DNA from: an uncultured Chloroflexia bacterium
GTDB lineage: Bacteria > Chloroflexota > Anaerolineae > CG2-30-64-16
Reading direction: 5' to 3'
DNA length: 64,000 nt
Assembly: GCA_963810095.1 (NCBI GenBank)
Contig: CAWEMM010000006.1
Span: 1-64,000, forward strand
Shown here: positions 1 through 64,000 of the stretch, piece after piece
Layout: every line of letters starts with the position of its first letter
How positions within the stretch are numbered: the stretch's first letter is position 1
Program-made: the position numbers and the translations under genes
The notes under the pieces: generated by a model
The model's database searches: none
What the model saw: only the letters and a program-made list of their open reading frames with translations
What the model was told of the DNA's origin: nothing

Positions 1-167
1 GTTCTGCCGGGTATAGCCGTATTTATCCTGCAAGGCGTCTGCCAACCGCTCTGCGTGTCCGCCGATCCGTTCCAGATCCTCATCGGTGAGCTTGCCCCAC
101 CATTTTCTGCTCTGTTCACACACCAGGCGCCATGTAGCCTCATCAATGTCGTTGTTCATGTCTTGTC

Positions 168-563
168 TCAAGGCTTCGGGAAGTGCTGGCGAACTTTCGC
201 CACGATCTGGCGCTCTGTCATTTTGTCCGTGGTTTCAACGTCAACGATTCGCCCACTAAGTCCGTCTCGCGAGTCGCTGTTGAAGCTCACCCTTTGCCTC
301 ACCAGGACCAAAGATCAAAATAGCGTCCGCCTCTCGTATGAGCGCGATGACCCTGTCGTAGTACCGGCTGAGCTGGTTTTCAAAGCGCCTGTCTTGTTGA
401 TCCTCTTCCAATGAGGTCCCGGGTCCATCGGACCGCGTGCCCCCGAGTACCGGACATGCTTTTCCATGTCCGACGTGATATGTTCGGTCTTCTCTTCGTC
501 TCCGGAGAGCATGACGATGCTGGCCTGGCTATGATCAATCCACAAACCCGCTGCGCTCTTCAT
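168..563 (-). CDS. eRF1 domain-2-like / host-attachment-like protein (two apparent frameshifts)
   Basis: Starts MKSAAGLWIDHSQA. After a shift near 425 it reads EEDQQDRRFENQLSRYYDRVIALIREADAILIFGPGEAKGEL. After a shift near 270 it reads IVDVETTDKMTERQIVAKVRQHF, stop TGA at 168-170. GxWIDH and GPGEAK are typical of this family. Confidence 0.6.
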
Positions 564-599
564 AGACTTGTGCTCCTTCGCGGAGGCTGGCTTCGCGGC

Positions 600-809
600 T
601 TATTCGTTCGACTCGCCGGCCGGTGTTAGGTTGGCGGCCTTCTCCTTCTCCCTCTTATCCTTCGACGCCTCGCCCGCAGCCTTTACCTTGGCCATCTGAA
701 GGGCCATTGCGCCGCCGGGTTTTCGCCCTGCCTGCTTGAGCCGCCGCAGGTGCGTCCGCTCGCTCTTCGAAGCGCGCTTCGTCTTGGTCCTCTTGACTTC
801 TTCTGCCAT
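600..809 (-). CDS. small basic (Lys/Arg-rich) hypothetical protein, 69 aa
   Basis: AAGGAG RBS before ATG 809; MAEEVKRTKTKRASKSERTHLRRLKQ... Confidence 0.5.
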   Translation of the reverse strand: MAEEVKRTKTKRASKSERTHLRRLKQAGRKPGGAMALQMAKVKAAGEASKDKREKEKAANLTPAGESNE

Positions 810-1049
810 GATTAGGAACTCCTTATTCTGTTGGTGTACTTTGGAGAATGCCTTCCCCCGTGCAGGACATAACTGAACGGGGTCTGGGTGTCGCCGGTGC
901 CAAGGCCGGGTGTTGAGTAACTGGGAGGACGCCCGAAGGCTCGCCTGACGGGCGCCCTCGCAGTTATTAGTTGCATGAGGCACAGCGGATGGGTCGCGAG
1001 GCCGGCGTCCTGCTGTGGGCACGGTGAGATGTGCGTTGCGCACATATGA

Positions 1050-1193
1050 TTACTCCTTCGCCCAACGGGCGATGCGGGCGGCGTAAGCGCGAATGCCCCT
1101 GGCGTCGGTTTCCGTGCTGAACGATCGATCAAGCACGGGCAACAGGGCGAAAGCCAGGACTGCTAGAACGGCAATGATGAGGGGAATGTGCAT
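1050..1193 (-). CDS. 47-aa single-TM small protein (below the ORF-track cutoff)
   Basis: AGGAG RBS, then MHIPLIIAVLAVLAFALLPVLDRSFSTETDARGIRAYAARIARWAKE*; co-oriented downstream of the PRC-barrel gene. Confidence 0.45.
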   Translation of the reverse strand: MHIPLIIAVLAVLAFALLPVLDRSFSTETDARGIRAYAARIARWAKE

Positions 1194-1245
1194 GTTATGC
1201 TCCTACGCTCCGGCAAAGGTCCTAAATCACAGCGATGGTCAGATC

Positions 1246-1764
1246 CTACTCCGCGACTCCCATGACCCCCGGCCGCATCGCAGAGTCGGCAGCCACAACG
1301 ATCATGTCCTCCCCGATGGTGAGCACCTTATCGCCGGCGATTGTCCGAATCTCGCCCACGGTGTTCATGGCCGGGGGGACAGACAGGGAGGTCAGGGCGA
1401 AGGTAATTGGGTCGAATTCATAATCACGCACCTCGCCCACGTGCTCCCCGTTCTCGGTCAGCACCTTGCTACCGATAACCCCGCGCTTGGCTTTCACCAG
1501 GGCGACGGCTTCGGGAGCGTCCGCGGGAGTCCGGGCGTCGGCCTCTGCATCGATCGTAACGGCGTCGTCACCCACGCCATGTATGGCTGCAGTCGATACC
1601 CACAGCCGTTCGCCACCTAGCATCCCCATGCCTCCGCTACGAAGGCGCAGCCAGCCGACCGCCTTGCGCTCAGGGTCAATGACCAGATCGTCGATCTTAC
1701 CGATTTGCTTGCCCTCCGCCATCGTGATGACGGGCAAACCCTTTATGAATTCGTAGCGCGCCAT
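1246..1764 (-). CDS. tandem PRC-barrel domain protein
   Basis: Two PRC repeats (GLPVITMAEGKQIGKIDDLVID; GSKVLTENGEHVGEVRDYEFD); AGGAG RBS. Confidence 0.85.
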   Translation of the reverse strand: MARYEFIKGLPVITMAEGKQIGKIDDLVIDPERKAVGWLRLRSGGMGMLGGERLWVSTAAIHGVGDDAVTIDAEADARTPADAPEAVALVKAKRGVIGSKVLTENGEHVGEVRDYEFDPITFALTSLSVPPAMNTVGEIRTIAGDKVLTIGEDMIVVAADSAMRPGVMGVAE

Positions 1765-1823
1765 GTTTCACTCCTAATCTCGGTTCCTCTGGGGCCCAGA
1801 AGATGGGCTTCCTTGCCATTCTT

Positions 1824-1935
1824 AGCATAGCGGAATGAGATCGTCCTGTCGTCAGCGCAAACGCTACGCTTTTCGCAGCAAAAGGGTCGACCTTTCGGGT
1901 GGCGCCTACAGCTTTTGTTGTATGCTGTTTGGGGG
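1824..1935 (-). promoter_or_regulatory. repeated promoter module, copy 1 (upstream of PRC-barrel operon)
   Basis: Minus-strand -10 TATGCT (1824-1829), 17-bp spacer, ACGACA, dyad AGCGCAAACGCT (1854-1865, + strand), upstream TACAnCAAA boxes. Confidence 0.65.
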
Positions 1936-1954
1936 CTACTCCACACTGCGGAGA

Positions 1955-2440
1955 TTACCTTGACCAGGCCGAGCGTATCCACACGCCAATGCGAAGTAAC
2001 GAGGCCCCTAACACCAGCAAGAGCAGAGACGGCACCCCGGCATCTTGTAGGGTGGCCCCGCCTGTAACGGGCAAGGTGGTGGGTCTGATCGGCACGTCCA
2101 GATGCGAGATCAAGGTCTGGTCGCTCGTGCCGCTTGCCGGGTTGAAGACCATACCGTCCACCGGGATGAAGGTAACGCTTTCGCTCGACGTATTCAGAAC
2201 CACGAGGTCGGCCGTCCCAGTGTAGGGGAGCAGTTCTGAATGCACCGTATCGCTGATCGGTTTGAAGTTCTCGAACGTGACCTTGACGCTGCCCTGGGAG
2301 ACTGCGGATTCAAGGGTGTTGGTAGGCACTGGCGAAACTGTGAGCTTGAGGGAGTCACTATAGATCTGTTGCGCCAGGACGTAGCCAACGCCGGCGACAT
2401 CATGGAAAGTCCCATCGGCGGCACGCCAAATGGCCAGTTG
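1955..2440 (-). pseudogene. C-terminal remnant of an LPxTG-type surface protein
   Basis: Ends TLPVTGG, then hydrophobic stretch and basic tail. The ORF-track start (2473) overlaps promoter copy 2, and there is no credible start or RBS. Confidence 0.45.
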
Positions 2441-2548
2441 AGTCAGCAGGGTGCGGCGCTGTCGTCGGCGCAAACGCTAGGTCCTTCACTGCAAAAGGCG
2501 CGGCTTTGTGGCGTTGCTCGCGGCTTTGGATGTACGGTGTTTGGTGTA
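2436..2548 (-). promoter_or_regulatory. repeated promoter module, copy 2 (degenerate -10)
   Basis: TGTCGTCGGCGCAAACGCT at 2460-2478 and CTTTGGATGTACGGTGTTTGGTGTA ending at 2548, same spacing as the other copies. Confidence 0.6.
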
Positions 2549-2610
2549 TTTTTGGGCATAACCTTTCATAATCACTCCTTCAGCGCACGATTTGGACATC
2601 GCCGGAAGGA

Positions 2611-3731
2611 CTAACACGGACTCTTCGCCGATCTCTTCGCCTGGCTGGCCAGATAGACCGCCTGGCGCAGCCGGTTGATCCCGCCCATCGGCCGATGCTC
2701 GGCCAGGGCATTCCAGGGCGAGAACGCCATCGTCTCACATTCTTCGGCCAATTCACGCCCCTCCGGCGAATCGAGGTCCTGGACACCGATCGTGAGCGTT
2801 GCTACAGGGATCGGCTGCGAGACCTCTTCATCCCACTCGACGGACGTATCTTCGACCGGCATCGCTACCGGGTTCGTCTGAGGTTGAACTCGGAAGTCGA
2901 AGACGGCTTCCTGGGTTTTCAGGTACCTGCTCAGGGTCTGGGCCAGGTAGTCGTTGCGCTTGCCCTTGGGAGCGCTGGGTGGCGCCGTCGCTCCGAAGCG
3001 GGGCACGAGCGAGTATTTTACGGCGTGACCGCCGGCCGTTCCGGCGGGACCGAGCCAGTAAGGCGAGCCGCTCCAATACGTCAGGAGCGGGCTTGCGACG
3101 ACTTCGAGCAGGATTTCGGTGGCGCTCGTCGCGTGCCGGGGGTGGAAGAGCGCAAGCCAGGCCGCGGCCAGCAGATCACCGGCCATCGACGCGGGACGGA
3201 TGACGCCGCTCAGGAGTCCCGTGACGATCTTGCGACTCCGACCGTGGAAAAGCGCAAGCCACGTCGCAGCCACCAACTCGCCCATCGCGCGCGGCTTTCC
3301 GCGGATGTCGAAGAACTTCACGTATTCGGCGGGCGTCCCGAACGGGAACACCGGGTGGTTGACGGTCAGGAAATCCTGGCAGCGGCCTAAGGCGCCGGGG
3401 ATAGCCGGGGCACCCTCCACATCCAGCAGCTTGATCGCCATCCCGCCGCGATGCCCAGAGCATCAGGGGCCATGGTCTCCGCCGCGTTGGAGAAGCGGAC
3501 GATCGCCTGAAAGGTCCTATTTGGCTGGTGGAAAACGCCATGACGCAAGCCGTCGGCTACATCGTCGCGTATTGTGAACACCCCCCGAACACAACCGGTC
3601 GCCTTGGCATGCTGGCCGCGGCGCATATGGCCCTGCCGGGGCTCCATCCGCTCGATGGCCAGCCTGACCATGTCCACGATGAGCTTCGCCTCGCCCGGCT
3701 CTGGATACTCGCAGTTCAGCTCGGGGTTCAT
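2611..3731 (-). CDS. catalase-family (catalase-like heme) protein, frameshift near 3460
   Basis: RGQHAKATGCVRG, IVRFSN, GMAIKL, QDFLTVNHPVF, FSPWNALAEHRPMGGINRLRQAVY across ORFs 3387-3734 and 2611-3441. Confidence 0.8.
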
Positions 3732-3845
3732 CAACAGATCCTCTCACTTATCCGGGGACGGGCCATGCCCCGAAAGGCAGCACCCGTCCGCCGGAGTCCG
3801 CTGGCACTCCTCACCGAGCGGTCCGAGTTGCTTGCAGGCCACCCA

Positions 3846-4349
3846 TCAGCGCGTCGCTTCGTGAATGGCACCCTTGACGGTCTTCTTCACGTCGTGAGCG
3901 GCACCCTCAACGGTCTTCGTCATCGCGTGAATGGCACCCGTCACGGTCTTCGTCATCTCGTGAATGGCACCCGTAACGGTTTTTGTCAATTCGCGAGCGA
4001 CAGTCTTGACGGTCGTCGTCACTTTGCGAGCGGCATCCTTGGCATCGTTCTCGGCGTCGTGAGCGGCATCTTTGACGGTCGTCGTCACCTTGCGAGCGGC
4101 ATCCTTGGCATCGTTCCCAGCGTCGTGAGCGGCATCCTTGACGGTCGCCGTCATTTTGCGAGCGGCATCCTTGACATCGTTCTCGGCGTCGTGAGCAGCG
4201 TCCTTGACGTCGTGAGAAGTGTCCTTGACGTCGTTCTTCACGTTGTCGGTGGTGCTCTTGACGTCGTTCTTCACGTTGTGAGCGGTGTTCTTGACTTCGT
4301 TCGTCAAGTCTTGGACGGTATCGTTAGCCTTCTGAGTGTTGTCCGACAT
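3846..4349 (-). CDS. LEA-like 11-residue repeat protein
   Basis: Tandem 11-mers (KDAAHDAENDA / KDAARKVTTTV) from 33-bp DNA repeats; hydrophilic, no aromatic residues. Confidence 0.7.
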   Translation of the reverse strand: MSDNTQKANDTVQDLTNEVKNTAHNVKNDVKSTTDNVKNDVKDTSHDVKDAAHDAENDVKDAARKMTATVKDAAHDAGNDAKDAARKVTTTVKDAAHDAENDAKDAARKVTTTVKTVARELTKTVTGAIHEMTKTVTGAIHAMTKTVEGAAHDVKKTVKGAIHEATR

Positions 4350-4566
4350 ATCTCTCTCCCGACTGCTGAAATGGCGAGCTGCAATCAGCCAGGTCTACCT
4401 GGCACGAGTGTCGAATTGACTTGTTGTCGTCCGGGCGACGCGAGTCGGCCATGAGTAGCGCCACCACCTAGACCAGCACCCAGGCGATCAGGGCTACCCC
4501 TTCCTTTTCCTGAGAGACGGCAATTTCCGCCCAACTATCTGGACATTCGCTCGTTCTTTCGTTCAC

Positions 4567-4678
4567 AGACTACCAGAACGGTGCGGCACCGTCGTCAGCG
4601 TAAACGCTTGGCTTACCGCATCAAAAAGGCCGCCTTTGCGGCGGCCCTCAAGGCTTTTGATGTACGGTGTTTGGCGTA
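4567..4678 (-). promoter_or_regulatory. repeated promoter module, copy 3
   Basis: Extended -10 TG-G-TAGTCT (4567-4572), 17-bp spacer, ACGACG, dyad AGCGTAAACGCT (4597-4608), GGCCGCC hairpin, TACGCCAAACACCGTACATCAAAAGC. Confidence 0.65.
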
Positions 4679-4720
4679 TCAGTTCGGGAACCGGCTCTCG
4701 CCAGATCACATTACCCCGGT

Positions 4721-5032
4721 CTAGCGTCGGATGCGGTTGCGGTTGCGGTAGCCGCCGCCGAAGTGCGCGCCAAGGTCGATGGCCAGACCGAGGCCCAGCC
4801 AGAGCCAGTCCTGACCCACGACGCCTCCCGGAAAGACGATGAGATACGCCAATGTCGTCCACGGCACGAGGATTGCGCCCACCAACGGCCAGACCCACGC
4901 CGGAAAGGCAAGATTGAGCGGATGCGGCCATGAGGCGAACGCCTGGCTGATGCGGGTCGAATCGACGAACCACCAGGCAACAATGGCCAGCCGTGGCCCC
5001 AGCAATAGCAGCGCAGTGACGAGACAGCACAT
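4721..5032 (-). CDS. small membrane protein
   Basis: GAGGAGG RBS; MCCLVTALLLLGPRLAIVAWW...GAILVPWTTLAY...DLGAHFGGGY, about three hydrophobic segments. Confidence 0.7.
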   Translation of the reverse strand: MCCLVTALLLLGPRLAIVAWWFVDSTRISQAFASWPHPLNLAFPAWVWPLVGAILVPWTTLAYLIVFPGGVVGQDWLWLGLGLAIDLGAHFGGGYRNRNRIRR

Positions 5033-5181
5033 GTTTCCTCCTCGTGAAGGTGTATCGACACGGCGGAGCCGCACTTTAGGCACACCTCCTTAGCGATCAG
5101 CCGGACCTGGACGTTTTGGCAACTTCGCCTTGCCCGGGGTTGCACGCCGCCTACGCTCTTCAGCCAGCCGCGTGTCCCCCT

Positions 5182-5742
5182 TTACTTTGTCCGCTTTTGA
5201 AGGCGCTCGATTTCAGCCAGCACATCTTCGGGCTTGGTCTCCATTTCGAGATCGGCCAATTCGCTGTCCTCGTCGGCCTCGATTCCCAATTTGTCCTGGA
5301 TGATCTCGAGCATTTGCAGCACTCGGGTCAACTCATGCTCGGTCAGCAGACCAATCTGCATGTCCAGATCCACGCGATACTCGGCCTCGCGGCTCAAACG
5401 ATTTTGGCTGATCAGCACAAAGGTGGACAAGAAAATCGCTTCCAGCGACACGACCATAGTCAAGAGTCCGTACGGAAACGGGTCGAAGGACGGCACTCCA
5501 AAACGTCCGGTATTGAGCAAGATCCAGACACTGAACCAGATAAAGTGCGCGTACACAAAGATCATGCGGCCCGAAACCGAGGTGATTGCATCGGCAGTCC
5601 GGTCCTGCAGGCCGCGCTTGCGGTCCGCCTCCAGCCGCAGCTTGATAATTGTGCGAATGTTCCGCTCGACGACGTTGCTAAGGCGCGGATTGTCTTCAGC
5701 ATTGTCTGCCGTTTTCAGCTGATTCAGAAGACTTTGCTTCAT
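5182..5742 (-). CDS. DUF1003 domain membrane protein
   Basis: Signature FDPFPYGLLTMVVSLEAIFLSTFVLISQNR. Confidence 0.85.
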   Translation of the reverse strand: MKQSLLNQLKTADNAEDNPRLSNVVERNIRTIIKLRLEADRKRGLQDRTADAITSVSGRMIFVYAHFIWFSVWILLNTGRFGVPSFDPFPYGLLTMVVSLEAIFLSTFVLISQNRLSREAEYRVDLDMQIGLLTEHELTRVLQMLEIIQDKLGIEADEDSELADLEMETKPEDVLAEIERLQKRTK

Positions 5743-5965
5743 AGGACAGAGACCCTTTGGCCTTCCACAGTGCCCTAATCAATAGGATGTGCGGTAACAC
5801 GCCCGCGGCATAGCATTGCGAACGTCATCCCGCGGGGAAGGCCGGCCGTGCTTAATGCGGCTGGCTAGCCCCCGACCCAGGCGTCTGTCAGGGCGTGTTG
5901 CAGGCCGCCAGACGGGATCTCGCGTTGAACGGCATCGGTCCGTCCTACTTTCCTCTGAGCGTGCT

Positions 5966-7471
5966 CTACTGGGAACGAGCCTTTCTGAAATCGATGTATC
6001 CTCGCTCGACGTCCACAGCCATCAGTTGGACCTGAATCCGGTCGCCGACATCCAGGCCTGTGAACCCTTGCACCACCCTGCCTTCAACAGGGATGCTGAG
6101 CAACCTGGCCCAGGTGCCCTTCTCGGATGCGCCCGTTACAATGGCGCCAAACTGTTCGCCGATACGGCATTCCAGGAGGAGCGCGGCCGCAGACTTGCCG
6201 ACCTGCCGTTCGACCTTGTTCGCGGCATCCTCTTCTTCCGTGAAATGCCTGGCCAGCACCTCCAGTTCAGAATAGCTGTAGGGCGCGTCTGCCCCCGATA
6301 GGGCGGCCTTCAATAAGCGTTGCGTGACCAGATCAGGATAGCGGCGATTCGGGGCGGTGGAATGGGCATAGTCCTGGACCGCGAGACCGAAGTGGCCCGG
6401 AGCTGCGTCCCCGGGCATTTCAGCCAGGTATTCGCCCGCGCCCAGGAGTTTGATCACCGCGAGTGAGAGGTCGGGGAAGCTGATCGGGTCGGCGGCTCTC
6501 TCCGAGATCAGAAACTCATCCAAGGCTTTTGGATCTGGGTCGCCGGGCAGCGTGCTACCGTGTGCCTGGGCCAGCTCGACAATCCTGCTCCAGCGCTTTG
6601 GCGCGCGCACCACTCGACGGATGGAAGGAAATCCCCTCGCGGCGAGATACCGAGCAGTCACGCCGTTGGCTGCGATCATGAAATCCTCGATGATCTGCTT
6701 GGCGCGGTTCTTCCCTTCGACTTGGAGATCACAGAGTCGATCGCCGTCAAAGACCGGTTTCGCCTCGATGGTTTCCAGGCTCAACGCCCCGCGTACGTGC
6801 CGCAGATTCTTCAGGCCCTGGGCGATCCAGTCCTGCACGCGCAGAGTCGCATCCAGCCCGTTGACGGTCGCGATCCCCTCGGGGAGGGCGCCGTTTCCGT
6901 CCAGCCAGGCTGCCACGCTGTTGTAGGCGAGCTTCGCACGATTGCGGACGTGTGCCCGGTAAATCTCCGCGCCCAGCAAGGAGCCGTCCGCCGCGACGAT
7001 CATTTCCACAACCACCGCCAGGCGTTCCTCCTCGAGGTTCAAGGAGGTGAGATCGGTCGAGAGCTTTTCGGGCAGCATGGGGAAGACTCCGGCGGCTGTA
7101 TACACCGAGGTCGTGTTGTGGCGCGCGTGTTCGTCAACGGCTGATCCGTCCTTAACCAGCGCATCTACGTCAGAGACAGCCACGCGAATCTTAACCTTGT
7201 CTTCGGGCAGGCTTTCGGCAACGGTGAGTTGGTCGAGGTCGCGGGAGTCATCGTTGTCGATGGAAGCCCACAAGAGGTCCGTCAGGTCACGCATCCCTTG
7301 GGGGCCTCCCGCAGAGTCGGCGACCCCGTCAGCGGGCGCATTGATCGTGTCAACTTCGGCGAGTGCGGCAGCTGAAAAGTCGGGGAGCAAGCCTCTCTCA
7401 AGCATCGCCCTGTGGGCAATGCTCTCGAGAATTGCGCGATGCTGCTGGTCGGTGTGTTGTGTTTGTGACAT
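5966..7471 (-). CDS. RNB-domain exoribonuclease (RNase II/R family) with C-terminal S1 domain
   Basis: SIDNDDSRDLDQ catalytic motif, EDFMIAAN, HFGLAVQDYAHSTAPNRRYPDL; ATG 7471 with GGAG RBS; short N-terminus lacking obvious cold-shock domains. Confidence 0.9.
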   Translation of the reverse strand: MSQTQHTDQQHRAILESIAHRAMLERGLLPDFSAAALAEVDTINAPADGVADSAGGPQGMRDLTDLLWASIDNDDSRDLDQLTVAESLPEDKVKIRVAVSDVDALVKDGSAVDEHARHNTTSVYTAAGVFPMLPEKLSTDLTSLNLEEERLAVVVEMIVAADGSLLGAEIYRAHVRNRAKLAYNSVAAWLDGNGALPEGIATVNGLDATLRVQDWIAQGLKNLRHVRGALSLETIEAKPVFDGDRLCDLQVEGKNRAKQIIEDFMIAANGVTARYLAARGFPSIRRVVRAPKRWSRIVELAQAHGSTLPGDPDPKALDEFLISERAADPISFPDLSLAVIKLLGAGEYLAEMPGDAAPGHFGLAVQDYAHSTAPNRRYPDLVTQRLLKAALSGADAPYSYSELEVLARHFTEEEDAANKVERQVGKSAAALLLECRIGEQFGAIVTGASEKGTWARLLSIPVEGRVVQGFTGLDVGDRIQVQLMAVDVERGYIDFRKARSQ

Positions 7472-7901
7472 CAAAGTTGCTCCACTCGTGCTAGCGGCGC
7501 CTGCCTGTGTCGCCGAAACGAACCGGCTCACAATGCGCGACCCGCGCAGCCGGCCCATGCATACCCATAGACGACTCGCCCAGCAAGCCCCAGGCGCTGC
7601 CCAGCAGGTGATCGCCCGCCAGGAACAGGATCAAGACCGTTGCCCCGATGACAACGCCGTTGCCGGTCTGGGTGAAGCCCCATATAAGCCTGTCCTAGCC
7701 AGCGTAGGTGGCGCCACGATGTACCTCCTGCCGGAGCGTCTTTAGTTGGCACGTTCCGGGCGAATCCCTATTGATAGCTCACTGACAGGACAGCCGTTGA
7801 GCAGAAAGGCAGTAACATGCGGGCCGGCGAAGGCAGTGGAGCAGGGATGCTCCGCCTCCTCGGCCCGCATGACATGGTCCGATTTACTTGTGGCCCACCC
7901 C

Positions 7902-8120
7902 TCAGTTCGTCGCGTTGTGAACGGCATCCTTGGTGTTGTTCTTTACGTCGTGAACGACGTCCTTGATCTGATTCTTCACGTCGTGAGCGGCGTCCTTGAC
8001 GTCATTCTTCGCATCGTGAGCCGCGTCCTTGACGTCATTCTTCGCATCGTGAGCCGCGTCCTTGACGTCGTTCTTCGCATCATTGGCCGCATCCTCGGCC
8101 TTCCGTGCATTGCTTGACAT
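7902..8120 (-). CDS. short LEA-like 11-residue repeat protein, paralog of 3846-4349
   Basis: AKNDVKDAAHD repeats; GGAGG RBS. Confidence 0.65.
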   Translation of the reverse strand: MSSNARKAEDAANDAKNDVKDAAHDAKNDVKDAAHDAKNDVKDAAHDVKNQIKDVVHDVKNNTKDAVHNATN

Positions 8121-8177
8121 TCATCCCTCCAATGGGTGAGATGGCGAATCGCAGCACGCAGATTCGCCGGTTCAGGC

Positions 8178-8444
8178 TTACGCTAGTCGTCTGCGACCGC
8201 CAACAGCCCGCAGAATGGCGAGCAGAATCACCGCGCCGACAAAGGCAACGAGGATACTGGTGATGTTGATGCCGTTCACTGCGTCCGGCATCTTCAGCAA
8301 CGTTGAGGCCAGGAAGCCGCCAATCAGGGCGCCCACCACGCCCACGATGATGTCGCCGATGAGGCCGTAGCCACCACCGCGCATTACCCGGCTGGCCAAC
8401 CAACCGGCAATCAACCCAACGACGAGCCATGCGAGGATACCCAT
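8178..8444 (-). CDS. GlsB/YeaQ/YmgE family stress-response membrane protein
   Basis: MGILAWLVVGLIAGWLASRVMRGGGYGLIGDIIVGVVGALIGGFL. Confidence 0.9.
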   Translation of the reverse strand: MGILAWLVVGLIAGWLASRVMRGGGYGLIGDIIVGVVGALIGGFLASTLLKMPDAVNGINITSILVAFVGAVILLAILRAVGGRRRLA

Positions 8445-8515
8445 AGTTTCGCCCTTCCTTTTGCTGAAAGACGGCATCTCTGCCGGTCTGGAAGATCGCT
8501 CTTCCCTCCATTCAC

Positions 8516-8628
8516 AGGTTAGCAGAAGGGTGTGGTGCTGTCGTCAGCGCAAGCGCTTGCTCTTTCATAGCAGAAGGGCCGCCCTTGGGTGCGGCCCTTC
8601 ATGCTTTTGATGTATGGCGTTTGATGTA
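8516..8628 (-). promoter_or_regulatory. repeated promoter module, copy 4
   Basis: Extended -10 TG-C-TAACCT (8516-8521), 17-bp spacer, ACGACA, dyad AGCGCAAGCGCT (8546-8557), tandem TACATCAAA boxes. Confidence 0.65.
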
Positions 8629-8665
8629 CCGACTCGGGAAGTGAGCCAGGCGCCCGGTAAGCCGG

Positions 8666-9359
8666 TTATTCGCCTTCGCTGTTTGACCCAGCGGACGCTT
8701 CGCTATCGGCGTCGAGGCCTTCCCGCACGGCGTAGAGCGCGGCCTGCGTCCGGCTCGCGAGGTGCAGCTTGCCCAGGATGCGGCTCACGTGCGCGCGTAC
8801 CGTCGGCTCGCTAATGGAGATCTGGTCCGCGATGTCCTGGTTGCTTAGTCCCTGCGCGATGAGGCGGAGGACGTCCATTTCTCGTGGGGTCAGGGGTTCG
8901 GGGGCCGGAAGCCGCTCGGCGGGATGCGCGACCTCCTGCAGCAACTTGCGCGCGATGGTCGGGTGAAGTGAAGGCTCCCCGCGGTGCACCTGCCGGATCG
9001 CACGTACCAGGTCGTCGGGCGATGAGTCTTTGAGCAAGTAGCCGGATGCCCCGGCCTTGATGGCCGGGAAGACCTTGGCATCAGCCGCGAAGCTGGTCAA
9101 CACCAGGACACGCACATCGGCCTGGCTCCGGGTGATCTCGCGGGTCGCCTCGATGCCGTCCATCACAGGCATTACCAGGTCCATTAGGATGACGTCGGGA
9201 TGCGTTTCGGCCGCGCTGTACCGCTTCCTGCCCGTCGACGGCTTCTGCCACAACCTCGAAACCTGGCGTCTCCGAAAGCAAGGCACGGATGCCTTTGCGC
9301 ACAATGGCATGATCGTCGGCGATCAGCACGCGGATGAAGGCGGTAGACTTGCCGGTCAC
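8666..9359 (-). CDS. NarL/LuxR-family response regulator, frameshift near 9220
   Basis: [32 protein letters not shown], Lux[26 protein letters not shown]...[13 protein letters not shown]. Confidence 0.9.
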
Positions 9360-10600
9360 AGATTTACCTCCACTCTCACCCGGGTGCCTGCACCCGGTTT
9401 GCTTTCATAAGTCAGGTTGCCGCCCATGCGTGCGGCGCGTTCGCCTAGGCTGCGGAGGCCCACGCCGCCTTGCCCTTCGGTTGAGTGCGTATCGAAGCCT
9501 ATGCCATCATCGCGGACTTCGAGGCGGATGCTGGTATCGGTGAAGAGCAGCCAGACACTCACGTGCTGCGCTCGCGCATGCTTCAGAACGTTATTGAGCG
9601 CCTCCTGCGCGATCCAGTACAGGTCTTCCTCGATCGCGATGGGCAAGCGCCGCTCCGCCTCCACACGGAACTCCGTCTGCAAACCGGCTCGCGTTTCGAC
9701 CGCGGCGAGCCGGGCCTGCAATACCGCGGCCAGCCCTTCGGTTTCCAGCTCGGGAGGATGCAGTTGGAAGATGAGCAGCCGCATATCACGCATGCCCTCT
9801 TGCGCGGTTTCCTGCAGTTCTTGCAGATAGCCGGCTGTGGCGTCTGTCTTGCCTGCGGCCAGCGCTAATGTTGCCGCGTTGGCGTAGAGCGTCACGCTAT
9901 ACAGCGACTGCGTAACAGAATCGTGCAACTCGCGCGCAAGCCGTTCCCGCTCGCCAAGCACCGCCAACTGCTCTGCCTGGCGTTGCAGGCGGGCGTGCTC
10001 GATGGCCATGGCGGCCTGGTTGGCGAACACCGACATGACGGGAATGTCTTCTTCCGTGAAGCCCCCCGCCTTGTTCACGACGTCGAACACGCCGATGACT
10101 CGGCCATCGACGTGCAGGGGCACAGTGAGCAGTGCGGTGAGTTCCGCCGGCCACTGGCGCACCTGGGACCGGTCGAAGACGGCCATGTCATTCACAAGCA
10201 CGGGTTCGCCGCGACGCACGACCTCGCCCGCGAGGGAACCGGATACAGGGACAGGTGTCATCGCCGGCGACGGACTGCCGAGTTGGTGCCTGACCTCCAG
10301 CCAGGTCCCGTCTGACAGAAGCAGCAGGACGGCACTGCCTGTAGCTCCAATAAGTCCTTGGGCTTGGGCGCAGACGAGGTCCAGCACCTGCTCCAGCGCA
10401 GTCTTGCGAAGCAGACTCACGAGGACCTGGCTGAAGCTCTCGCTCTCAGTCAGCCGGCGCTCGAGCTCCGCGTGGAGCTCGGCATTCCTCTGCGCTAACG
10501 CGGCTGTTGTGCGCTCGCGTTCGTCGATCTCAGCGCGTAACGCCTCGATCGTCTCTTCAACACGCGCACCGACCGTTCGATCATGACCCTCGTGCGGCAC
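9356..10600 (-). CDS. soluble GAF-domain sensor histidine kinase (HisKA_3 + HATPase)
   Basis: [18 protein letters not shown]-box, [12 protein letters not shown]-box, DDGIGF, GGVGL; GAF-like N-terminal half; 4-bp overlap with the response regulator. Confidence 0.9.
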
Positions 10601-10875
10601 AGGCTAATCTCCCCATAACACGACAGCCCAGGCAAGATTAGCCCGGGCTGTTCGCAGGCGTTGTTACTGGACTGCTTGTCAACATCAGCCTAACACCGAA
10701 GGACATTAAGGTCGGTAGTCCCAGCCACACAGAGGGAGGGGCGGAGCCAAGCGCTATAATGCCCCGCTATGTGGTCCTGGCCTGCGCTGGAGCCGCAGCG
10801 CGCTGGAAGACCTGACCCTGGTTCACACCGCAATTCTAAGGTTGAGATAGGATCATCCGGGGGTTAGGAGAAGAT

Positions 10876-10990
10876 ATGACCATCAGTCTCATCGTCGCCG
10901 ACGATCATAGCATGGTGCGGAGCGGCATGGACATGTTTTTCCAAGAGGACCCCCCCGTGCGGATCGCCGGGGAAGCGCGCGATGACGAAG
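10876..10990 (+). pseudogene. truncated NarL-type receiver domain (first ~36 codons only)
   Basis: AGGAG RBS; MTISLIVADDHSMVRSGMDMFFQEDPPVRIAGEARD, then similarity is lost abruptly. Confidence 0.7.
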
Positions 10991-11030
10991 GTGCTCGTCG
11001 AGGGTTACGCCACAGAGCTCGAGCAAGCCG

Positions 11031-11065
11031 GCCGCTCCCCCTGAAGGGAGAGACGGGGGAGCGGC
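11031..11065. terminator. perfect 11-bp inverted repeat downstream of the minus-strand phage-like operon
   Basis: GCCGCTCCCCC (11031-11041) / GGGGGAGCGGC (11055-11065); no clear U-tract. Confidence 0.4.
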
Positions 11066-11146
11066 GCAGTGTCACCTGCGGTGACGCGGCACGCTCCCCG
11101 CTTCGCTGTCCCTCAACGTATGAGGGCCCTCACCGTGTGAGAGTCC

Positions 11147-11573
11147 TTAGCTGGACCCCATCGCCTCGGGATGCGGCTCCGCGCCATTGTCGGCCGCCGG
11201 CACGTCAACCTTGGTCTTCTCGTCCGGAGGCGCCTTCGGGCCGGTCCCGTTGCTACCCGCCGGCGCGGCCTTCAGCCGGATCACGACCAACTCCCGGCCG
11301 GCGACGCGGATAGGCGTCGGCTCGAGCTGCACCCGCTTGCCGAAGCAGGCCGTCACGTCGTCCCCGAAGAGCGCCTGCAGCGCGTCCTGGTTCGGTGCCG
11401 GGCAGCACCAGGCCCTTCTTGGTCTCCTTGAAGTACAGGACCGGCGCCGGCCGCAGGCGCTTCTCGGCCTGCGAATAGACGTCTTCGATCACGACCTGAT
11501 CGATGGTCAAGCTCCGGGCATTCCCTTGCAGATGGTCGGCCTTCAGCCAGCGGTCGAAATCGCTCCACTTCAT
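11147..11573 (-). CDS. phage-type putative single-stranded DNA-binding (OB-fold) protein, frameshifted near 11395
   Basis: WLKADHLQG..LTIDQV..E....VLYFKETKKGLVL, then NQDALQALFGDDVTACFGKRVQL; pattern resembles phage 'YLKAxDL...LxLNxTN...GkxIxL' proteins; GAGGAGG RBS. Confidence 0.5.
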
Positions 11574-11624
11574 CGTTGGTTCCTCCTCTTAAGTGATTGT
11601 GTGCGACCTGCGGTCGCGTGCGTA

Positions 11625-11873
11625 TCAGTGTCCTGCGCGCCGGCGGTCAGCCAGGTGGATCAGGTCCACGCGCTGGCCGCCGGTGGTCAGGATGCGGTTG
11701 CGCAGGCGCCAGACGGCGATCGCGATGTTGTCGGTCTCACGGACGTGGGCGAGAAAGGCGGTGAGCACCTTTTGAGTGAGGTACTCGCCGCCGTCGTACA
11801 TGTGCGCCAGGTCCTCGGCCGGCTCGGGAAACACGCCCAAGTCCACAAGAGCCCGGTAGAGGTCCTGGTTCAT
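11625..11873 (-). CDS. hypothetical protein, 82 aa
   Basis: GGAGG RBS; ATGA overlap with the upstream stop; MNQDLYRALVDLGVFPEPAEDL. Confidence 0.6.
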   Translation of the reverse strand: MNQDLYRALVDLGVFPEPAEDLAHMYDGGEYLTQKVLTAFLAHVRETDNIAIAVWRLRNRILTTGGQRVDLIHLADRRRAGH

Positions 11874-13280
11874 GCCGCCTCCAAGAGTTCCAGCGGCCTC
11901 GCCTGGTCGAGCGAAAGAGCGACGCGTCGACCGGCACCGGGCCGTCGAGATCCAGCCGTCGGCGGGCAAGGGCCAGTTCCAACGGGCCGATCGCCTCCGG
12001 GTCGCCCAGCAGCGCGCTCGCCCGGGGCGTCTCGCCGAGGTCGATCAGGCTGGCACGGGTCACGATCGCCACATCCTCCAAAGCGCTGCGGATGTTCTCG
12101 ACGTTGCGCGCCTCCGGCCGACGGTCGAAGGTCTCGCGCACGCGGGCGATCATCCGGCGTGGACTCCTCGTCGCCAAAGAAGTTCAAGGACCCGATCTGC
12201 TCGATCAGGTTTTTGAGCTGGACGACCGAGCGGGGATGCAGCTTGCCCTGGTTCTTCTGCATCGTCTTGAGCACGTCGGTCGTCGCCTCGTAGATCGTGG
12301 TTCGCAGTTGGACCACAACGTCCTTGAGGAACGTGTCGATCAACTGCTGCTTCTTGCGCCGCGCCTCGGCGACGACCTCGTCGTTCATGCGGGCCAGCTT
12401 CTGGCGGCGTTCCCGGTCGGCCTCGTCGCGGATGGCGATCTCCTTCCAGAGCTCGTCCCGGGCGAGCTCCGCCTCCATGCGCTCCCGCTGGCGCTCCCGC
12501 TCGATGCGCTCCTTCTCACGGGCATCCTCGGCCAGGAGGCTCGGCAGCGGGATGTAGGAGAACTCCTCTTCCCAGGCAAACGAGCGCTCGAATTTCGAAC
12601 GGGCTGGGGATCAGGGCCAGGATGCGGCGGACGAAACGGTCCACGAAGTGTCGCTCTTCGAGCATATCGTCGATGGCGTCCTGCCGGGTCATGCCGTCGG
12701 GCGTGAGGGCCCGAGCCCGCCGGAACGCGGCGCGAGCGGCGCCACGATAGGCGTCCGTCAGCTGGGCGAGGATCGTGTCGTACTCCGCGACGATCTGCTC
12801 GCGGGCCTCGAAGTAGCGGCGCTTGTGCGTCTCGTTTTCGGCCTGCCACTGGGCGAAGTTCGTCGCCGGCACGAACACACCCCAGTAGGTGGCGTAGCCG
12901 TTCCGCTCCAGGGCCTTGCGGCCGGCCGATTCGATCGCCTCGAGCTGCTTGGCGAGGTCGAGCGGGAGCAGGCGCTTGTCGCCGAGCTCGAACAGGTCGC
13001 CGATCAGGTCGTCGGCTTCCTTCGGCAGTCCGAGGTCGTCGGGGTCGAGGCGGCACTTGGCGCGCCAGCGGCGGACGTGCAGCTTGACGACGACGCCCTC
13101 GCGCATGAGGCTCAGCCAGCGCGGGGCTTCGGTGCGAATGTTGGAGGCGCCGAGGATACGGGCAAGCTCCTGCTTCTCGCGCTCCAGGGCGGTGGCAATT
13201 TGCCGGGAGCGTCGGCTGGACGGGCTGTCGTGAAGCGGCTTACTTTGTGTTCCTCGCATTGTGCTTGACACAATGGTCAA
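11870..13280 (-). CDS. DUF3150-like mobile-element protein (several frameshifts, start uncertain)
   Basis: VVVKLHVRRWRAKCRLDPDDLGL...LGDKRLLP...LEAIESAGRKALERNG...GVFVP resembles DUF3150; coiled-coil continuation in ORFs 11870-12478 and 11737-12177. Confidence 0.45.
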
Positions 13281-13293
13281 TCGCGCGTATCAT
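13257..13293 (+). promoter_or_regulatory. higBA sigma70 promoter with overlapping palindromic operator; probably leaderless
   Basis: TTGACA (13265-13270), 17 bp, TATCAT (13288-13293); palindrome TTGAC-N6-GTCAA (13265-13280); ATG at 13300 is 7 nt after the -10. Confidence 0.7.
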
Positions 13294-13299
13294 GGAGCC

Positions 13300-13581
13300 A
13301 TGATCCGAAGCTTCAAAGACGCCGACACCGAGAAGATCTTCCGACATCGACGGGCGCGAAGGTTCCCGCCAGAGATTCACCGGCCAGCGCTGCGGAAGCT
13401 TGAGTACTTGAACGTAGCGCGAACGCTGAACGACCTGCGCGAGCCACCGGGGAATCGCCTCGAGAAGCTGGCGGGCGAATGAGCCGGGTAGTACAGCATA
13501 CGAATCAATGACCAATGGCGGATCTGCTTTAAATGGCGCGACGGCGACGTGTATGAGGTTGAAATCACGGACTACCACTGA
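13300..13581 (+). pseudogene. higB: HigB (RelE/ParE family) toxin with two in-frame stops
   Basis: MIRSFKDADTEKIF...[33 protein letters not shown]...VEITDYH; TGA 13480-13482, TAG 13489-13491. Confidence 0.85.
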
Positions 13582-13591
13582 GGAGGGAATC

Positions 13592-13984
13592 ATGCCTGAT
13601 AGGGATATGGACGAGGAGATGATGCTGCCGGTTCATCCGGGCGAAATACTGCTGCACGAGTTCCTGCTGCCGATGGGGATGACGGCCCACCGGCTCGCGC
13701 TGTGCATTGGCGTGGACCCGCGGCGGATTCACGACATCATTCAGGGAAAGCGCAGTGTGACGGCGGACACGGCGCTGCGTCTGGGACGGTTCTTCAATGT
13801 CTCACCGGAGATTTGGATGGACCTGCAGACGAAGTATGACCTGGAGATGGCTTCGCTCGAGCTCAAGGACCGCCTGGAGGCTGAAGTGAGGCCGTGCCCC
13901 GAGAGTAACGCTGACGCGTGGCAGACGCGACCGCAGACAAAGCAGCGGAGGGTCAGGACGCAGCCAGGCCAGGTCGCTGCTTAA
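13592..13984 (+). CDS. higA: HigA family HTH antitoxin
   Basis: PVHPGEILLHEFL.PMG...IIQGKRSVTADTALRLGRFFNVSPEIWMDLQTKYDL; GAGGAGG RBS. Confidence 0.9.
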   Translation: MPDRDMDEEMMLPVHPGEILLHEFLLPMGMTAHRLALCIGVDPRRIHDIIQGKRSVTADTALRLGRFFNVSPEIWMDLQTKYDLEMASLELKDRLEAEVRPCPESNADAWQTRPQTKQRRVRTQPGQVAA

Positions 13985-14094
13985 TCCCTTTAGCGCATAG
14001 GGCCGCGACCCATAGGGGTCCTGACCCGTTTCGAATGCATAAACGACGGCAGTCCCGGACTGCTTCTTGCGTCCCTGCTCACCCCGAGACTAGC

Positions 14095-15399
14095 ATGCAG
14101 CCAGCCGATCCATCGAATCACCCAAACCTCGATTTTGCTGGGGAAGATACCCTTTACGCGACCCATGGGCTGCACGCCTATGCGGCGAAATGTCCGCCGC
14201 AGTTAGCCAGCTTCGGCATCTCGCACTACTCTCCTCCCGGCGGCGTGGTCCTGGACCCCATGTGCGGCAGCGGTACCACCTTGGTCGAGGCTCGCCTTCT
14301 GGGCCGCTCGGCGTTGGGCTACGACCTCGACCCACTCGCATGCCTTATTGCCCGCGTGAAGGCAAGTGACGTCAGCGACGCGGAGATCGGCCGGCAAGTT
14401 GAGAACGTGATCAGGGCGGTCGAGCAAGACTTGGCAGTTCTGAAGGATGGCCGCGTCACAGACGACCTGCGCGCCCGTGCAACTCCGCCTGATTTCCCGC
14501 GCCGAGACTACTGGTTTGAGCCGGAAGTCAGCCAAACACTCGCCCTGCTGGCCTCGCACATCGGGCAGTCCGCAGCGCCAGCAAGCGTCAGGGACTTCCT
14601 CTGGCTTGCGCTCTCGTCGGTCATCCTCTCCAAAGTAAGCGTTGCGAATGCGCGCGACATCATCCATTCCAGGCACCATCACTTCGCGCACGCGGTGGCG
14701 CCCGACGTCCTCGCCAGATATCGGACGCGCGTCCGCACAATGCGGAGGCAATTGGCTTCGTTTCAGGCCATGTGCGCCGGGAAGCACTCTGCCTGTACCG
14801 TAAGCGTGGAACAATGCGACGCGTGGCATTTGCCCTTGGACGGGGAGTCGGTCGACCTGGTCCTCACGTCACCGCCCTATGCGACAGCTCTCGACTACCC
14901 GCGCGCCCATTTTATGGCCGTCGCCTGGATGCAGCCCATTCTCGGTGTGAGCTTGAGTGACTATATGGCCGGAGCATCGGGTTACGTCGGGAGTGAACGC
15001 GGGCGCGTGGAAAAGGCTTTTGTGCGCGATCCCCAGCTTGCTGCGTTGCCGGTAGCTACTGCGGCAGTCGAGATGCTCAAGGAGCGAGACACCCGCCAAG
15101 CCCACCTCATTCAGCGTTACTTTCTGGATATGCAGGCTGTACTGGCCGAAACCTCGCGGGTGCTGAAGGCGGGCGGGCACCTGTTCATCGTGGTTTGCCC
15201 ATCGCATGTCCGAAAAGTCCAGATACCCACCCATTTGGTATTCACCGAGATGGCCCAGGTCTTGGGACTTACGCTTACCGGTCAGCATGAGCGCACCATC
15301 AACGGGAATCGCCGAATCCTTCCCTATATGCGGGAAGCGTTTGGGGACCGGATGAACACAGAGTACCTCCTCATTTACCGGAAGGCGCAACAGGGGTGA
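14095..15399 (+). CDS. DNA amino-methyltransferase, probably N4-cytosine (motif I before motif IV)
   Basis: THGLHAYAAKCPPQ, motif I VLDPMCGSGTT, motif IV LVLTSPPY, RVLKAGG. Confidence 0.85.
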   Translation: MQPADPSNHPNLDFAGEDTLYATHGLHAYAAKCPPQLASFGISHYSPPGGVVLDPMCGSGTTLVEARLLGRSALGYDLDPLACLIARVKASDVSDAEIGRQVENVIRAVEQDLAVLKDGRVTDDLRARATPPDFPRRDYWFEPEVSQTLALLASHIGQSAAPASVRDFLWLALSSVILSKVSVANARDIIHSRHHHFAHAVAPDVLARYRTRVRTMRRQLASFQAMCAGKHSACTVSVEQCDAWHLPLDGESVDLVLTSPPYATALDYPRAHFMAVAWMQPILGVSLSDYMAGASGYVGSERGRVEKAFVRDPQLAALPVATAAVEMLKERDTRQAHLIQRYFLDMQAVLAETSRVLKAGGHLFIVVCPSHVRKVQIPTHLVFTEMAQVLGLTLTGQHERTINGNRRILPYMREAFGDRMNTEYLLIYRKAQQG

Positions 15400-16025
15400 T
15401 GGATCGCGACGATTTGCGCGTGCTCGGGATCGAGCTCCACGAGCGCATGTTGAGCGGCGATGTGACTGCACTTGCGCGCCTGGCCGAAGCCTTCCTGGGC
15501 CCGCTTATCACCTCGCTGCAGCGCCTGCACCTTGACCTGCCGGATCCACACATGGTCGATACAGCAGTTGAAGATGTCTTGCTCAACTATGCCGACCACC
15601 CCGATCGCTATGACCCGACTAAGCTCGATCTTTTCGGTTACCTCCGCATGTCGGCCAGGAGCGACCTTCTCAATCTGCGCCGCCACTTTGGGCCGGAATT
15701 CGTCAGCGTCGAATCTGCTGTCGAACTTGAGGATACGCCAGGGGAACATATAGTAGAGACTGCAACCGATGGCGTCCTTGATGACGAAGTTATCGCCGCA
15801 CTTTCGCCAATGTGGGACCGCCTCGCCGTGCTCCTCCCGGAGTTCACGGACCGCCAGATCGTGTGGCTGTTGATGGAGGGCGAACGCAATACGGATGAGT
15901 ACGCCGCTGTCCTCGGCATCCTTGAACTGCCTCGCGAGGAGCGCGCAAGAGAGGTCAAGCGGCATAAGGACCGGGTCAAAGTGACGCTCCGGCGGCGGAT
16001 AGGGGAGTTGAGACTTGATGAATGA
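15396..16025 (+). CDS. ECF-type sigma-70 family factor (sigma2 + sigma4)
   Basis: GDVTALARL...AVEDVLL...RYDPTKLDLFGYLRMSARSDLLNLRR (region 2); LPEFTDRQIVWLL..GER...YAAVLGI...VKRHKDRVKVTLRR (region 4); GTGA overlap with the MTase stop. Confidence 0.7.
   Translation: MMDRDDLRVLGIELHERMLSGDVTALARLAEAFLGPLITSLQRLHLDLPDPHMVDTAVEDVLLNYADHPDRYDPTKLDLFGYLRMSARSDLLNLRRHFGPEFVSVESAVELEDTPGEHIVETATDGVLDDEVIAALSPMWDRLAVLLPEFTDRQIVWLLMEGERNTDEYAAVLGILELPREERAREVKRHKDRVKVTLRRRIGELRLDE
15719..15760 (+). promoter_or_regulatory. candidate alternative-sigma promoter inside the sigma gene
   Basis: TGTCGAACTT-N13-GGGAACA...AGT-AGAGAC; matches the copy at 17274-17316. Confidence 0.55.
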
Positions 16026-16512
16026 GAAGGGAGCCCGAGAGGGCGGGCTGTCCCAGCTAGCAGCGCTGGCGGTCCGTCTGCGCGCAAATCAGGCATACAT
16101 GGCGTGGTCGTTGGGCGAGTACGGCCGTGAGGAGCACCTCGGCGAAGACGAGGTGGCCTTGGTCCTGGGCCTAGACACCGCGATGTTCACGCGGCTCGCT
16201 CTCTGCAGGCGTCCCGATTCCGCGCGGCCCGACTTCGCCGAACAGGTGAAGCAGATCGCCGAGTACACTGGTATCGATGCCGCGGTCTTGGCCGCCCTTC
16301 TGCGCCAGGTGGAGTCTGTCTCTGTCCTCACTACCCTACCATCTCCCGAACTCGGGGCCAGACCCGTATCGTCCCCGTTGGCTCTGCGGCCCGGGCTGTT
16401 GTCCGCAGCCCGCGATCGTGCCAGTGACTCCGAGCCCAGCGAGGAAGCGGACGAAGCAGGCTCCGACGAAGAGGAGCCGAACGCGACCGCCTCTACCGAT
16501 CCTACTGACTAG
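16018..16512 (+). CDS. degenerate XRE/HTH-like protein with acidic tail; candidate substrate of the adjacent protease
   Basis: LGEYGREEHLGEDEVALVLGLDTAMFTRLALCRRP...QIAEYTGIDAAVLAALLRQ; C-terminal LLSAARDR then acidic low-complexity tail; overlaps the sigma stop. Confidence 0.6.
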   Translation: MNEKGAREGGLSQLAALAVRLRANQAYMAWSLGEYGREEHLGEDEVALVLGLDTAMFTRLALCRRPDSARPDFAEQVKQIAEYTGIDAAVLAALLRQVESVSVLTTLPSPELGARPVSSPLALRPGLLSAARDRASDSEPSEEADEAGSDEEEPNATASTDPTD

Positions 16513-16527
16513 CCATGGAGGTCGTCC

Positions 16528-17268
16528 ATGTGGCTCGACAATGAGGCCCAGGACGCAATCGAGTTCTTTTGGAGCGCGGCCGGTGAGACGGAACCGTTCC
16601 CCCGTCAGTTGGAGCGTCCCCTCCTGTTTGCACTGCCCGTGGCGTTGGTGAAGTTGCCCCGCCTCACCCTATGGGAGATCGAGCGGTGGCTTCATCGGCG
16701 GGGCCCGGCCATTTCATTTAGCTGCCAGAACCGCGGAGTGCGCGGCTGCCTGATTGCCTTCGGCGGCAAGGGGATGATCTTCGTTGACGGCGCGGACCCG
16801 GCAGACGAGTTGCGGTTCACAATTGCCCACGAGGTGGGACACTTCCTCGTTGACTACCTCTTGCCCCGGCAGAAGGCCGGCCGCCGCTTCGGCCCATCTA
16901 TCTGGGAGGTTATGGATGGGATGCGGGTGCCGACAGTCGCCGAACGCCTCTACGCCATACTCGATCGCACACAAATAGGCGTGCATACCAACCTGATGGA
17001 TCGCGTCCCGGCGGATGAGCATGAGAATCTGGGTAAAATCGAGGAGCGCGCTGACCGGGTGGCCCTCGAACTCCTCGCGTCCCACGAGCTTGTGCTGGCG
17101 GAGCCCGACGTCAGTCGGCCCACATACCCGGAGCGCTTTGCTGCGGTCACCGCGGCGCTCATGTCCGTTTATGGTCTCCCGCTGGCCGTCGCTAGGTCGT
17201 ATGCCCAGGCGCTGCTTGATCTTGCCGGCAAAGGACCATCTTTTGCCGAATCGCTCCGCCAACGCTAA
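16528..17268 (+). CDS. ImmA/IrrE family (M78) zinc metallopeptidase
   Basis: RFTIAHEVGH (HExxH) and EERADRVALELL; GGAGG RBS. Confidence 0.85.
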   Translation: MWLDNEAQDAIEFFWSAAGETEPFPRQLERPLLFALPVALVKLPRLTLWEIERWLHRRGPAISFSCQNRGVRGCLIAFGGKGMIFVDGADPADELRFTIAHEVGHFLVDYLLPRQKAGRRFGPSIWEVMDGMRVPTVAERLYAILDRTQIGVHTNLMDRVPADEHENLGKIEERADRVALELLASHELVLAEPDVSRPTYPERFAAVTAALMSVYGLPLAVARSYAQALLDLAGKGPSFAESLRQR

Positions 17269-17273
17269 TCTCG

Positions 17274-17316
17274 TGTCGAACTTCGGCTTCTCCCGCGGGT
17301 ACAGTGAGTGAGAGAC
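17274..17316 (+). promoter_or_regulatory. candidate alternative-sigma promoter upstream of nurA-herA
   Basis: TGTCGAACTT-N13-GGGTACA...AGTGAGAGAC in the intergenic gap, just upstream of the AAGGAGG RBS at 17337-17343. Confidence 0.6.
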
Positions 17317-17347
17317 ATTGTTGACGGTGAAGGTGCAAGGAGGATCG

Positions 17348-18553
17348 ATGGCTGAAGCTAACTCGGTGGGTGCGCCCGGCGCGGGCCAAACGGCAGTCGC
17401 GCTGCCGGTGATGCCGGAGTTCGACGCCGCTTTTGGCGAGTCGTTTGCGCAGACGCTCGATTTGGACACCTGGACTCTCGGGGGTGATCTTCTCGAAAGT
17501 TACGCACGCCTGGAGCAAGAAATTGCGGAAGCTACCGCCCAGGAAACAGACCGCCGTAAGGCAGTTCGGGAGGTGGTTTTCAGCCAGCTCAAGGGTCGAC
17601 CGGGAGCCCCGCGAAATGCGGGCCTTTATCAGGCGCAGCGGGCGGACCTTGAACGCGTCCACCGGGGCCTTTTGTTCAACGGGGGTGTGGAGGCATGCGA
17701 CGGCATAAGCGTCGTCCATGACACCATCCCACTGACCATCACGCAAATCGGTGTGTGCTTGGTTTCGTACAACGAGGAGCAAGGCTCATGGTCACATCGC
17801 CTGTACCGGCGTGATCTCCGCTCCCGCATGAAAGACCCTGTCGAGGAAGTGCTCACGCTGCTAGATAAGCGCGAGAAACGCGAATCACAGGGGCAGGAGG
17901 GCAACGAGATTAGCGAGTTGGCCCGGCGGGGCATCATGACTTATGCGGAGCGGGCGATCCTGCGGCACAAGTCGACAGCGCGTTGGCGCATGGGCCATGG
18001 AAATCCGGCTCCGTATGAGTTGCTGGCAGGAAAATGGTCCTCCCGACCCGAAAATCTTGCCGTAAGCCTTGAAATGATAGAGTGGTACGTCAACTACAAG
18101 CGGTTTGTCTTTGTCCCGAGCGCACCCAGTCGGGACTGGCTTACAATCGGATATGCCTTGAACCCCACAGAGTTCGCGATCCTGGGCACCTTGGAGCCCG
18201 ACATCGATAAGCTGGTTAGTAAGGGCGGGTACCGCGGCGCGGTAAGGCAGGCGATGGAGAGGTTCCGCGACGATGTAGCGCCCCAAATCGTGGTTGGCGT
18301 CTATCGTGTCTGGGAAGCGGCGCCCCCTTACGTGTTCTACGCACACTTTGACAACGCCGAGATGGCGGCCCACATCGCCATGGCCGACAGTATGCTCCAG
18401 GAGCACCGTGGCTTCCCGATGTTGATTGACCTGGCCGATACCGTCTGCAGCACGACTTTCGGCGTCGACAGTTTCATGGCTTCCGTCCAAACGGCCTACG
18501 CCAACGCCGGCGAGCCGTTCCGCTACCTGGGTGAACGCGAGACACGCTACTAA
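17348..18553 (+). CDS. NurA-like (RNase H fold) nuclease
   Basis: VEACDGIS (DG motif), RRGIMTYAE, C-terminal RGFPMLIDLADTVC (GyP..L..A[HD] motif); directly upstream of a HerA gene. Confidence 0.7.
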   Translation: MAEANSVGAPGAGQTAVALPVMPEFDAAFGESFAQTLDLDTWTLGGDLLESYARLEQEIAEATAQETDRRKAVREVVFSQLKGRPGAPRNAGLYQAQRADLERVHRGLLFNGGVEACDGISVVHDTIPLTITQIGVCLVSYNEEQGSWSHRLYRRDLRSRMKDPVEEVLTLLDKREKRESQGQEGNEISELARRGIMTYAERAILRHKSTARWRMGHGNPAPYELLAGKWSSRPENLAVSLEMIEWYVNYKRFVFVPSAPSRDWLTIGYALNPTEFAILGTLEPDIDKLVSKGGYRGAVRQAMERFRDDVAPQIVVGVYRVWEAAPPYVFYAHFDNAEMAAHIAMADSMLQEHRGFPMLIDLADTVCSTTFGVDSFMASVQTAYANAGEPFRYLGERETRY

Positions 18554-18583
18554 TGACGAGTGATGCAAAAGGAGAGGTGACCA

Positions 18584-20459
18584 ATGAACGGGATGACCAA
18601 GGACCTGCGGCCAACTGACGGCGACCGCGACGATGACTCCATTGAGCAGATGCCCCTCAGCTTTGCCGCCGACCTCGACGCGGAGATCAGCGGCGCCGGT
18701 GGGGAGTGGGATGAGGGACAGGAATATGCCGGCGCCATCGGGCGGACGATGTTCGATACGCCGGCGAGCAAGGATAACACGGTGACGGTCCTGCTGCCTC
18801 CCCAGCAAATCGGCACCGTGCCGGCCCAATCACTTGTACGGATCAAGAGCCGCCCGGTCGACAAGGGCGGGGACGGCCGGCAGTATCTCGGTGCGGTGGT
18901 CGGAGGACCGTTCGCCGAGCCGGATGGCCTGAAGGCGGATGCTCCGATTGTTACGACAATCACGATACGCGGGACCATGTTCATGCCGCGCTACCATGGC
19001 CGTATCCAGGTCGAAATCCTCGGCGAGGAGGTGGAGGGCGCTCTCGAACCGCCGCGCTTCCGCCCGCTGCCCAACAGCCCAGTCTTCGTACTCGGCGACG
19101 AGGAGACGCGTGTGATGCTCGGCCTTATCAGCGACATCACGCTGGGTGCCGCAGTTGGATTTGAGGACATGCAGGTGCAAATACCCGCACGACGCAAATC
19201 CGTGCTGCCGCGGCATGTTGGGGTGCTGGGGACCACCGGTGGCGGCAAGTCGACCACGGTCTCCGGGTTGGTAGCCGAGTTCCAGCGCGCGGGGATTGCC
19301 ACGGTCCTGATAGACACTGAGGGCGAGTACACCGAGATTGGCGAACCGACTGACGATCCTACGATGGTCCGCCTGCTCGCGCGGCTTGGTCGGCAGCCGG
19401 CCGGCGTGCCCAACGTAAAGGTCTATCACCCGGTTGGGCGCGAGACGACCGCACCGGCAGGGTCGAGCAGGCATCCGTTCCAGCTCAAATTCTCGAGCCT
19501 ATCCCCCTATGCGGCGGCTGAGATCATGGATTTGACCGACGCGCAGGCAGATCGTTTCATCAAGGCTTACGACACGGCAAAACTGGTGCTGCGCGAATCT
19601 GGGCATTTTTCCCAAGAAGGACGCGCCGAAGGAAGCACAACTGGCGTTGGAACTGAACGAATTCGAAACCGGGTACCCGCGCCTGACGCTCTCGCATCTC
19701 ATCGATATCGTCGGTTTCTTTCTCGCCCATCTGGGGAAAACCGAGCCCGAGCCTTACAACCAGGAATTCAAAACGGACGACGCGGTCAAGGTCATCAAGC
19801 AGCGCGTGGCCCAGGTGCACACCGATAATGAACGCAGCTGGCGGGTCCTTCTGAGCAAGCTCTGGCATCTTCACCGCCCGCGCATTTTCGACAACGTCGA
19901 CGCCACCCCGATGCCTTACCGGGAACTTGTTACGGCAGGGCAGGTATCGATCGTTGATCTGAGCGGCACTGATTCGACCATGATCAACAACCTGGTCATC
20001 TCCAACATTCTCCGTGGAATCCAGTTGCGGCAGGAAGAGGCATACGAGAAGGCTGCCGAGGACAAGGTCGAGCCAACCCCTGTGATGATCGTGATCGAGG
20101 AAGCGCACGAATTCCTGTCGCGCGACCGCATCGCCAAGATGCAGAACCTGTTCGAGCAGGTTGCGCGCATCGCCCGCCGGGGCCGCAAGCGTTGGACCGG
20201 CTTGATGTTCGTCACGCAACTCCCGCAGCACCTGCCCGACGAGGTGCTTGGCCTGATCAACAACTACATCTTGCACAAGATCAGCGACGTGAATGTGGTC
20301 AGCCGGCTGAAGCGCTCGATCGGTGGAATCGACGAAGGACTGTGGAACCGCCTGCCCAACCTGGCGCCGGGGCAGGCGATCGTCTCGATGACGAGCATGT
20401 CCCGCCCGCTGCTCGTCGCCATTAACCCGACCCCTTGCAGGCTGCGCATGATCGACTGA
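18584..20459 (+). CDS. HerA/FtsK family ATPase (HAS barrel + ATPase); one-base insertion near 19596
   Basis: RHVGVLGTTGGGKST Walker A, IDTEGEY, IVIEEAHEF Walker B, RRGRKR, VTQLP; removing one A at 19596-19597 fuses ORFs 18584-19828 and 19647-20459 (LRDLGIFPKKDAPKEAQLALELNEF). Confidence 0.88.
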
Positions 20460-20894
20460 GAGGGGGATTAAGTGTTCCGGCGGAAATCGGACGCCGGGCG
20501 CAACCGCAAACAAACGTGGACAGCTCCCCGTGCCGGCTAGCCACCGGCACAGGGGCGTCTATGGCAGCCACAGACCATAGAGATCGAAAGGGAGCGCGGC
20601 ATCGCGACGATCAGCCTGGCGCCGGACGGGACTTTCGGCCAGCGTTTCGATTCGCCAACCGGCCCGATAGAGACGGTTGGAACCTGGGTTATCGATGCTG
20701 ACGGCATGAATCTCCACGGTGCCAGGTTCTTGCCTTATGGACCCCGGCCTGACCTGGCCGACCGTTCAAGTACCCGATTACGTTCTCGCCAGAACGCGCG
20801 TTTCATCTTATCGTGCTTTCAACAGCCCGGCGGGGATGAATGAATCGTCCGGCTACGGAACGAACCGGGAAAAGCAAACACAAGGAACAAAACG

Positions 20895-22367
20895 ATGGCG
20901 AGGATGCTCGATCGCCTGAGCGCACCGGACGTCGAAACCGCGCTCGTCTCAGCGGCCTGGAAGGATATATCCGTTTTCGGGATCGATCTCGATCCGGCCG
21001 ACTTCTCCGTGCCACGACTCCGGTCGACCTGGCGGGCAATGCAAGAGCATGTCCGGAGCAGCCAGACGGTCGACAAGGCCCTCTTCCAGCTGGCACTGCA
21101 ACAGACCCTGGACGGCGCGAGCCTGCTATACCAGATAGATCTCGAGAAGCTCGAAGCCCTCTACCCGGACCCGCAGGCATGTGCGGCCCAAGTGCGCGAT
21201 CTGGCCCAGCGACGGCGCGCGGAGGCCGAGCTGGACGCCGCGGGTAAGATCATCTATACCGAGAGCCGCAGATGGAGGGCTAACCTTGCCGCGAGCGCCG
21301 CGCGGCTTCAGAAGCTGGCCCTGCCCCAGCGCCCGGGCGGACCGTCCACGGGGACGAGCTGGAGCGCGGCTGATCTGTTGGCCGCGGAGTTCGCCCAGCC
21401 AGAGTGGGCCGTGCCCGGATTGATCCCGGTGGGGCTGTCGTTTCTCGGCGGGCGGCCGAAGGTGGGCAAGTCGTACCTGGCGCTGCAGATCGCCATCGCA
21501 AAAGGGACGGGCGGCCGCGTGTCGGGCCGCGAGGTCGAGCAAGGGCCGGCGCTGTACCTGGCGTTGGAGGATAACGGCCGGCGGCTGCGCGAGCGGGTGA
21601 GCCGGCAGCGCATGCCGGGGAACGCGCTGGTGCGGTTCGAAACCGCGTGGCCCGGGCTGACGGAGGGCGGGCTGGCACGCCTCGAGACCACGATCGAGGC
21701 GGAGGGGTACCGGCTGGTGATCCTCGACACCCTGGGCCGTGCGGCGGGGCGTGTCGACATGGACGACTACAGGGTGATGACCGAGCTTGCAGGGGATGGC
21801 GCTGGCCCGGGACATCGCGATCCTGGTGGTCGACCACTACCGGAAAGGCGCGCTGGCAGGCGAAGACGACCCGATCGATGCGATCATGGGCAGCACAGGC
21901 AAGGTAGGTGCCGCCGACGCGGTGCTCGGGCTGACGCGGCAGCCGGGCAAGCCCACCGCGCGGCTGCGGGTGAAGGGCCGCGAGCTCGAAGAGCTGGAGC
22001 TGGCGCTGACGTGGGACCCGGCACTCTGCAGCTGGCAGTGCGAGGGGACCGCGGAGGACGTCGCGTTGTCGGGGAGAAGAGGGCGAGGTGCTGGCGATCC
22101 TGCAAGAGGCATACCCAAAGTCGATGCTGGCGGGCGAGATCGCGCAGGCGGCAGAGATGCAGCGCGGCGAACGTGCTGCCGCTGCTGAACGACCTGGTGC
22201 GCGAGGGCAAGGTGAAGAAGGCAGCGAGACAGGGCAAGGATCAGCCCTACCGCGCCGCGCGAGGCGACGAGGAAGGCCGCCTGGGAGGCAACCTGCATGA
22301 TGTGAGTGAGGGGCGTGGGGCCCTGTCTAGACCTCTCCGTACTTGTACTTCGTGCTCTCTTCGATGA
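20895..22367 (+). CDS. RecA/DnaB-type AAA_25 (RepA-like) helicase with C-terminal winged HTH, frameshifted
   Basis: WAVPGLIPVG, Walker A GRPKVGKS, ALYLALED, LVILDTL; alternate frames give ILVVDHYRK...IMGST...AADAVL and LAGEIAQAAEM...LLNDLVREGKV. Confidence 0.75.
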   Translation: MARMLDRLSAPDVETALVSAAWKDISVFGIDLDPADFSVPRLRSTWRAMQEHVRSSQTVDKALFQLALQQTLDGASLLYQIDLEKLEALYPDPQACAAQVRDLAQRRRAEAELDAAGKIIYTESRRWRANLAASAARLQKLALPQRPGGPSTGTSWSAADLLAAEFAQPEWAVPGLIPVGLSFLGGRPKVGKSYLALQIAIAKGTGGRVSGREVEQGPALYLALEDNGRRLRERVSRQRMPGNALVRFETAWPGLTEGGLARLETTIEAEGYRLVILDTLGRAAGRVDMDDYRVMTELAGDGAGPGHRDPGGRPLPERRAGRRRRPDRCDHGQHRQGRCRRRGARADAAAGQAHRAAAGEGPRARRAGAGADVGPGTLQLAVRGDRGGRRVVGEKRARCWRSCKRHTQSRCWRARSRRRQRCSAANVLPLLNDLVREGKVKKAARQGKDQPYRAARGDEEGRLGGNLHDVSEGRGALSRPLRTCTSCSLR

Positions 22368-22530
22368 TCTTGATCTCCGCCGGCGTCAGGTCCAACAACT
22401 CGTAGATCTTCGCGTTGAGCTCCGTATCAAACTGAACGATCGTTTCAAGCGCCGAGATAATCACTCTTGATCCTCCGAACGTTCCGGTACAGCCGGTCAT
22501 ACAGGTCATACACGTCATACACGATCTTCA
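22327..22530 (-). pseudogene. C-terminal remnant of an Eco57I/type IIG-like restriction-modification protein
   Basis: ETIVQFDTELNAKIYELLDLTPAEIKIIEE resembles the terminal 'D..id..vY.Ly.Lt.eEi..iE' motif; no upstream gene body. Confidence 0.5.
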
Positions 22531-22640
22531 ACGCCCCGGACAGAACCAATAGCACCGGCCCGGCGAGCGGGCAACTGCTGTTGCCCCGAACACGTGCGGG
22601 CTCAAGCTGCAGGCCGGTTCCCCAACCGATCAGCCCCGCA

Positions 22641-23528
22641 TCACGTCCAACAAAACCCTTCATCGCACACGTCGAGCAACGCGGGCTTTTCTTCCAGCCC
22701 CTTGGTTACCAGCTCGCCCAGCGGCATCCCAGTATAGTGCAGCGTGATCGCGCCTTCGATGCCGTCGGCAAAGCGCCCATGATGCGCCAGCAACTCGTTC
22801 TCGACCCGGCACGCCGACGCGAAGTCCTCCGGGTGCTCAGCCGCCAACATCCGCCAGTAGCGCGGCGTCATGAAACGGGCAGATGCGGCAGGAACTCTTG
22901 TTCGGCACTGGCAGACCGCGCAACGCTAGCCAGATGGCGCACTGGTTGCGGGTAAGGTCGAGGTCGACCAAAGGCCAGCAGTTTACGATCCACGGCTTGC
23001 GGTTGGGCTTGAGGCGGTGCGCTTCGTCGGTCGTCAGACCCAGCCAGCACTCCACCAGCACGCCCTGCTTCACCACCTGGGCCGTCATCGTCTTCATGCG
23101 GCGCGGGCGCGTCAGGCCGCGCTCGGCCAGCAGGCTCTTGATGTAGCCCTGGATCACCCGCACCTTCAAGAACTCCGTGCACGTGCGACTGCGTCGCCCG
23201 GCGCAGCTGGGCGCGCTTGCCATCGAGGTGCGCGTAGGCCGGAATCGACATGTACACGGTGTCTGACAGCAGCTTGCCGACAATGCTGCCGGGGAGCGCG
23301 CTACACGTGCAGCCTGACCAGGGGCACGCCGATCTGCTGCAGCCGCCCCTCCAGATAGGTCAACTGCTGGTAGACGTACGACGGTACATCTTCAAGGTCG
23401 CTGAACACCGCCAGGTCGACCTTCGGCAGGATCCCAAGCACCATCATCTCGACGATCGCAGATGACTGGATGCCGGCGCCGAGGCCGAGGTAGCGGAGCG
23501 CGACACCCTTCGGTCCCTCACTTGTCAC
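22641..23528 (-). CDS. phage-type PAPS-reductase-like (PP-loop) protein, several frameshifts
   Basis: LGLGAGIQSS, AVFSD, WLGLTTDEAHRLK, NCWPLVD..LTRNQCAIWL...LPVPNKSSCRICPFH, terminal CDEGFCWT. Confidence 0.65.
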
Positions 23529-23644
23529 GCTTCTGTAACGCCCTTTCGCGGTTTCTCACCTGGGATTATCGCGCGCAGGCGTTCCATTAGTCGCGTACGT
23601 TAACTGATACCAGCGCCACGACCGGTCCTAAAGCGGTGTTAGCA

Positions 23645-24624
23645 TCACAGCCGCCAGTTCTCAACCGGGCTGGCCACCTGATGGCCGTTGACGATGTCGA
23701 CCTGTGCTATCCGGGTATAGGTCATGAGCATATCCAGGCTTTCGTGCCCCAGGACGTCCTGCAGCGTCCGCTCATTGCCGCCGTTGCGTAGGTATTGGAT
23801 GGCGAACGTGTGCCTGAACTTATGGGGATGCGCATCCGGGACGCCGGCAACCTCCGCCAGGCGATAGATCAGCTTCAGCAGCGTGTTTCTTGTCATCGGC
23901 TCGCCAGATACCGACAGGAACACCGGTTCATTTACCCTGGCCTCGGCCCGATTCTCGAGGATGTGCTTGCTCAGGGCGGACTTCGTCCGCGGGCCGATTG
24001 GCAGCGAACGCTCCTTCGAGCCCTTCCCAAAGACGAGGACTACCCCGTTCCTGAGGTCGACGTTGCGCAGCTCGAGCCCGCACAACTCGGACGCTCGCAT
24101 TCCCGTGTCGATCAGGAGTAGGAGTATGGCGCGATCGCGAACCGCCGTCGAGCGCTCGTGGTCGGATTCCTTCTTGCCGGGCCGGGTGTATGGCGCCGAC
24201 CGGCGACTGGCTGCAGCCAAGAGCCGCTTGATGTCATCCTGCGTGAACGGCACGATCACCGGCTTCTCGGGCTTCGGCCGTTCGATCTGGTGGAGGATGT
24301 GCGTCCGGACGTAGCCTTCCGCGACCGCCCAGGTCTATAGGGCACTGAGGCCGGTATGGATGTTCAGCTTCTGTTTCTTGCCAATCGGGCGAGGAGGTCT
24401 GGGAGCGATGCCAGCAGGCGCGCGTGGGGTCGACAGGTCGACCAAGAAGCGGCGAATGTCATCCGCCGAGATCTTTTCCATAGGCGGATCGCCAATGAAG
24501 GCTTGCAGCTTGCGGAAAGCGTTTTGGTAGTCGGCGACGGTGTGCGGGCTCAGCGAGCGGGCCTCTGCGTCGAGCAAAAAGCCCGTGATCGCCTGCGATA
24601 AGAGGATCGTTTTCGTTTTGCCAT
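23645..24624 (-). pseudogene. tyrosine integrase with in-frame TAG (24335-24337) and a frameshift near the start
   Basis: Catalytic R (DTGMRASEL), K (GKGSKER), HxxR (HPHKFRHTFA), H (LGHES), Y (MTYT); N-terminal LSPHTVADY; GGAGG RBS before ATG 24624. Confidence 0.85.
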
Positions 24625-24759
24625 CCGTGATGCCCTCCGGTTCGCGCTACCCTCATCCCCTAATAGCAGAAACTCGACCACTAAGTTTCGGAGATGAAGT
24701 TTTTTTGCTAAACCGGAAGACCGTGAGGCCAGAGGTACCGTGAAGGGGCCTAGAAACAA

Positions 24760-24792
24760 CATCACGGATCGCATGTACTGCAACCCGTGATG
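24760..24792 (-). terminator. hairpin just downstream of the att copy
   Basis: CATCACGG...CCGTGATG inverted repeat followed on the minus strand by TTGTTTCT. Confidence 0.45.
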
Positions 24793-24796
24793 CAAA

Positions 24797-24842
<46 letters not shown>

Positions 24843-24987
24843 ACAAACCTCGATTTTCGACCTCCGACCACACGGCGAGGCGATTTTGGGTAGCCGTGTG
24901 GTCTCCGGCCCCGAAAGCCCCTGGTGGTCGGCGGTGGCCCTCTGCGGGTCCCCACAGAGCGGACTATTGAATTCCGGTAACGAGGGG

Positions 24988-25016
24988 ATTATAGCAGATG
25001 CCGGAGAGGTGATCAA
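24988..25016 (-). promoter_or_regulatory. strong sigma70 promoter pointing across att toward the integrase
   Basis: Minus strand TTGATC, 17 bp, TATAAT with extended TG. Confidence 0.6.
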
Positions 25017-25247
25017 GCGCCGACTTCGTGAAAACGCAAGGCAGCCAGCGTTCGGTGTAGGGCTAAGGCTCGGACGCAAAGCTGGCATAAATGATCTGGA
25101 GTTAAGCGACCGTGCAGCCTTGCTCACGGCGCGATCGTAGTCGACGACCCTAGGGGTCAAGCATCCCACAAACCCCGTTTGCGGCGCGGAGACCTGGAGA
25201 ACCCGTTCTTCGCCCGGCTCGAAGGACTTCTTCGTTGTGTCTTCCAG

Positions 25248-26174
25248 CTAACGGGGGCACCACCGCTTGTCTGGCACCCAGGCTTGTGCAAGCACCGTTC
25301 CTTGCGCAAGGGCCGATAGGACCGGCGCCAGGAATTGTGTGACCTCGGCGACGATATCCTCAAATCGCTCGTCCCCGACCTCCAGCCCCGTGCGGCTCAG
25401 GAAGGCGCGCCATTGCACGACCTTCTCCGCATCCTGCCCAAATGCAGGCGTCAATGCCACAGGGAGCTCCGGCAAAAGGGGAGTATCTCGGCGACTAAAG
25501 GCAGCGGCTACCGCCCGACAGAGAACCGGACCGTCGAACTCGCACTGCCGTGACAACAGCCAAATGTCGTAGAAATCCTTCATGCGGCTGTTGAGTTGGC
25601 CCAGCCGGACCATGGCGTGCAGTTTCTCGGCAATGACTGACTCGCGCGAGTAGACTCGCAGGACAGGCGCGGGAAAGTCGAGCAGGGTGGGGAATGCGGC
25701 TTCGGCAGCGGCAGGCACCACCACGTCGCCGAAGCCGACGTCGACGTGCAGCGGGAGGCGGGCCTTCCCAAGCATAGCCGTCAACATCACCCGCAGCCCC
25801 GCATACTCGTCGTCCTCGCGTACCGGCTGCACGCTGACACTGTCGGCGTCGAAGACCAATCCGTCTTGTTCGACCTCAACCGCGCACATCGCCCGAAAGG
25901 CCGCTACCAACCGCTCCGGGGATGAGTCTCCATAGCCCAGTAGGTCGAGATCGCGCGTCGGGCGATTCAGCCCGCTGATGCCCCAGGCATTGAACACCAG
26001 GGCGCCTTTCAAGACGAAGGCGTGCGCATAGGCCGATTTGCTGAGCCGGTACAGGAGTCGCTCGAGGGCAAAGCGCGTCAGGAGCAGGCTGAAGTTTTCG
26101 GCGCTCGCCTTGCTCCTGGTCAGCAGCCGTTGGTGGACGGAGGCGGGCAGGTTGACAGGAACTTTGTCCGTCAC
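25248..26174 (-). CDS. AbiEii/AbiGii nucleotidyltransferase toxin (type IV TA)
   Basis: FVLKGA, RPTRDLDL, DVGFGD, ESVIAEKLHA, NSRMKDFYD; GTGA overlap with the antitoxin stop. Confidence 0.9.
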   Translation of the reverse strand: MTDKVPVNLPASVHQRLLTRSKASAENFSLLLTRFALERLLYRLSKSAYAHAFVLKGALVFNAWGISGLNRPTRDLDLLGYGDSSPERLVAAFRAMCAVEVEQDGLVFDADSVSVQPVREDDEYAGLRVMLTAMLGKARLPLHVDVGFGDVVVPAAAEAAFPTLLDFPAPVLRVYSRESVIAEKLHAMVRLGQLNSRMKDFYDIWLLSRQCEFDGPVLCRAVAAAFSRRDTPLLPELPVALTPAFGQDAEKVVQWRAFLSRTGLEVGDERFEDIVAEVTQFLAPVLSALAQGTVLAQAWVPDKRWCPR

Positions 26175-26767
26175 AGGAGCGCCTCCATGTAGGGCTTCAT
26201 CACTTTGTCGATCCGGCAGATGCGGGCGTACTCCCACAACTCATCCGAGCGGCACTGCCGGAGGCGTAGGCACTCGCGCAGCGCCTCGATGGCCACATCG
26301 AGCCCGACCTTGTTGCGGTATTTGAAACAGTCGGCGACCGTCTTGGCCGGCGAGTAGAGGCGCACGGTCACGCCTTCGACCGTTGTCTCCTGAATCCCTG
26401 CCGTCAGCGCAGGACCAGGGAAGCGCACGATGCGCAGCGCCGGGTAGTCAATGTGGGGCCGTCGCGCTTTGCCGTCGATGGCGAGCCACACCTGCGGCGG
26501 GTTCTGCGTGCCGATGTTGTGGAACGCGAGCGCCGAGAGCAGGCACACGACGCCATTTGGCACCCTCTTGCAGGCCTCGGCCAGCGCATGGTGCTCGGTA
26601 ATGTCGGCGGCGGCAAGGGAGTAGAGACCCCGTCCAACACGCACCACCTGTCCGCTGCGCAGGAGGGGGCGTATGCTGGCCGGCAGCAAACCGAGCTGCT
26701 CTGGCAGGTCCCGCGCCCGCACCAGTCCCTTCTCACCGATGAACTTCAAAAGTGCATCTTTGCTCAT
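26171..26767 (-). CDS. AbiEi family antitoxin / transcriptional regulator
   Basis: N-terminal wHTH ...VVRVGRGLY, VCLLSALAFH, YSPAKTVADCFKYRNKVGLDVAIEAL. Confidence 0.9.
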   Translation of the reverse strand: MSKDALLKFIGEKGLVRARDLPEQLGLLPASIRPLLRSGQVVRVGRGLYSLAAADITEHHALAEACKRVPNGVVCLLSALAFHNIGTQNPPQVWLAIDGKARRPHIDYPALRIVRFPGPALTAGIQETTVEGVTVRLYSPAKTVADCFKYRNKVGLDVAIEALRECLRLRQCRSDELWEYARICRIDKVMKPYMEALL

Positions 26768-26773
26768 ACGCTC

Positions 26774-26822
26774 AGTGTACCAAACTGTCGGGTAGACTGC
26801 AAATCATCCGACAGTTTGATAC
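26774..26822 (-). promoter_or_regulatory. abiE promoter with inverted-repeat operator; probably leaderless
   Basis: TTGCAG, 17 bp, TACACT with extended TG; IR CAAACTGTCGG (26781-26791) / CCGACAGTTTG (26808-26818); ATG at 26767 is 7 nt after the -10. Confidence 0.75.
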
Positions 26823-27844
26823 CTTGCTCTCGGGTGTTCATCGCGACCGTACTCGCGCTCGTGCATGTCCAGACCGGGCAAATCGATCTGACGCGCCAGA
26901 TGCGCGAGCGGACTGCGCCTCCGCATGGTTGGAGTCCGCAGCCGAATAGCTATATGACGGGCATGCGGTCCTTTGGCGGCCAGCATAGGGGGCGGCGCGG
27001 CGGCATCCCGCAAGGCACATTCCAGCCGTTCGACCAGAACGCGTCGGGCTAGCCTAAGCAGGCCGTGTTCGGAGCTACCATATCAGATTCTCCCGAGGCG
27101 GGCTACTCCGAGTCGTCATTGGTGACGGCAAGCGTCGCGAAAGAATTGAACGGGGCGACCAGCCTGGTACGGCGCTTTGCCCGCTATGAGTGTCTCGTGG
27201 CCAACCTGCGCCACTACGCAGACCATTCTGATGCAGCAATATCGCTTGTAGCGCAACCTCCCGTGCTATCCACCCGGGCGAGAATGAAATGACCGTGGCG
27301 GGGCACGCTACGCACCTAGGCAATATAAGAGGCCACTGGTCTGTCATTGCCGCCGCAGGCGTGACAACCGTAACGGCAGCGCGGCGGAAACGATTTTTCG
27401 CCCTGTCACTTATCCTGACCGGGCTATCGAGGGACAGTGTTTGCTCACCTTTGCACCAGCTTGTCTATCCAGCCAGCCTTCCGACATGAGTGGTTATTCA
27501 ACGAGGTTCTGCGAGCGGCCGTTGAGCGAGTGGGTGACCGGACAGGCCTTCGGATATGGAGTGGTTATCGGAAGTCAGCGTTGAACTCAATCATCAAGTA
27601 TTGATTACCGGTAACAAAGGACGACCCCCTCGACCAGACGGAGACGGAGCAAAGCGCTGCAACGACGCGAGCGATGGCACGAAAACGGACGAGCCGTGTG
27701 GTCTCTTCGAGAGCGTTTCCCCGCCCTCGGACCACATGGCTTCCACCTTGACTAACCTTGCGGTCTTACGATTGCCCAGATTCTTCAGCCCATGAACCAC
27801 ACGGCTGGTCATCTTGGGCAGCCATGTGGTCAGCGGCCTTAACG

Positions 27845-27887
27845 AAAAAGACCACAAGGGCGATCGCATCACCTACCCTTGTGGTCT
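27845..27887 (-). terminator. intrinsic terminator after tRNA-Pro
   Basis: AGACCACAAGGG / CCCTTGTGGTCT stem followed by a T-run on the minus strand. Confidence 0.75.
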
Positions 27888-27889
27888 CA

Positions 27890-27965
<76 letters not shown>

Positions 27966-28046
27966 ACGACGTTTGAAATTATACCCCCCTCTGTGCGACA
28001 ATGCAAATATCAAGCGCACTTTATCCTCTAGCATCCCAGGTGCAGC

Positions 28047-28784
28047 ATGGCAGCAACAGACGACAGCGACTTGGCGGGCATTCGCTTCGCCGGCATGTTC
28101 GGCCTTGAATCAAAAGGCGGCGTCCCAACCGAACGGACCGTCGACCGGCTCACTTACCGCATCTTCATCGGCATCGTGAGCCTGAACGCGCTGCTCGTGC
28201 TCATCGGTTTGTATATCCTCCCGTTGCCTCAACCTGCCAAAGAAGTGCTCTGGATCATCGACTCGATCAACGCGTTGATCTTCCTTGCGGACTTCTTCCT
28301 CAGGCTGTTTACCGGCACGAACCGCACCCGCTACTTCTTCAAGGAGTGGGGGTGGATCGACCTGGTCGGCAGCCTGCCGGCTCATCCCCTGCTGCGCCTG
28401 CTCCGCATCCTGCGCAGCTTCGGCCTCTGGTATCGCCTGGCCGCGAACACCGATAAGGCGATGCGCGACGAGGCGCGCCGCCGGCTGGCGGAGAGTACCT
28501 TGTTTGTCGTCGCCTCCCTCGTGCTGATCGTCGTCACCTTCGGCGCCCTGGCCATATCCCTGATCGAACCGCCCGCGACGGGCGCCAATATCCTTACGGG
28601 CAGCGATGCCGTCTGGTATGTCATCGTGACCATTGCCACCGTGGGCTACGGCGACCGCTACCCCGTCACCAACCAGGGCCGCATTGTCGGTATCATCCTG
28701 ATCGTGATGGGCGTAAGCGCCTTCTCCGTGCTGACCAGCTATATCGCTACCCGGTTCCTTGCGCGGTCGCGCAGCGAGGTTTGA
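28047..28784 (+). CDS. 6-TM voltage-gated-type potassium channel
   Basis: Selectivity filter TIATVGYGD; S4-like LLRLLRILRSF. Confidence 0.9.
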   Translation: MAATDDSDLAGIRFAGMFGLESKGGVPTERTVDRLTYRIFIGIVSLNALLVLIGLYILPLPQPAKEVLWIIDSINALIFLADFFLRLFTGTNRTRYFFKEWGWIDLVGSLPAHPLLRLLRILRSFGLWYRLAANTDKAMRDEARRRLAESTLFVVASLVLIVVTFGALAISLIEPPATGANILTGSDAVWYVIVTIATVGYGDRYPVTNQGRIVGIILIVMGVSAFSVLTSYIATRFLARSRSEV

Positions 28785-29010
28785 TGCGCGCTTACGCGGG
28801 CAGTCGCCAGGAGCGTAATGGGTACAGGTGTTACAAACCTGGCCGGGGCGGCGCATGCGCGGGCGTCTGATCTAATCCGGTTAGGAGTGTCCCTGCCGGC
28901 CGCACAGTGCTTCGATGGCCGGCAGGGACAGGATCACGCCGCGGAAGCGCGGCGGTCGTTGGGGGGGCAAATTCCGGTCGCTTAGCGCGCTACAGCGCGG
29001 ATCGTCGGCC

Positions 29011-29532
29011 CTACCTTAACCCGATGTTCATGCACACGGCCTCACACTGCACCCGGTCCGTCCTGCCACCCAGTGCGGCCCGCAAAAACCACGTGGGACG
29101 TTCGTTCCGATCCCAGGTGTAAGGGCCCTTGGGCCCGAAAAAGATTTCGGACAGAGACGGAGCAATGAAACACGTGCCCCAGTCGGTATACTCGGAGTCT
29201 ACCCCCTGGACGGCGTTGCCGACCAAGGAACAATAGTCCCAGCGCCCCATCTCCGTCAGCTTGGTCTGCATGGCAGGGCTTCCATTATTCGTGACTCCTG
29301 CCTCATACCATTGGTAAACCTTCGTGCCCAGGTTGCCAGCCACCGCGTTTGCAGTCGTGTCCACGCTCGCCGGCGCGGTGCCGATGCTGTCCGTGACTAC
29401 TTCCTGCGCGTGCGCGCTCAACGTGCCGGGCAGAGGCCCGGCGCCACCCGCAAATGCCAGCACGCCGTAAATGGCGAACATGGCCACCGTGAGAAGACCG
29501 ACCGCTTGCAGCACCGCTCGTGACTTCTTCAT
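29011..29532 (-). CDS. secreted hypothetical protein with Cys-containing C-terminal domain
   Basis: AGGAGG RBS; signal-peptide-like N-terminus; four Cys in the C-terminal part. Confidence 0.65.
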   Translation of the reverse strand: MKKSRAVLQAVGLLTVAMFAIYGVLAFAGGAGPLPGTLSAHAQEVVTDSIGTAPASVDTTANAVAGNLGTKVYQWYEAGVTNNGSPAMQTKLTEMGRWDYCSLVGNAVQGVDSEYTDWGTCFIAPSLSEIFFGPKGPYTWDRNERPTWFLRAALGGRTDRVQCEAVCMNIGLR

Positions 29533-29832
29533 GTGTTGCCTCCTGACGCAACTACGGATGGATGGTGGACAACCGCGAATACCGAGACTCGCGCCCGGTG
29601 TACGCGCAAGACGGCCCCGGCGCGTCCGAGCGCGGGCTCAGGGCGCGCCGAGGGTGTTGGTTGGTGGGATCTGGAAGTCCTGACTTGCGGCCAGGTAGCC
29701 GGAGGGGGCGTCGCCACGTCTGCACAAAGTTGCAATCGTGATGTGCATGGCTGCCTCGAGGGACGGCGAGAGGGGCGCGTGGCCCGGCATACGTTAGCCG
29801 GGCAGAAGGCAATTGCGCCGTCCTGCACAAAC

Positions 29833-29861
29833 AGTATCGCGCAGACGCGAGCGTTTGTCAA
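29833..29861 (-). promoter_or_regulatory. sigma70 promoter implying a ~295-nt leader for 29011-29532
   Basis: Minus strand TTGACA, 17 bp, GATACT. Confidence 0.5.
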
Positions 29862-30046
29862 TATGCCAAGGCATTATCGACGGACAAATAAAGACCTATA
29901 AACCAAATTCGCCGGCCGGCGCGGGGGCTAATGACGGTCTGCTGGAGGATGCGGGAGCCGCGAGTGAGTTGCTTTGTGGGATCACTTGTCTAAAAGTGCG
30001 CTTTCCCTCATGCTGTTATACGTCAGTGGTGAAAGCGTCCTCCGAT

Positions 30047-30075
30047 TTGCACACGCGTAAACATTATGTTATAGT
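30047..30075 (+). promoter_or_regulatory. rpsF operon promoter
   Basis: TTGCAC, 17 bp, TATAGT with extended TG. Confidence 0.7.
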
Positions 30076-30082
30076 CTTTTCA

Positions 30083-30200
30083 CCGTGCGAGGGCTCCAAG
30101 CCCTCGCCCTTTTTGCCCCTGGCGTGCAGCGCCGAGCTGTATTCACCGGCGGCAATGCGGCTTTCTCACGAAAGCTGGGCATTTCCAAAGAAAGGAGGTA
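30083..30200 (+). promoter_or_regulatory. probable S6:S18-responsive ribosomal protein leader
   Basis: Located before rpsF-ssb-rpsR; CCCTTTTTGCCC can pair with GGGCA...AAAGAAAGGAGG and sequester the RBS. Confidence 0.45.
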
Positions 30201-30210
30201 CCGGCGCGGT

Positions 30211-30513
30211 ATGTCGGACATTTTGCGCGACTACGAAATGGTGGTCATCGCTGCCCCGCAGCTCGATGACGAAGCCCTCTCCACCCTGACCCAGCGGATC
30301 AGTGGTTGGATTACGGGCGCGAATGGTGCGGTTTCCGAGACGAACGTCTGGGGCCGTCGCTCCATGCTCTACCCCATCAAGAAGCAAACCGAAGGCATCT
30401 ACGTCCAGTTCAATTTCCAACTGGCACCCAGCGCGAGCCGCGAGCTCGAGCGCAGCCTGCGCCTGGATGAGAAAGTCATCCGGCACCTGGTGATCCGCCT
30501 CGACGAGGAGTAA
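30211..30513 (+). CDS. rpsF: 30S ribosomal protein S6
   Basis: RDYEMVVI, WGRRSMLYPIKK..EGIY, VIRHLVIR. Confidence 0.95.
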   Translation: MSDILRDYEMVVIAAPQLDDEALSTLTQRISGWITGANGAVSETNVWGRRSMLYPIKKQTEGIYVQFNFQLAPSASRELERSLRLDEKVIRHLVIRLDEE

Positions 30514-30546
30514 TCCACGCCCAGGCACAGAGAGGAGACGCGGACC

Positions 30547-30930
30547 GTGGCAAGAGGATTGAACAAGGTCCTGATTATCGGTAACCTGGGCCGCGATCCT
30601 GAAATGCGCTATACGCCGAGCGGAAAGCCGGTCACCTCGTTCAGCGTGGCCGTGAGCCGCGGTTGGACGACCAGTGCCGGCGAACGTCGTGAGGCCACGG
30701 AATGGTTTAACGTCGTCGCCTGGGGCAACCTGGCGGAGATCTGCAACCAATACCTGCGCAAAGGTTCGCGCGTCTATGTCGAAGGACGGCTGCAGACGCG
30801 GAGTTGGGACGACCCGGACGGTCAGCGTCACTCGCGTACCGAGGTCGTGGCCAATGAGATGATGATCCTCGACAGCCGGCCCGGCAGCGAACCAGACGAG
30901 TTCGATTACGAAGAGGAAATGGGGTTCTAA
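30547..30930 (+). CDS. ssb: single-stranded DNA-binding protein
   Basis: LNKVLIIGNLGRDPEMRYT, VEGRLQTRSW, acidic tail. Confidence 0.95.
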   Translation: MARGLNKVLIIGNLGRDPEMRYTPSGKPVTSFSVAVSRGWTTSAGERREATEWFNVVAWGNLAEICNQYLRKGSRVYVEGRLQTRSWDDPDGQRHSRTEVVANEMMILDSRPGSEPDEFDYEEEMGF

Positions 30931-30933
30931 TCA

Positions 30934-31299
30934 ATGGCAGACGAACGAGAAATGAATGGCGCGCCGTCCGGCGACCGGGGTGATCGACCCGATCGCATGG
31001 AGCGGCCCGACCGGCCCGATCGGATGGATCGTGGCCCGCGTGGCCGGGGCGGACCCGGCGGCCGGGGACGCTTTCAGCGCCGCCGGATCTGCGCGTTCTG
31101 CGCGGACAAGGTCGACAAGATCGACTACAAGGATATCAACCTGCTGCGCCGGTTTGTCTCGGACACCGGGCAGATTGACTCGCGGCGCCGCACAGGCACC
31201 TGCGCTCGGCACCAGCGCCGAGTCACCAAGGCCGTGAAGCGCGCCCGCTACCTGGCCCTGCTGCCTTACACTGCCGAGCACATCCGCCGCTACGGCTGA
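30934..31299 (+). CDS. rpsR: 30S ribosomal protein S18 (zinc-binding type) with N-terminal repeat extension
   Basis: [32 protein letters not shown]. Confidence 0.95.
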
Positions 31300-31309
31300 T
31301 AGAGGTCGT

Positions 31310-32557
31310 ATGGCCAACAAGAACGAGAAGGCAGCCGCTGAGGAAACCAAGAAGCAGGCGCACCACCGCCGCCGTGACGAAGAGGCAAATCGCCGCGTCA
31401 TGATCGGCCTGGCGGGCGTGGGCATCGCGCTCCTGCTCATCATCCTCGCCGGCGTCATTCAGGAACTGGTTCTCAAGCCGCGGCAACCCGTGGCGACCGT
31501 CAACGGCGACCGCATCAGCCTCACCGACTACCAGAAGCAGGTGCGGTACGCCTATTACCAGTCACTGCAGCAGGGCCAGCCGATCAGCGATCCTCAGCAG
31601 ACCGGCCTCACCGTGCTCGACAACATGATCGACCTCGACCTGCTGCGCCAGCAGGCTAAGCAGCGCGGCATCAGCGTGACGGATCAGGAGATCAACGACG
31701 CGCTCGAGAAGAGCTTCGGCTTCTATCGCCAGACGCCAACACCGTTCCCAACGCCCACGCCCGACCTGACGGCATCGCCGACGCCTTCGCCCACTGGCAC
31801 AATTCAGCCCACCGAGACGCCCGCGCCTACGCCTACGCTCATAACCGAGCAAGGTTACAAGGACGAACTCAAGCGGACGCTGGACACGCTGAATGCGAGC
31901 GCAGGGCTGAACGAAACTGACGTTCGGAAGCTGGTCGAGGCGAGCCTCCTGCAGCAGAAGCTCTACGATGACGTGACCAAGGACGTAGCCACGAAGGGCG
32001 AACAGGTGAAGCTGCGCCATATCCTCGTTGCCGTCCGCACGCCCGAGCCAACGCCCGCCCCGACGGCAACGCCGGGTCCTGATGCGACCGCCGTCCCCAC
32101 CGCCGCGCCAGGGTCGACCGCAACGCCGACACCTGCGCCAACGCTCGCGCCTCGGACCGAGGCAGAAGCCTTGGCCATCGCAACCGACATCAAGAAGAAG
32201 CTCGACGCGGGCGGAGACTTCAAGGCCCTCGCGATTGAGTTTTCGGACGACGCGGGCAGCAAGGCTCAGGGCGGCGAGCTCGGTTGGTTCTCTCGGGGCG
32301 AAGGGCTGGTCCAGGAATTCGAGGACGCGGCCTTCAGCCTGCCGGTGGGCCAGGTCAGCGAGCCCGTCAAGACGCAGTTCGGCTATCACCTCATCGAGGT
32401 GTTGGAGAAAGACCCGAGCCGCGAGCTGAACGCTTACACGGTCTCGCAAGCGAAGTCGGCCGCCTTCCAGAAGTGGCTGACCGACCTCCGGAACGCCGCG
32501 CAGATTCAGCGCAACTGGACGGCGGACAAACTCCCGCCTACGCCCAGCGCCGGATGA
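31310..32557 (+). CDS. membrane-anchored SurA/PrsA-like parvulin peptidyl-prolyl isomerase
   Basis: TM segment, VATVNG, RHILV, SDDAGSKAQGGELGWF, SEPVKTQFGYHLI; Pro/Thr linkers. Confidence 0.9.
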   Translation: MANKNEKAAAEETKKQAHHRRRDEEANRRVMIGLAGVGIALLLIILAGVIQELVLKPRQPVATVNGDRISLTDYQKQVRYAYYQSLQQGQPISDPQQTGLTVLDNMIDLDLLRQQAKQRGISVTDQEINDALEKSFGFYRQTPTPFPTPTPDLTASPTPSPTGTIQPTETPAPTPTLITEQGYKDELKRTLDTLNASAGLNETDVRKLVEASLLQQKLYDDVTKDVATKGEQVKLRHILVAVRTPEPTPAPTATPGPDATAVPTAAPGSTATPTPAPTLAPRTEAEALAIATDIKKKLDAGGDFKALAIEFSDDAGSKAQGGELGWFSRGEGLVQEFEDAAFSLPVGQVSEPVKTQFGYHLIEVLEKDPSRELNAYTVSQAKSAAFQKWLTDLRNAAQIQRNWTADKLPPTPSAG

Positions 32558-32562
32558 GCAAT

Positions 32563-32666
32563 AGAACGCTGATTGAACTGATCTGACTGATTTACTTGAT
32601 CTTTCTTCGACAACCATGTTCGAAGAAGATCATGCGTATCAGTTCGATCAGTTGAATCAGCGTTCT
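32563..32666. repeat. ~50-bp-arm imperfect inverted repeat (REP-like) between convergent genes
   Basis: Left arm AGAACGCTGATTGAACTGATCTGACTGATTTACTTGATC vs reverse complement of right arm AGAACGCTGATTCAACTGATCGAACTGATACGCATGATC. Confidence 0.8.
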
Positions 32667-32668
32667 GT

Positions 32669-34840
32669 TTAACCCTTCTCCCGCCGGACCTCGCGGACGT
32701 TCTGGACCTGGTTGATCTTGTAGAGCACCCGGTCGAGCTGCTCCACGTCGCGCACCTCGAGCGTGGCGGTGATCATGGCCAGGTTATCGCGGCGAGCGGT
32801 CACCGCCGAGGCGCCCTCCATGTTAATATTTTCCAGGTCCAGCACCTCGACGATATCCTTGAGCAGCCCCGCCCGGTCGTAAGCCATCACCCGAATCTTC
32901 ACCCTGGACAACTGGGGCGGCGTGGCCCCCCAATCGACCCGGATCATCCGCTCCCGGTCCAGCCGCAATACGTTCGGGCAGTCTTTCCGGTGAACAGAGA
33001 CCCCACGGCCGCGCGTCACAAAGCCGACGATCTCGTCGGGGGGCATCGGGTTGCAGCAGCGCGACATGACCGTGAGCAGGTTGCCCGTGCCCTGGACGGC
33101 GATCCCGTCCACCTTCGCCTCGGCAGCCCGCTGCTTCTGATCGGCCTGGGGCAGCCCTTCCTCGTGCGCTTCCTTGAGCACCTCTTCGGGCTTGTTGAGC
33201 TGCAAGACCCGCTTTGCGACGTCGGCCGAGGTGACGTCGCCGGTCCCGAGGTCGGCCAGAAAATCCTCCTGGCTGCCGTAGCCAAACAGGTTCGCCACCT
33301 CGAGATAGGTCATGTTCTCGACGCCGAGCCGGTGCAGTTCGCGCTCGAGCAGCTCGCGGCCCGCGGTGATGTTCTCCTCGCGGTTCTGCTGCTTGAACCA
33401 CTGGCGGATCTTCGTGCGCGCCCGGCTCGTCTTCACAAAGTTCAGATGGGGGTTGAGCCAATCCCGACTGGGACCACCGCGCTTCGCCACCAGGATTTCC
33501 ACCTGGTCGCCGCTCTGCAGGGGTGTGTCCAGGCCGACCAACTTGCCGCGCACCTTGGCCCCGCGGCACCGGTGGCCAATGTCGGTGTGCACGCGGTATG
33601 CGAAGTCGATGGGTGTCGCGCCGGCTGGCAGGTCGATGACCTCGCCCCGCGGCGTGAAGACGTAAACCCGGTCCTTGAAAAGCTCCTCTTTCGCGGTCGC
33701 GATGAACTCGCTGCCGCCCGCCTGTTCCTGCGACTGCCAATCGAGCACTGAGCGGAGCCACTGGATCTTGCGCTCGTACGCCTCGTCGTGCCGGGTCTGC
33801 GACTTATAGCGCCAGTGGGCGGCAATACCGACGTCGGCGATGCGATCCATGTCGGGCGTACGGATTTGCACCTCGAGGGGGCGACCGTTCGGCCCGACGA
33901 CGGCGGTATGCAGCGACTGGTATTGGTTCTCTTTGGGGTTGGCGATATAGTCGTCGAATTCGCCCGGGATGGGCCGCCAGAGGGAGTGCACCACGCCGAG
34001 TGCCGCATAGCAGTCAGGGAGTTCGGGCACGATCAAGCGGAGGCCGTGTTGGTCGTAGATCTCGCCGAACGTGACGCCCTTACGCTTCATCTTGCGCCAG
34101 ATGCTGTAAATGTGCTTAGGCCGGCCCGAGATTTGCGCCTGGACGCCGTGTTTGCCCAGCTCGGTGCGCAGCGTCTGGATGACGCTGGCAACATAGGCCT
34201 CGCGTTCCTCTCGGCGCTCGCTGAGCTCGGCCTTCATCTTGCCGTAAGTCTCCGGCTCCAGATAGCGGAAAGCGAGGTCTTCGAGCTCCCACTTGATCGC
34301 GTAGATGCCCAAAACGCTGGCGAGCGGCGCGTAGACGTCCAACGTCTCGCGCGAAATGCGCTGCTGCTTCGCCGGCGGCATGGCGCCGAGGGTGCGCATG
34401 TTGTGCAGGCGGTCGGCGAGCTTAATGAGGACGACGCGCACGTCGTTGACCATGGCCAGGAGCATCTTGCGGAAGCTCTCGACCTTCGGGTCTCGGCTGT
34501 CGGCCGGATAGCTGGCCATGTCGGAGATGCTTTCCAGCTTGGTGACGCCGTCGACCATGCTGGCGACCTCGGGGCCGAACTCCTCGACCAGGGCGGGGAC
34601 CTTGTGTGCCGTGTCTTCGGCAACGTCGTGCAGCAATGCTGCGGCGACCGTGCGCGCGTCGAGGCGCAAGTCAGCCAGGATGCTGGCGACGGCTTCGGGG
34701 TGGATGATGTAGGGCTCGCCCGACTTCCGCCGCTGCCCCGCGTGCGCTTCGTCGGCAAACTCGTAAGCACGGTGGACCAGCACCTGGTCTTGCGGCGAAT
34801 AACTCTTCGGCAGATGCTCGCGTAAAGTTTCCCAACTCAT
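32669..34840 (-). CDS. rel: long RelA/SpoT homolog, bifunctional (p)ppGpp synthetase/hydrolase
   Basis: RKSGEPYIIHP, LLHDVAED, KLADRLHNMR, GRPKHIYSI, YQSLHT, EVQIRT, TGS, CCNP and ACT domains. Confidence 0.95.
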   Translation of the reverse strand: MSWETLREHLPKSYSPQDQVLVHRAYEFADEAHAGQRRKSGEPYIIHPEAVASILADLRLDARTVAAALLHDVAEDTAHKVPALVEEFGPEVASMVDGVTKLESISDMASYPADSRDPKVESFRKMLLAMVNDVRVVLIKLADRLHNMRTLGAMPPAKQQRISRETLDVYAPLASVLGIYAIKWELEDLAFRYLEPETYGKMKAELSERREEREAYVASVIQTLRTELGKHGVQAQISGRPKHIYSIWRKMKRKGVTFGEIYDQHGLRLIVPELPDCYAALGVVHSLWRPIPGEFDDYIANPKENQYQSLHTAVVGPNGRPLEVQIRTPDMDRIADVGIAAHWRYKSQTRHDEAYERKIQWLRSVLDWQSQEQAGGSEFIATAKEELFKDRVYVFTPRGEVIDLPAGATPIDFAYRVHTDIGHRCRGAKVRGKLVGLDTPLQSGDQVEILVAKRGGPSRDWLNPHLNFVKTSRARTKIRQWFKQQNREENITAGRELLERELHRLGVENMTYLEVANLFGYGSQEDFLADLGTGDVTSADVAKRVLQLNKPEEVLKEAHEEGLPQADQKQRAAEAKVDGIAVQGTGNLLTVMSRCCNPMPPDEIVGFVTRGRGVSVHRKDCPNVLRLDRERMIRVDWGATPPQLSRVKIRVMAYDRAGLLKDIVEVLDLENINMEGASAVTARRDNLAMITATLEVRDVEQLDRVLYKINQVQNVREVRREKG

Positions 34841-34894
34841 ACTTCACCCCTGACCTCTTCGCCAGCCGAGCCGGAGAAGGGGAATTACCGCCTT

Positions 34895-34923
34895 TTGGCC
34901 TTCGCCCGCCGCAGTGCTATACT
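34895..34923 (+). promoter_or_regulatory. tRNA-Arg promoter
   Basis: TTGGCC, 17 bp, TATACT with extended TG. Confidence 0.6.
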
Positions 34924-34933
34924 TCTCACCCGA

Positions 34934-35006
34934 GCCCCCATAGCTCAGTGGATAGAGCGACTGACTTCGGATCAGTAGGCCGCGAGTTCGAATCTTGCTG
35001 GGGGTA
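34934..35006 (+). tRNA. tRNA-Arg (anticodon TCG), CCA not encoded
   Basis: GCCCCCA/TGGGGGT acceptor; anticodon arm ACTGA-CTTCGGA-TCAGT; T-loop TTCGAAT. Confidence 0.93.
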
Positions 35007-35040
35007 CTACTGTTTGCCTGGGCAATCGCTGCGTTAATTC

Positions 35041-35090
35041 AAACCTCCCATCCGGGGCCAACTCACTGGCTCCGAGTGGGAGGTTTTTAT
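35041..35090 (+). terminator. intrinsic terminator after tRNA-Arg
   Basis: AAACCTCCCA...TGGGAGGTTT followed by T-rich sequence. Confidence 0.7.
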
Positions 35091-35522
35091 TTGCTGCGCT
35101 GCTATACCCCCGAATCGCGGTCATCATAGCATACCCGACCGTCGGTCTGCAACCCGCGGAAAGCGCCGCGGGGAGGATTCCGGGGCTCCGCGCCCTTGAA
35201 TACGCCCATGCTTGGGACATGCCAGCGGGTTCACGGGCATCCCTGTCAATTTCTAAGGACAACAACAGGATTTGAAAACCGCTCTACCGTCCCACAGGCC
35301 CTCTTTTATATGAACAAATGCGTAGCCACCTAGGTAGAAACTTTCCTTCTCGCTAGGTATTGCTACCTTAAGAGAAACGCGTGCTTGCCACCGTCATCCA
35401 GCGATTTTGCATGCTAGTGTGATTAGTGATACCCTCCACTAACAAGCACCCGATATCGACTACAGTCATGTCTTCCGCACGCACCGGTGTCATAATATCA
35501 AGCCACTCGTTTAGGAGGAGCC

Positions 35523-38500
35523 ATGAAACCTTGCTCAATAGCAGGCAACCGCAGCATCCGTATCCTGCTTGCCCTGCTCCTCGTCACTGTCTCGTTCGCG
35601 CTGCCTGCTTTCAGCAGCTTGGCGGCCAGCACGCTGCTGTCGGCCAGCTTCGACAGCACTACCGACGGCTTCATCTACCAGGATGACGCCTTTGGAACCG
35701 CGCAGCCGGCATATGCCAGCGGCACGCGTGTGACCACGGGCGGCTACAGTGGGGGCGGCCTCCAGGTCGCACTCGGCGGCGTGGATGCCACTGCGGTCGC
35801 TAACATGTCGGGCGGGTGGTCGTACACGCTAAATGTCACGACCGCGCAGACCGGCGTGTCACTCTCGCTCCGCTACAAGCTCGAACAAACGGCTACGTAT
35901 GAGTTCGACGAGTTCAGCCGGGTCCGGGTCAAGGTCGACGGCGTAGAGATCGGCCGCGGCGTGAAGACCTATATCGATCACATCGGCGGCGACGGCTCGA
36001 GCACCCAGGGCAACAGCAACACCTTCCTGCCTACCACCGATTGGCAGCAGGTCGAGCTGTTCCTCGGCAACTGGGGGACCGGAAACCACACCGTCGTCCT
36101 GGGCGCCTCCAACAACAAGAAAGACGCTTCCGACGAATCGACCACGCTTGTGCTTGATGACGTCGTAATCACAGCCGGTAATGCCGCGCCAGCCGGTTCC
36201 GATGCGCTGCTAGTGGTGAATCGTTCGAGCCTGAGCCAGTTCCTGGCGTATGACCAGGCGCTGGCCGGCTTCCACGACCGCTGCTCGGCCAGCGGGGTGA
36301 GCTGCTCCACGGCGGGCAGCACGACCAACTATCTGAACGCGGTGACTTATGTAGAGCAGCAGTTGCAGGGCATGGGCTACACGACCCTGCGCCACAACTT
36401 CAACTACAGCGGGAACACCGGCACGAATATCTGCGGCACGAAGCTCGGCACGGTTACGCCAACGCAGATGTACATCGTCTCGGCGCACCTGGACGCGCGC
36501 AGTGGGGGCGACGGCTTTGACGACGACGCCTCGGGCGTGGCCCTGGGCCTCGAAGTCGCGCGGGCCCTGTCAGGCTCCGACGTCACGACAGACAAATCAG
36601 TGCGCGTCTGCTTCTGGGACAAGGAAGAGGTCGGCCTCTACGGCGCGTATGGCTACGTCCAAGACCGCCGCGCGCTCCAGGGCACGACCAGCGAGCCGAC
36701 GTGGCTCGGCGTCATTCAGCACGACATGATCCTGTACGACCACGGCGTGGGCACGCGCACGACAGCGCAGAGCGCGTACGCGGACCTGGACGTCGAGTGG
36801 CGGGCCGGCACGACCAAAGAGGCGGACTCGAAGGCCCTGGCGCTCAAGTGGCGCTACGTGAACGGCACGTACGCACCGGATTACCCCGCCACCGCCTACA
36901 ACTACTCGACCAATACCGACGACACAGCCTTCCACCCGTACGTCGCCTCAATCAGCGTGCGCGAGAACCGCCGCAGCCTGACCTCAGGCACCAACGCCGA
37001 GTGGATTAACCCGTACTATCACACGACGAGCGACATCGAGAGCTCTTACACGCGCGACGACGACGGCGACGGCAAGCGGGATGACATGGAGCTGGGCTAT
37101 AACGCGGTGCGCACCACGCTGGGCCTGGTGGCAGAGCTGGCCGGCGCGCATATCTCGACGCCAAACAACGCCCCCGTCGCGACTCCGCAGTCGGTGACCA
37201 CCAATGAGGACACGGCCAAGGCCATCACCCTCGCTGGCTCGGATGCGAACAATGACCCCCTCACCTACCGCGTCACGACAAGCCCAAGCCACGGCAGCCT
37301 CTCGGGCGCCGCGCCCAACCTCACCTACACGCCCGCGGCCAATTATAACGGCGCGGACAGCTTCCAGTTTGTCGTCAACGACGGCAAGGTCGACTCGGCC
37401 GCCGCAACGGTCAGCATCACGGTGAGCCCGGTCAATGACGCGCCGGTCGCCAACGTCCAGGCCGTCACGACGAACGAAGACACGGCCAAGGCGATCACGC
37501 TGGCCGGCTCTGACGCAGACGGCGATGTGCTCACTTACCGGGTAACGACCGACCCGAGCCACGGTGCGCTGTCGGGCACGGTGCCGAACCTCACCTACAC
37601 GCCCGCGGCCAACTACAACGGCGCGGATAGCTTCCAGTTTGTCGTCAACGACGGCAAGGTCGACTCGGCCGCCGCAACGGTGAGCATCACGGTGAGCCCG
37701 GTCAATGACGCGCCGGTGGCCAACGCCCAAGCCGTCACGACGAACGAAGACACGAGCAAGGCCATCACGCTGGCCGGCTCAGATGCAGACGGCGACGTGC
37801 TCAGTTACCGGGTAACGGCAAACCCGAGCCACGGTGCGCTGTCGGGCGCCGCGCCGAACCTCACCTACACGCCCGCGGCCAACTACAACGGCGCGGACAG
37901 CTTCCAGTTTGTCGTCAACGACGGCAAGGTCGACTCGGCTGCCGCAACGGTCAGCATCACGGTGAGCCCGGTCAATGACGCGCCGGTCGCCAGCGCCCAG
38001 GCCGTCACGACAAACGAAGACACGGCCAAGGCAATCACGCTGGCCGGCTCGGACGCAGACGGCGACGCGCTGACCTTCCAGGTCACGAGCGGCCCGAGCC
38101 ACGGCAGCCTCTCGGGCGCCGCGCCGAACCTCACCTACACGCCCGCGGCCAATTACAACGGCGCGGACAGCTTCCAGTTTGTCGTCAACGACGGCAAGGT
38201 CGACTCGGCCGCCGCAGACGGTCAGCATCACGGTCGATCCGGTTAACGACACACCGACCGCGGATGCGCAGACTGTGAGCACCGGCGAGGACACGCCCGT
38301 GGCGGTCAACCTCACCGGCTCGGACGCAGACGGCGACGCGCTGACCTTCCAAGTCACGAGCGGCCCGAGCCACGGCAGCCTCTCTGGCGCCGCGCCCAAC
38401 CTGACCTATGCACCCGCGCCGGACTACAACGGGCCGGACAGCTTCCAGTTCACCGTCACCGACGGCCTGCTCACTTCGCCGGCCGCGATCGTCTCGATCG

Positions 38501-40362
38501 ACGTTGCGGCCGTCAACGACGCGCCGGCCGCCAACCCGCAGTCGATCGTAACCGTCCAGGACACGCCAGTGGGCATCACGCTCAGCGGCTCGGATGTAGA
38601 TGGCACCCCTCTCACCTTCCGGGTGACCGGCGGGCCCAGCTTCGGTTCGCTCTCTGGCGCCGCCCCCAATCTCGTCTACACGCCGAATGCAGGCTACAAC
38701 GGGCCTGACAGCTTCACTTTCGTCGCCAACGACGGTCAGGTCGATTCGGCCGCCGCGACGGTCAGTATCACGGTGAAGCTCGCGGGCGCGGTCAATGAAC
38801 CGCCGACTGCAAACGCCCAGGCCGTGACGACGGACGAGGACGTGTCTGCGGCTATCACGCTGACCGGCGCCGACCCTAACTCGGACACGCTGTCCTACCG
38901 GGTTACGAGCGGCCCGAGCCACGGCAGCCTCTCGGGCGCCGCACCCAACCTGACGTACACACCCGAGGCCAACTACAACGGCCCGGACGTCTTCGAGTTT
39001 GTGGCGAACGACGGCCAGGTCGATTCCGTGCCGGCCGCTGTAGCCATTACGGTTACCCCCGTCAACGATGCGCCGGCGGCCGGCGCACAGTCGCTGACGA
39101 CGAGCGAGGACACCTCGGTGCCGCTGACCCTGAGCGGCTCGGATGTCGACGGCGACGTGCTGACCTACCGGGTGACGAGCGGGCCCAACCACGGCGCGCT
39201 TTCGGGCACCGCGCCCAACCTGAGCTACATCCCGGCGGCCAACTACAACGGCCCCGACGCCTTCCAGTTCGTCGTGAACGATGGGCAAGTCGATTCGGCC
39301 GCAGCCACAGTGGACGTCGCAGTCGACGCGGTCAACGACCCGCCAGTGGCAAACGCGCAACCGGTCACGACGCTGGCCGGCACGCCGGTAGCCGTCACGC
39401 TGACGGGTTCGGATATCGACGGTGACCCGCTGTCCTACGTGGTCACCATTAGCCCGGGCCATGGCGTCCTTTCGGGCGCGGCCCCCAACCTGACCTACAC
39501 GCCGACGGCGGGCTACATCGGACCGGACAGCTTTGCATTTGTGGTCAACGACGGCACGGTTGACTCGGCAGCGGCGACGGTCAGCCTCACGGTCAACCCG
39601 AACGGGCCCAACCTCTATGTTAGCTCGACCGGCTCGGGCACGGCGGGCAACGTGTCCTTCGCGGATGAGGACATCCTCATTCGCAACCAGGCCACCGGCG
39701 GCTACTCGCTGTACTTCGACGGCTCGGACGTGGGCCTATCGAGCACGGACGTCGACGCGTACGAGATGCTGACGGACGGATCGCTGCTGTTCAGCTTCGA
39801 CAGCGACTTCACGCTCAGCGGCTTCGGTACGGTCGACGATTCCGATGTCCTCAAGTTCACGCCCACGTCGACCGGCGACAACACGGCCGGCACGTGGAGC
39901 TGGTATTTCGACGGCTCGGACGTGGGCTTGACGACCACGGGCGAAGACGTGGACGCGCTAGCCTTGCTGCCAGATGGGCGGCTCATCATCAGCACGCTTG
40001 ATGCGGTCTCGGTCACCGGCGTTTCGGGCGCGGACGAGGACCTCCTCGCCTTCACACCAAGCGCGCTCGGCTCGACGACCAGCGGCACGTGGGCCATGTA
40101 CTTCGACGGCTCGGACGTAGGCTTGTCGACGAGCGCGAATGAAGACATCAACGCGGTCGACATCGACCCGACAGGCAAGATCTACATCAGCACGGTTGGC
40201 TCCTTCAGCGTCACGGGCGCCAGCGGCGACGGCTCTGACGTCATCGTATGCACGCCGAGTTCGCTCGGCAGCACGACTGCGTGTACCTGGGCGGTGTACT
40301 GGGACGGCTCGGCAAACGGATTCTCGGGCCAGGACACGGACGCGCTCTTTATCGTCCCGTAA
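35523..40362 (+). CDS. secreted M28 metallopeptidase with nine ~90-aa Ig/cadherin-like repeats and a C-terminal YFDGSDVGL-repeat domain; frameshift near 38215
   Basis: Signal peptide; SAHLD, DDDASG, WDKEEVGL, QHDMI, YHTTSD; VNDAPVA repeats every ~270 bp. Confidence 0.85.
37165..39600 (+). repeat. nine ~270-bp tandem coding repeats, the first four near-identical
   Basis: Unit starts near 37165, 37431, 37701, 37971, 38242, 38512, 38791, 39061, 39331. Confidence 0.85.
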
Positions 40363-40622
40363 CCGCGCACGTCTCCCGCACTTCGCGCCCGGCCGTACTC
40401 GCAGTCCTGCGGGTGCGGCTGGGTGCGCGTATAACGCGGCTAGGAAAACGCCGCTACTTTGCCGACGAACCGTCGTCATGACGACTGTAATGTACGTCAA
40501 GCACACTGCTGCGTGCATGGGCGTGCCAAGGCACGCGTCGGCTTCCTTCATTGTTGTCCGCCCTGCTCCGGTTCAGCCTCCGGTCAGCAGGGCAAGCATT
40601 GCTGACGGCTGAGGAGCTAGCC

Positions 40623-43600
40623 ATGCAGTCTCTTCGATCTCCAGCCAGAAGCCGCCGAATGAGCCGGTGGCTAACCGTTGCCTTGATCTTCGCGTTCGCG
40701 CTGCCCGGCGCCGCGACCGCCGCGCCTGCGGCCGCGCCGGCCGCCACGCTGCTGTCAGTGAATTTCGATACTACGACGGACGGATTCACTTATGCGGACG
40801 ACGTGTTTGCCACCAGCCAGCCGGCCTATGCCAGCGGCGCGCGCACGACGACCGGCGGGTATTCCGGGACGGGAGGCCTCCAGGTGACGCTGGGCGGCGT
40901 GGACGCCAACACCATTAGCGGCATGTCCGGCGGGTGGTCCTACACGCTCAACGCGACGACCGCCCAGACCGGCGTGTTCCTGTCCTTCCGTTATAAGCTC
41001 GATCAGACGGCCACGTACAGTTACGACGAGTACAGCCGGGTGCGCATCAAGGTTGACGGGGTCGAGCTGGGCCGGGGCTCGAAGACTTATGTCGACCATA
41101 TCGGCGGCGACGGCACCAGCGGCACCGGTACCGAACAGGGCTACGCCAACACTTACCTCCCTACTACCGACTGGCAGCAGGCGAGCCTGTACGTGGGCGA
41201 TTGGGCCCCGGGCAACCACACGCTCGTGCTGGGCGGCTTCAACAACAAGAAGAACCTCTCCACCCAGACGACTACCGTAACCATCGACGACGTGTCGGTC
41301 ACGAGCGGCAATCCGGCACCTGTCCAGACCGCGGCGCAGACTCTGGCCGGGCGCGCGAGCTACAGCCAGTTCCTGGCCTTCAACCAGGGCATCGCTCAAT
41401 TCGACGACCGCTGCCGCGGAGCGAGTATGGGCTGCACGTCCTACGACGCCTCAGCCAATCCCGCCTCCACCTCCAACTATATGCGCGCCCTGGCGTGGGT
41501 GGAGGGTCAGCTTCAGGCGATGGGCTACACGACCGTGCGCCATAGCTTCACCTCCAATACAGGCGGCGTCAATCTGTATGCCACTAAGCCGGGCACGGTG
41601 AGTCCGACTGAGATGTACATGGTTTCGGGGCACCTCGACGCGCGCTCGGGCGGGGATGGCTTCGACGATGATGGCTCGGCCGTCGCCCTGCTGCTGGAGG
41701 TCGCACGCGTGCTCTTCGGCCGCCGATGTGACCACCGACAAGTCGGTACGCTTCATTTTCTGGGATAAAGAAGAAGTGGGCCTGTACGGCGCAACCGCCT
41801 ACGCCTCCAACAACACTGCGGCGGGCGGCCGGCGCGACCTGCAAGGGACGGTCGACGAGCCCACCTGGTTGGGGCTCATCCAGCACGACATGATCCTCTA
41901 CGACCACGGCGCGGGCACCCGCACCACCGCGCAGAGCGCGTACGCGGACCTGGACGTGGAGTGGTACTCCGGCGCGACCAAGGCGGCGGACTCGAAAGCC
42001 CTGGCGCTCAAGTGGGCGTTCGCGAATGGCACATACGCACCCGATTACCCCGCCACGGCCTATAATTACTCGACCAACACCGATGACACGCCGTTTCGTG
42101 ACTACGTGGCCTCGGTTAGCGTGCGCGAGAACCGGCGGAGCCTGACGTCGAACTCAAACGCGGAATGGATCAACCCGTATTACCACACAACAAGTGACGT
42201 GGAGAACTCCTATATTCGCGACGATGATGCCGACGGGATGCGCGACGACATCGAGTTGGGTGTCAACGCGGTGAAAACCACGCTGGGACTGGTGGCCGAG
42301 CTGGCAGGCGCACACATGGCCGTGCCTAACACGGTGCCGGTGGCCAACGCGCAGGCGCTCACGACGTTCCAGGACACGCCGGTCAGCATCACCCTGACGG
42401 CCTCAGACGCGGACGGGGACCCCCTCACCTACCGGGTAGCCGCCGGCCCCGGCCACGGCGCCTTGACCGGCACGCCCCCCGGCCTCACCTACACGCCTGC
42501 CGCAAGCTATGCCGGGTCCGATAGCTTCCAGTTCGTCGCCAACGACGGCAGGGCCGACTCCGCCCCCGCGACCGTCGGCATCACCGTCGCGCCGCCCGTC
42601 TTCGGCCTGCCCTTCACCGACGACTTCGAGACGGCGAAGGGCTGGCGTGCGAATCCCTCGGGCACAGACGCCGCAAGCACCGGGCAATGGGAGCGCGGCC
42701 AGGCGCAGCCGACCGACGGCGAGGGTCCCAAGCAGCTTGTCCCGGCCAGCGGCCAGTATGACCTGGTGACGGCCGCGGCTGCTGGGACGGTGGTTGGCTC
42801 GAACGACGTGGACGACGGCCTCACCTCGGTGCGCTCGCCCGACCTCACGCTCCCCGAGGGCCAGCCTATCCGACTCGCGTTCAAGTACACTTTCAGCCAC
42901 GGCACGAATTCATCGACCGAGGACTATTTTCGGGTAAAGGCGGTCGGTGCGACGACGCAGACCCTACTCGAGCTGCGCGGCAGTTCGGACGACATCGACG
43001 CAGCCTGGACAACCTACAGCGCGGACCTGAGCAGCTTCGCCGGGCAGACGGTTTACCTGCTCCTCGAGGCAGCGGATGGCGGCGGTCCGAGCATCCTGGA
43101 GGCCGCGGTCGACGACGTGTCGGTGACCGCGGGCGCGGGCAGCGAGAACACGCTGCTCTCCGCGTCGTTCGACGCGGGGCAGACGGCTTCACGTACGCGG
43201 ATGACACATTCCGCGGCGTGGCGCAGGGCGGCTACGCCGATGGGGCGTACCTGGCTTCGGGCGGCGCGAGCGGCGGCGGCCTGCAGGTCAGGCTGGGCGG
43301 GCTCGACGACGAGATCGTGACTGACATGTCAGGCGGCTGGAGCCGGGGCTTCACTCTGCCGGCCCCGGGCGCGGCGCAGGTTTCCTTTAAGTACCGGCTG
43401 ACGCAATCGTCCGAGTACGAGCCGGAGGAACTCAGCCAGGCGCTCATGAGCGTCGACGGCGGCCTGGTCGGGCAGGGGGGGCAGGACTACGTCGCGCTCG
43501 GTGCGCGGCAACGGCAACGGCGGCGGCGACGAGACGACCGGCTGGATTTACGCGTCGGTGCGCGTCGAGGGGCTGAACGCGGGGACGCACACGCTCACGC

Positions 43601-43683
43601 TGGGTGGCTACAACAACCGGAAGAGCTGGACCAACGAGACGACCGAAGTGCTGCTCGACGACGTGCGGGTGAGCATTCCGTAA
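40623..43683 (+). CDS. second M28 peptidase paralog with one Ig repeat and two C-terminal beta-sandwich domains; frameshifts near 41715, 43180, 43500
   Basis: SGHLD, DDDGSA, WDKEEVGL, QHDMI, YHTTSD; long near-identical segments shared with 35523-37160. Confidence 0.8.
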
Positions 43684-43797
43684 CAGCGCGCCGCGGCGGG
43701 AGTCGCCGCCGCTTCGCTAAGCCAACGATTTGCGGTACGGATTAGAGTCTGCAAAGCAAATAGCAACTTCGCGTCACAGAAACCATCTTAATCGACA

Positions 43798-43826
43798 TTG
43801 ACAAAACACACCAGGGAGACTACAAT
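43798..43826 (+). promoter_or_regulatory. near-consensus sigma70 promoter for the giant repeat gene
   Basis: TTGACA, 17 bp, TACAAT. Confidence 0.75.
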
Positions 43827-44001
43827 TGACGTTGACCTCAACAGGCGGAATATCGACACTTTCTCGACGTCAATTGCCGCAGCGGGCACTGCGCCCCTGC
43901 GGCGACTCCAAATGTGACAACTTCTGCGCGCCTTGCCATCCGGCCCGGCGCCATGCTCCATATTAACACCTAGCGCTCTTTGTCCAATTGAGGAGGAACC
44001 G

Positions 44002-47000
44002 ATGGACCTGTCCCGTCCTTCACCCACCCGACGGCCGGCGAGCCGATCGCGCGCGTCACTTGCGCTTGTCCTGGCGCTTGCGATGGTGCTTGCACTTGTA
44101 ACTGCAGGTTTCTTCACACAGCCTGCGGCCGCAGCCAACCCGCCACCGGTGCAGTACTATTATCGTCACGCTGCCGGAAGACGATCTGCTGACGCTCTTC
44201 GACGAGAACCAGGACACGGTCGGCGGTACCGTACGACCAGGTCGTCAGCCCCATCCGCAGCGTGACATCCGTCGCGATCAACGAGCGGAACGTCCTCGTC
44301 TATTGGGACCAGTGGGAAGACGGCGGCGTACGACGCGGACATCGCGAACCCCGGCGCCAACGTCTACAACGCGACCACGAACCCGGACGGGACGCAGATC
44401 TGGGGCGACGGGGATCTCACCAACGGCTGCCCGCCCGCGCTTTTCTCGGGCCCGAATCCGTGCGGCCTCCCGGCCGACGACCAATTCGTGCCCGGCGACG
44501 TCATCATCCTGGACAACGACGTCGCGGTCAAGACCGGTGCCGTGTACGCGCTCGACCAGTTCAACACCGTCGCCTACAACAACCAGAACGGCACCGCGAA
44601 CTGGGCTGGAAACTGGACGGAAGTGGGTGACAACGCTACCGCGTCCTCCGGTGACATTCTCATCACCAGCAACCGGCTGCAGTTCCAGGAAGCGACCACG
44701 ACAATACCCAGCATTTACCGTGAAGTGAGTATTCCGGTAAACGGGGGCGTCACGGTTAGCTCTTTCGCCAGGTTGATATTCACTGTGGGCTACAACGCTG
44801 TCGAGTTCGATGGGTCCGATGAGTTCCGGGTCGATGTATCGGACGACGGCGGAGCCACATGGAGTACCGTCAGCACGTTCGGCACTTCGGCGGCCCCGGC
44901 AACCAGCCAGAGTTTTGACATCGGCGCGAATCTCCCGACGACCGGCAACCCCGCGTGCGCTTCTACCAGGTCGACCCACTTGAGACTGGGGAGTACTGGT
45001 ATGTCGATGACGTGCGGGTCGAGTGGGGCTACTACCGCGACCCCGCCCAGATCTTCTTCGACGGCCGCGACAAGGTGGGCGTGACCGCGCCGGTCGCGAT
45101 GACGCCGCGGCGCGTTCCCGCCCACGCCGGGCTCGGTGATGGCCGGCGCGTCCGAAATGTTCGACACTGCCAGTGGGGCACCTCCTACGTTGCGCCGGTC
45201 GGCGAGGACACCGTCCGCACCCAACAACTCCGCTTTCGAAGACATCCGCAGGTTCATCATGGCCGGCCCCGGCGGCGCGACGGTCGACGTGGATGCGAAT
45301 GCGGACGGCGAGTCGCTGACCCGGGTGACCTCAACGACTTCGTGATGGCCGAGGGCTCGCGGAAGTCGGTGGACGGCATCAACACGGCGCGACGCTGACC
45401 GTCGTCGCCGGCAACCCGGTGCAGGTCAACTCGATGACCGCGGACGACAACGACACCTTCGAGTTCCGCTGGGACGCGCTGGTGCCCCGGCCGAACTGGA
45501 GCAACGACTACTACACGCCTGTCGGCACGACGCCCAACCGGCACCGCCGGCGCTGCAAGGCTGCACCGAGGTGTGGGTCTACAACCCGAATGCCACCGCA
45601 GATCACGATCACTTCGACGCCCCGGCGGAGTTTCATATCCCTCCGCAGACGGTAGCTTCAACGTCCCAGCCAACAGCGATGCGGCCAGCCCGGACGGCAA
45701 CGAACCTCCTTACCGGCGGCAACGGCGCGCGCTTCTGGTCGGAAGGCGGCCAGGTCTTCTCACCGCTCTCCGTCACCGACTGCACGAGGAGAGCAACACC
45801 AACGGCCGCATTATGGACTGGGGCGCGCCGCTGGTGCCGACCAACCAACTGACCTCCGAGGTGCTCGTCGGCTGGGCGCCCGGCTGCTCGAACGAGAGCC
45901 ACAGCGGCATCTGCCATGACCCGGACGCGATCCAACGGGACGACGCCCGACAGGACACGCGGGCAGTCGTAACGTGGTCTTCGTGACAGCGGTCGCCAAC
46001 ACGAACATCTACGTGGACACAAACGGCAGCGGCTTGACCTGCACGCCTGGCACCCCCCCGGCGGTGACGGGCGCAGAGCAGACAGCAACCGGCGCATCGC
46101 CGCTCACCTCCTACCGCTACGATGAAGATGCCGACCTCGCGCGCGCTACGTCCACGACAACTTCAACACGTCAGAGCTACACGAGACGACAGACAGCGTC
46201 GACAGGTTGGCCGGCGGAGCAGACCTGGACGAGCGATTGGGCGGAAGGCGGCGGCGAGACGCCGACCTCAGCACTGCTGGCGCGATCCAGATCAAGGTGG
46301 GTCCGGCCACGCTGCGACTGCAGGAACTGGCCTCACGACGAAACCGGCCGCAGGATTCAGCGCAGCCACAACACATCGGGCAACACCTTCGCCCGCCTGA
46401 GCTTCGAGCTCATCTCGTCCACGGGGCTGGACGCCAACGACCGCATCGCCGTCGAGGGCTCAACCAACGGCACGACCTGGAACACGCTGAAGACCTACGT
46501 CGGGCCGTGGTCCAGACCTCCCCGGCCGAACTTCCCACGCTCGAGGTCTTCAACATCAGCGCGTTCATCGCCAACCCGACCTACGTGCGCTTCCGGTTCG
46601 TGGACAACCTGGAAACCGGCGACTAGTGGGCGGTCGACCACGTCCACATCGACTACGCCACGGGCGGCGACTACGACATGAGCGGTGCGCTGATCAAGAC
46701 GTTCAACTCGGACTGCACCGGCACCCCAATCGCGGTCGCCTACGGCCAGGACCGCCGCTCACCGGCGGCAACGACGACGAGGCCCTCGACCTGGGCACCC
46801 TCGTCCCGCCGTACCGCCCCGCCGTCCGCCTGCGGCGCGGTCGGCAACTACGTCTGGGTGGACGAGGACGGCGACGGCAAGCAGGACGCGGGCGAGACGG
46901 GCATCCCGAACGTGAAGGTGACGCTGACCGGCACGGCGCACCGACGGCACGACCTACAATCTGACCACCTACACGGACGCCAACGGCGGCTACATGTTCA

Positions 47001-50000
47001 GGGACCTGAAGCCGTCGAATGCCAGCGGCTACACCGTCACGGTGGATCCGGCCACGCTGCCGGCCGGCCTGGCCGCGAACCCGACCTATGACGAGGACGG
47101 CACGGCCACGCCGCCATACGACCAATGTGTCGTTGACCGCGGGCGAGGAGCACCGACGGCGGACTTCGGCTACAACTGGGCGCCGACGACCGACGTCACG
47201 GGCAACACCGGCACCGGCGCGATCGGCGACTGCGTGTGGATCGACGCGGACGGCGACGGCATGCAGGACCCGGCGAGATCGGGCTGGGCAGCGTGACCGT
47301 CAACCTGTACACGACCCGGACGGCGACGGGCGTTTGGACAGCAGACGACGTACTCGCCGCAACGACCACCACCAACGACACGGGCAACTACATCTTTGAC
47401 GGTCTGCCGGCGGGCGCCTACGTCGTCGGATCCCCGGCGCCGCCGGCGGGCTACACCCAGACCGGCGACCCGGACGACACGATGGATAACCAGACGACGG
47501 CGCCCATCGTCCTGGCCCCCGGCGACGTCTTCCTCAACGCCGACTTCGGCTACCAGCCGGCGCGGCGCCATCGGCACGATCGGCGACACGGTGTGGGTCG
47601 ACTCCAACCGCAACAATGCCAAGGATGCGGGCGAGCCCGGCATCCCGGGCGTCACCGTGGCGCTCATCAAGGACCTGAACGGCGACGGCATCTGGGACGT
47701 CGGCGAGCCGATCATCGCCACCGACATCACGGACGAGAACGGCGTCTACGGTTTCACGGCTTGCCGCTGCGACGGGCGCGGGCACCGACGAATACCTCGT
47801 ATGGGTGAGCGACACGAGCAGCGTCCCGGGCCGCTGGCTCTTAGACGTCCGCGACGGCGGACAGCCAGGGCAACCCGACTACCGGCGTCATGACGGGCCT
47901 GGGCATCAGCGAGGTGACTGAACCGGACACGCCGAGCAACCACGAAACCAGGACTTCGCGCTACACGCCGCTGCGGCCATGACGCGAACGAAGGCCTCAT
48001 CGGCGACACGATCTTCCTGGATCGTGACGGCGGCAACGACTTCGACGCCGGCGAGGGTATCGAGGGCGTGACAGTCGAACTCCTCAACAGCACGGGCCAG
48101 TTGGTGGGCCGACCAGCACGACGAAAATGGCCAGTACTTCTTCGGCGGACTGCCGGCGGGCACCTATACGGTGCAGCGTCATCACGTCGACCCTGCCTGG
48201 CAACGGCGCCGGGCTGACCAACACGTCGACCCGGACACTTGCCAGCCGGCACGATCGGCAACAGCCAGTCCTCGGTAACGATCGGCGGCGCCCAGCGCCT
48301 GATCAACCTCGCGCAGGACTTCGGCTACCGGCCAAGCGGCACGCAGCCAGTCAACAGCCTGTCGGGCACGGTCTGGCAGGACACAAACGCGGACGGCACG
48401 CTTTCGGGTGAGACCGGGCGGTTCCAGGGCGTGACCGTCGACCTCTACATCGACAGAACGGCAACGGCGTACTGGACAGCGGCGACAACATCGTCGGGAC
48501 GACCTCGACCGACTCGAGCGGCAATTACGGCTTCGACCGGCTTCCTAACGGCATTTACTTCGTCGATGTGACCGATCAGGCGAACGTGCTGAACGGCTAC
48601 TGGAAGTCGAACGGCCCGAACGCCGGCGCGGACAACAACAGCCAGGTCGACCCCTACAAGGTCACCCTCAACGGCGGCCAGAACAACGCCACCGCCGACT
48701 TCGGCTACTATAATAAGCCGGCCAAGTTGGGCGACTACGTCTGGGAAGACACGAACGGCAACGGCATCCAGGACAGCGGCGAGCCGGCGATTCAGAACGC
48801 GGTCGTCACGCTGACGATCACCTGGCCGTCGAGCGGCACGGGCACGACGATTGTCAAGACGACGACGGGCATGGACGGCAAGTACCTCTTCGACAACCTG
48901 CTGCTCGACGAGAACATGACGAGCGGCACGGGCGCGGGCAACCCGACCTTCAGCATCTCGATTGCTACGCCGTCCGGCTACCTGCCGACGCTCACAACCC
49001 AGGGCGGCAACACGGCCTTGGACTCGAACCCGAACCCGACAGCCGCCACCGTTACTAAGGGCGGCTCGGACCTGACGTATGACTTCGGCTTCGTGCGGCC
49101 CAACTCCGTGGGCGACTTCGTGTGGCTGGACATGAACGGCAACGGCGTTCAGGATGCGGGCGAGACCCGGCCTGGCGAATGCCACCGTGACCCTGTACAC
49201 CGGCCGCGGGTGCGCAGGTTGGCTCGCCCCAGACCACGGGCTCGAGCGGCGCCTATCAGCTTCACCAACCTGGGGCCCGGCCAGTACAAGGTCTGCTTCA
49301 CGACCCCGTCCGGCTACAGCTTCAGCCCCACCTGCGGGCGGCAACGCCGCGACGGACTCTGACAGCGAATGCCGGCGCGACCGCCGGACTGCTCCGCCGA
49401 CTTCACCTTGACATCCAACCAGAACAACACCACCTCGACGCCGGCATGTACCGCCCGCCTCGGTCGGCGACTTCGTCTGGAGCGACACCAACGCCAACGG
49501 CATCCAGGACAGCGGCGAAACCACCGGCGTGGCGAATGCCACGGTCACCCTCTACACGGCCGCGGGCGTTCAGGTCGGCTCGCCGATCAACACGCCGGCC
49601 AGCGGCGCCTACAGCTTCACCGGCCTGGTCCCCGGCTCCTACAAGGTCTGCTTCACGGCGCCGAGCGGCTACACCTACAGCCCCACCGGCCAGGGCACGC
49701 CGAGCACCGACAGCGATGCCGGCGTGACCGCCGGCGGCTGCTCCGCCAACTTCACCCTGACCAACGGCCAGAACAACACCACGCTCGACGCCGGGTTGTA
49801 CCAGCCCGCCACGATCGGCGACAAGGTCTGGCTGGACACCAATGCCAACGGCATCCAGGACGCCGGCGAGACCAGCGGCGTACCCAACGTCACCGTCACC
49901 CTGTACACCAGCACCGGGACGCAGGTCGCCACCCCGCAGACCACGCCCGCCGGCGGCGGCTATAGCTTCACCAACGTGCCGCCCGGCTCCTACAAGGTCT

Positions 50001-53000
50001 GCTTCACCAATGTGCCCGCCGGCTACACCTTCAGCCCGACCGGCCAGGGCACGCCGAGCACCGACAGCGATGCCGGTGTGACCGCCGGCGGCTGCTCCAC
50101 AACCTTCACCGTCACTTCCGGCCAGACCGACAACACCTGGGACGCCGGCCTCTACCAGCCCGGCCTCGGTCGGCGACCTGGTCTGGCTCGACGTCAACGC
50201 CAACGGCATCCAGGACGCCGGCGAGACCGCCGGCGTGGCGAATGCTACCGTCGACCCTCTACACGGCCGCGGACGCGCAGGTCGGTTCGCCGATCAACAC
50301 GCCGGCCAGCGGCGCCTACAGCTTCACCGGCCTGGTCGCCCGGCTCCTACAAGGTCTGCTTCACGGCGCCGGCCGGCTACACCTTCAGCCCCACACGGCC
50401 AGGGCACGCCGAGCACCGACAGCGATGCCGGCGTGACCGCCGGCGGCTGCTCCGCCAACTTCACCCTGACCAACGGCCAGAACAACACCACGCTCGACGC
50501 CGGGTTGTACCAACCGGCCACTATCGGCGACAAGGTCTGGCTCGACACCAACGCCAACGGCATCCAGGACGCCGGCGAGACCAGCGGCGTACCCAACGTC
50601 ACCGTCACCCTGTACACCAGCACCGGGACGCAGGTCGCCGGCCGCCGCAGACCACGCCCGGCCGGCGGCGGCTATAGCTTCACCAACGTGCCGCCCGGCT
50701 CCTACAAGGTCTGCTTCACCAATGCGCCAGCCGGCTACACCTTCAGCCCCACCGGCCAGGGCACGCCGAGCACCGACAGCGATGCCGGTGTGACCGCCGG
50801 CGGCTGCTCCACAACCTTCACCGTCACTTCCGGCCAGACCGACAACACCTGGGACGCCGGCCTCTACCAGCCTGCCTCGGTCGGCGATCTGGTCTGGCTC
50901 GACGTCAACGCCAACGGCATCCAGGACAGCGGCGAAACCACCGGCGTGGCGAATGCCACGGTCACCCTCTACACGGCCGCGGGCGTTCAGGTCGGCTCGC
51001 CGATCAACACGCCGGCCAGCGGCGCCTACAGCTTCACCGGCCTGGTCCCCGGCTCCTACAAGGTCTGCTTCACGGCGCCGAGCGGCTACACCTTCAGCCC
51101 CACCGGCCAGGGCACGCCGAGCACCGACAGCGATGCCGGTGTGACCGCCGGCGGCTGCTCCACAACCTTCACCCTGACTTCCGGCCAGACCAACACCACC
51201 TGGGACGCCGGCCTGTACCAGCCTGCCTCGGTCGGCGACTGCGTCTGGCTCGACGTCAACGCCAACGGCATCCAGGACAGCGGCGAAACCACCGGCGTGG
51301 CGAACGCCACGGTCACCCTCTACACGGCGCGGGCGTTCAGGTCGGCTCGCCGATCACCACGCCGGCCAGCGGCGCCTACAGCTTCACCGGCCTGACCCCG
51401 GCTCCTACAAGGTCTGCTTCACGGCGCCGAGCCGGCTACACCTTCAGCCCCACCGGCCAGGGCACGCCGAGCACCGACAGCGATGCCGGCGTGACCGCCG
51501 GCGGCTGCTCCGCCAACTTCACCCTGACCACCGGCGACAGCAACACCACCATCGACGCCGGCATGTACCGCCCGGCCTCGGTCGGTGACTTCGTCTGGAG
51601 CGACACCAACGCCAACGGCGTCCAGGACAGCGGCGAGCCCGGCCTGGCCGGCGCCACTGTGACCCTCTTCACCGGCGCGGGGACGCAGGTGGGCTCGCCG
51701 TTCACAACCCTGGCTAACGGCGCCTACAGCTTCGGCAGCCTGACGCCCGGCTCCTACAAGGTCTGCTTCACCACCCCGTCCGGCTACAGCTACAGCCCCG
51801 CACTGCAGGGCGGCAACACCGCGACGGACTCCGACGCCAATGCCGGCACGCCCGCGGGCTGCTCCGCCGTCTTCACCCTGGCCTCCGGCGACAGCAACAC
51901 CACCATCGACGCCGGCATGTACCAACCCGCCACCATCGGCAACAAGGTGTGGCTGGACGAGAACGGCGACGGCCGCCAGGACCCGGGCGAGCAGGGTATC
52001 GCGAACGTGACGGTCGAACTGTGGAAGGACAACCACAACACGCTCGTCGCCACCACGGTCACCGACGCAGACGGCAACTACATCTTCAAGAACCTGACGC
52101 CCGGCACGTATCAGGTGGACGTGCTGAACTCCACCCTGCCCGATCCTGATGGCGCGGGCCCCGGCGGCCTGGTGCAGAGCACGCCGACCTTCACGGGCGA
52201 CTTCACCAACAAGCTCGACCCGTACACGGTGACGGTGACCGCGGGCGTGGAAGACTTGACTGCGGACTTCGGCTACAACTGGGCGCCGACCACCGACGTG
52301 ACCGGCAACACCGGCACGGGCGCTATCGGCGACCGGGTCTGGATCGACGACGGCGACGGCGTGCAGGAGCCGGGCGAGTCCGGCCTGGCCGGCGTCACCG
52401 TCCAACTCTGGTACGACGCGAACGGCGACGGCACGATCGACACCCTTTACCCGACCAACGGCACGGCGACCACCGGGCCGGCAGGCGACTACATCTTCGA
52501 CAACTTGCCTGCGGGCATCTACGAGGTGCGCGTCACGGGCGGCACGACCAACTACACGCAGACCGGCGATCCCGATGTGCCGGGCGCGGCCTGCAACGGC
52601 GCAACCTGCGACGCCAAGACCACTACGCCCATCCTGCTGGCCCCCGGCGACGTCTATCTCAACGCTGACTTCGGCTACAAGCCAAACACTGACTACGGCG
52701 CGGAGATTGGCAACCGCATCTGGCTCGACGCGGACGCGGACACGACCGGTCCGGCCGATACGCCTGCGGGCACCCCGGTCGACTCGAACGAGAAGGGCAT
52801 CCCGGGCGTGACGGTCGCGCTGATCCGCGACACGAACGAGAACGGCACGTGGGACGCGAACGAGCCGATAATCGCCACGACTACGACCGACGCGACCGGC
52901 TACTACCTGTTCACCGGCATACCCACGGGCGGTCCAGCCATCACAACCGGGGACGACTACCTGGTGTGGGTGAACGACACGAACTCCGTGCTAACCGGCC

Positions 53001-54943
53001 TCAAGCCAACCTGGGACAGCAACGGCATCGGCACGCCCAATATCAGCCGCGTGCAGGATCTGGCGCCCGCCGGCAACCTGACGCAGGACTTCGGCTACAC
53101 GCCGGCGGGCCAGACCACCAACCGCGGCCTGATCGGCGACACGATCTTCCTGGATCGCAACGGCGACAATCTGCAGAGTACGGGCGAGGGCATCGAGGGC
53201 GTTACTGTTCGGCTCTACGCATCGGACGGCACGACCCTGCTCGCGGTTACCGTCACCGACGAGAACGGCAACTACTGGTTCCCGAACCTGCCGGCAGGCA
53301 CCTTCGTGGTGAAGGTGGATACCTCGACGTTGCCTGGCGGCCTGACCAACTCGATCGACCCGGACTTGACGCCCGGCGTAACCGGCGACAGCCAATCGAC
53401 CGTGACGCTCGCGCCCGGTGAGATCAACCTCACCCGTGACTTTGGCTACAAGGGCGCGGGCTCGATCGGCAACCTCGTCTGGAACGACGTCGATGCCGAC
53501 GGCTTCAAGGATGCCACTGAGACCGGCATGGACGGCGTGACGGTCGACCTATACTGGGACGTCAACGCCGACGGCATCGTGGATGCCAACGACAAGCTTG
53601 TTGGCACGACAGCCACTACGGGCGGCGGCGCGTACAGCTTCGCCAACCTTGGCGTGGACGACGGCGGCGGAGACATGAAGTACCTCGTCCACGTCACCGA
53701 CACGGCCAACCTGCTCAACGGCTGGTGGCATTCGACCGGTACCGCCGGACTGGACAACAACAGCCAGGTCGACCCGTACTCGGTCACCCTGACCACCGGG
53801 GCACAAAGCAACAACACTGCCGACTTCGGCTACTACGTCAAGCCGGCCGCGGTGGGCAACTTCGTCTGGAATGACCTCAACGCTAATGGCATCCAGGATG
53901 CGGGCGAGCCGGGCCTCAACGGCGTCGAGGTCACCCTGACGATCGGCTATCCGAACAGCAGCACGACCACGGTGAAGGTCACCACCGGCAACGATCCGGT
54001 TAGCGGAGCGCCCGGCTGGTACAGCTTTGGCAACCTGCTGCAGGACGAAAACTTCAACGGCACGACCAGCGACGGCTCCTCCGAGCCCACCTACACGCTT
54101 TCGATCAACACGACCCAGCCCGCGCTGGCCGGGATGCTTGCCAGCCCGCTCGGCGCAGCCGGCAGCACGATCTATAACGACTCGAATGACCCGGCCGCCA
54201 GCCTAACCGTCCCGATCAAGGGCGAGACGAACACGCTGCTCAGCAACGACGGCGCCTCCATCGCCTCCTACGACTTCGGATTCTATCGCACAGGCATAAT
54301 CCGGGTCGATAAGGTGACCGATCCTGCCGGCGCCGGCCATATCTTCTCCTACACCCTCACCGGCGGGCCGCGCGCCGTGAACATCCCGTTCACGCAGACC
54401 GATGCCGGTGCACCCTGGAGCTCGGGCCCCATCGCCGCAGGCGCGGCCTACTCCATCGAGGAGCAGCAGGACACGGGCTGGACGCTCACGTCAGTGGTCT
54501 GCAACAACGCAGCCGGCCAGCCGATCTCGGTCACCTGGACTCCCGGCACCGGCATCGCGTCGGGCATCACGCTCGCGGCTGGCGACGTCATTACCTGTGT
54601 GTTCAACAACGCAGGCAGCGCACTGGCAGTCGACCTGGCGTACTTCGCAGCCGACCTGCGCGACGATGGCGTGCATGTCGTCTGGGAGACGGTCTCCGAG
54701 ACAAACATGGCCGGCTTCAATATCTACCGGGCGGAGTCGGCCGACGGTCTGTGGGTCAAGCTCAGCACGACGACGATCGCGGTGCTGACACCGGGCGGCA
54801 GCAGCGGTAACGTGTACGAATGGGTCGACGCGGCCTATACGCCGGGTCAACCCGCCTACTACATTCTTGAAACGATCGGGCTGGACGGAAGCCTCGACTG
54901 GTCCGCACCACTCGAGCTGGCGTTCGAGCCCCAGGCCCAGTAG
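44002..54943 (+). CDS. giant secreted SdrD-B/Cna-B repeat protein (~3600 aa if intact), many frameshifts
   Basis: GAGGAGG RBS and signal peptide; repeated IGDxVWxDxNxNGxQDxGE...GxYxFxxL..GxY...D(F/A)G(Y/L) units continuing across frames; single terminal stop at 54943. Confidence 0.8.
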
Positions 54944-55002
54944 CATACCGGTCGTTCGGGCGGAGGGGCCAACGCTCCTCCGCCGCCTGCATCGCCAAAC
55001 CA

Positions 55003-55032
55003 GCGCCCCCGCGGTAGTCACCACGGGGGCGC
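55003..55032 (+). terminator. GC-rich hairpin after the SdrD-like gene
   Basis: GCGCCCCCG / CGGGGGCGC. Confidence 0.5.
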
Positions 55033-55161
55033 CCAATTTAACAAATAGTCAATATTGGGGGCTTGTATTTTGGCGCGAAGTGTTCTACAATTGCATAGGC
55101 TATTTATTTGTCGACTAATCTATCGTTCGACGAACCGCCGATCAGCGAGGAGAGTACCCCT

Positions 55162-56262
55162 ATGAAGAGCCTACGGCACGTTGTCCTGTTGAGCCTGGTC
55201 GTTATGCTCCTGGCGAGCTGCGTTGGGCTGCCACCCGTTTTCCCGAACCGGGCGCCCTCCCCGCAGGACGTGGAGGAACCGGCCGGCGCAGCCCCGGCGG
55301 CCCAGCCGCCGGTCGACGAGGCCAAGCCAGCGATCACCGAGAGCACAGCCGTGACTGCTACCACCGCGATCACGGACACTGCGGTCATCGCCGCAACGGA
55401 CACGGTCACCACAACTGCCCCGACCGAGGCGCAAGCGACGCCAACCGGCGAACAGGTGATGGGCGCGAATCCACTTGTCGGCGTCGTGTGGGAATGGTCG
55501 GCCCTGCTGAAGACCAAGCCTGCGGTCCAGTCGGTCGTGCCAGATCCGGCCTCGTACACGGTCGTCTTTACAGAAGATGCCAAGGTGGCGATTAAGGCCG
55601 ACTGCAACAACGCCAGCGGCGCCTACACGCTCGAGAACGACCTGCTGACGATCACCATCGGACCCATGACACGTGCGGCTTGCCCGCCCGGCTCACTCAG
55701 CGACCTCATGGTTGGGGGGCTCAGCAAGGTTAGCTCCTACCTGATTGACGGCGGCGACCTGATCTTGCGCATGGCCGACACGGGCGACAGCATGCTATTC
55801 CGCAACGGCGGACCGGTGACCGTGCCTGCCGCGCCGGCCCCCACCGAGGCCCCCGCCGCGGCCGCACCGGCCCAGACACCCGCCGCACCGGCAGAGACGA
55901 CTGCCCAGGCAACTGCGCTGGTGGGACCGGTTTGGCAGTGGCAGAAGTTCGTCGACGTGGCGACCGGCAAGAACACGATGGACGTCAAAAACCCGGCCGA
56001 TTACACCGTTACGTTCAGGGACGATCGAACCGTGGCGATGAAGGCCGACTGCAACCAGGCGGCGGGGACGTACGCGGCGGACGGTGCAAAGCTGACCATC
56101 AATGTCGGGCCAGTGACGCTTGCGGCGTGTGGGCCCGACTCGGTCGGCGAGGAATTTCTGATTGGCCTGACCAGCGCCGCGACCTACACGATCGAAGGCG
56201 GCCAGCTGATGATCGATCTGATGGCGGATGGCGGGCGGATGATATTCGGAGCCGCCCAGTAA
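55162..56262 (+). CDS. lipoprotein with two META domains
   Basis: Lipobox LLASC; two KADCN..G.Y...MT.AAC units; Ala/Pro/Thr linkers. Confidence 0.85.
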   Translation: MKSLRHVVLLSLVVMLLASCVGLPPVFPNRAPSPQDVEEPAGAAPAAQPPVDEAKPAITESTAVTATTAITDTAVIAATDTVTTTAPTEAQATPTGEQVMGANPLVGVVWEWSALLKTKPAVQSVVPDPASYTVVFTEDAKVAIKADCNNASGAYTLENDLLTITIGPMTRAACPPGSLSDLMVGGLSKVSSYLIDGGDLILRMADTGDSMLFRNGGPVTVPAAPAPTEAPAAAAPAQTPAAPAETTAQATALVGPVWQWQKFVDVATGKNTMDVKNPADYTVTFRDDRTVAMKADCNQAAGTYAADGAKLTINVGPVTLAACGPDSVGEEFLIGLTSAATYTIEGGQLMIDLMADGGRMIFGAAQ

Positions 56263-56311
56263 GAGCTCTATGTGCGGGCTGCGATAGCCGTGGCCGTCGC
56301 AGCCCGCCTGA

Positions 56312-58583
56312 TCACTTCTTGAACAGCGCCCCGTGCCCACCCAGGGCGGGGTGCGTCATCAGCCACGCCTGACTGTCGACCTCTGACTCACCGGGCTTGA
56401 GTTTGCGGCAGAAGTACTGGCCGTCGGGTTGCAGCACGCGCGCACGGGTGTTGTTAGCCAGTTCCACCGCCAGAATCGCATTCCGCAGGTATAACAGTAA
56501 GCTTCTGGTCCTTCACGGGGAAGACAATCTCCACCCGCCGGTCCAGGTTGCGCGGCATCAGGTCCGCACTTCCCAGGTACACCTCGGGCGCCCCCCCGTT
56601 GCCAAAGTAGTAGATCCGGCTGTGCTCCAGAAAGCGCCCCACGATGCTCGTCACCCGGATATTCTCACTCACGCCGGGCAAGCCCGGCCGCAAGCAGCAG
56701 ATCCCCCGGATAATCATGTCCGTCTGCACGCCTGCCTGCGAGGACTGGTAGAGCTTGCGGATCAGTCGCTCGTCGACCAGCGAATTCATTTTGAAGATCA
56801 ACCGCCCGGGGCGGCCGGCCTTCGCATGTTCGATCTCGCGCTCGATCAACCCTTCGATCCGCTCGCGGATGCTCCCCGGTGCGACCAGCAGGCTGCGATA
56901 CGAGCGCTGGGTCGAGTACCCGGTCAGGGTATTGAAAAGCTCGGTCGCATCGGCGCCCATGTCCGGGTCGCAGGTTAGCAGCCCGCAGTCGGTGTAGATG
57001 CCCGCCGTCACGGCGTTGTAGTTGCCGGTCGCCAGGTGCAGGTAGCGCCGCAACCCGCCGTCCTCCTTGCGGACGACAAGGGTGATCTTGCTGTGCGTCT
57101 TGAGCCCCACGAGGCCGTATACGACGTGCACGCCCGCGGCTTCCAGCGCCTTGGCCCACCCGATGTTGCTCTCTTCGTCAAAGCGCGCCTTGAGCTCGAC
57201 CAGCACCGCCACCTGTTTCCCGTTGCGCTGCGCCTCGAGCAGCGACCGCACGACCGGTGCGTTACGACCGACGCGGTACAGTGTTTGCTTGATCGCCAGC
57301 ACGTGTGGGTCGGCGGCGGCCGCCTGGACGAAATCCAGCACCGGCCTAAACGAGTCGTAAGGGTGGTGGAGCAGGATGTCGCCCTTGCGGATGGCCGCAA
57401 AGATGTCCTCGGTCGACTTCACGTCGCGCAGTTGGGGGGGAACCGAAGGGGCAAACGGGACATCGCGCAGGTCGGGCCGGACCAGCCCCGCAATGGCCCA
57501 CAGGCTGCCCATGGCCAGCGGCGGCTGCAGCGGATACACGTCCTCGGCCTGGACCTCCAGGTTTTCGGATAGCAGGCGCACCATCGACTCGGGCATCTCG
57601 TGGTCGACCGCCAGGCGGACGACGGGACCAAACTGCCGCAGGCGTAGCCCTTCCTCGATCGTTTCGAGCAGGTCAGGCGCCTCGTCCTCCTGGATTTCCA
57701 TGTCCGCGTCCCGGATAACCTGAAAGCTGTAGCTTTCGAGGACCTCGAAGCCTTGGAAAAGGAGGCCCAGGTTGGCGCCGATCACCTCTTCCAGCCAAAC
57801 CCACCGGTGCTCGGGCACGACGGGAACGAGCCGCGGCAGCGACGTAGGCACCTTGATGCGGGCAAAACGTTCTTCCCCACTAGGTCCGCGCACGAGCACG
57901 GCCAGGTTAAGGCTGAGGTTGGAAATATGGGGGAACGGCCGGCCAGGGTCAAACGCAAGGGGCGTGACGACCGGGAGCACTTCGTCGATGAAGTACGCCC
58001 GCAGGCGGTCGCGCTCCTCCTGGGTCAGCTGCCCGTAGTGGCACAGGTCGATGCGTGCGGCAGCTAGCTCAGGCTGGATCTCGTTGTAGAAGTACGCGCG
58101 CTGTTCGCGTAACATGGGCAGGACCCGCTCACGAATGCCCGCCAACGCCTGAGCGGGCGTCAAGCCGTCGGACAGGGGCGTGGTGATGCCCGCAGCCAAC
58201 TGGTCCTTGAGCCCGGAAACGCGAATCATGAAGAACTCGTCGAGGTTCGTGCTAAAGATCGCGAGGAACTTTACCCGCTCGAGTAGCGGATGGCGCGTGT
58301 CGTGCGCTTCGTCCAGCACCCGCCGGTTGAACTCGAGCCAGCTGAGCTCACGATTGAGGTACAGCGACGGATCTCGCAGATCCCGCGCCTGGGACTTGGC
58401 GGGTCCGTCAAGCGGGAGTGCCGGCGCCTTGTTCTCACCCATCGCTAACCTTGCCGCGTCAGCCGGCCAAGCGGCGGCTGCTTCCTTGATAGAATCCACG
58501 CTGGCCGGGGGGGCAAGCAATGCTTCTGCTGCGACACGCGGCTTAGGGGTAGCCCGTTGTCGTCGGGTCCGGGTGACAGCCAT
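56312..58583 (-). CDS. ppk1: polyphosphate kinase 1, frameshift near 56500
   Basis: NRELSWLEFNRRVL, NLDEFFMIRV, HHPYDSF, ELKARFDEE, KTHSK, GRFLEHSR, SADLMPRNLDRRVE; shifted tail DSQAWLM...KK*. Confidence 0.95.
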
Positions 58584-58770
58584 TGCCGTTGACCTCCATG
58601 GAGCCGGTCGAACCAATTACGTAACACAGAGGTTATTGTAAGGCAGGGTGGACGGAAGGGCAAGCGCCCTCGCCCCCCAGCCCCGCGCCCCTTTGTCGTA
58701 GCAGAGAGGGTTGGGGCGGAGTGTGAGTTGCCGTATAATGCTGCCTAGGGCAAGGGACAGGAGGGCTTTT

Positions 58771-60502
58771 ATGATTCGGACAGTCCCGGAGACGACGGGC
58801 GAAGGCATCGAGCTGTATATCCGCACTTATTACTCGCTGCTCCGCAGCTCGGGCGACGTGCGCATCCGATCGCTCGAAGAGACCCACGAGGGTATGAGGT
58901 CCAGCCTGCACGTGGGTGCGGAAAAGGAGGGCTTCGACGCAGGCGCGTTCGTCTACGCCGCGCTGCGCCTTCCTGACTGCATTTATGACGCTCGCCGCGT
59001 CGTCATGGGACAATCCGAAGAAGTGTTCACCCGGGGCGGGCTGCGCGAGTATCCGCGAGTGGAAGCGGGTCGATGCGCCGGCGCGGCGGCGCCGCATGCT
59101 GTTCGACGGCACCGACACCATTGCGGCGTTCGTTTCAAGCGTGTCCGATATCGACGACCTGATCCCGTGTCTTACAGCGTACCAGATCGAATGGAACAAG
59201 CTGCACCGCCGGCTGGTTGGCACGCAGGTGGGACACGAGTTGGCCGAGGGCAAAATCAAGGCGTCGGCTGCGGGCGACTCGCTGCGCTCGGCGTTGGGGC
59301 TGCCCGACGAAGACCTGGCACGGCTGCAGGCTGCCTGGGGCGCGAAGTGGGATGCCTGCTGGGCCGCGGTCGGCACCCGGCTGCTCGACCTGCACATCAA
59401 CTCGCTCGCCAGCGGCTTCAACGACTACCGCCGGGCAGTCGATAAGTGGTGGGACGGTCTTCTGGCGAGCACGACCGGCGACGCGCTGCTCAGCCGGCCA
59501 ATTTACTTTGTCTCCTCGAACCCGCACAGTCTGACTAACCCTTTGTCGGGTTACGCGCTGGCTCACCGGGCGGAGTTGATCGACCTCGCGCAAAACGGCC
59601 GCGAAGAAGGGCTCGCCGAGGAATGGGAGCGGCTGCAGGGTGAAGACGCCGGGTCGGCGGATGGCGAAGGGCCCCGGGTGAACTTCCTCTACTACATGCT
59701 GCGCAGCTTTCTGCGGGGCAACCGCGAACGGCAGGTCGCGTGGCACAAGGCCGAGGCAGAGGTGGGCATCACGCGCTTTGACGAACCGGCCACGCTGGAC
59801 ATCAGCGCGCAGGTGATCGAGATGTCCGAGCTCAGGCCAGAGTGCCTGGACCCCCGCCTGCGGATGAAGGGCCTGGATTTGCTCCGGCTGAGCAATGCGG
59901 TGATCGTCAACGTCGACTATCCGCTCGGTTTTGCGGCCTATCACCTCCTGTCGCAGGTCGCCTCCAGCGCGGCCGACCTGCTGGGCATCTACATCATGGG
60001 CAAGGCCGCGACACTCAACGGCCGCGTCGGCGATGTGATGATTCCGAATGTCGTGTACGACGAGCACTCGCGCAATACCTTCCTCTTCAAGAACTGCTTC
60101 CTGGCCCAGGACCTGGCCCAGACCTTGCGCTACGGGACGGTGTTCGACAACCAGAAGGCCGTTACCGTTCGGGGCACCTTCCTGCAGAATCGCGACTTTA
60201 TGAGCGTGTTCTATAAGGAGGGCTACACCGACCTGGAGATGGAATCCGGGCCGTATCTGAGCGCGGTGTACGAAGACATCTATCCGCAGCGCTACCCCGT
60301 GAACGAGATTGTCAACCTGTTCATCAATGCGCCGTATGATATCGGCCTGCTGCACTACGCGTCAGACACCCCCTACAGCCGCCGGTCTTCCCTGCTGAGC
60401 AAGAGCCTGAGCTACTTCGGCGTGGACGCCACGTACGCCTGCTCCATTGCCATCCTGCGGCGCATCTTGCAGGTGGAAGTCATGCGGGTGATGAAGGGGT
60501 GA
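58771..60502 (+). CDS. conserved hypothetical protein (DUF6909-like) with nucleoside-phosphorylase-like C-terminus; frameshift near 59050
   Basis: IELYIRTYYSLLRSSG; YIMGKAATLNG.VGD; DLEMESGPY; GGAGG RBS. Confidence 0.65.
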
Positions 60503-60533
60503 ACCGACCACAGGTGCACCAGGAGCACCAAGC

Positions 60534-60737
60534 GTGACCGGCAAGGCCTGCCCGCGCTGCGGCGCGTGGCTGACCTACGAAGAGATCGGCGGGATGGGGG
60601 AGGCAGGCACCCGCGGGTGGTTCCTGCTCGGCCTGTTCAACCTGCTCTTCGCATGGGTCGTCGCCGCCGTCGCCTCACAGAGCGGGACGGGCTACTGCCG
60701 GTGCTTCCGGTGTGGCTATCGCTGGCGGTGCAGGTAA
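60534..60737 (+). CDS. small zinc-ribbon membrane protein
   Basis: CPRC, then hydrophobic segment, then CRCFRCGYRW; AGGAG RBS. Confidence 0.6.
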   Translation: MTGKACPRCGAWLTYEEIGGMGEAGTRGWFLLGLFNLLFAWVVAAVASQSGTGYCRCFRCGYRWRCR

Positions 60738-60797
60738 GCCGGTTCGGTGGCCACGCGAGACGACACCCTGAAGAGGCTCGGCTCGCGGTGAGGATAG

Positions 60798-61172
60798 ATG
60801 AGCGCGCCGGCAGCCCCGCCTGATGCCGCTGCTTTTCACGAACGCGTCTGGGACATCGTACGCCGCATCCCACACGGCAGAGTGGCTACTGACGGTCAGG
60901 TTGCGAAACTCGTGGGGCTGCCCCAGGGGGTAGAACCGGATACTTATCGTGCTTTCGGGCCCCGGTGGGTCGGCTCAGCGATGGCTGCCTGCCCCGCAGA
61001 CGTGCCCTGGCAGCGAGTGCTGAACGCCAAGGGCGAGATCAGCCTGAAAGGCGACGCGCAGCGCCGCCTGATCGCGGCGGAGGGCGTGACCTTCGACGTG
61101 CAAGGACGCGTCGATTTCAAATACCACGGGCGGTCCGAAGTGGGCGCGACGCGGCAGGCGCTGCTGTTTTAA
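60798..61172 (+). CDS. alkyltransferase-like (ATL, MGMT family) protein
   Basis: VRRIPHGRVAT.GQVA, PRWVG.AM, VPWQRV (Trp in place of catalytic Cys), EGV.F. Confidence 0.85.
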   Translation: MSAPAAPPDAAAFHERVWDIVRRIPHGRVATDGQVAKLVGLPQGVEPDTYRAFGPRWVGSAMAACPADVPWQRVLNAKGEISLKGDAQRRLIAAEGVTFDVQGRVDFKYHGRSEVGATRQALLF

Positions 61173-61217
61173 GCTAGATATCCCACCATTCGTTCCACCG
61201 GCAGAGGAGGCAAAGCT

Positions 61218-61772
61218 ATGTTCCCTATCCTGGTCATCGCCATCGGTATTGCGGTCCTTGTCCTTGGGAAGCGTCTCGCCGTGCTGGGTGCGGCCGTCGG
61301 CGCCCTGGTCGGGCTCGGCCTGCTCAAGGTGTTCCCAGGCATCGACAACACCATCGTCCAATGGGTGCTCGTCGGCGGCCTGACCGTGCTCGGCGCCGTT
61401 GGCGGCGGGTTCGCCAGAGGCTTCGTGTCGATCATCATCCTCGTGATCGGGGCGCTGGCCGGCGCAGGTGTCGTGCTCGGCGTGTTCGACCTGCTGAACA
61501 TCGACGCGGGCCTGCTGAAGTGGCTGCTGGCCGTGCTGGGCGGCGTCGCGGGCTTCGTGCTCATCAATCGCGCCCGCCGAGGAAGCCAGGACTGGGGCAT
61601 TATCATCCTGGCGGCCCTGGTCGGCGCACTGCTCGTCGCCCGCGGGCTCGGCCTCTTGCTGCCCAACTTCGACAACCTGCTCCGCTCCCTGGTTGTGCTC
61701 GTGCTCGCCGGGGCAAGCATCGTCTACCAGGGCGGCCTGCTAGGCCGGCCAAAAGCTGCGCCGCAAGCCTAA
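61218..61772 (+). CDS. multi-pass membrane protein (DUF4203-like)
   Basis: Several Gly/Leu-rich hydrophobic segments; GAGGAGG RBS. Confidence 0.7.
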   Translation: MFPILVIAIGIAVLVLGKRLAVLGAAVGALVGLGLLKVFPGIDNTIVQWVLVGGLTVLGAVGGGFARGFVSIIILVIGALAGAGVVLGVFDLLNIDAGLLKWLLAVLGGVAGFVLINRARRGSQDWGIIILAALVGALLVARGLGLLLPNFDNLLRSLVVLVLAGASIVYQGGLLGRPKAAPQA

Positions 61773-61798
61773 CACAACCGGCTCGTACCCTAGAACGC

Positions 61799-61837
61799 AA
61801 GGGGGCTGCCTGGAAAAAACGTCCAGGCAGCCCCCTT
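61799..61837. terminator. bidirectional-type terminator hairpin
   Basis: AAGGGGGCTGCCTGGA / TCCAGGCAGCCCCCTT between convergent genes. Confidence 0.8.
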
Positions 61838-61892
61838 TGTTGTACCGGGTGGCTCAGTGTCCCATTCTGGGGTTAACGCCGTCAGCGCCCGA

Positions 61893-62792
61893 TTACAGTC
61901 CTAGCGCCTCGCGCATGGCACGAATGTGCTCGGGGGTGCTCCCGCAGCATGCGCCGAGCACGTTTACGCCGAGCGCCCGCATTTTCAGCGCATAGTCGGC
62001 CATCACTTCCGGCGTGCCGTCGTAGTGAACCTGTTTGTTCTCCCACTTCGGCAGCCCCGCGTTCGATTGCGCCATGATGTAGACCCCCTGCGGCTTGACC
62101 GCCGACATCTCGGTCACGATCCGCTCGATTTCGTCCGGGCCGTTCCCGCAGTTCGCGCCGAGAACGACGATGCCAAGGTCGTACAGTGCCTCGACGGCCG
62201 CGGCAGGCTTTACGCCCATCATGGTGCGGAACTTCGTGTCGAACGTCATGGTCGCCGCAATGGGCCGATCCGACGCCGACTTGATGCCCTCGACCGCCGC
62301 AGTCACCTCTTCCAGCGCGCTCATCGTCTCAATCAGGAAGAAGTCGACGCCGCCCTCAGCCAGCGCTTTAGCCTGCTCGGCGAACGCGTCGCGCACCTCT
62401 TCGGCCGTGGTGGTGCCCAGGGGTGCGAGGATTTCGCCGGATGGACCAATGTCGCCGGCAACCAGCACCTCGTGACCGCCGGAGCGGGTTGCCGCGTCCG
62501 CGACCTCCCGCGCAATTCGAGCGGCGGCCAGGTTGAACTCGGCCACCCGATCCTGGTGGTTGTGCAGGGCGAGCCGGTAGCGATTGCCGCCGAAGCTATT
62601 CGTCGTAATGATCTGGCTCCCCGCGTCGACGTAGGCCTGGTGAATGCCCTTGAGGACGTCCGGCCGCTCTACGTTCCACTCCTCGGGCGAGCCGCCGCTC
62701 GTCAGGCCGGCCGAGTGCAGCATCGTGCCCATCGCGCCATCACCGATGACGAAGCTCTGATTGCGGCTCAGAAAGTCCAGCAGCTTGTCCAC
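61893..62792 (-). CDS. homocysteine S-methyltransferase family protein (stand-alone MetH N-terminal domain)
   Basis: DGAMGTML, TNSFGG, GDIGP, ETMS, GANCG, SNAGLP, GACCG. Confidence 0.9.
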   Translation of the reverse strand: MDKLLDFLSRNQSFVIGDGAMGTMLHSAGLTSGGSPEEWNVERPDVLKGIHQAYVDAGSQIITTNSFGGNRYRLALHNHQDRVAEFNLAAARIAREVADAATRSGGHEVLVAGDIGPSGEILAPLGTTTAEEVRDAFAEQAKALAEGGVDFFLIETMSALEEVTAAVEGIKSASDRPIAATMTFDTKFRTMMGVKPAAAVEALYDLGIVVLGANCGNGPDEIERIVTEMSAVKPQGVYIMAQSNAGLPKWENKQVHYDGTPEVMADYALKMRALGVNVLGACCGSTPEHIRAMREALGL

Positions 62793-62793
62793 A

Positions 62794-63477
62794 TCAAGCC
62801 CCCTTCTTGATCTGCATGGTGGCACGGGCGGCGTCGACCGCCTCGGCGGCATCCTTGCAATAGCGGTCCGCGCCGATGTCCTCGGCAAACGCGCTGTTAA
62901 GCGGCGCACCGCCTACGAGCACCGTGATCTTGTCACGCAGCCCCTCGGCCTGCAGGCGTTCGATGACAGTAGCCATGTAGGGCATCGTAGTCGTCAGGAG
63001 CGCGGACATGCCCAGGATGTCGGCGTTCGTCTCGCGCAGCTTATCGAGGAACTTGTCGGCATCCACGTTCACGCCCAGGTTGTGCACTTCAAACCCCGCG
63101 CCCTCCCACATCATGGCCACGAGGTTCTTGCCGATGTCGTGAATATCGCCTTTGACTGTGCCGATCACCGCGATACCGATTTTGGGCACGCCGGTCTCCG
63201 TCAGGAGCGGACGCAGGATCTCCATCGCGGCCTTCATGGCGTTCGCCGCGCGCAGGACCTCTGGCACAAACAAGATGCCGGCGCCGAAGTCCTTGCCGAC
63301 GATGTCCATGCCGGCCACGAGGCCGTGCGCCAGGACGTCGCCCGGGGTCTGCTCCCACTCGAGCGCCTGCTTTGTGGCAGCCACGACGGCCTCTTTGACG
63401 CCGTCGTAGAGGTCGTCCTGCATGTTCAGGTAGTGCTCCTGCATCTCGGCCGGCAGATTCTCGAACGTACTCACCAT
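62794..63477 (-). CDS. corrinoid (B12-binding) protein
   Basis: LFVPEVL cap domain; GTVKGDIHDIGKNLV (DxHxxG), SALLTTT, VGGAP. Confidence 0.92.
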   Translation of the reverse strand: MVSTFENLPAEMQEHYLNMQDDLYDGVKEAVVAATKQALEWEQTPGDVLAHGLVAGMDIVGKDFGAGILFVPEVLRAANAMKAAMEILRPLLTETGVPKIGIAVIGTVKGDIHDIGKNLVAMMWEGAGFEVHNLGVNVDADKFLDKLRETNADILGMSALLTTTMPYMATVIERLQAEGLRDKITVLVGGAPLNSAFAEDIGADRYCKDAAEAVDAARATMQIKKGA

Positions 63478-63554
63478 TATCACTCTTTCTTCACTAAACC
63501 CATCAGGAACCAGATTCCTTCCATGAAACCCGGTTGCCTGACTCTCTTATTTCT

Positions 63555-64000
63555 CTACTTCCCCAGCATCGCCGCGATATGTGCCACGTGTTCTTCGTCG
63601 TGTGCGCTGAGGGCTTCGACCTGGTCGCGCAGGGTTACCGCCCCCAGCTCGGCGTGGACGCCCGTACGCGCCCGGGTCATGGCGGGCAAGTTCTCCAGGA
63701 AGGTCACCGTCTCCCGGCGCAGCATGCCCAGGGTCTCGAGCAGGATGCCGACCGGTGTGTCCGGGTCGTAATCACCCGTGATGCACCCGATGGCGGTCAC
63801 ACGTGGGTTTTCCTCAAGCGTCATGCGCGCGAGGCGGGCGCGATAGGGGGACTCGATCGCACACATGTGGCCGATGATCTCGCAGACGGACCACTCGTCG
63901 CGAGCGGGACGCACGCATGCGTCTGGCCCGAGATCGGCAGCCAAAGCCGCCAGGCGATCGGGTACAGAACGCAGTTGGGCCAACAGATCGTTCCAGGTTA
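63555..64000 (-). CDS. DinB family protein (5' end outside the window)
   Basis: WSVCEIIGH...E, terminal HDEEH. Confidence 0.8.
   Translation of the reverse strand, partial: TWNDLLAQLRSVPDRLAALAADLGPDACVRPARDEWSVCEIIGHMCAIESPYRARLARMTLEENPRVTAIGCITGDYDPDTPVGILLETLGMLRRETVTFLENLPAMTRARTGVHAELGAVTLRDQVEALSAHDEEHVAHIAAMLGK

Follow-up and report, generated by a model that had tools for sequence, protein, structure and literature searches.

A promoter-like DNA motif is found twice on the forward strand of a small gene cassette, once inside the coding sequence of a divergent sigma factor of the ECF type and once in the intergenic region that precedes a NurA-like gene. The two sites are most probably (about three chances in four, judged from comparative sequence evidence) a private ECF-type promoter that is used twice and that the product of the sigma gene at 15396-16025 reads. 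The motif accompanies this gene in three phyla and, in whole genomes, hardly occurs outside the cassette, and, judging by its codon usage, the in-gene copy is preserved by evolution as DNA rather than as protein. We infer that both sites function as promoters and that this sigma factor reads them; the earlier proposal that it drives two transcripts, one starting inside its own gene and the other carrying nurA and herA, is supported at the level of sequence.

The cassette and its two motif copies

The cassette has a conserved order (sigma, small helical protein, M78 (ImmA/CapP-like) peptidase, NurA-like protein, HerA), is present in Chloroflexota, Planctomycetota and Myxococcota, and often adjoins cas genes. 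In the window (the whole stretch of 64,000 nucleotides that was analysed) its features are:

13918..15399, + strand: DNA methyltransferase (N6_N4_Mtase; Pfam PF01555, E=1e-19; PADLOC MTase_II, E=1.6e-45)
15396..16025, + strand: divergent ECF-type sigma factor, 209 aa (weak sequence scores and predicted fold)
15719-15748, + strand: in-gene promoter-like motif (-35-like TGTCGAACTT, 15719-15728; -10-like GGGAAC(A), 15742-15748)
16018..16512, + strand: small helical protein, 164 aa, whose start overlaps the sigma stop (ATGAATGA)
16528..17268, + strand: M78 (ImmA/IrrE/CapP-like) metallopeptidase (Pfam Peptidase_M78 PF06114, E=2.8e-5; PADLOC CapP, E=8.2e-8)
17274-17303, + strand: intergenic promoter-like motif (TGTCGAACTT-N13-GGGTACA)
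17348..18553, + strand: NurA-like protein, 401 aa from the ATG (ESM Atlas lead; tentative family assignment)
18584..20459, + strand: HerA-type ATPase (Pfam DUF87/HerA_C: PF01935, E=2.7e-16, and PF05872; PADLOC HerA)

Reading of the sequence confirmed the pattern TGTCGAACTT-N13-GGGWACA at both sites. In copy 1, the 13-base spacer and GGGAACA are followed by TAT-AGT-AGAGAC, which ends at 15760, and in copy 2 (TGTCGAACTT at 17274-17283, 13-base spacer, GGGTACA at 17297-17303) by GTG-AGT-G-AGAGAC; the AGT/AGAGAC piece is therefore shifted by one base between the copies. The first-pass annotation, which had reported the pair with identical spacing, is confirmed for the two copies, the N13 spacing and the unrelated spacer sequences. 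The unrelated spacers make a recent duplication unlikely. A repeat search found that the shared stretch runs further in the 5' direction (AATCTGCTGTCGAACTT and AATCTCGTGTCGAACTT, 15/17 bases identical). When up to 2 mismatches were allowed, the 64 kb window contained two sites, at 15719 and 17274, with 0.00 expected (100 shuffles). These are the only sites with 0 mismatches in the whole 6.13 Mb assembly, in which 3 more sites have 2 mismatches, compared with 4 matches for a reversed control pattern. The motif boxes can be written in short form as TGTCGAAC and GGAA. No known RNA family reached its gathering score in 13000-21000.

Copy 1 lies in frame within the sigma ORF, where it encodes the residues AVELEDTPGEH, and its predicted transcription start (~15755) is ~263 bases 5' of the ATG of the next gene. 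Copy 2 begins 6 bases past the stop codon of the peptidase ORF and ends 45 bases 5' of the ATG at 17348, so placed that its predicted start (~17310) would give a 5' leader of ~38 bases with a GGAGG ahead of that ATG. AAC-type -35 boxes are typical of ECF promoters, which often serve autoregulation. Both sites combine an AAC-containing -35 with a short -10 at fixed spacing, as would be expected of promoters of this class, and the GAACTT of the -35 box fits the AAC type; we know of no characterised ECF group that GGGAAT would match as a -10.

The sigma factor is recognisable by weak sequence scores together with its predicted fold. The window protein has no Pfam match at E values up to 10, and its end-to-end alignment with NCBIfam TIGR02937 (sigma70-ECF; E=0.0029, 17.2 bits) is below the 42.9-bit cut-off, while Sigma70_r2 is matched by six of 11 homologues, two of them above the 24-bit cut-off. 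The family falls into 877 clusters (50% identity, E no higher than 1e-30), and in the PDB its profile retrieved ECF sigma-E chains and nothing else (2q1z at best, E=4.8e-4). The AF2 model (pLDDT 83.8) has two helical domains (residues 1-100 and 138-208), and in Foldseek its top rows are nearly all ECF sigmas (CnrH, SigW, SigK, SigL, sigma-E, AlgU, SigH), with a probability of ~1 but E values of only 0.01-0.3. The model fits the two-domain plan of ECF (group 4) factors, with sigma2 and sigma4, neither sigma1.1 nor sigma3, and a flexible linker. The sigma label given earlier thus stands as an ECF-type likeness, although the sequence scores of the window protein lie below their thresholds and the predicted fold is needed. 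The linker (residues ~104-136) is disordered in the model, with pLDDT <50 at 104-113 and 117-136, and it is in this linker that copy 1 sits, in agreement with its earlier placement between sigma2 and sigma4. A sigma4-only product from the ATG at 15810 had also been suggested and was rejected: this Met column is common to just one other sequence in the homologue alignment, the commonest in-frame start column (15/25 homologues, with a ribosome-binding site in 4) falls in the middle of sigma4, and no conserved in-frame start with a ribosome-binding site was found among the 25 homologues.

The small protein, which had been labelled HTH, shows XRE-HTH resemblance only as a hint. Homologues are found in 19 of 20 related loci; LALCRRP and AARD motifs are conserved and the tail is acidic (alignment A3), and AF2 predicts six helices (pLDDT 80.6). 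The window protein has no Pfam match; one homologue matches HTH_17/HTH_31 at E ~3e-4 to 9e-4, below the cut-offs, the family profile retrieved 2ef8 from the PDB at E=0.97, and Foldseek gave E values of at least 0.9, with XRE rows at E 1-4. Naming a fold family was rejected at these E values and at VIA-align Z scores of 5.3 or below, and the protein is considered here a candidate cleavable repressor or anti-sigma. The peptidase is better defined, since PF06114 is matched by 13/13 homologues and all 17 aligned sequences keep the HExxH residues H101, E102 and H105.

The nurA label likewise proved weaker than assumed. The product is conserved across related loci and its nearest ESM Atlas clusters (0.97, 0.97, 0.95) carry PF09376 NurA on 21%, 30% and 64% of their members; no match to the window protein was found in Pfam (E up to 10), PADLOC, NCBIfam or PDB-profile searches, and PF09376 was matched by 0/13 homologues at E up to 0.001. 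HerA-type domains were also matched in 14 homologues of the ATPase, whose window gene is split by a frameshift near 19600-19680 (ORFs 18584-19828 and 19647-20459); in tblastn, a 629-aa homologue matches two different frames. At the other end of the cassette, the end of the methyltransferase gene and the start of the sigma gene share 4 bases. A methyltransferase of this type lies 5' of sigma in four of the seven loci scanned upstream (L038, L040, L042, L051), and it is an optional neighbour of the cassette.

Conservation of the in-gene copy

A DNA-level alignment of homologous sigma genes, proposed earlier as a check, showed that, of 30 representatives with less than 80% nucleotide identity to each other, 26 keep the motif at one position in the linker, together with a bias at synonymous sites. 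The Val codon of the motif is GTC in 25/25 cases (33% elsewhere), the Gly codon GGG in 17/17 (27% elsewhere), the Arg codon CGG in 6/6, the Glu codon GAA in 15/18 (33% elsewhere) and the Leu codon CTT in 9/15 (11% elsewhere). The codon that precedes the Val ends in T in 22/30 sequences, across 8 different amino acids (16% elsewhere). When 197 columns were ranked by information content, third positions of the motif took ranks 2, 3 and 5, rank 1 being a Met column. Since the sequences are related, binomial significance values for this codon bias are overstated. The most conserved columns of the motif are TGTCG.AC and GGAA, and GGAA remains unchanged while the residue encoded over the -10 varies (G/R/P and N/K).

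Metagenomic sigma genes carry the motif in 62 of 72 distinct cases, in two codon registers that encode different amino acids: register 1 (33 genes) encodes G/R-N/K with a spacer of 12 bases, and register 2 (29 genes) encodes x-E-H/Y with a spacer of 13. One clade (L018, L028, L033 and L014, the last being equal to L042/L045/L051) lacks the in-gene copy and instead carries the motif 5' of its sigma gene.

It could be argued that selection acts on the linker as protein (VEL....GN) and that the likeness to the intergenic site is due to chance or is a relic of duplication. A matching amino-acid footprint is indeed present in the linker of 134/150 representative homologues, so a linker peptide motif exists. 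This explanation of the shared DNA is nevertheless very improbable and is already contradicted by the sequences themselves: codon choice is fixed at degenerate sites, the base before the Val codon is kept whichever of the 8 amino acids it belongs to, one DNA motif is written in two registers that specify different residues, disorder is predicted for the linker, and the spacers of the two copies are unrelated.

Further copies and the factor that probably reads them

Related loci were collected from genome contigs with a peptidase alignment (A2) and from metagenome contigs with a closer sigma alignment (A5), and were scanned with a position weight matrix (PWM) trained on in-gene sites alone, leaving out the own site of each genome locus tested. 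Most of them have a second copy 3' of the peptidase gene, upstream of the nurA-like gene and in unchanged orientation; a motif search in that region had been proposed earlier as a check. With both strands scored, 13 of 21 genome loci have as their top two sites the one within sigma and a same-strand site just 3' of the peptidase gene, and this pair is within the top three in 15/21; among metagenome loci it forms the top two in 26 of 31, with a score of at least 18 in 22. No copy follows the peptidase gene in L036, L049, L056, L060, L061, L062, L161, L170, L172 and L180. The motif is present in homologous loci, whose lack of it had been named beforehand as evidence against the proposal, and all the computational checks suggested at that stage gave favourable results. 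Every copy is oriented with the genes downstream, and a by-eye reading of the intergenic copies places the end of the -10 at 9-58 bases 5' of a start codon. In most loci the region upstream of the sigma gene lacks a copy. At genome scale, a degenerate pattern occurs exactly twice in G273 and in G075, both times in the cassette, and G374 has one match outside it; the reversed control pattern gave 1 match in 5 genomes.

Rare variants of the -10 are shared by the two copies of a locus. The -10 reads CTGTAT/C in both copies of L144 and of L151, Myxococcota loci have CGAA in both copies, and the clade with the -35 TGTCAAAA has VQLVKNR/VQQVKYR in the sigma4 helix and not VKRxKDR. At position 6 of the -35 (A/C), the paired copies of a locus co-vary imperfectly.

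Conservation as DNA and co-varying copies would suit any DNA-binding protein encoded by the locus, and the motif could be an operator for the small, possibly XRE-HTH, protein or for another repressor. M78 peptidases normally pair with a DNA-binding repressor, as described for CapH/CapP in PMC13373217 and in the Lau et al. preprint. The faint XRE-like signals in the small protein point the same way, but the structural comparison did not confirm an HTH fold (best VIA-align Z 5.3). Dimeric HTH repressors usually bind inverted repeats, whereas the two boxes of the motif differ from each other and neither is palindromic; a -35/-10 pair would account for the strict orientation, the fixed spacer of 12-13 bases and the closeness to start codons, and the -35 box includes GAACTT. 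A by-eye look upstream of sigma genes for a shared operator-like palindrome found nothing consistent. An operator is thus an unlikely explanation.

Similarly improbable is that the sites are promoters read by the housekeeping sigma of the host or by another ECF factor. The sole sigma-70-like match in 13400-20800 (TTGAGG-16-TATAGT, 15727-15754) overlaps the in-gene copy, but that scan gave 1 site against 2.1 expected by chance, and a sigma-70-type promoter at this place was rejected as a chance-level match. A TAnnnT-like stretch follows GGAA in several copies, although it is absent in L037, L053 and L054 and lies outside the conserved columns (TGTCG.AC and GGAA). The company that the motif keeps with this sigma gene in three phyla, its near restriction to the cassette and the coincidence of its variants with those of the sigma protein argue instead for the cassette's own sigma factor.

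A proposed circuit and comparable systems

According to the preferred reading, the private promoter would consist of a -35 (T)GTCGAACTT, 12-13 bases and a -10 (G/C)GGAA(T/C), with GGGTAC in window copy 2. The intergenic copy would drive the NurA-like and HerA genes and, in some relatives, further copies would drive cas4 or cas1. The linker copy would start a transcript that carries the small protein and the M78 peptidase without the complete sigma gene; therefore, sigma activity would re-make its regulators and not amplify itself, which would constitute a resetting (negative) loop like that of rseA P3 within rpoE of E. coli. If it acts as CapP, ImmA and IrrE do, the peptidase may cleave the small protein when DNA damage or infection is signalled, which would free or de-repress the sigma factor. 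The sign of the loop is one that we infer, because the small protein could be a DNA-binding repressor or an anti-sigma. If the preferred reading holds, the clade with the motif 5' of its sigma gene would be a natural comparison for asking why the feedback arm excludes sigma.

A more elaborate proposal, which is offered only tentatively and is less likely than not to hold, would make of the cassette a pulse generator in three tiers, serving an inducible machine that processes DNA ends. In it, a damage- or infection-sensing M78 peptidase would cleave the small protein, here a soluble anti-sigma and not an operator-bound repressor, releasing the private ECF-like sigma, which would fire NurA-like/HerA and, where present, cas4-cas1, so that induced DNA degradation would be coupled to CRISPR spacer acquisition. 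The linker promoter would re-make the anti-sigma and the sensor only, limiting the response to a pulse, and selection would keep it in whichever codon register the linker allows.

In PMC8595263, which cites Rhodius 2006, rseA P3, a promoter that depends on sigma-E, is placed inside the coding region of rpoE, at 228 nt before rseA. Like it, the in-gene site (known here from sequence) would be a promoter of own specificity inside an ECF sigma coding sequence that transcribes only downstream regulator genes, the motif being located within the sigma gene and upstream of its regulators, and the distances from start to next gene are comparable (~230 nt in E. coli, ~263 nt predicted here). The regulators differ, being a small helical protein of the cytoplasm together with an M78 peptidase, in place of RseA/B/C; the sigma factor belongs to a distant, unclassified family and usually has no copy upstream of its gene; and the motif spans at least three phyla and two codon registers. 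The locus would be a clear case from nature in which a regulatory DNA element overprints the coding sequence of a linker and is kept in two registers. A literature search, made mostly outside subscription papers, found no description of the promoter or of its in-gene copy.

The cassette also resembles CapH+CapP (and ImmR/ImmA, DdrO/IrrE) in having an HExxH M78 peptidase beside a small regulator, directly 5' of a defence-type operon. In such pairs, which control adjacent defence operons, the peptidase cuts a neighbouring XRE-type HTH repressor, and activation is by single-stranded DNA or DNA damage. The cassette differs in that its third member, a sigma factor, is constant, the promoters under control look specific to sigma and not repressor-controlled, the small protein is below every HTH threshold, and the output is NurA-like plus HerA and not CBASS.

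The ECF sigma DdvS is held by a membrane anti-sigma, whereas the sigma factor here has a soluble small protein and an M78 peptidase as its partners. According to PMC12288465, DdvS/DdvA of Myxococcus xanthus controls a defence island that contains CBASS and type III-B CRISPR-Cas, and dedication of an ECF-type sigma to such an island is what the two systems would share. If the reading is true, the trio of sigma, small protein and peptidase would be a widespread regulator of defence and CRISPR-linked genes, mentioned in print and uncharacterised, and its target promoter, readable straight from the sequence, would provide a ready-made orthogonal sigma/promoter pair.

Clusters of HerA and NurA are given as "Type III coevolved" accessory genes in PMC6546367, the accessible text of which does not mention the sigma/small protein/peptidase trio or its promoter. 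The window HerA matches, among the HerA models of PADLOC, the one of that name; in contrast to the CRISPR-associated pair, the assignment of NurA is tentative and no cas genes are found near the cassette within the 64 kb window. Cas genes lie 3' of HerA in seven of the 15 related loci with scanned downstream genes. If the reading is true, the switching-on of NurA-like/HerA modules beside CRISPR adaptation genes would become directly testable.

Genes and distribution of the cassette

The five genes of the cassette (sigma, small helical protein, M78 peptidase, NurA-like protein and HerA) and a DNA methyltransferase gene all run in one direction within an island-like stretch (window ~11000-27000) that leaves ribosomal protein S6 and RelA/SpoT outside.

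Features of the cassette and of the surrounding island

12519-13280, minus strand: DUF3150
13508-13984: HigA antitoxin
13918-15399: DNA methyltransferase
15396-16025: sigma-like ORF, 209 aa
16018-16512: small-protein ORF, 164 aa, its ATG overlapping the stop of the preceding ORF
16528-17268: M78 peptidase (PF06114; PADLOC CapP, E=8.2e-8)
17348 (ATG) to 18553: 401-aa ORF, NurA-like
18584-20459: HerA ATPase, split into overlapping ORFs 18584-19828 and 19647-20459 in different frames
20895-22367: AAA_25 protein
23648-24259, minus strand: Phage_integrase, short ORF
25251-26237, minus strand: AbiEii toxin

The 209-aa ORF has no match in Pfam and aligns end to end with the NCBIfam sigma70-ECF model at a sub-threshold level (E=0.0029, 17.2 bits), while six of 11 homologues match Sigma70_r2, two of them exceeding the cut-off. 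A profile of 28 members of the family retrieved only three chains from the PDB, all of them ECF sigma-E (2q1z, E=4.8e-4; 1or7 and 6jbq, E about 0.4). The AF2 model (pLDDT 83.8) consists of two helical domains with a disordered linker between them, and its top Foldseek rows are nearly all ECF sigmas, with E values of only 0.01-0.3. Because of these results, the product is treated as a divergent ECF-type sigma. Rank 2 in the Foldseek list is chain C of 9n9q, an "RNA-guided transcription complex", a structural resemblance only.

The small protein is helical, and the motifs LALCRRP and AARD are conserved in it; there are hints, short of proof, of an XRE-HTH fold. The 401-aa protein is called NurA-like by an ESM Atlas lead only, since nothing was found for it in Pfam, PADLOC, NCBIfam or the PDB profile search. 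The herA gene is frameshifted near 19600-19680 (residues 33-366 of a 629-aa HerA homologue match one frame and 339-629 another), reflecting either a true frameshift (pseudogene) or an assembly error.

Sigma homologues were found in 35 of 401 sampled Chloroflexota genomes, the window's own included (L056, L057 and L059 indicate this phylum by their titles), and a profile search gave 877 clusters (50% identity) at E values of 1e-30 or better. Across 20 loci, each extended to 15 kb, homologues of the five genes keep the same order, bar two single-gene misses with these queries: the sigma in L042, recovered in the genome sampling, and the small protein in L051. Two other phyla have the cassette as well: Planctomycetota (Gemmataceae) and Myxococcota (Corallococcus and Hyalangium). 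Genes coding for Cas4+Cas1, Cas1+Cas3, Cas6+Cas3 or RAMP+Cas10 lie downstream of HerA in seven of the 15 loci with downstream genes scanned; no cas genes adjoin the cassette in the window itself, whose island genes are those listed above. In one locus (L048, genome G040) a group II intron reverse transcriptase/maturase (RVT_1 and GIIM) is immediately upstream of the sigma gene. Another (L037, genome G347) carries, some 5 kb further downstream and in the reverse orientation (~9941-10729, minus strand), a second sigma paralogue without a Pfam match, with the linker motif CGTCGAGCTT-N12-GGGAAC (V-E-L-S-P-P-S-G-N).

A two-box motif conserved as DNA inside the sigma gene

The first-pass annotation had reported a promoter-like motif in two places of the window, an observation that is real: TGTCGAACTT-N13-GGGAACA is read inside the sigma gene (15719-15748) and TGTCGAACTT-N13-GGGTACA between the peptidase and nurA-like genes (17274-17303), with spacers bearing no relation to each other. 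A search allowing up to two mismatches found only these two sites in the whole 64 kb window (0.00 expected from 100 shuffles), and the 6.13 Mb assembly has no other exact copy. The likeness between them reaches further 5', to AATCT..TGTCGAACTT. Downstream, the AGT/AGAGAC tail does follow both copies, shifted by one base rather than identically spaced as first described, and elsewhere it is only partly conserved. A sigma-70-like TTGAGG-16-TATAGT (15727-15754) overlaps the in-gene motif; as the sole such match in 7.4 kb, with 2.1 expected, it is at chance level and was rejected as a promoter.

Codon choice was analyzed in 30 representatives with <80% nucleotide identity, drawn from 33 coding sequences; L017 (an unpublished genome), L014 (no tblastn match), L035 (short) and two duplicate loci were left out. 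The motif occupies the same linker position in 26 of the 30 under a loose definition and in 21 under a strict one, L063 being scored as missing owing to the alignment although it has a copy.

Codon choice at the in-gene motif and elsewhere in the same genes

Val as GTC: motif 25/25; elsewhere 33%
Gly as GGG: motif 17/17; elsewhere 27%
Arg as CGG: motif 6/6
Glu as GAA: motif 15/18; elsewhere 33%
Leu as CTT: motif 9/15; elsewhere 11%
Preceding codon ending in T (8 different amino acids): motif 22/30; elsewhere 16%

Third positions of the motif take ranks 2, 3 and 5 among 197 columns, rank 1 being a Met column. Owing to relatedness among the sequences, binomial values make this bias look more significant than it is, but its direction is unambiguous. 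In the -10 box, the GGAA bases stay constant while the residues change (G/R/P, N/K). In an independent set of 80 metagenomic loci (72 distinct sigma genes), the motif is present in 62: 33 have a 12-base spacer and read the -10 box as G/R-N/K, and 29, from the window's own subfamily, have a 13-base spacer and read it as x-E-H/Y (e.g., ACG GAA CAx). Selection on the peptide cannot explain a DNA word that persists in two codon registers while encoding different residues. At the protein level, 116 + 18 of 150 representative homologues have one or other footprint, with about 1 expected from shuffles. The synonymous-site conservation proposed as a check was found, codon choice being fixed at degenerate sites, and the conservation of the in-gene copy as DNA is unusually clear.

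Copies outside the sigma gene and their co-variation

A position weight matrix (PWM) was built from in-gene sites only (each genome locus was scored with its own site withheld), and both strands were scanned. The two best hits were the site in the sigma gene and one on the same strand past the peptidase stop in 13 of 21 genome loci (0-66 bases from that stop; 227 in L053) and in 26 of the 31 metagenome loci with enough flank (score at least 18 in 22); the pair is within the top three hits in 15 of the 21 genome loci. The motif expected before the nurA-like gene recurs in homologous loci. In those intergenic copies that were inspected by eye, the -10 box ends 9-58 bases ahead of the nurA-like start codon. 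No copy was found after the peptidase gene in L036, L049, L056, L060, L061, L062, L161, L170, L172 and L180. In whole-genome scans, G273 and G075 gave two hits each, all within the cassette, G040 one, G295 none and G374 one outside its cassette; reversed control patterns gave one hit in five genomes.

Extra copies precede cas4 in L046 (10172) and, in L058, which is from Gemmataceae, a Cas4-Cas1 fusion gene, at about 40 bases, and a DUF2130 gene (positions 2577 and 4788, minus strand); the putative regulon would therefore reach CRISPR adaptation genes in some genomes. In L049/L050, a third same-strand copy lies roughly 690 bases ahead of the sigma gene, before an intervening 160-aa ORF with no Pfam match, and the sigma may also be autoregulated there.

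Some deviating forms are shared by both copies of a locus. Two metagenome loci (L144 and L151) have CTGTAT/C instead of GGAAT as the -10 box in both copies; intermediate forms are GGGTAC (the window's intergenic copy) and CGGTAC (L141). The two Myxococcota loci, in which the peptidase and nurA-like genes have no gap, share CGAA between the in-gene copy and one ahead of the sigma gene. In one clade (L042, L045 and L051, with L018, L028 and L033 as short loci), the in-gene copy is absent and a variant, TGTC(A/C)AAA...GGGAA, is found both ahead of the sigma gene and beyond the peptidase gene; its sigma4 helix reads VQLVKNR/VQQVKYR as opposed to VKRxKDR, a change that counts as one event because this is a single clade.

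Predicted regulation and related systems

The asymmetric boxes, fixed spacer, orientation, distance to the start codon and GAACTT -35 box fit an ECF-type promoter. Since the motif travels with the sigma gene, is nearly restricted to the cassette and co-varies, the comparisons point to the cassette sigma as its reader. The main proposal of the first-pass annotation, that the sigma drives one transcript for the small protein and peptidase and another for nurA-like-herA, is well supported by this comparative evidence; a sigma4-only product from within the sigma gene is not supported. Transcription from the in-gene copy would begin about 263 bases ahead of the small gene and would yield the small protein and peptidase with no complete sigma. 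By analogy with CapH/CapP (PMC13373217), the peptidase probably responds to a DNA-damage signal by cleaving the small protein, and the small protein would act either as a promoter repressor or by sequestering the sigma.

No description of the cassette promoter or its in-gene copy was found in the literature searched. The predicted in-gene promoter is arranged like rseA P3 of E. coli, which depends on sigma-E and lies within rpoE, 228 nt ahead of rseA (PMC8595263), and the cassette, as predicted from sequence, joins such an intragenic autoregulatory promoter to a CapH/CapP-like sensor pair. HerA/NurA has been described as a CRISPR type III accessory pair (PMC6546367), and DdvS of Myxococcus as an ECF sigma controlling a defence island (PMC12288465).
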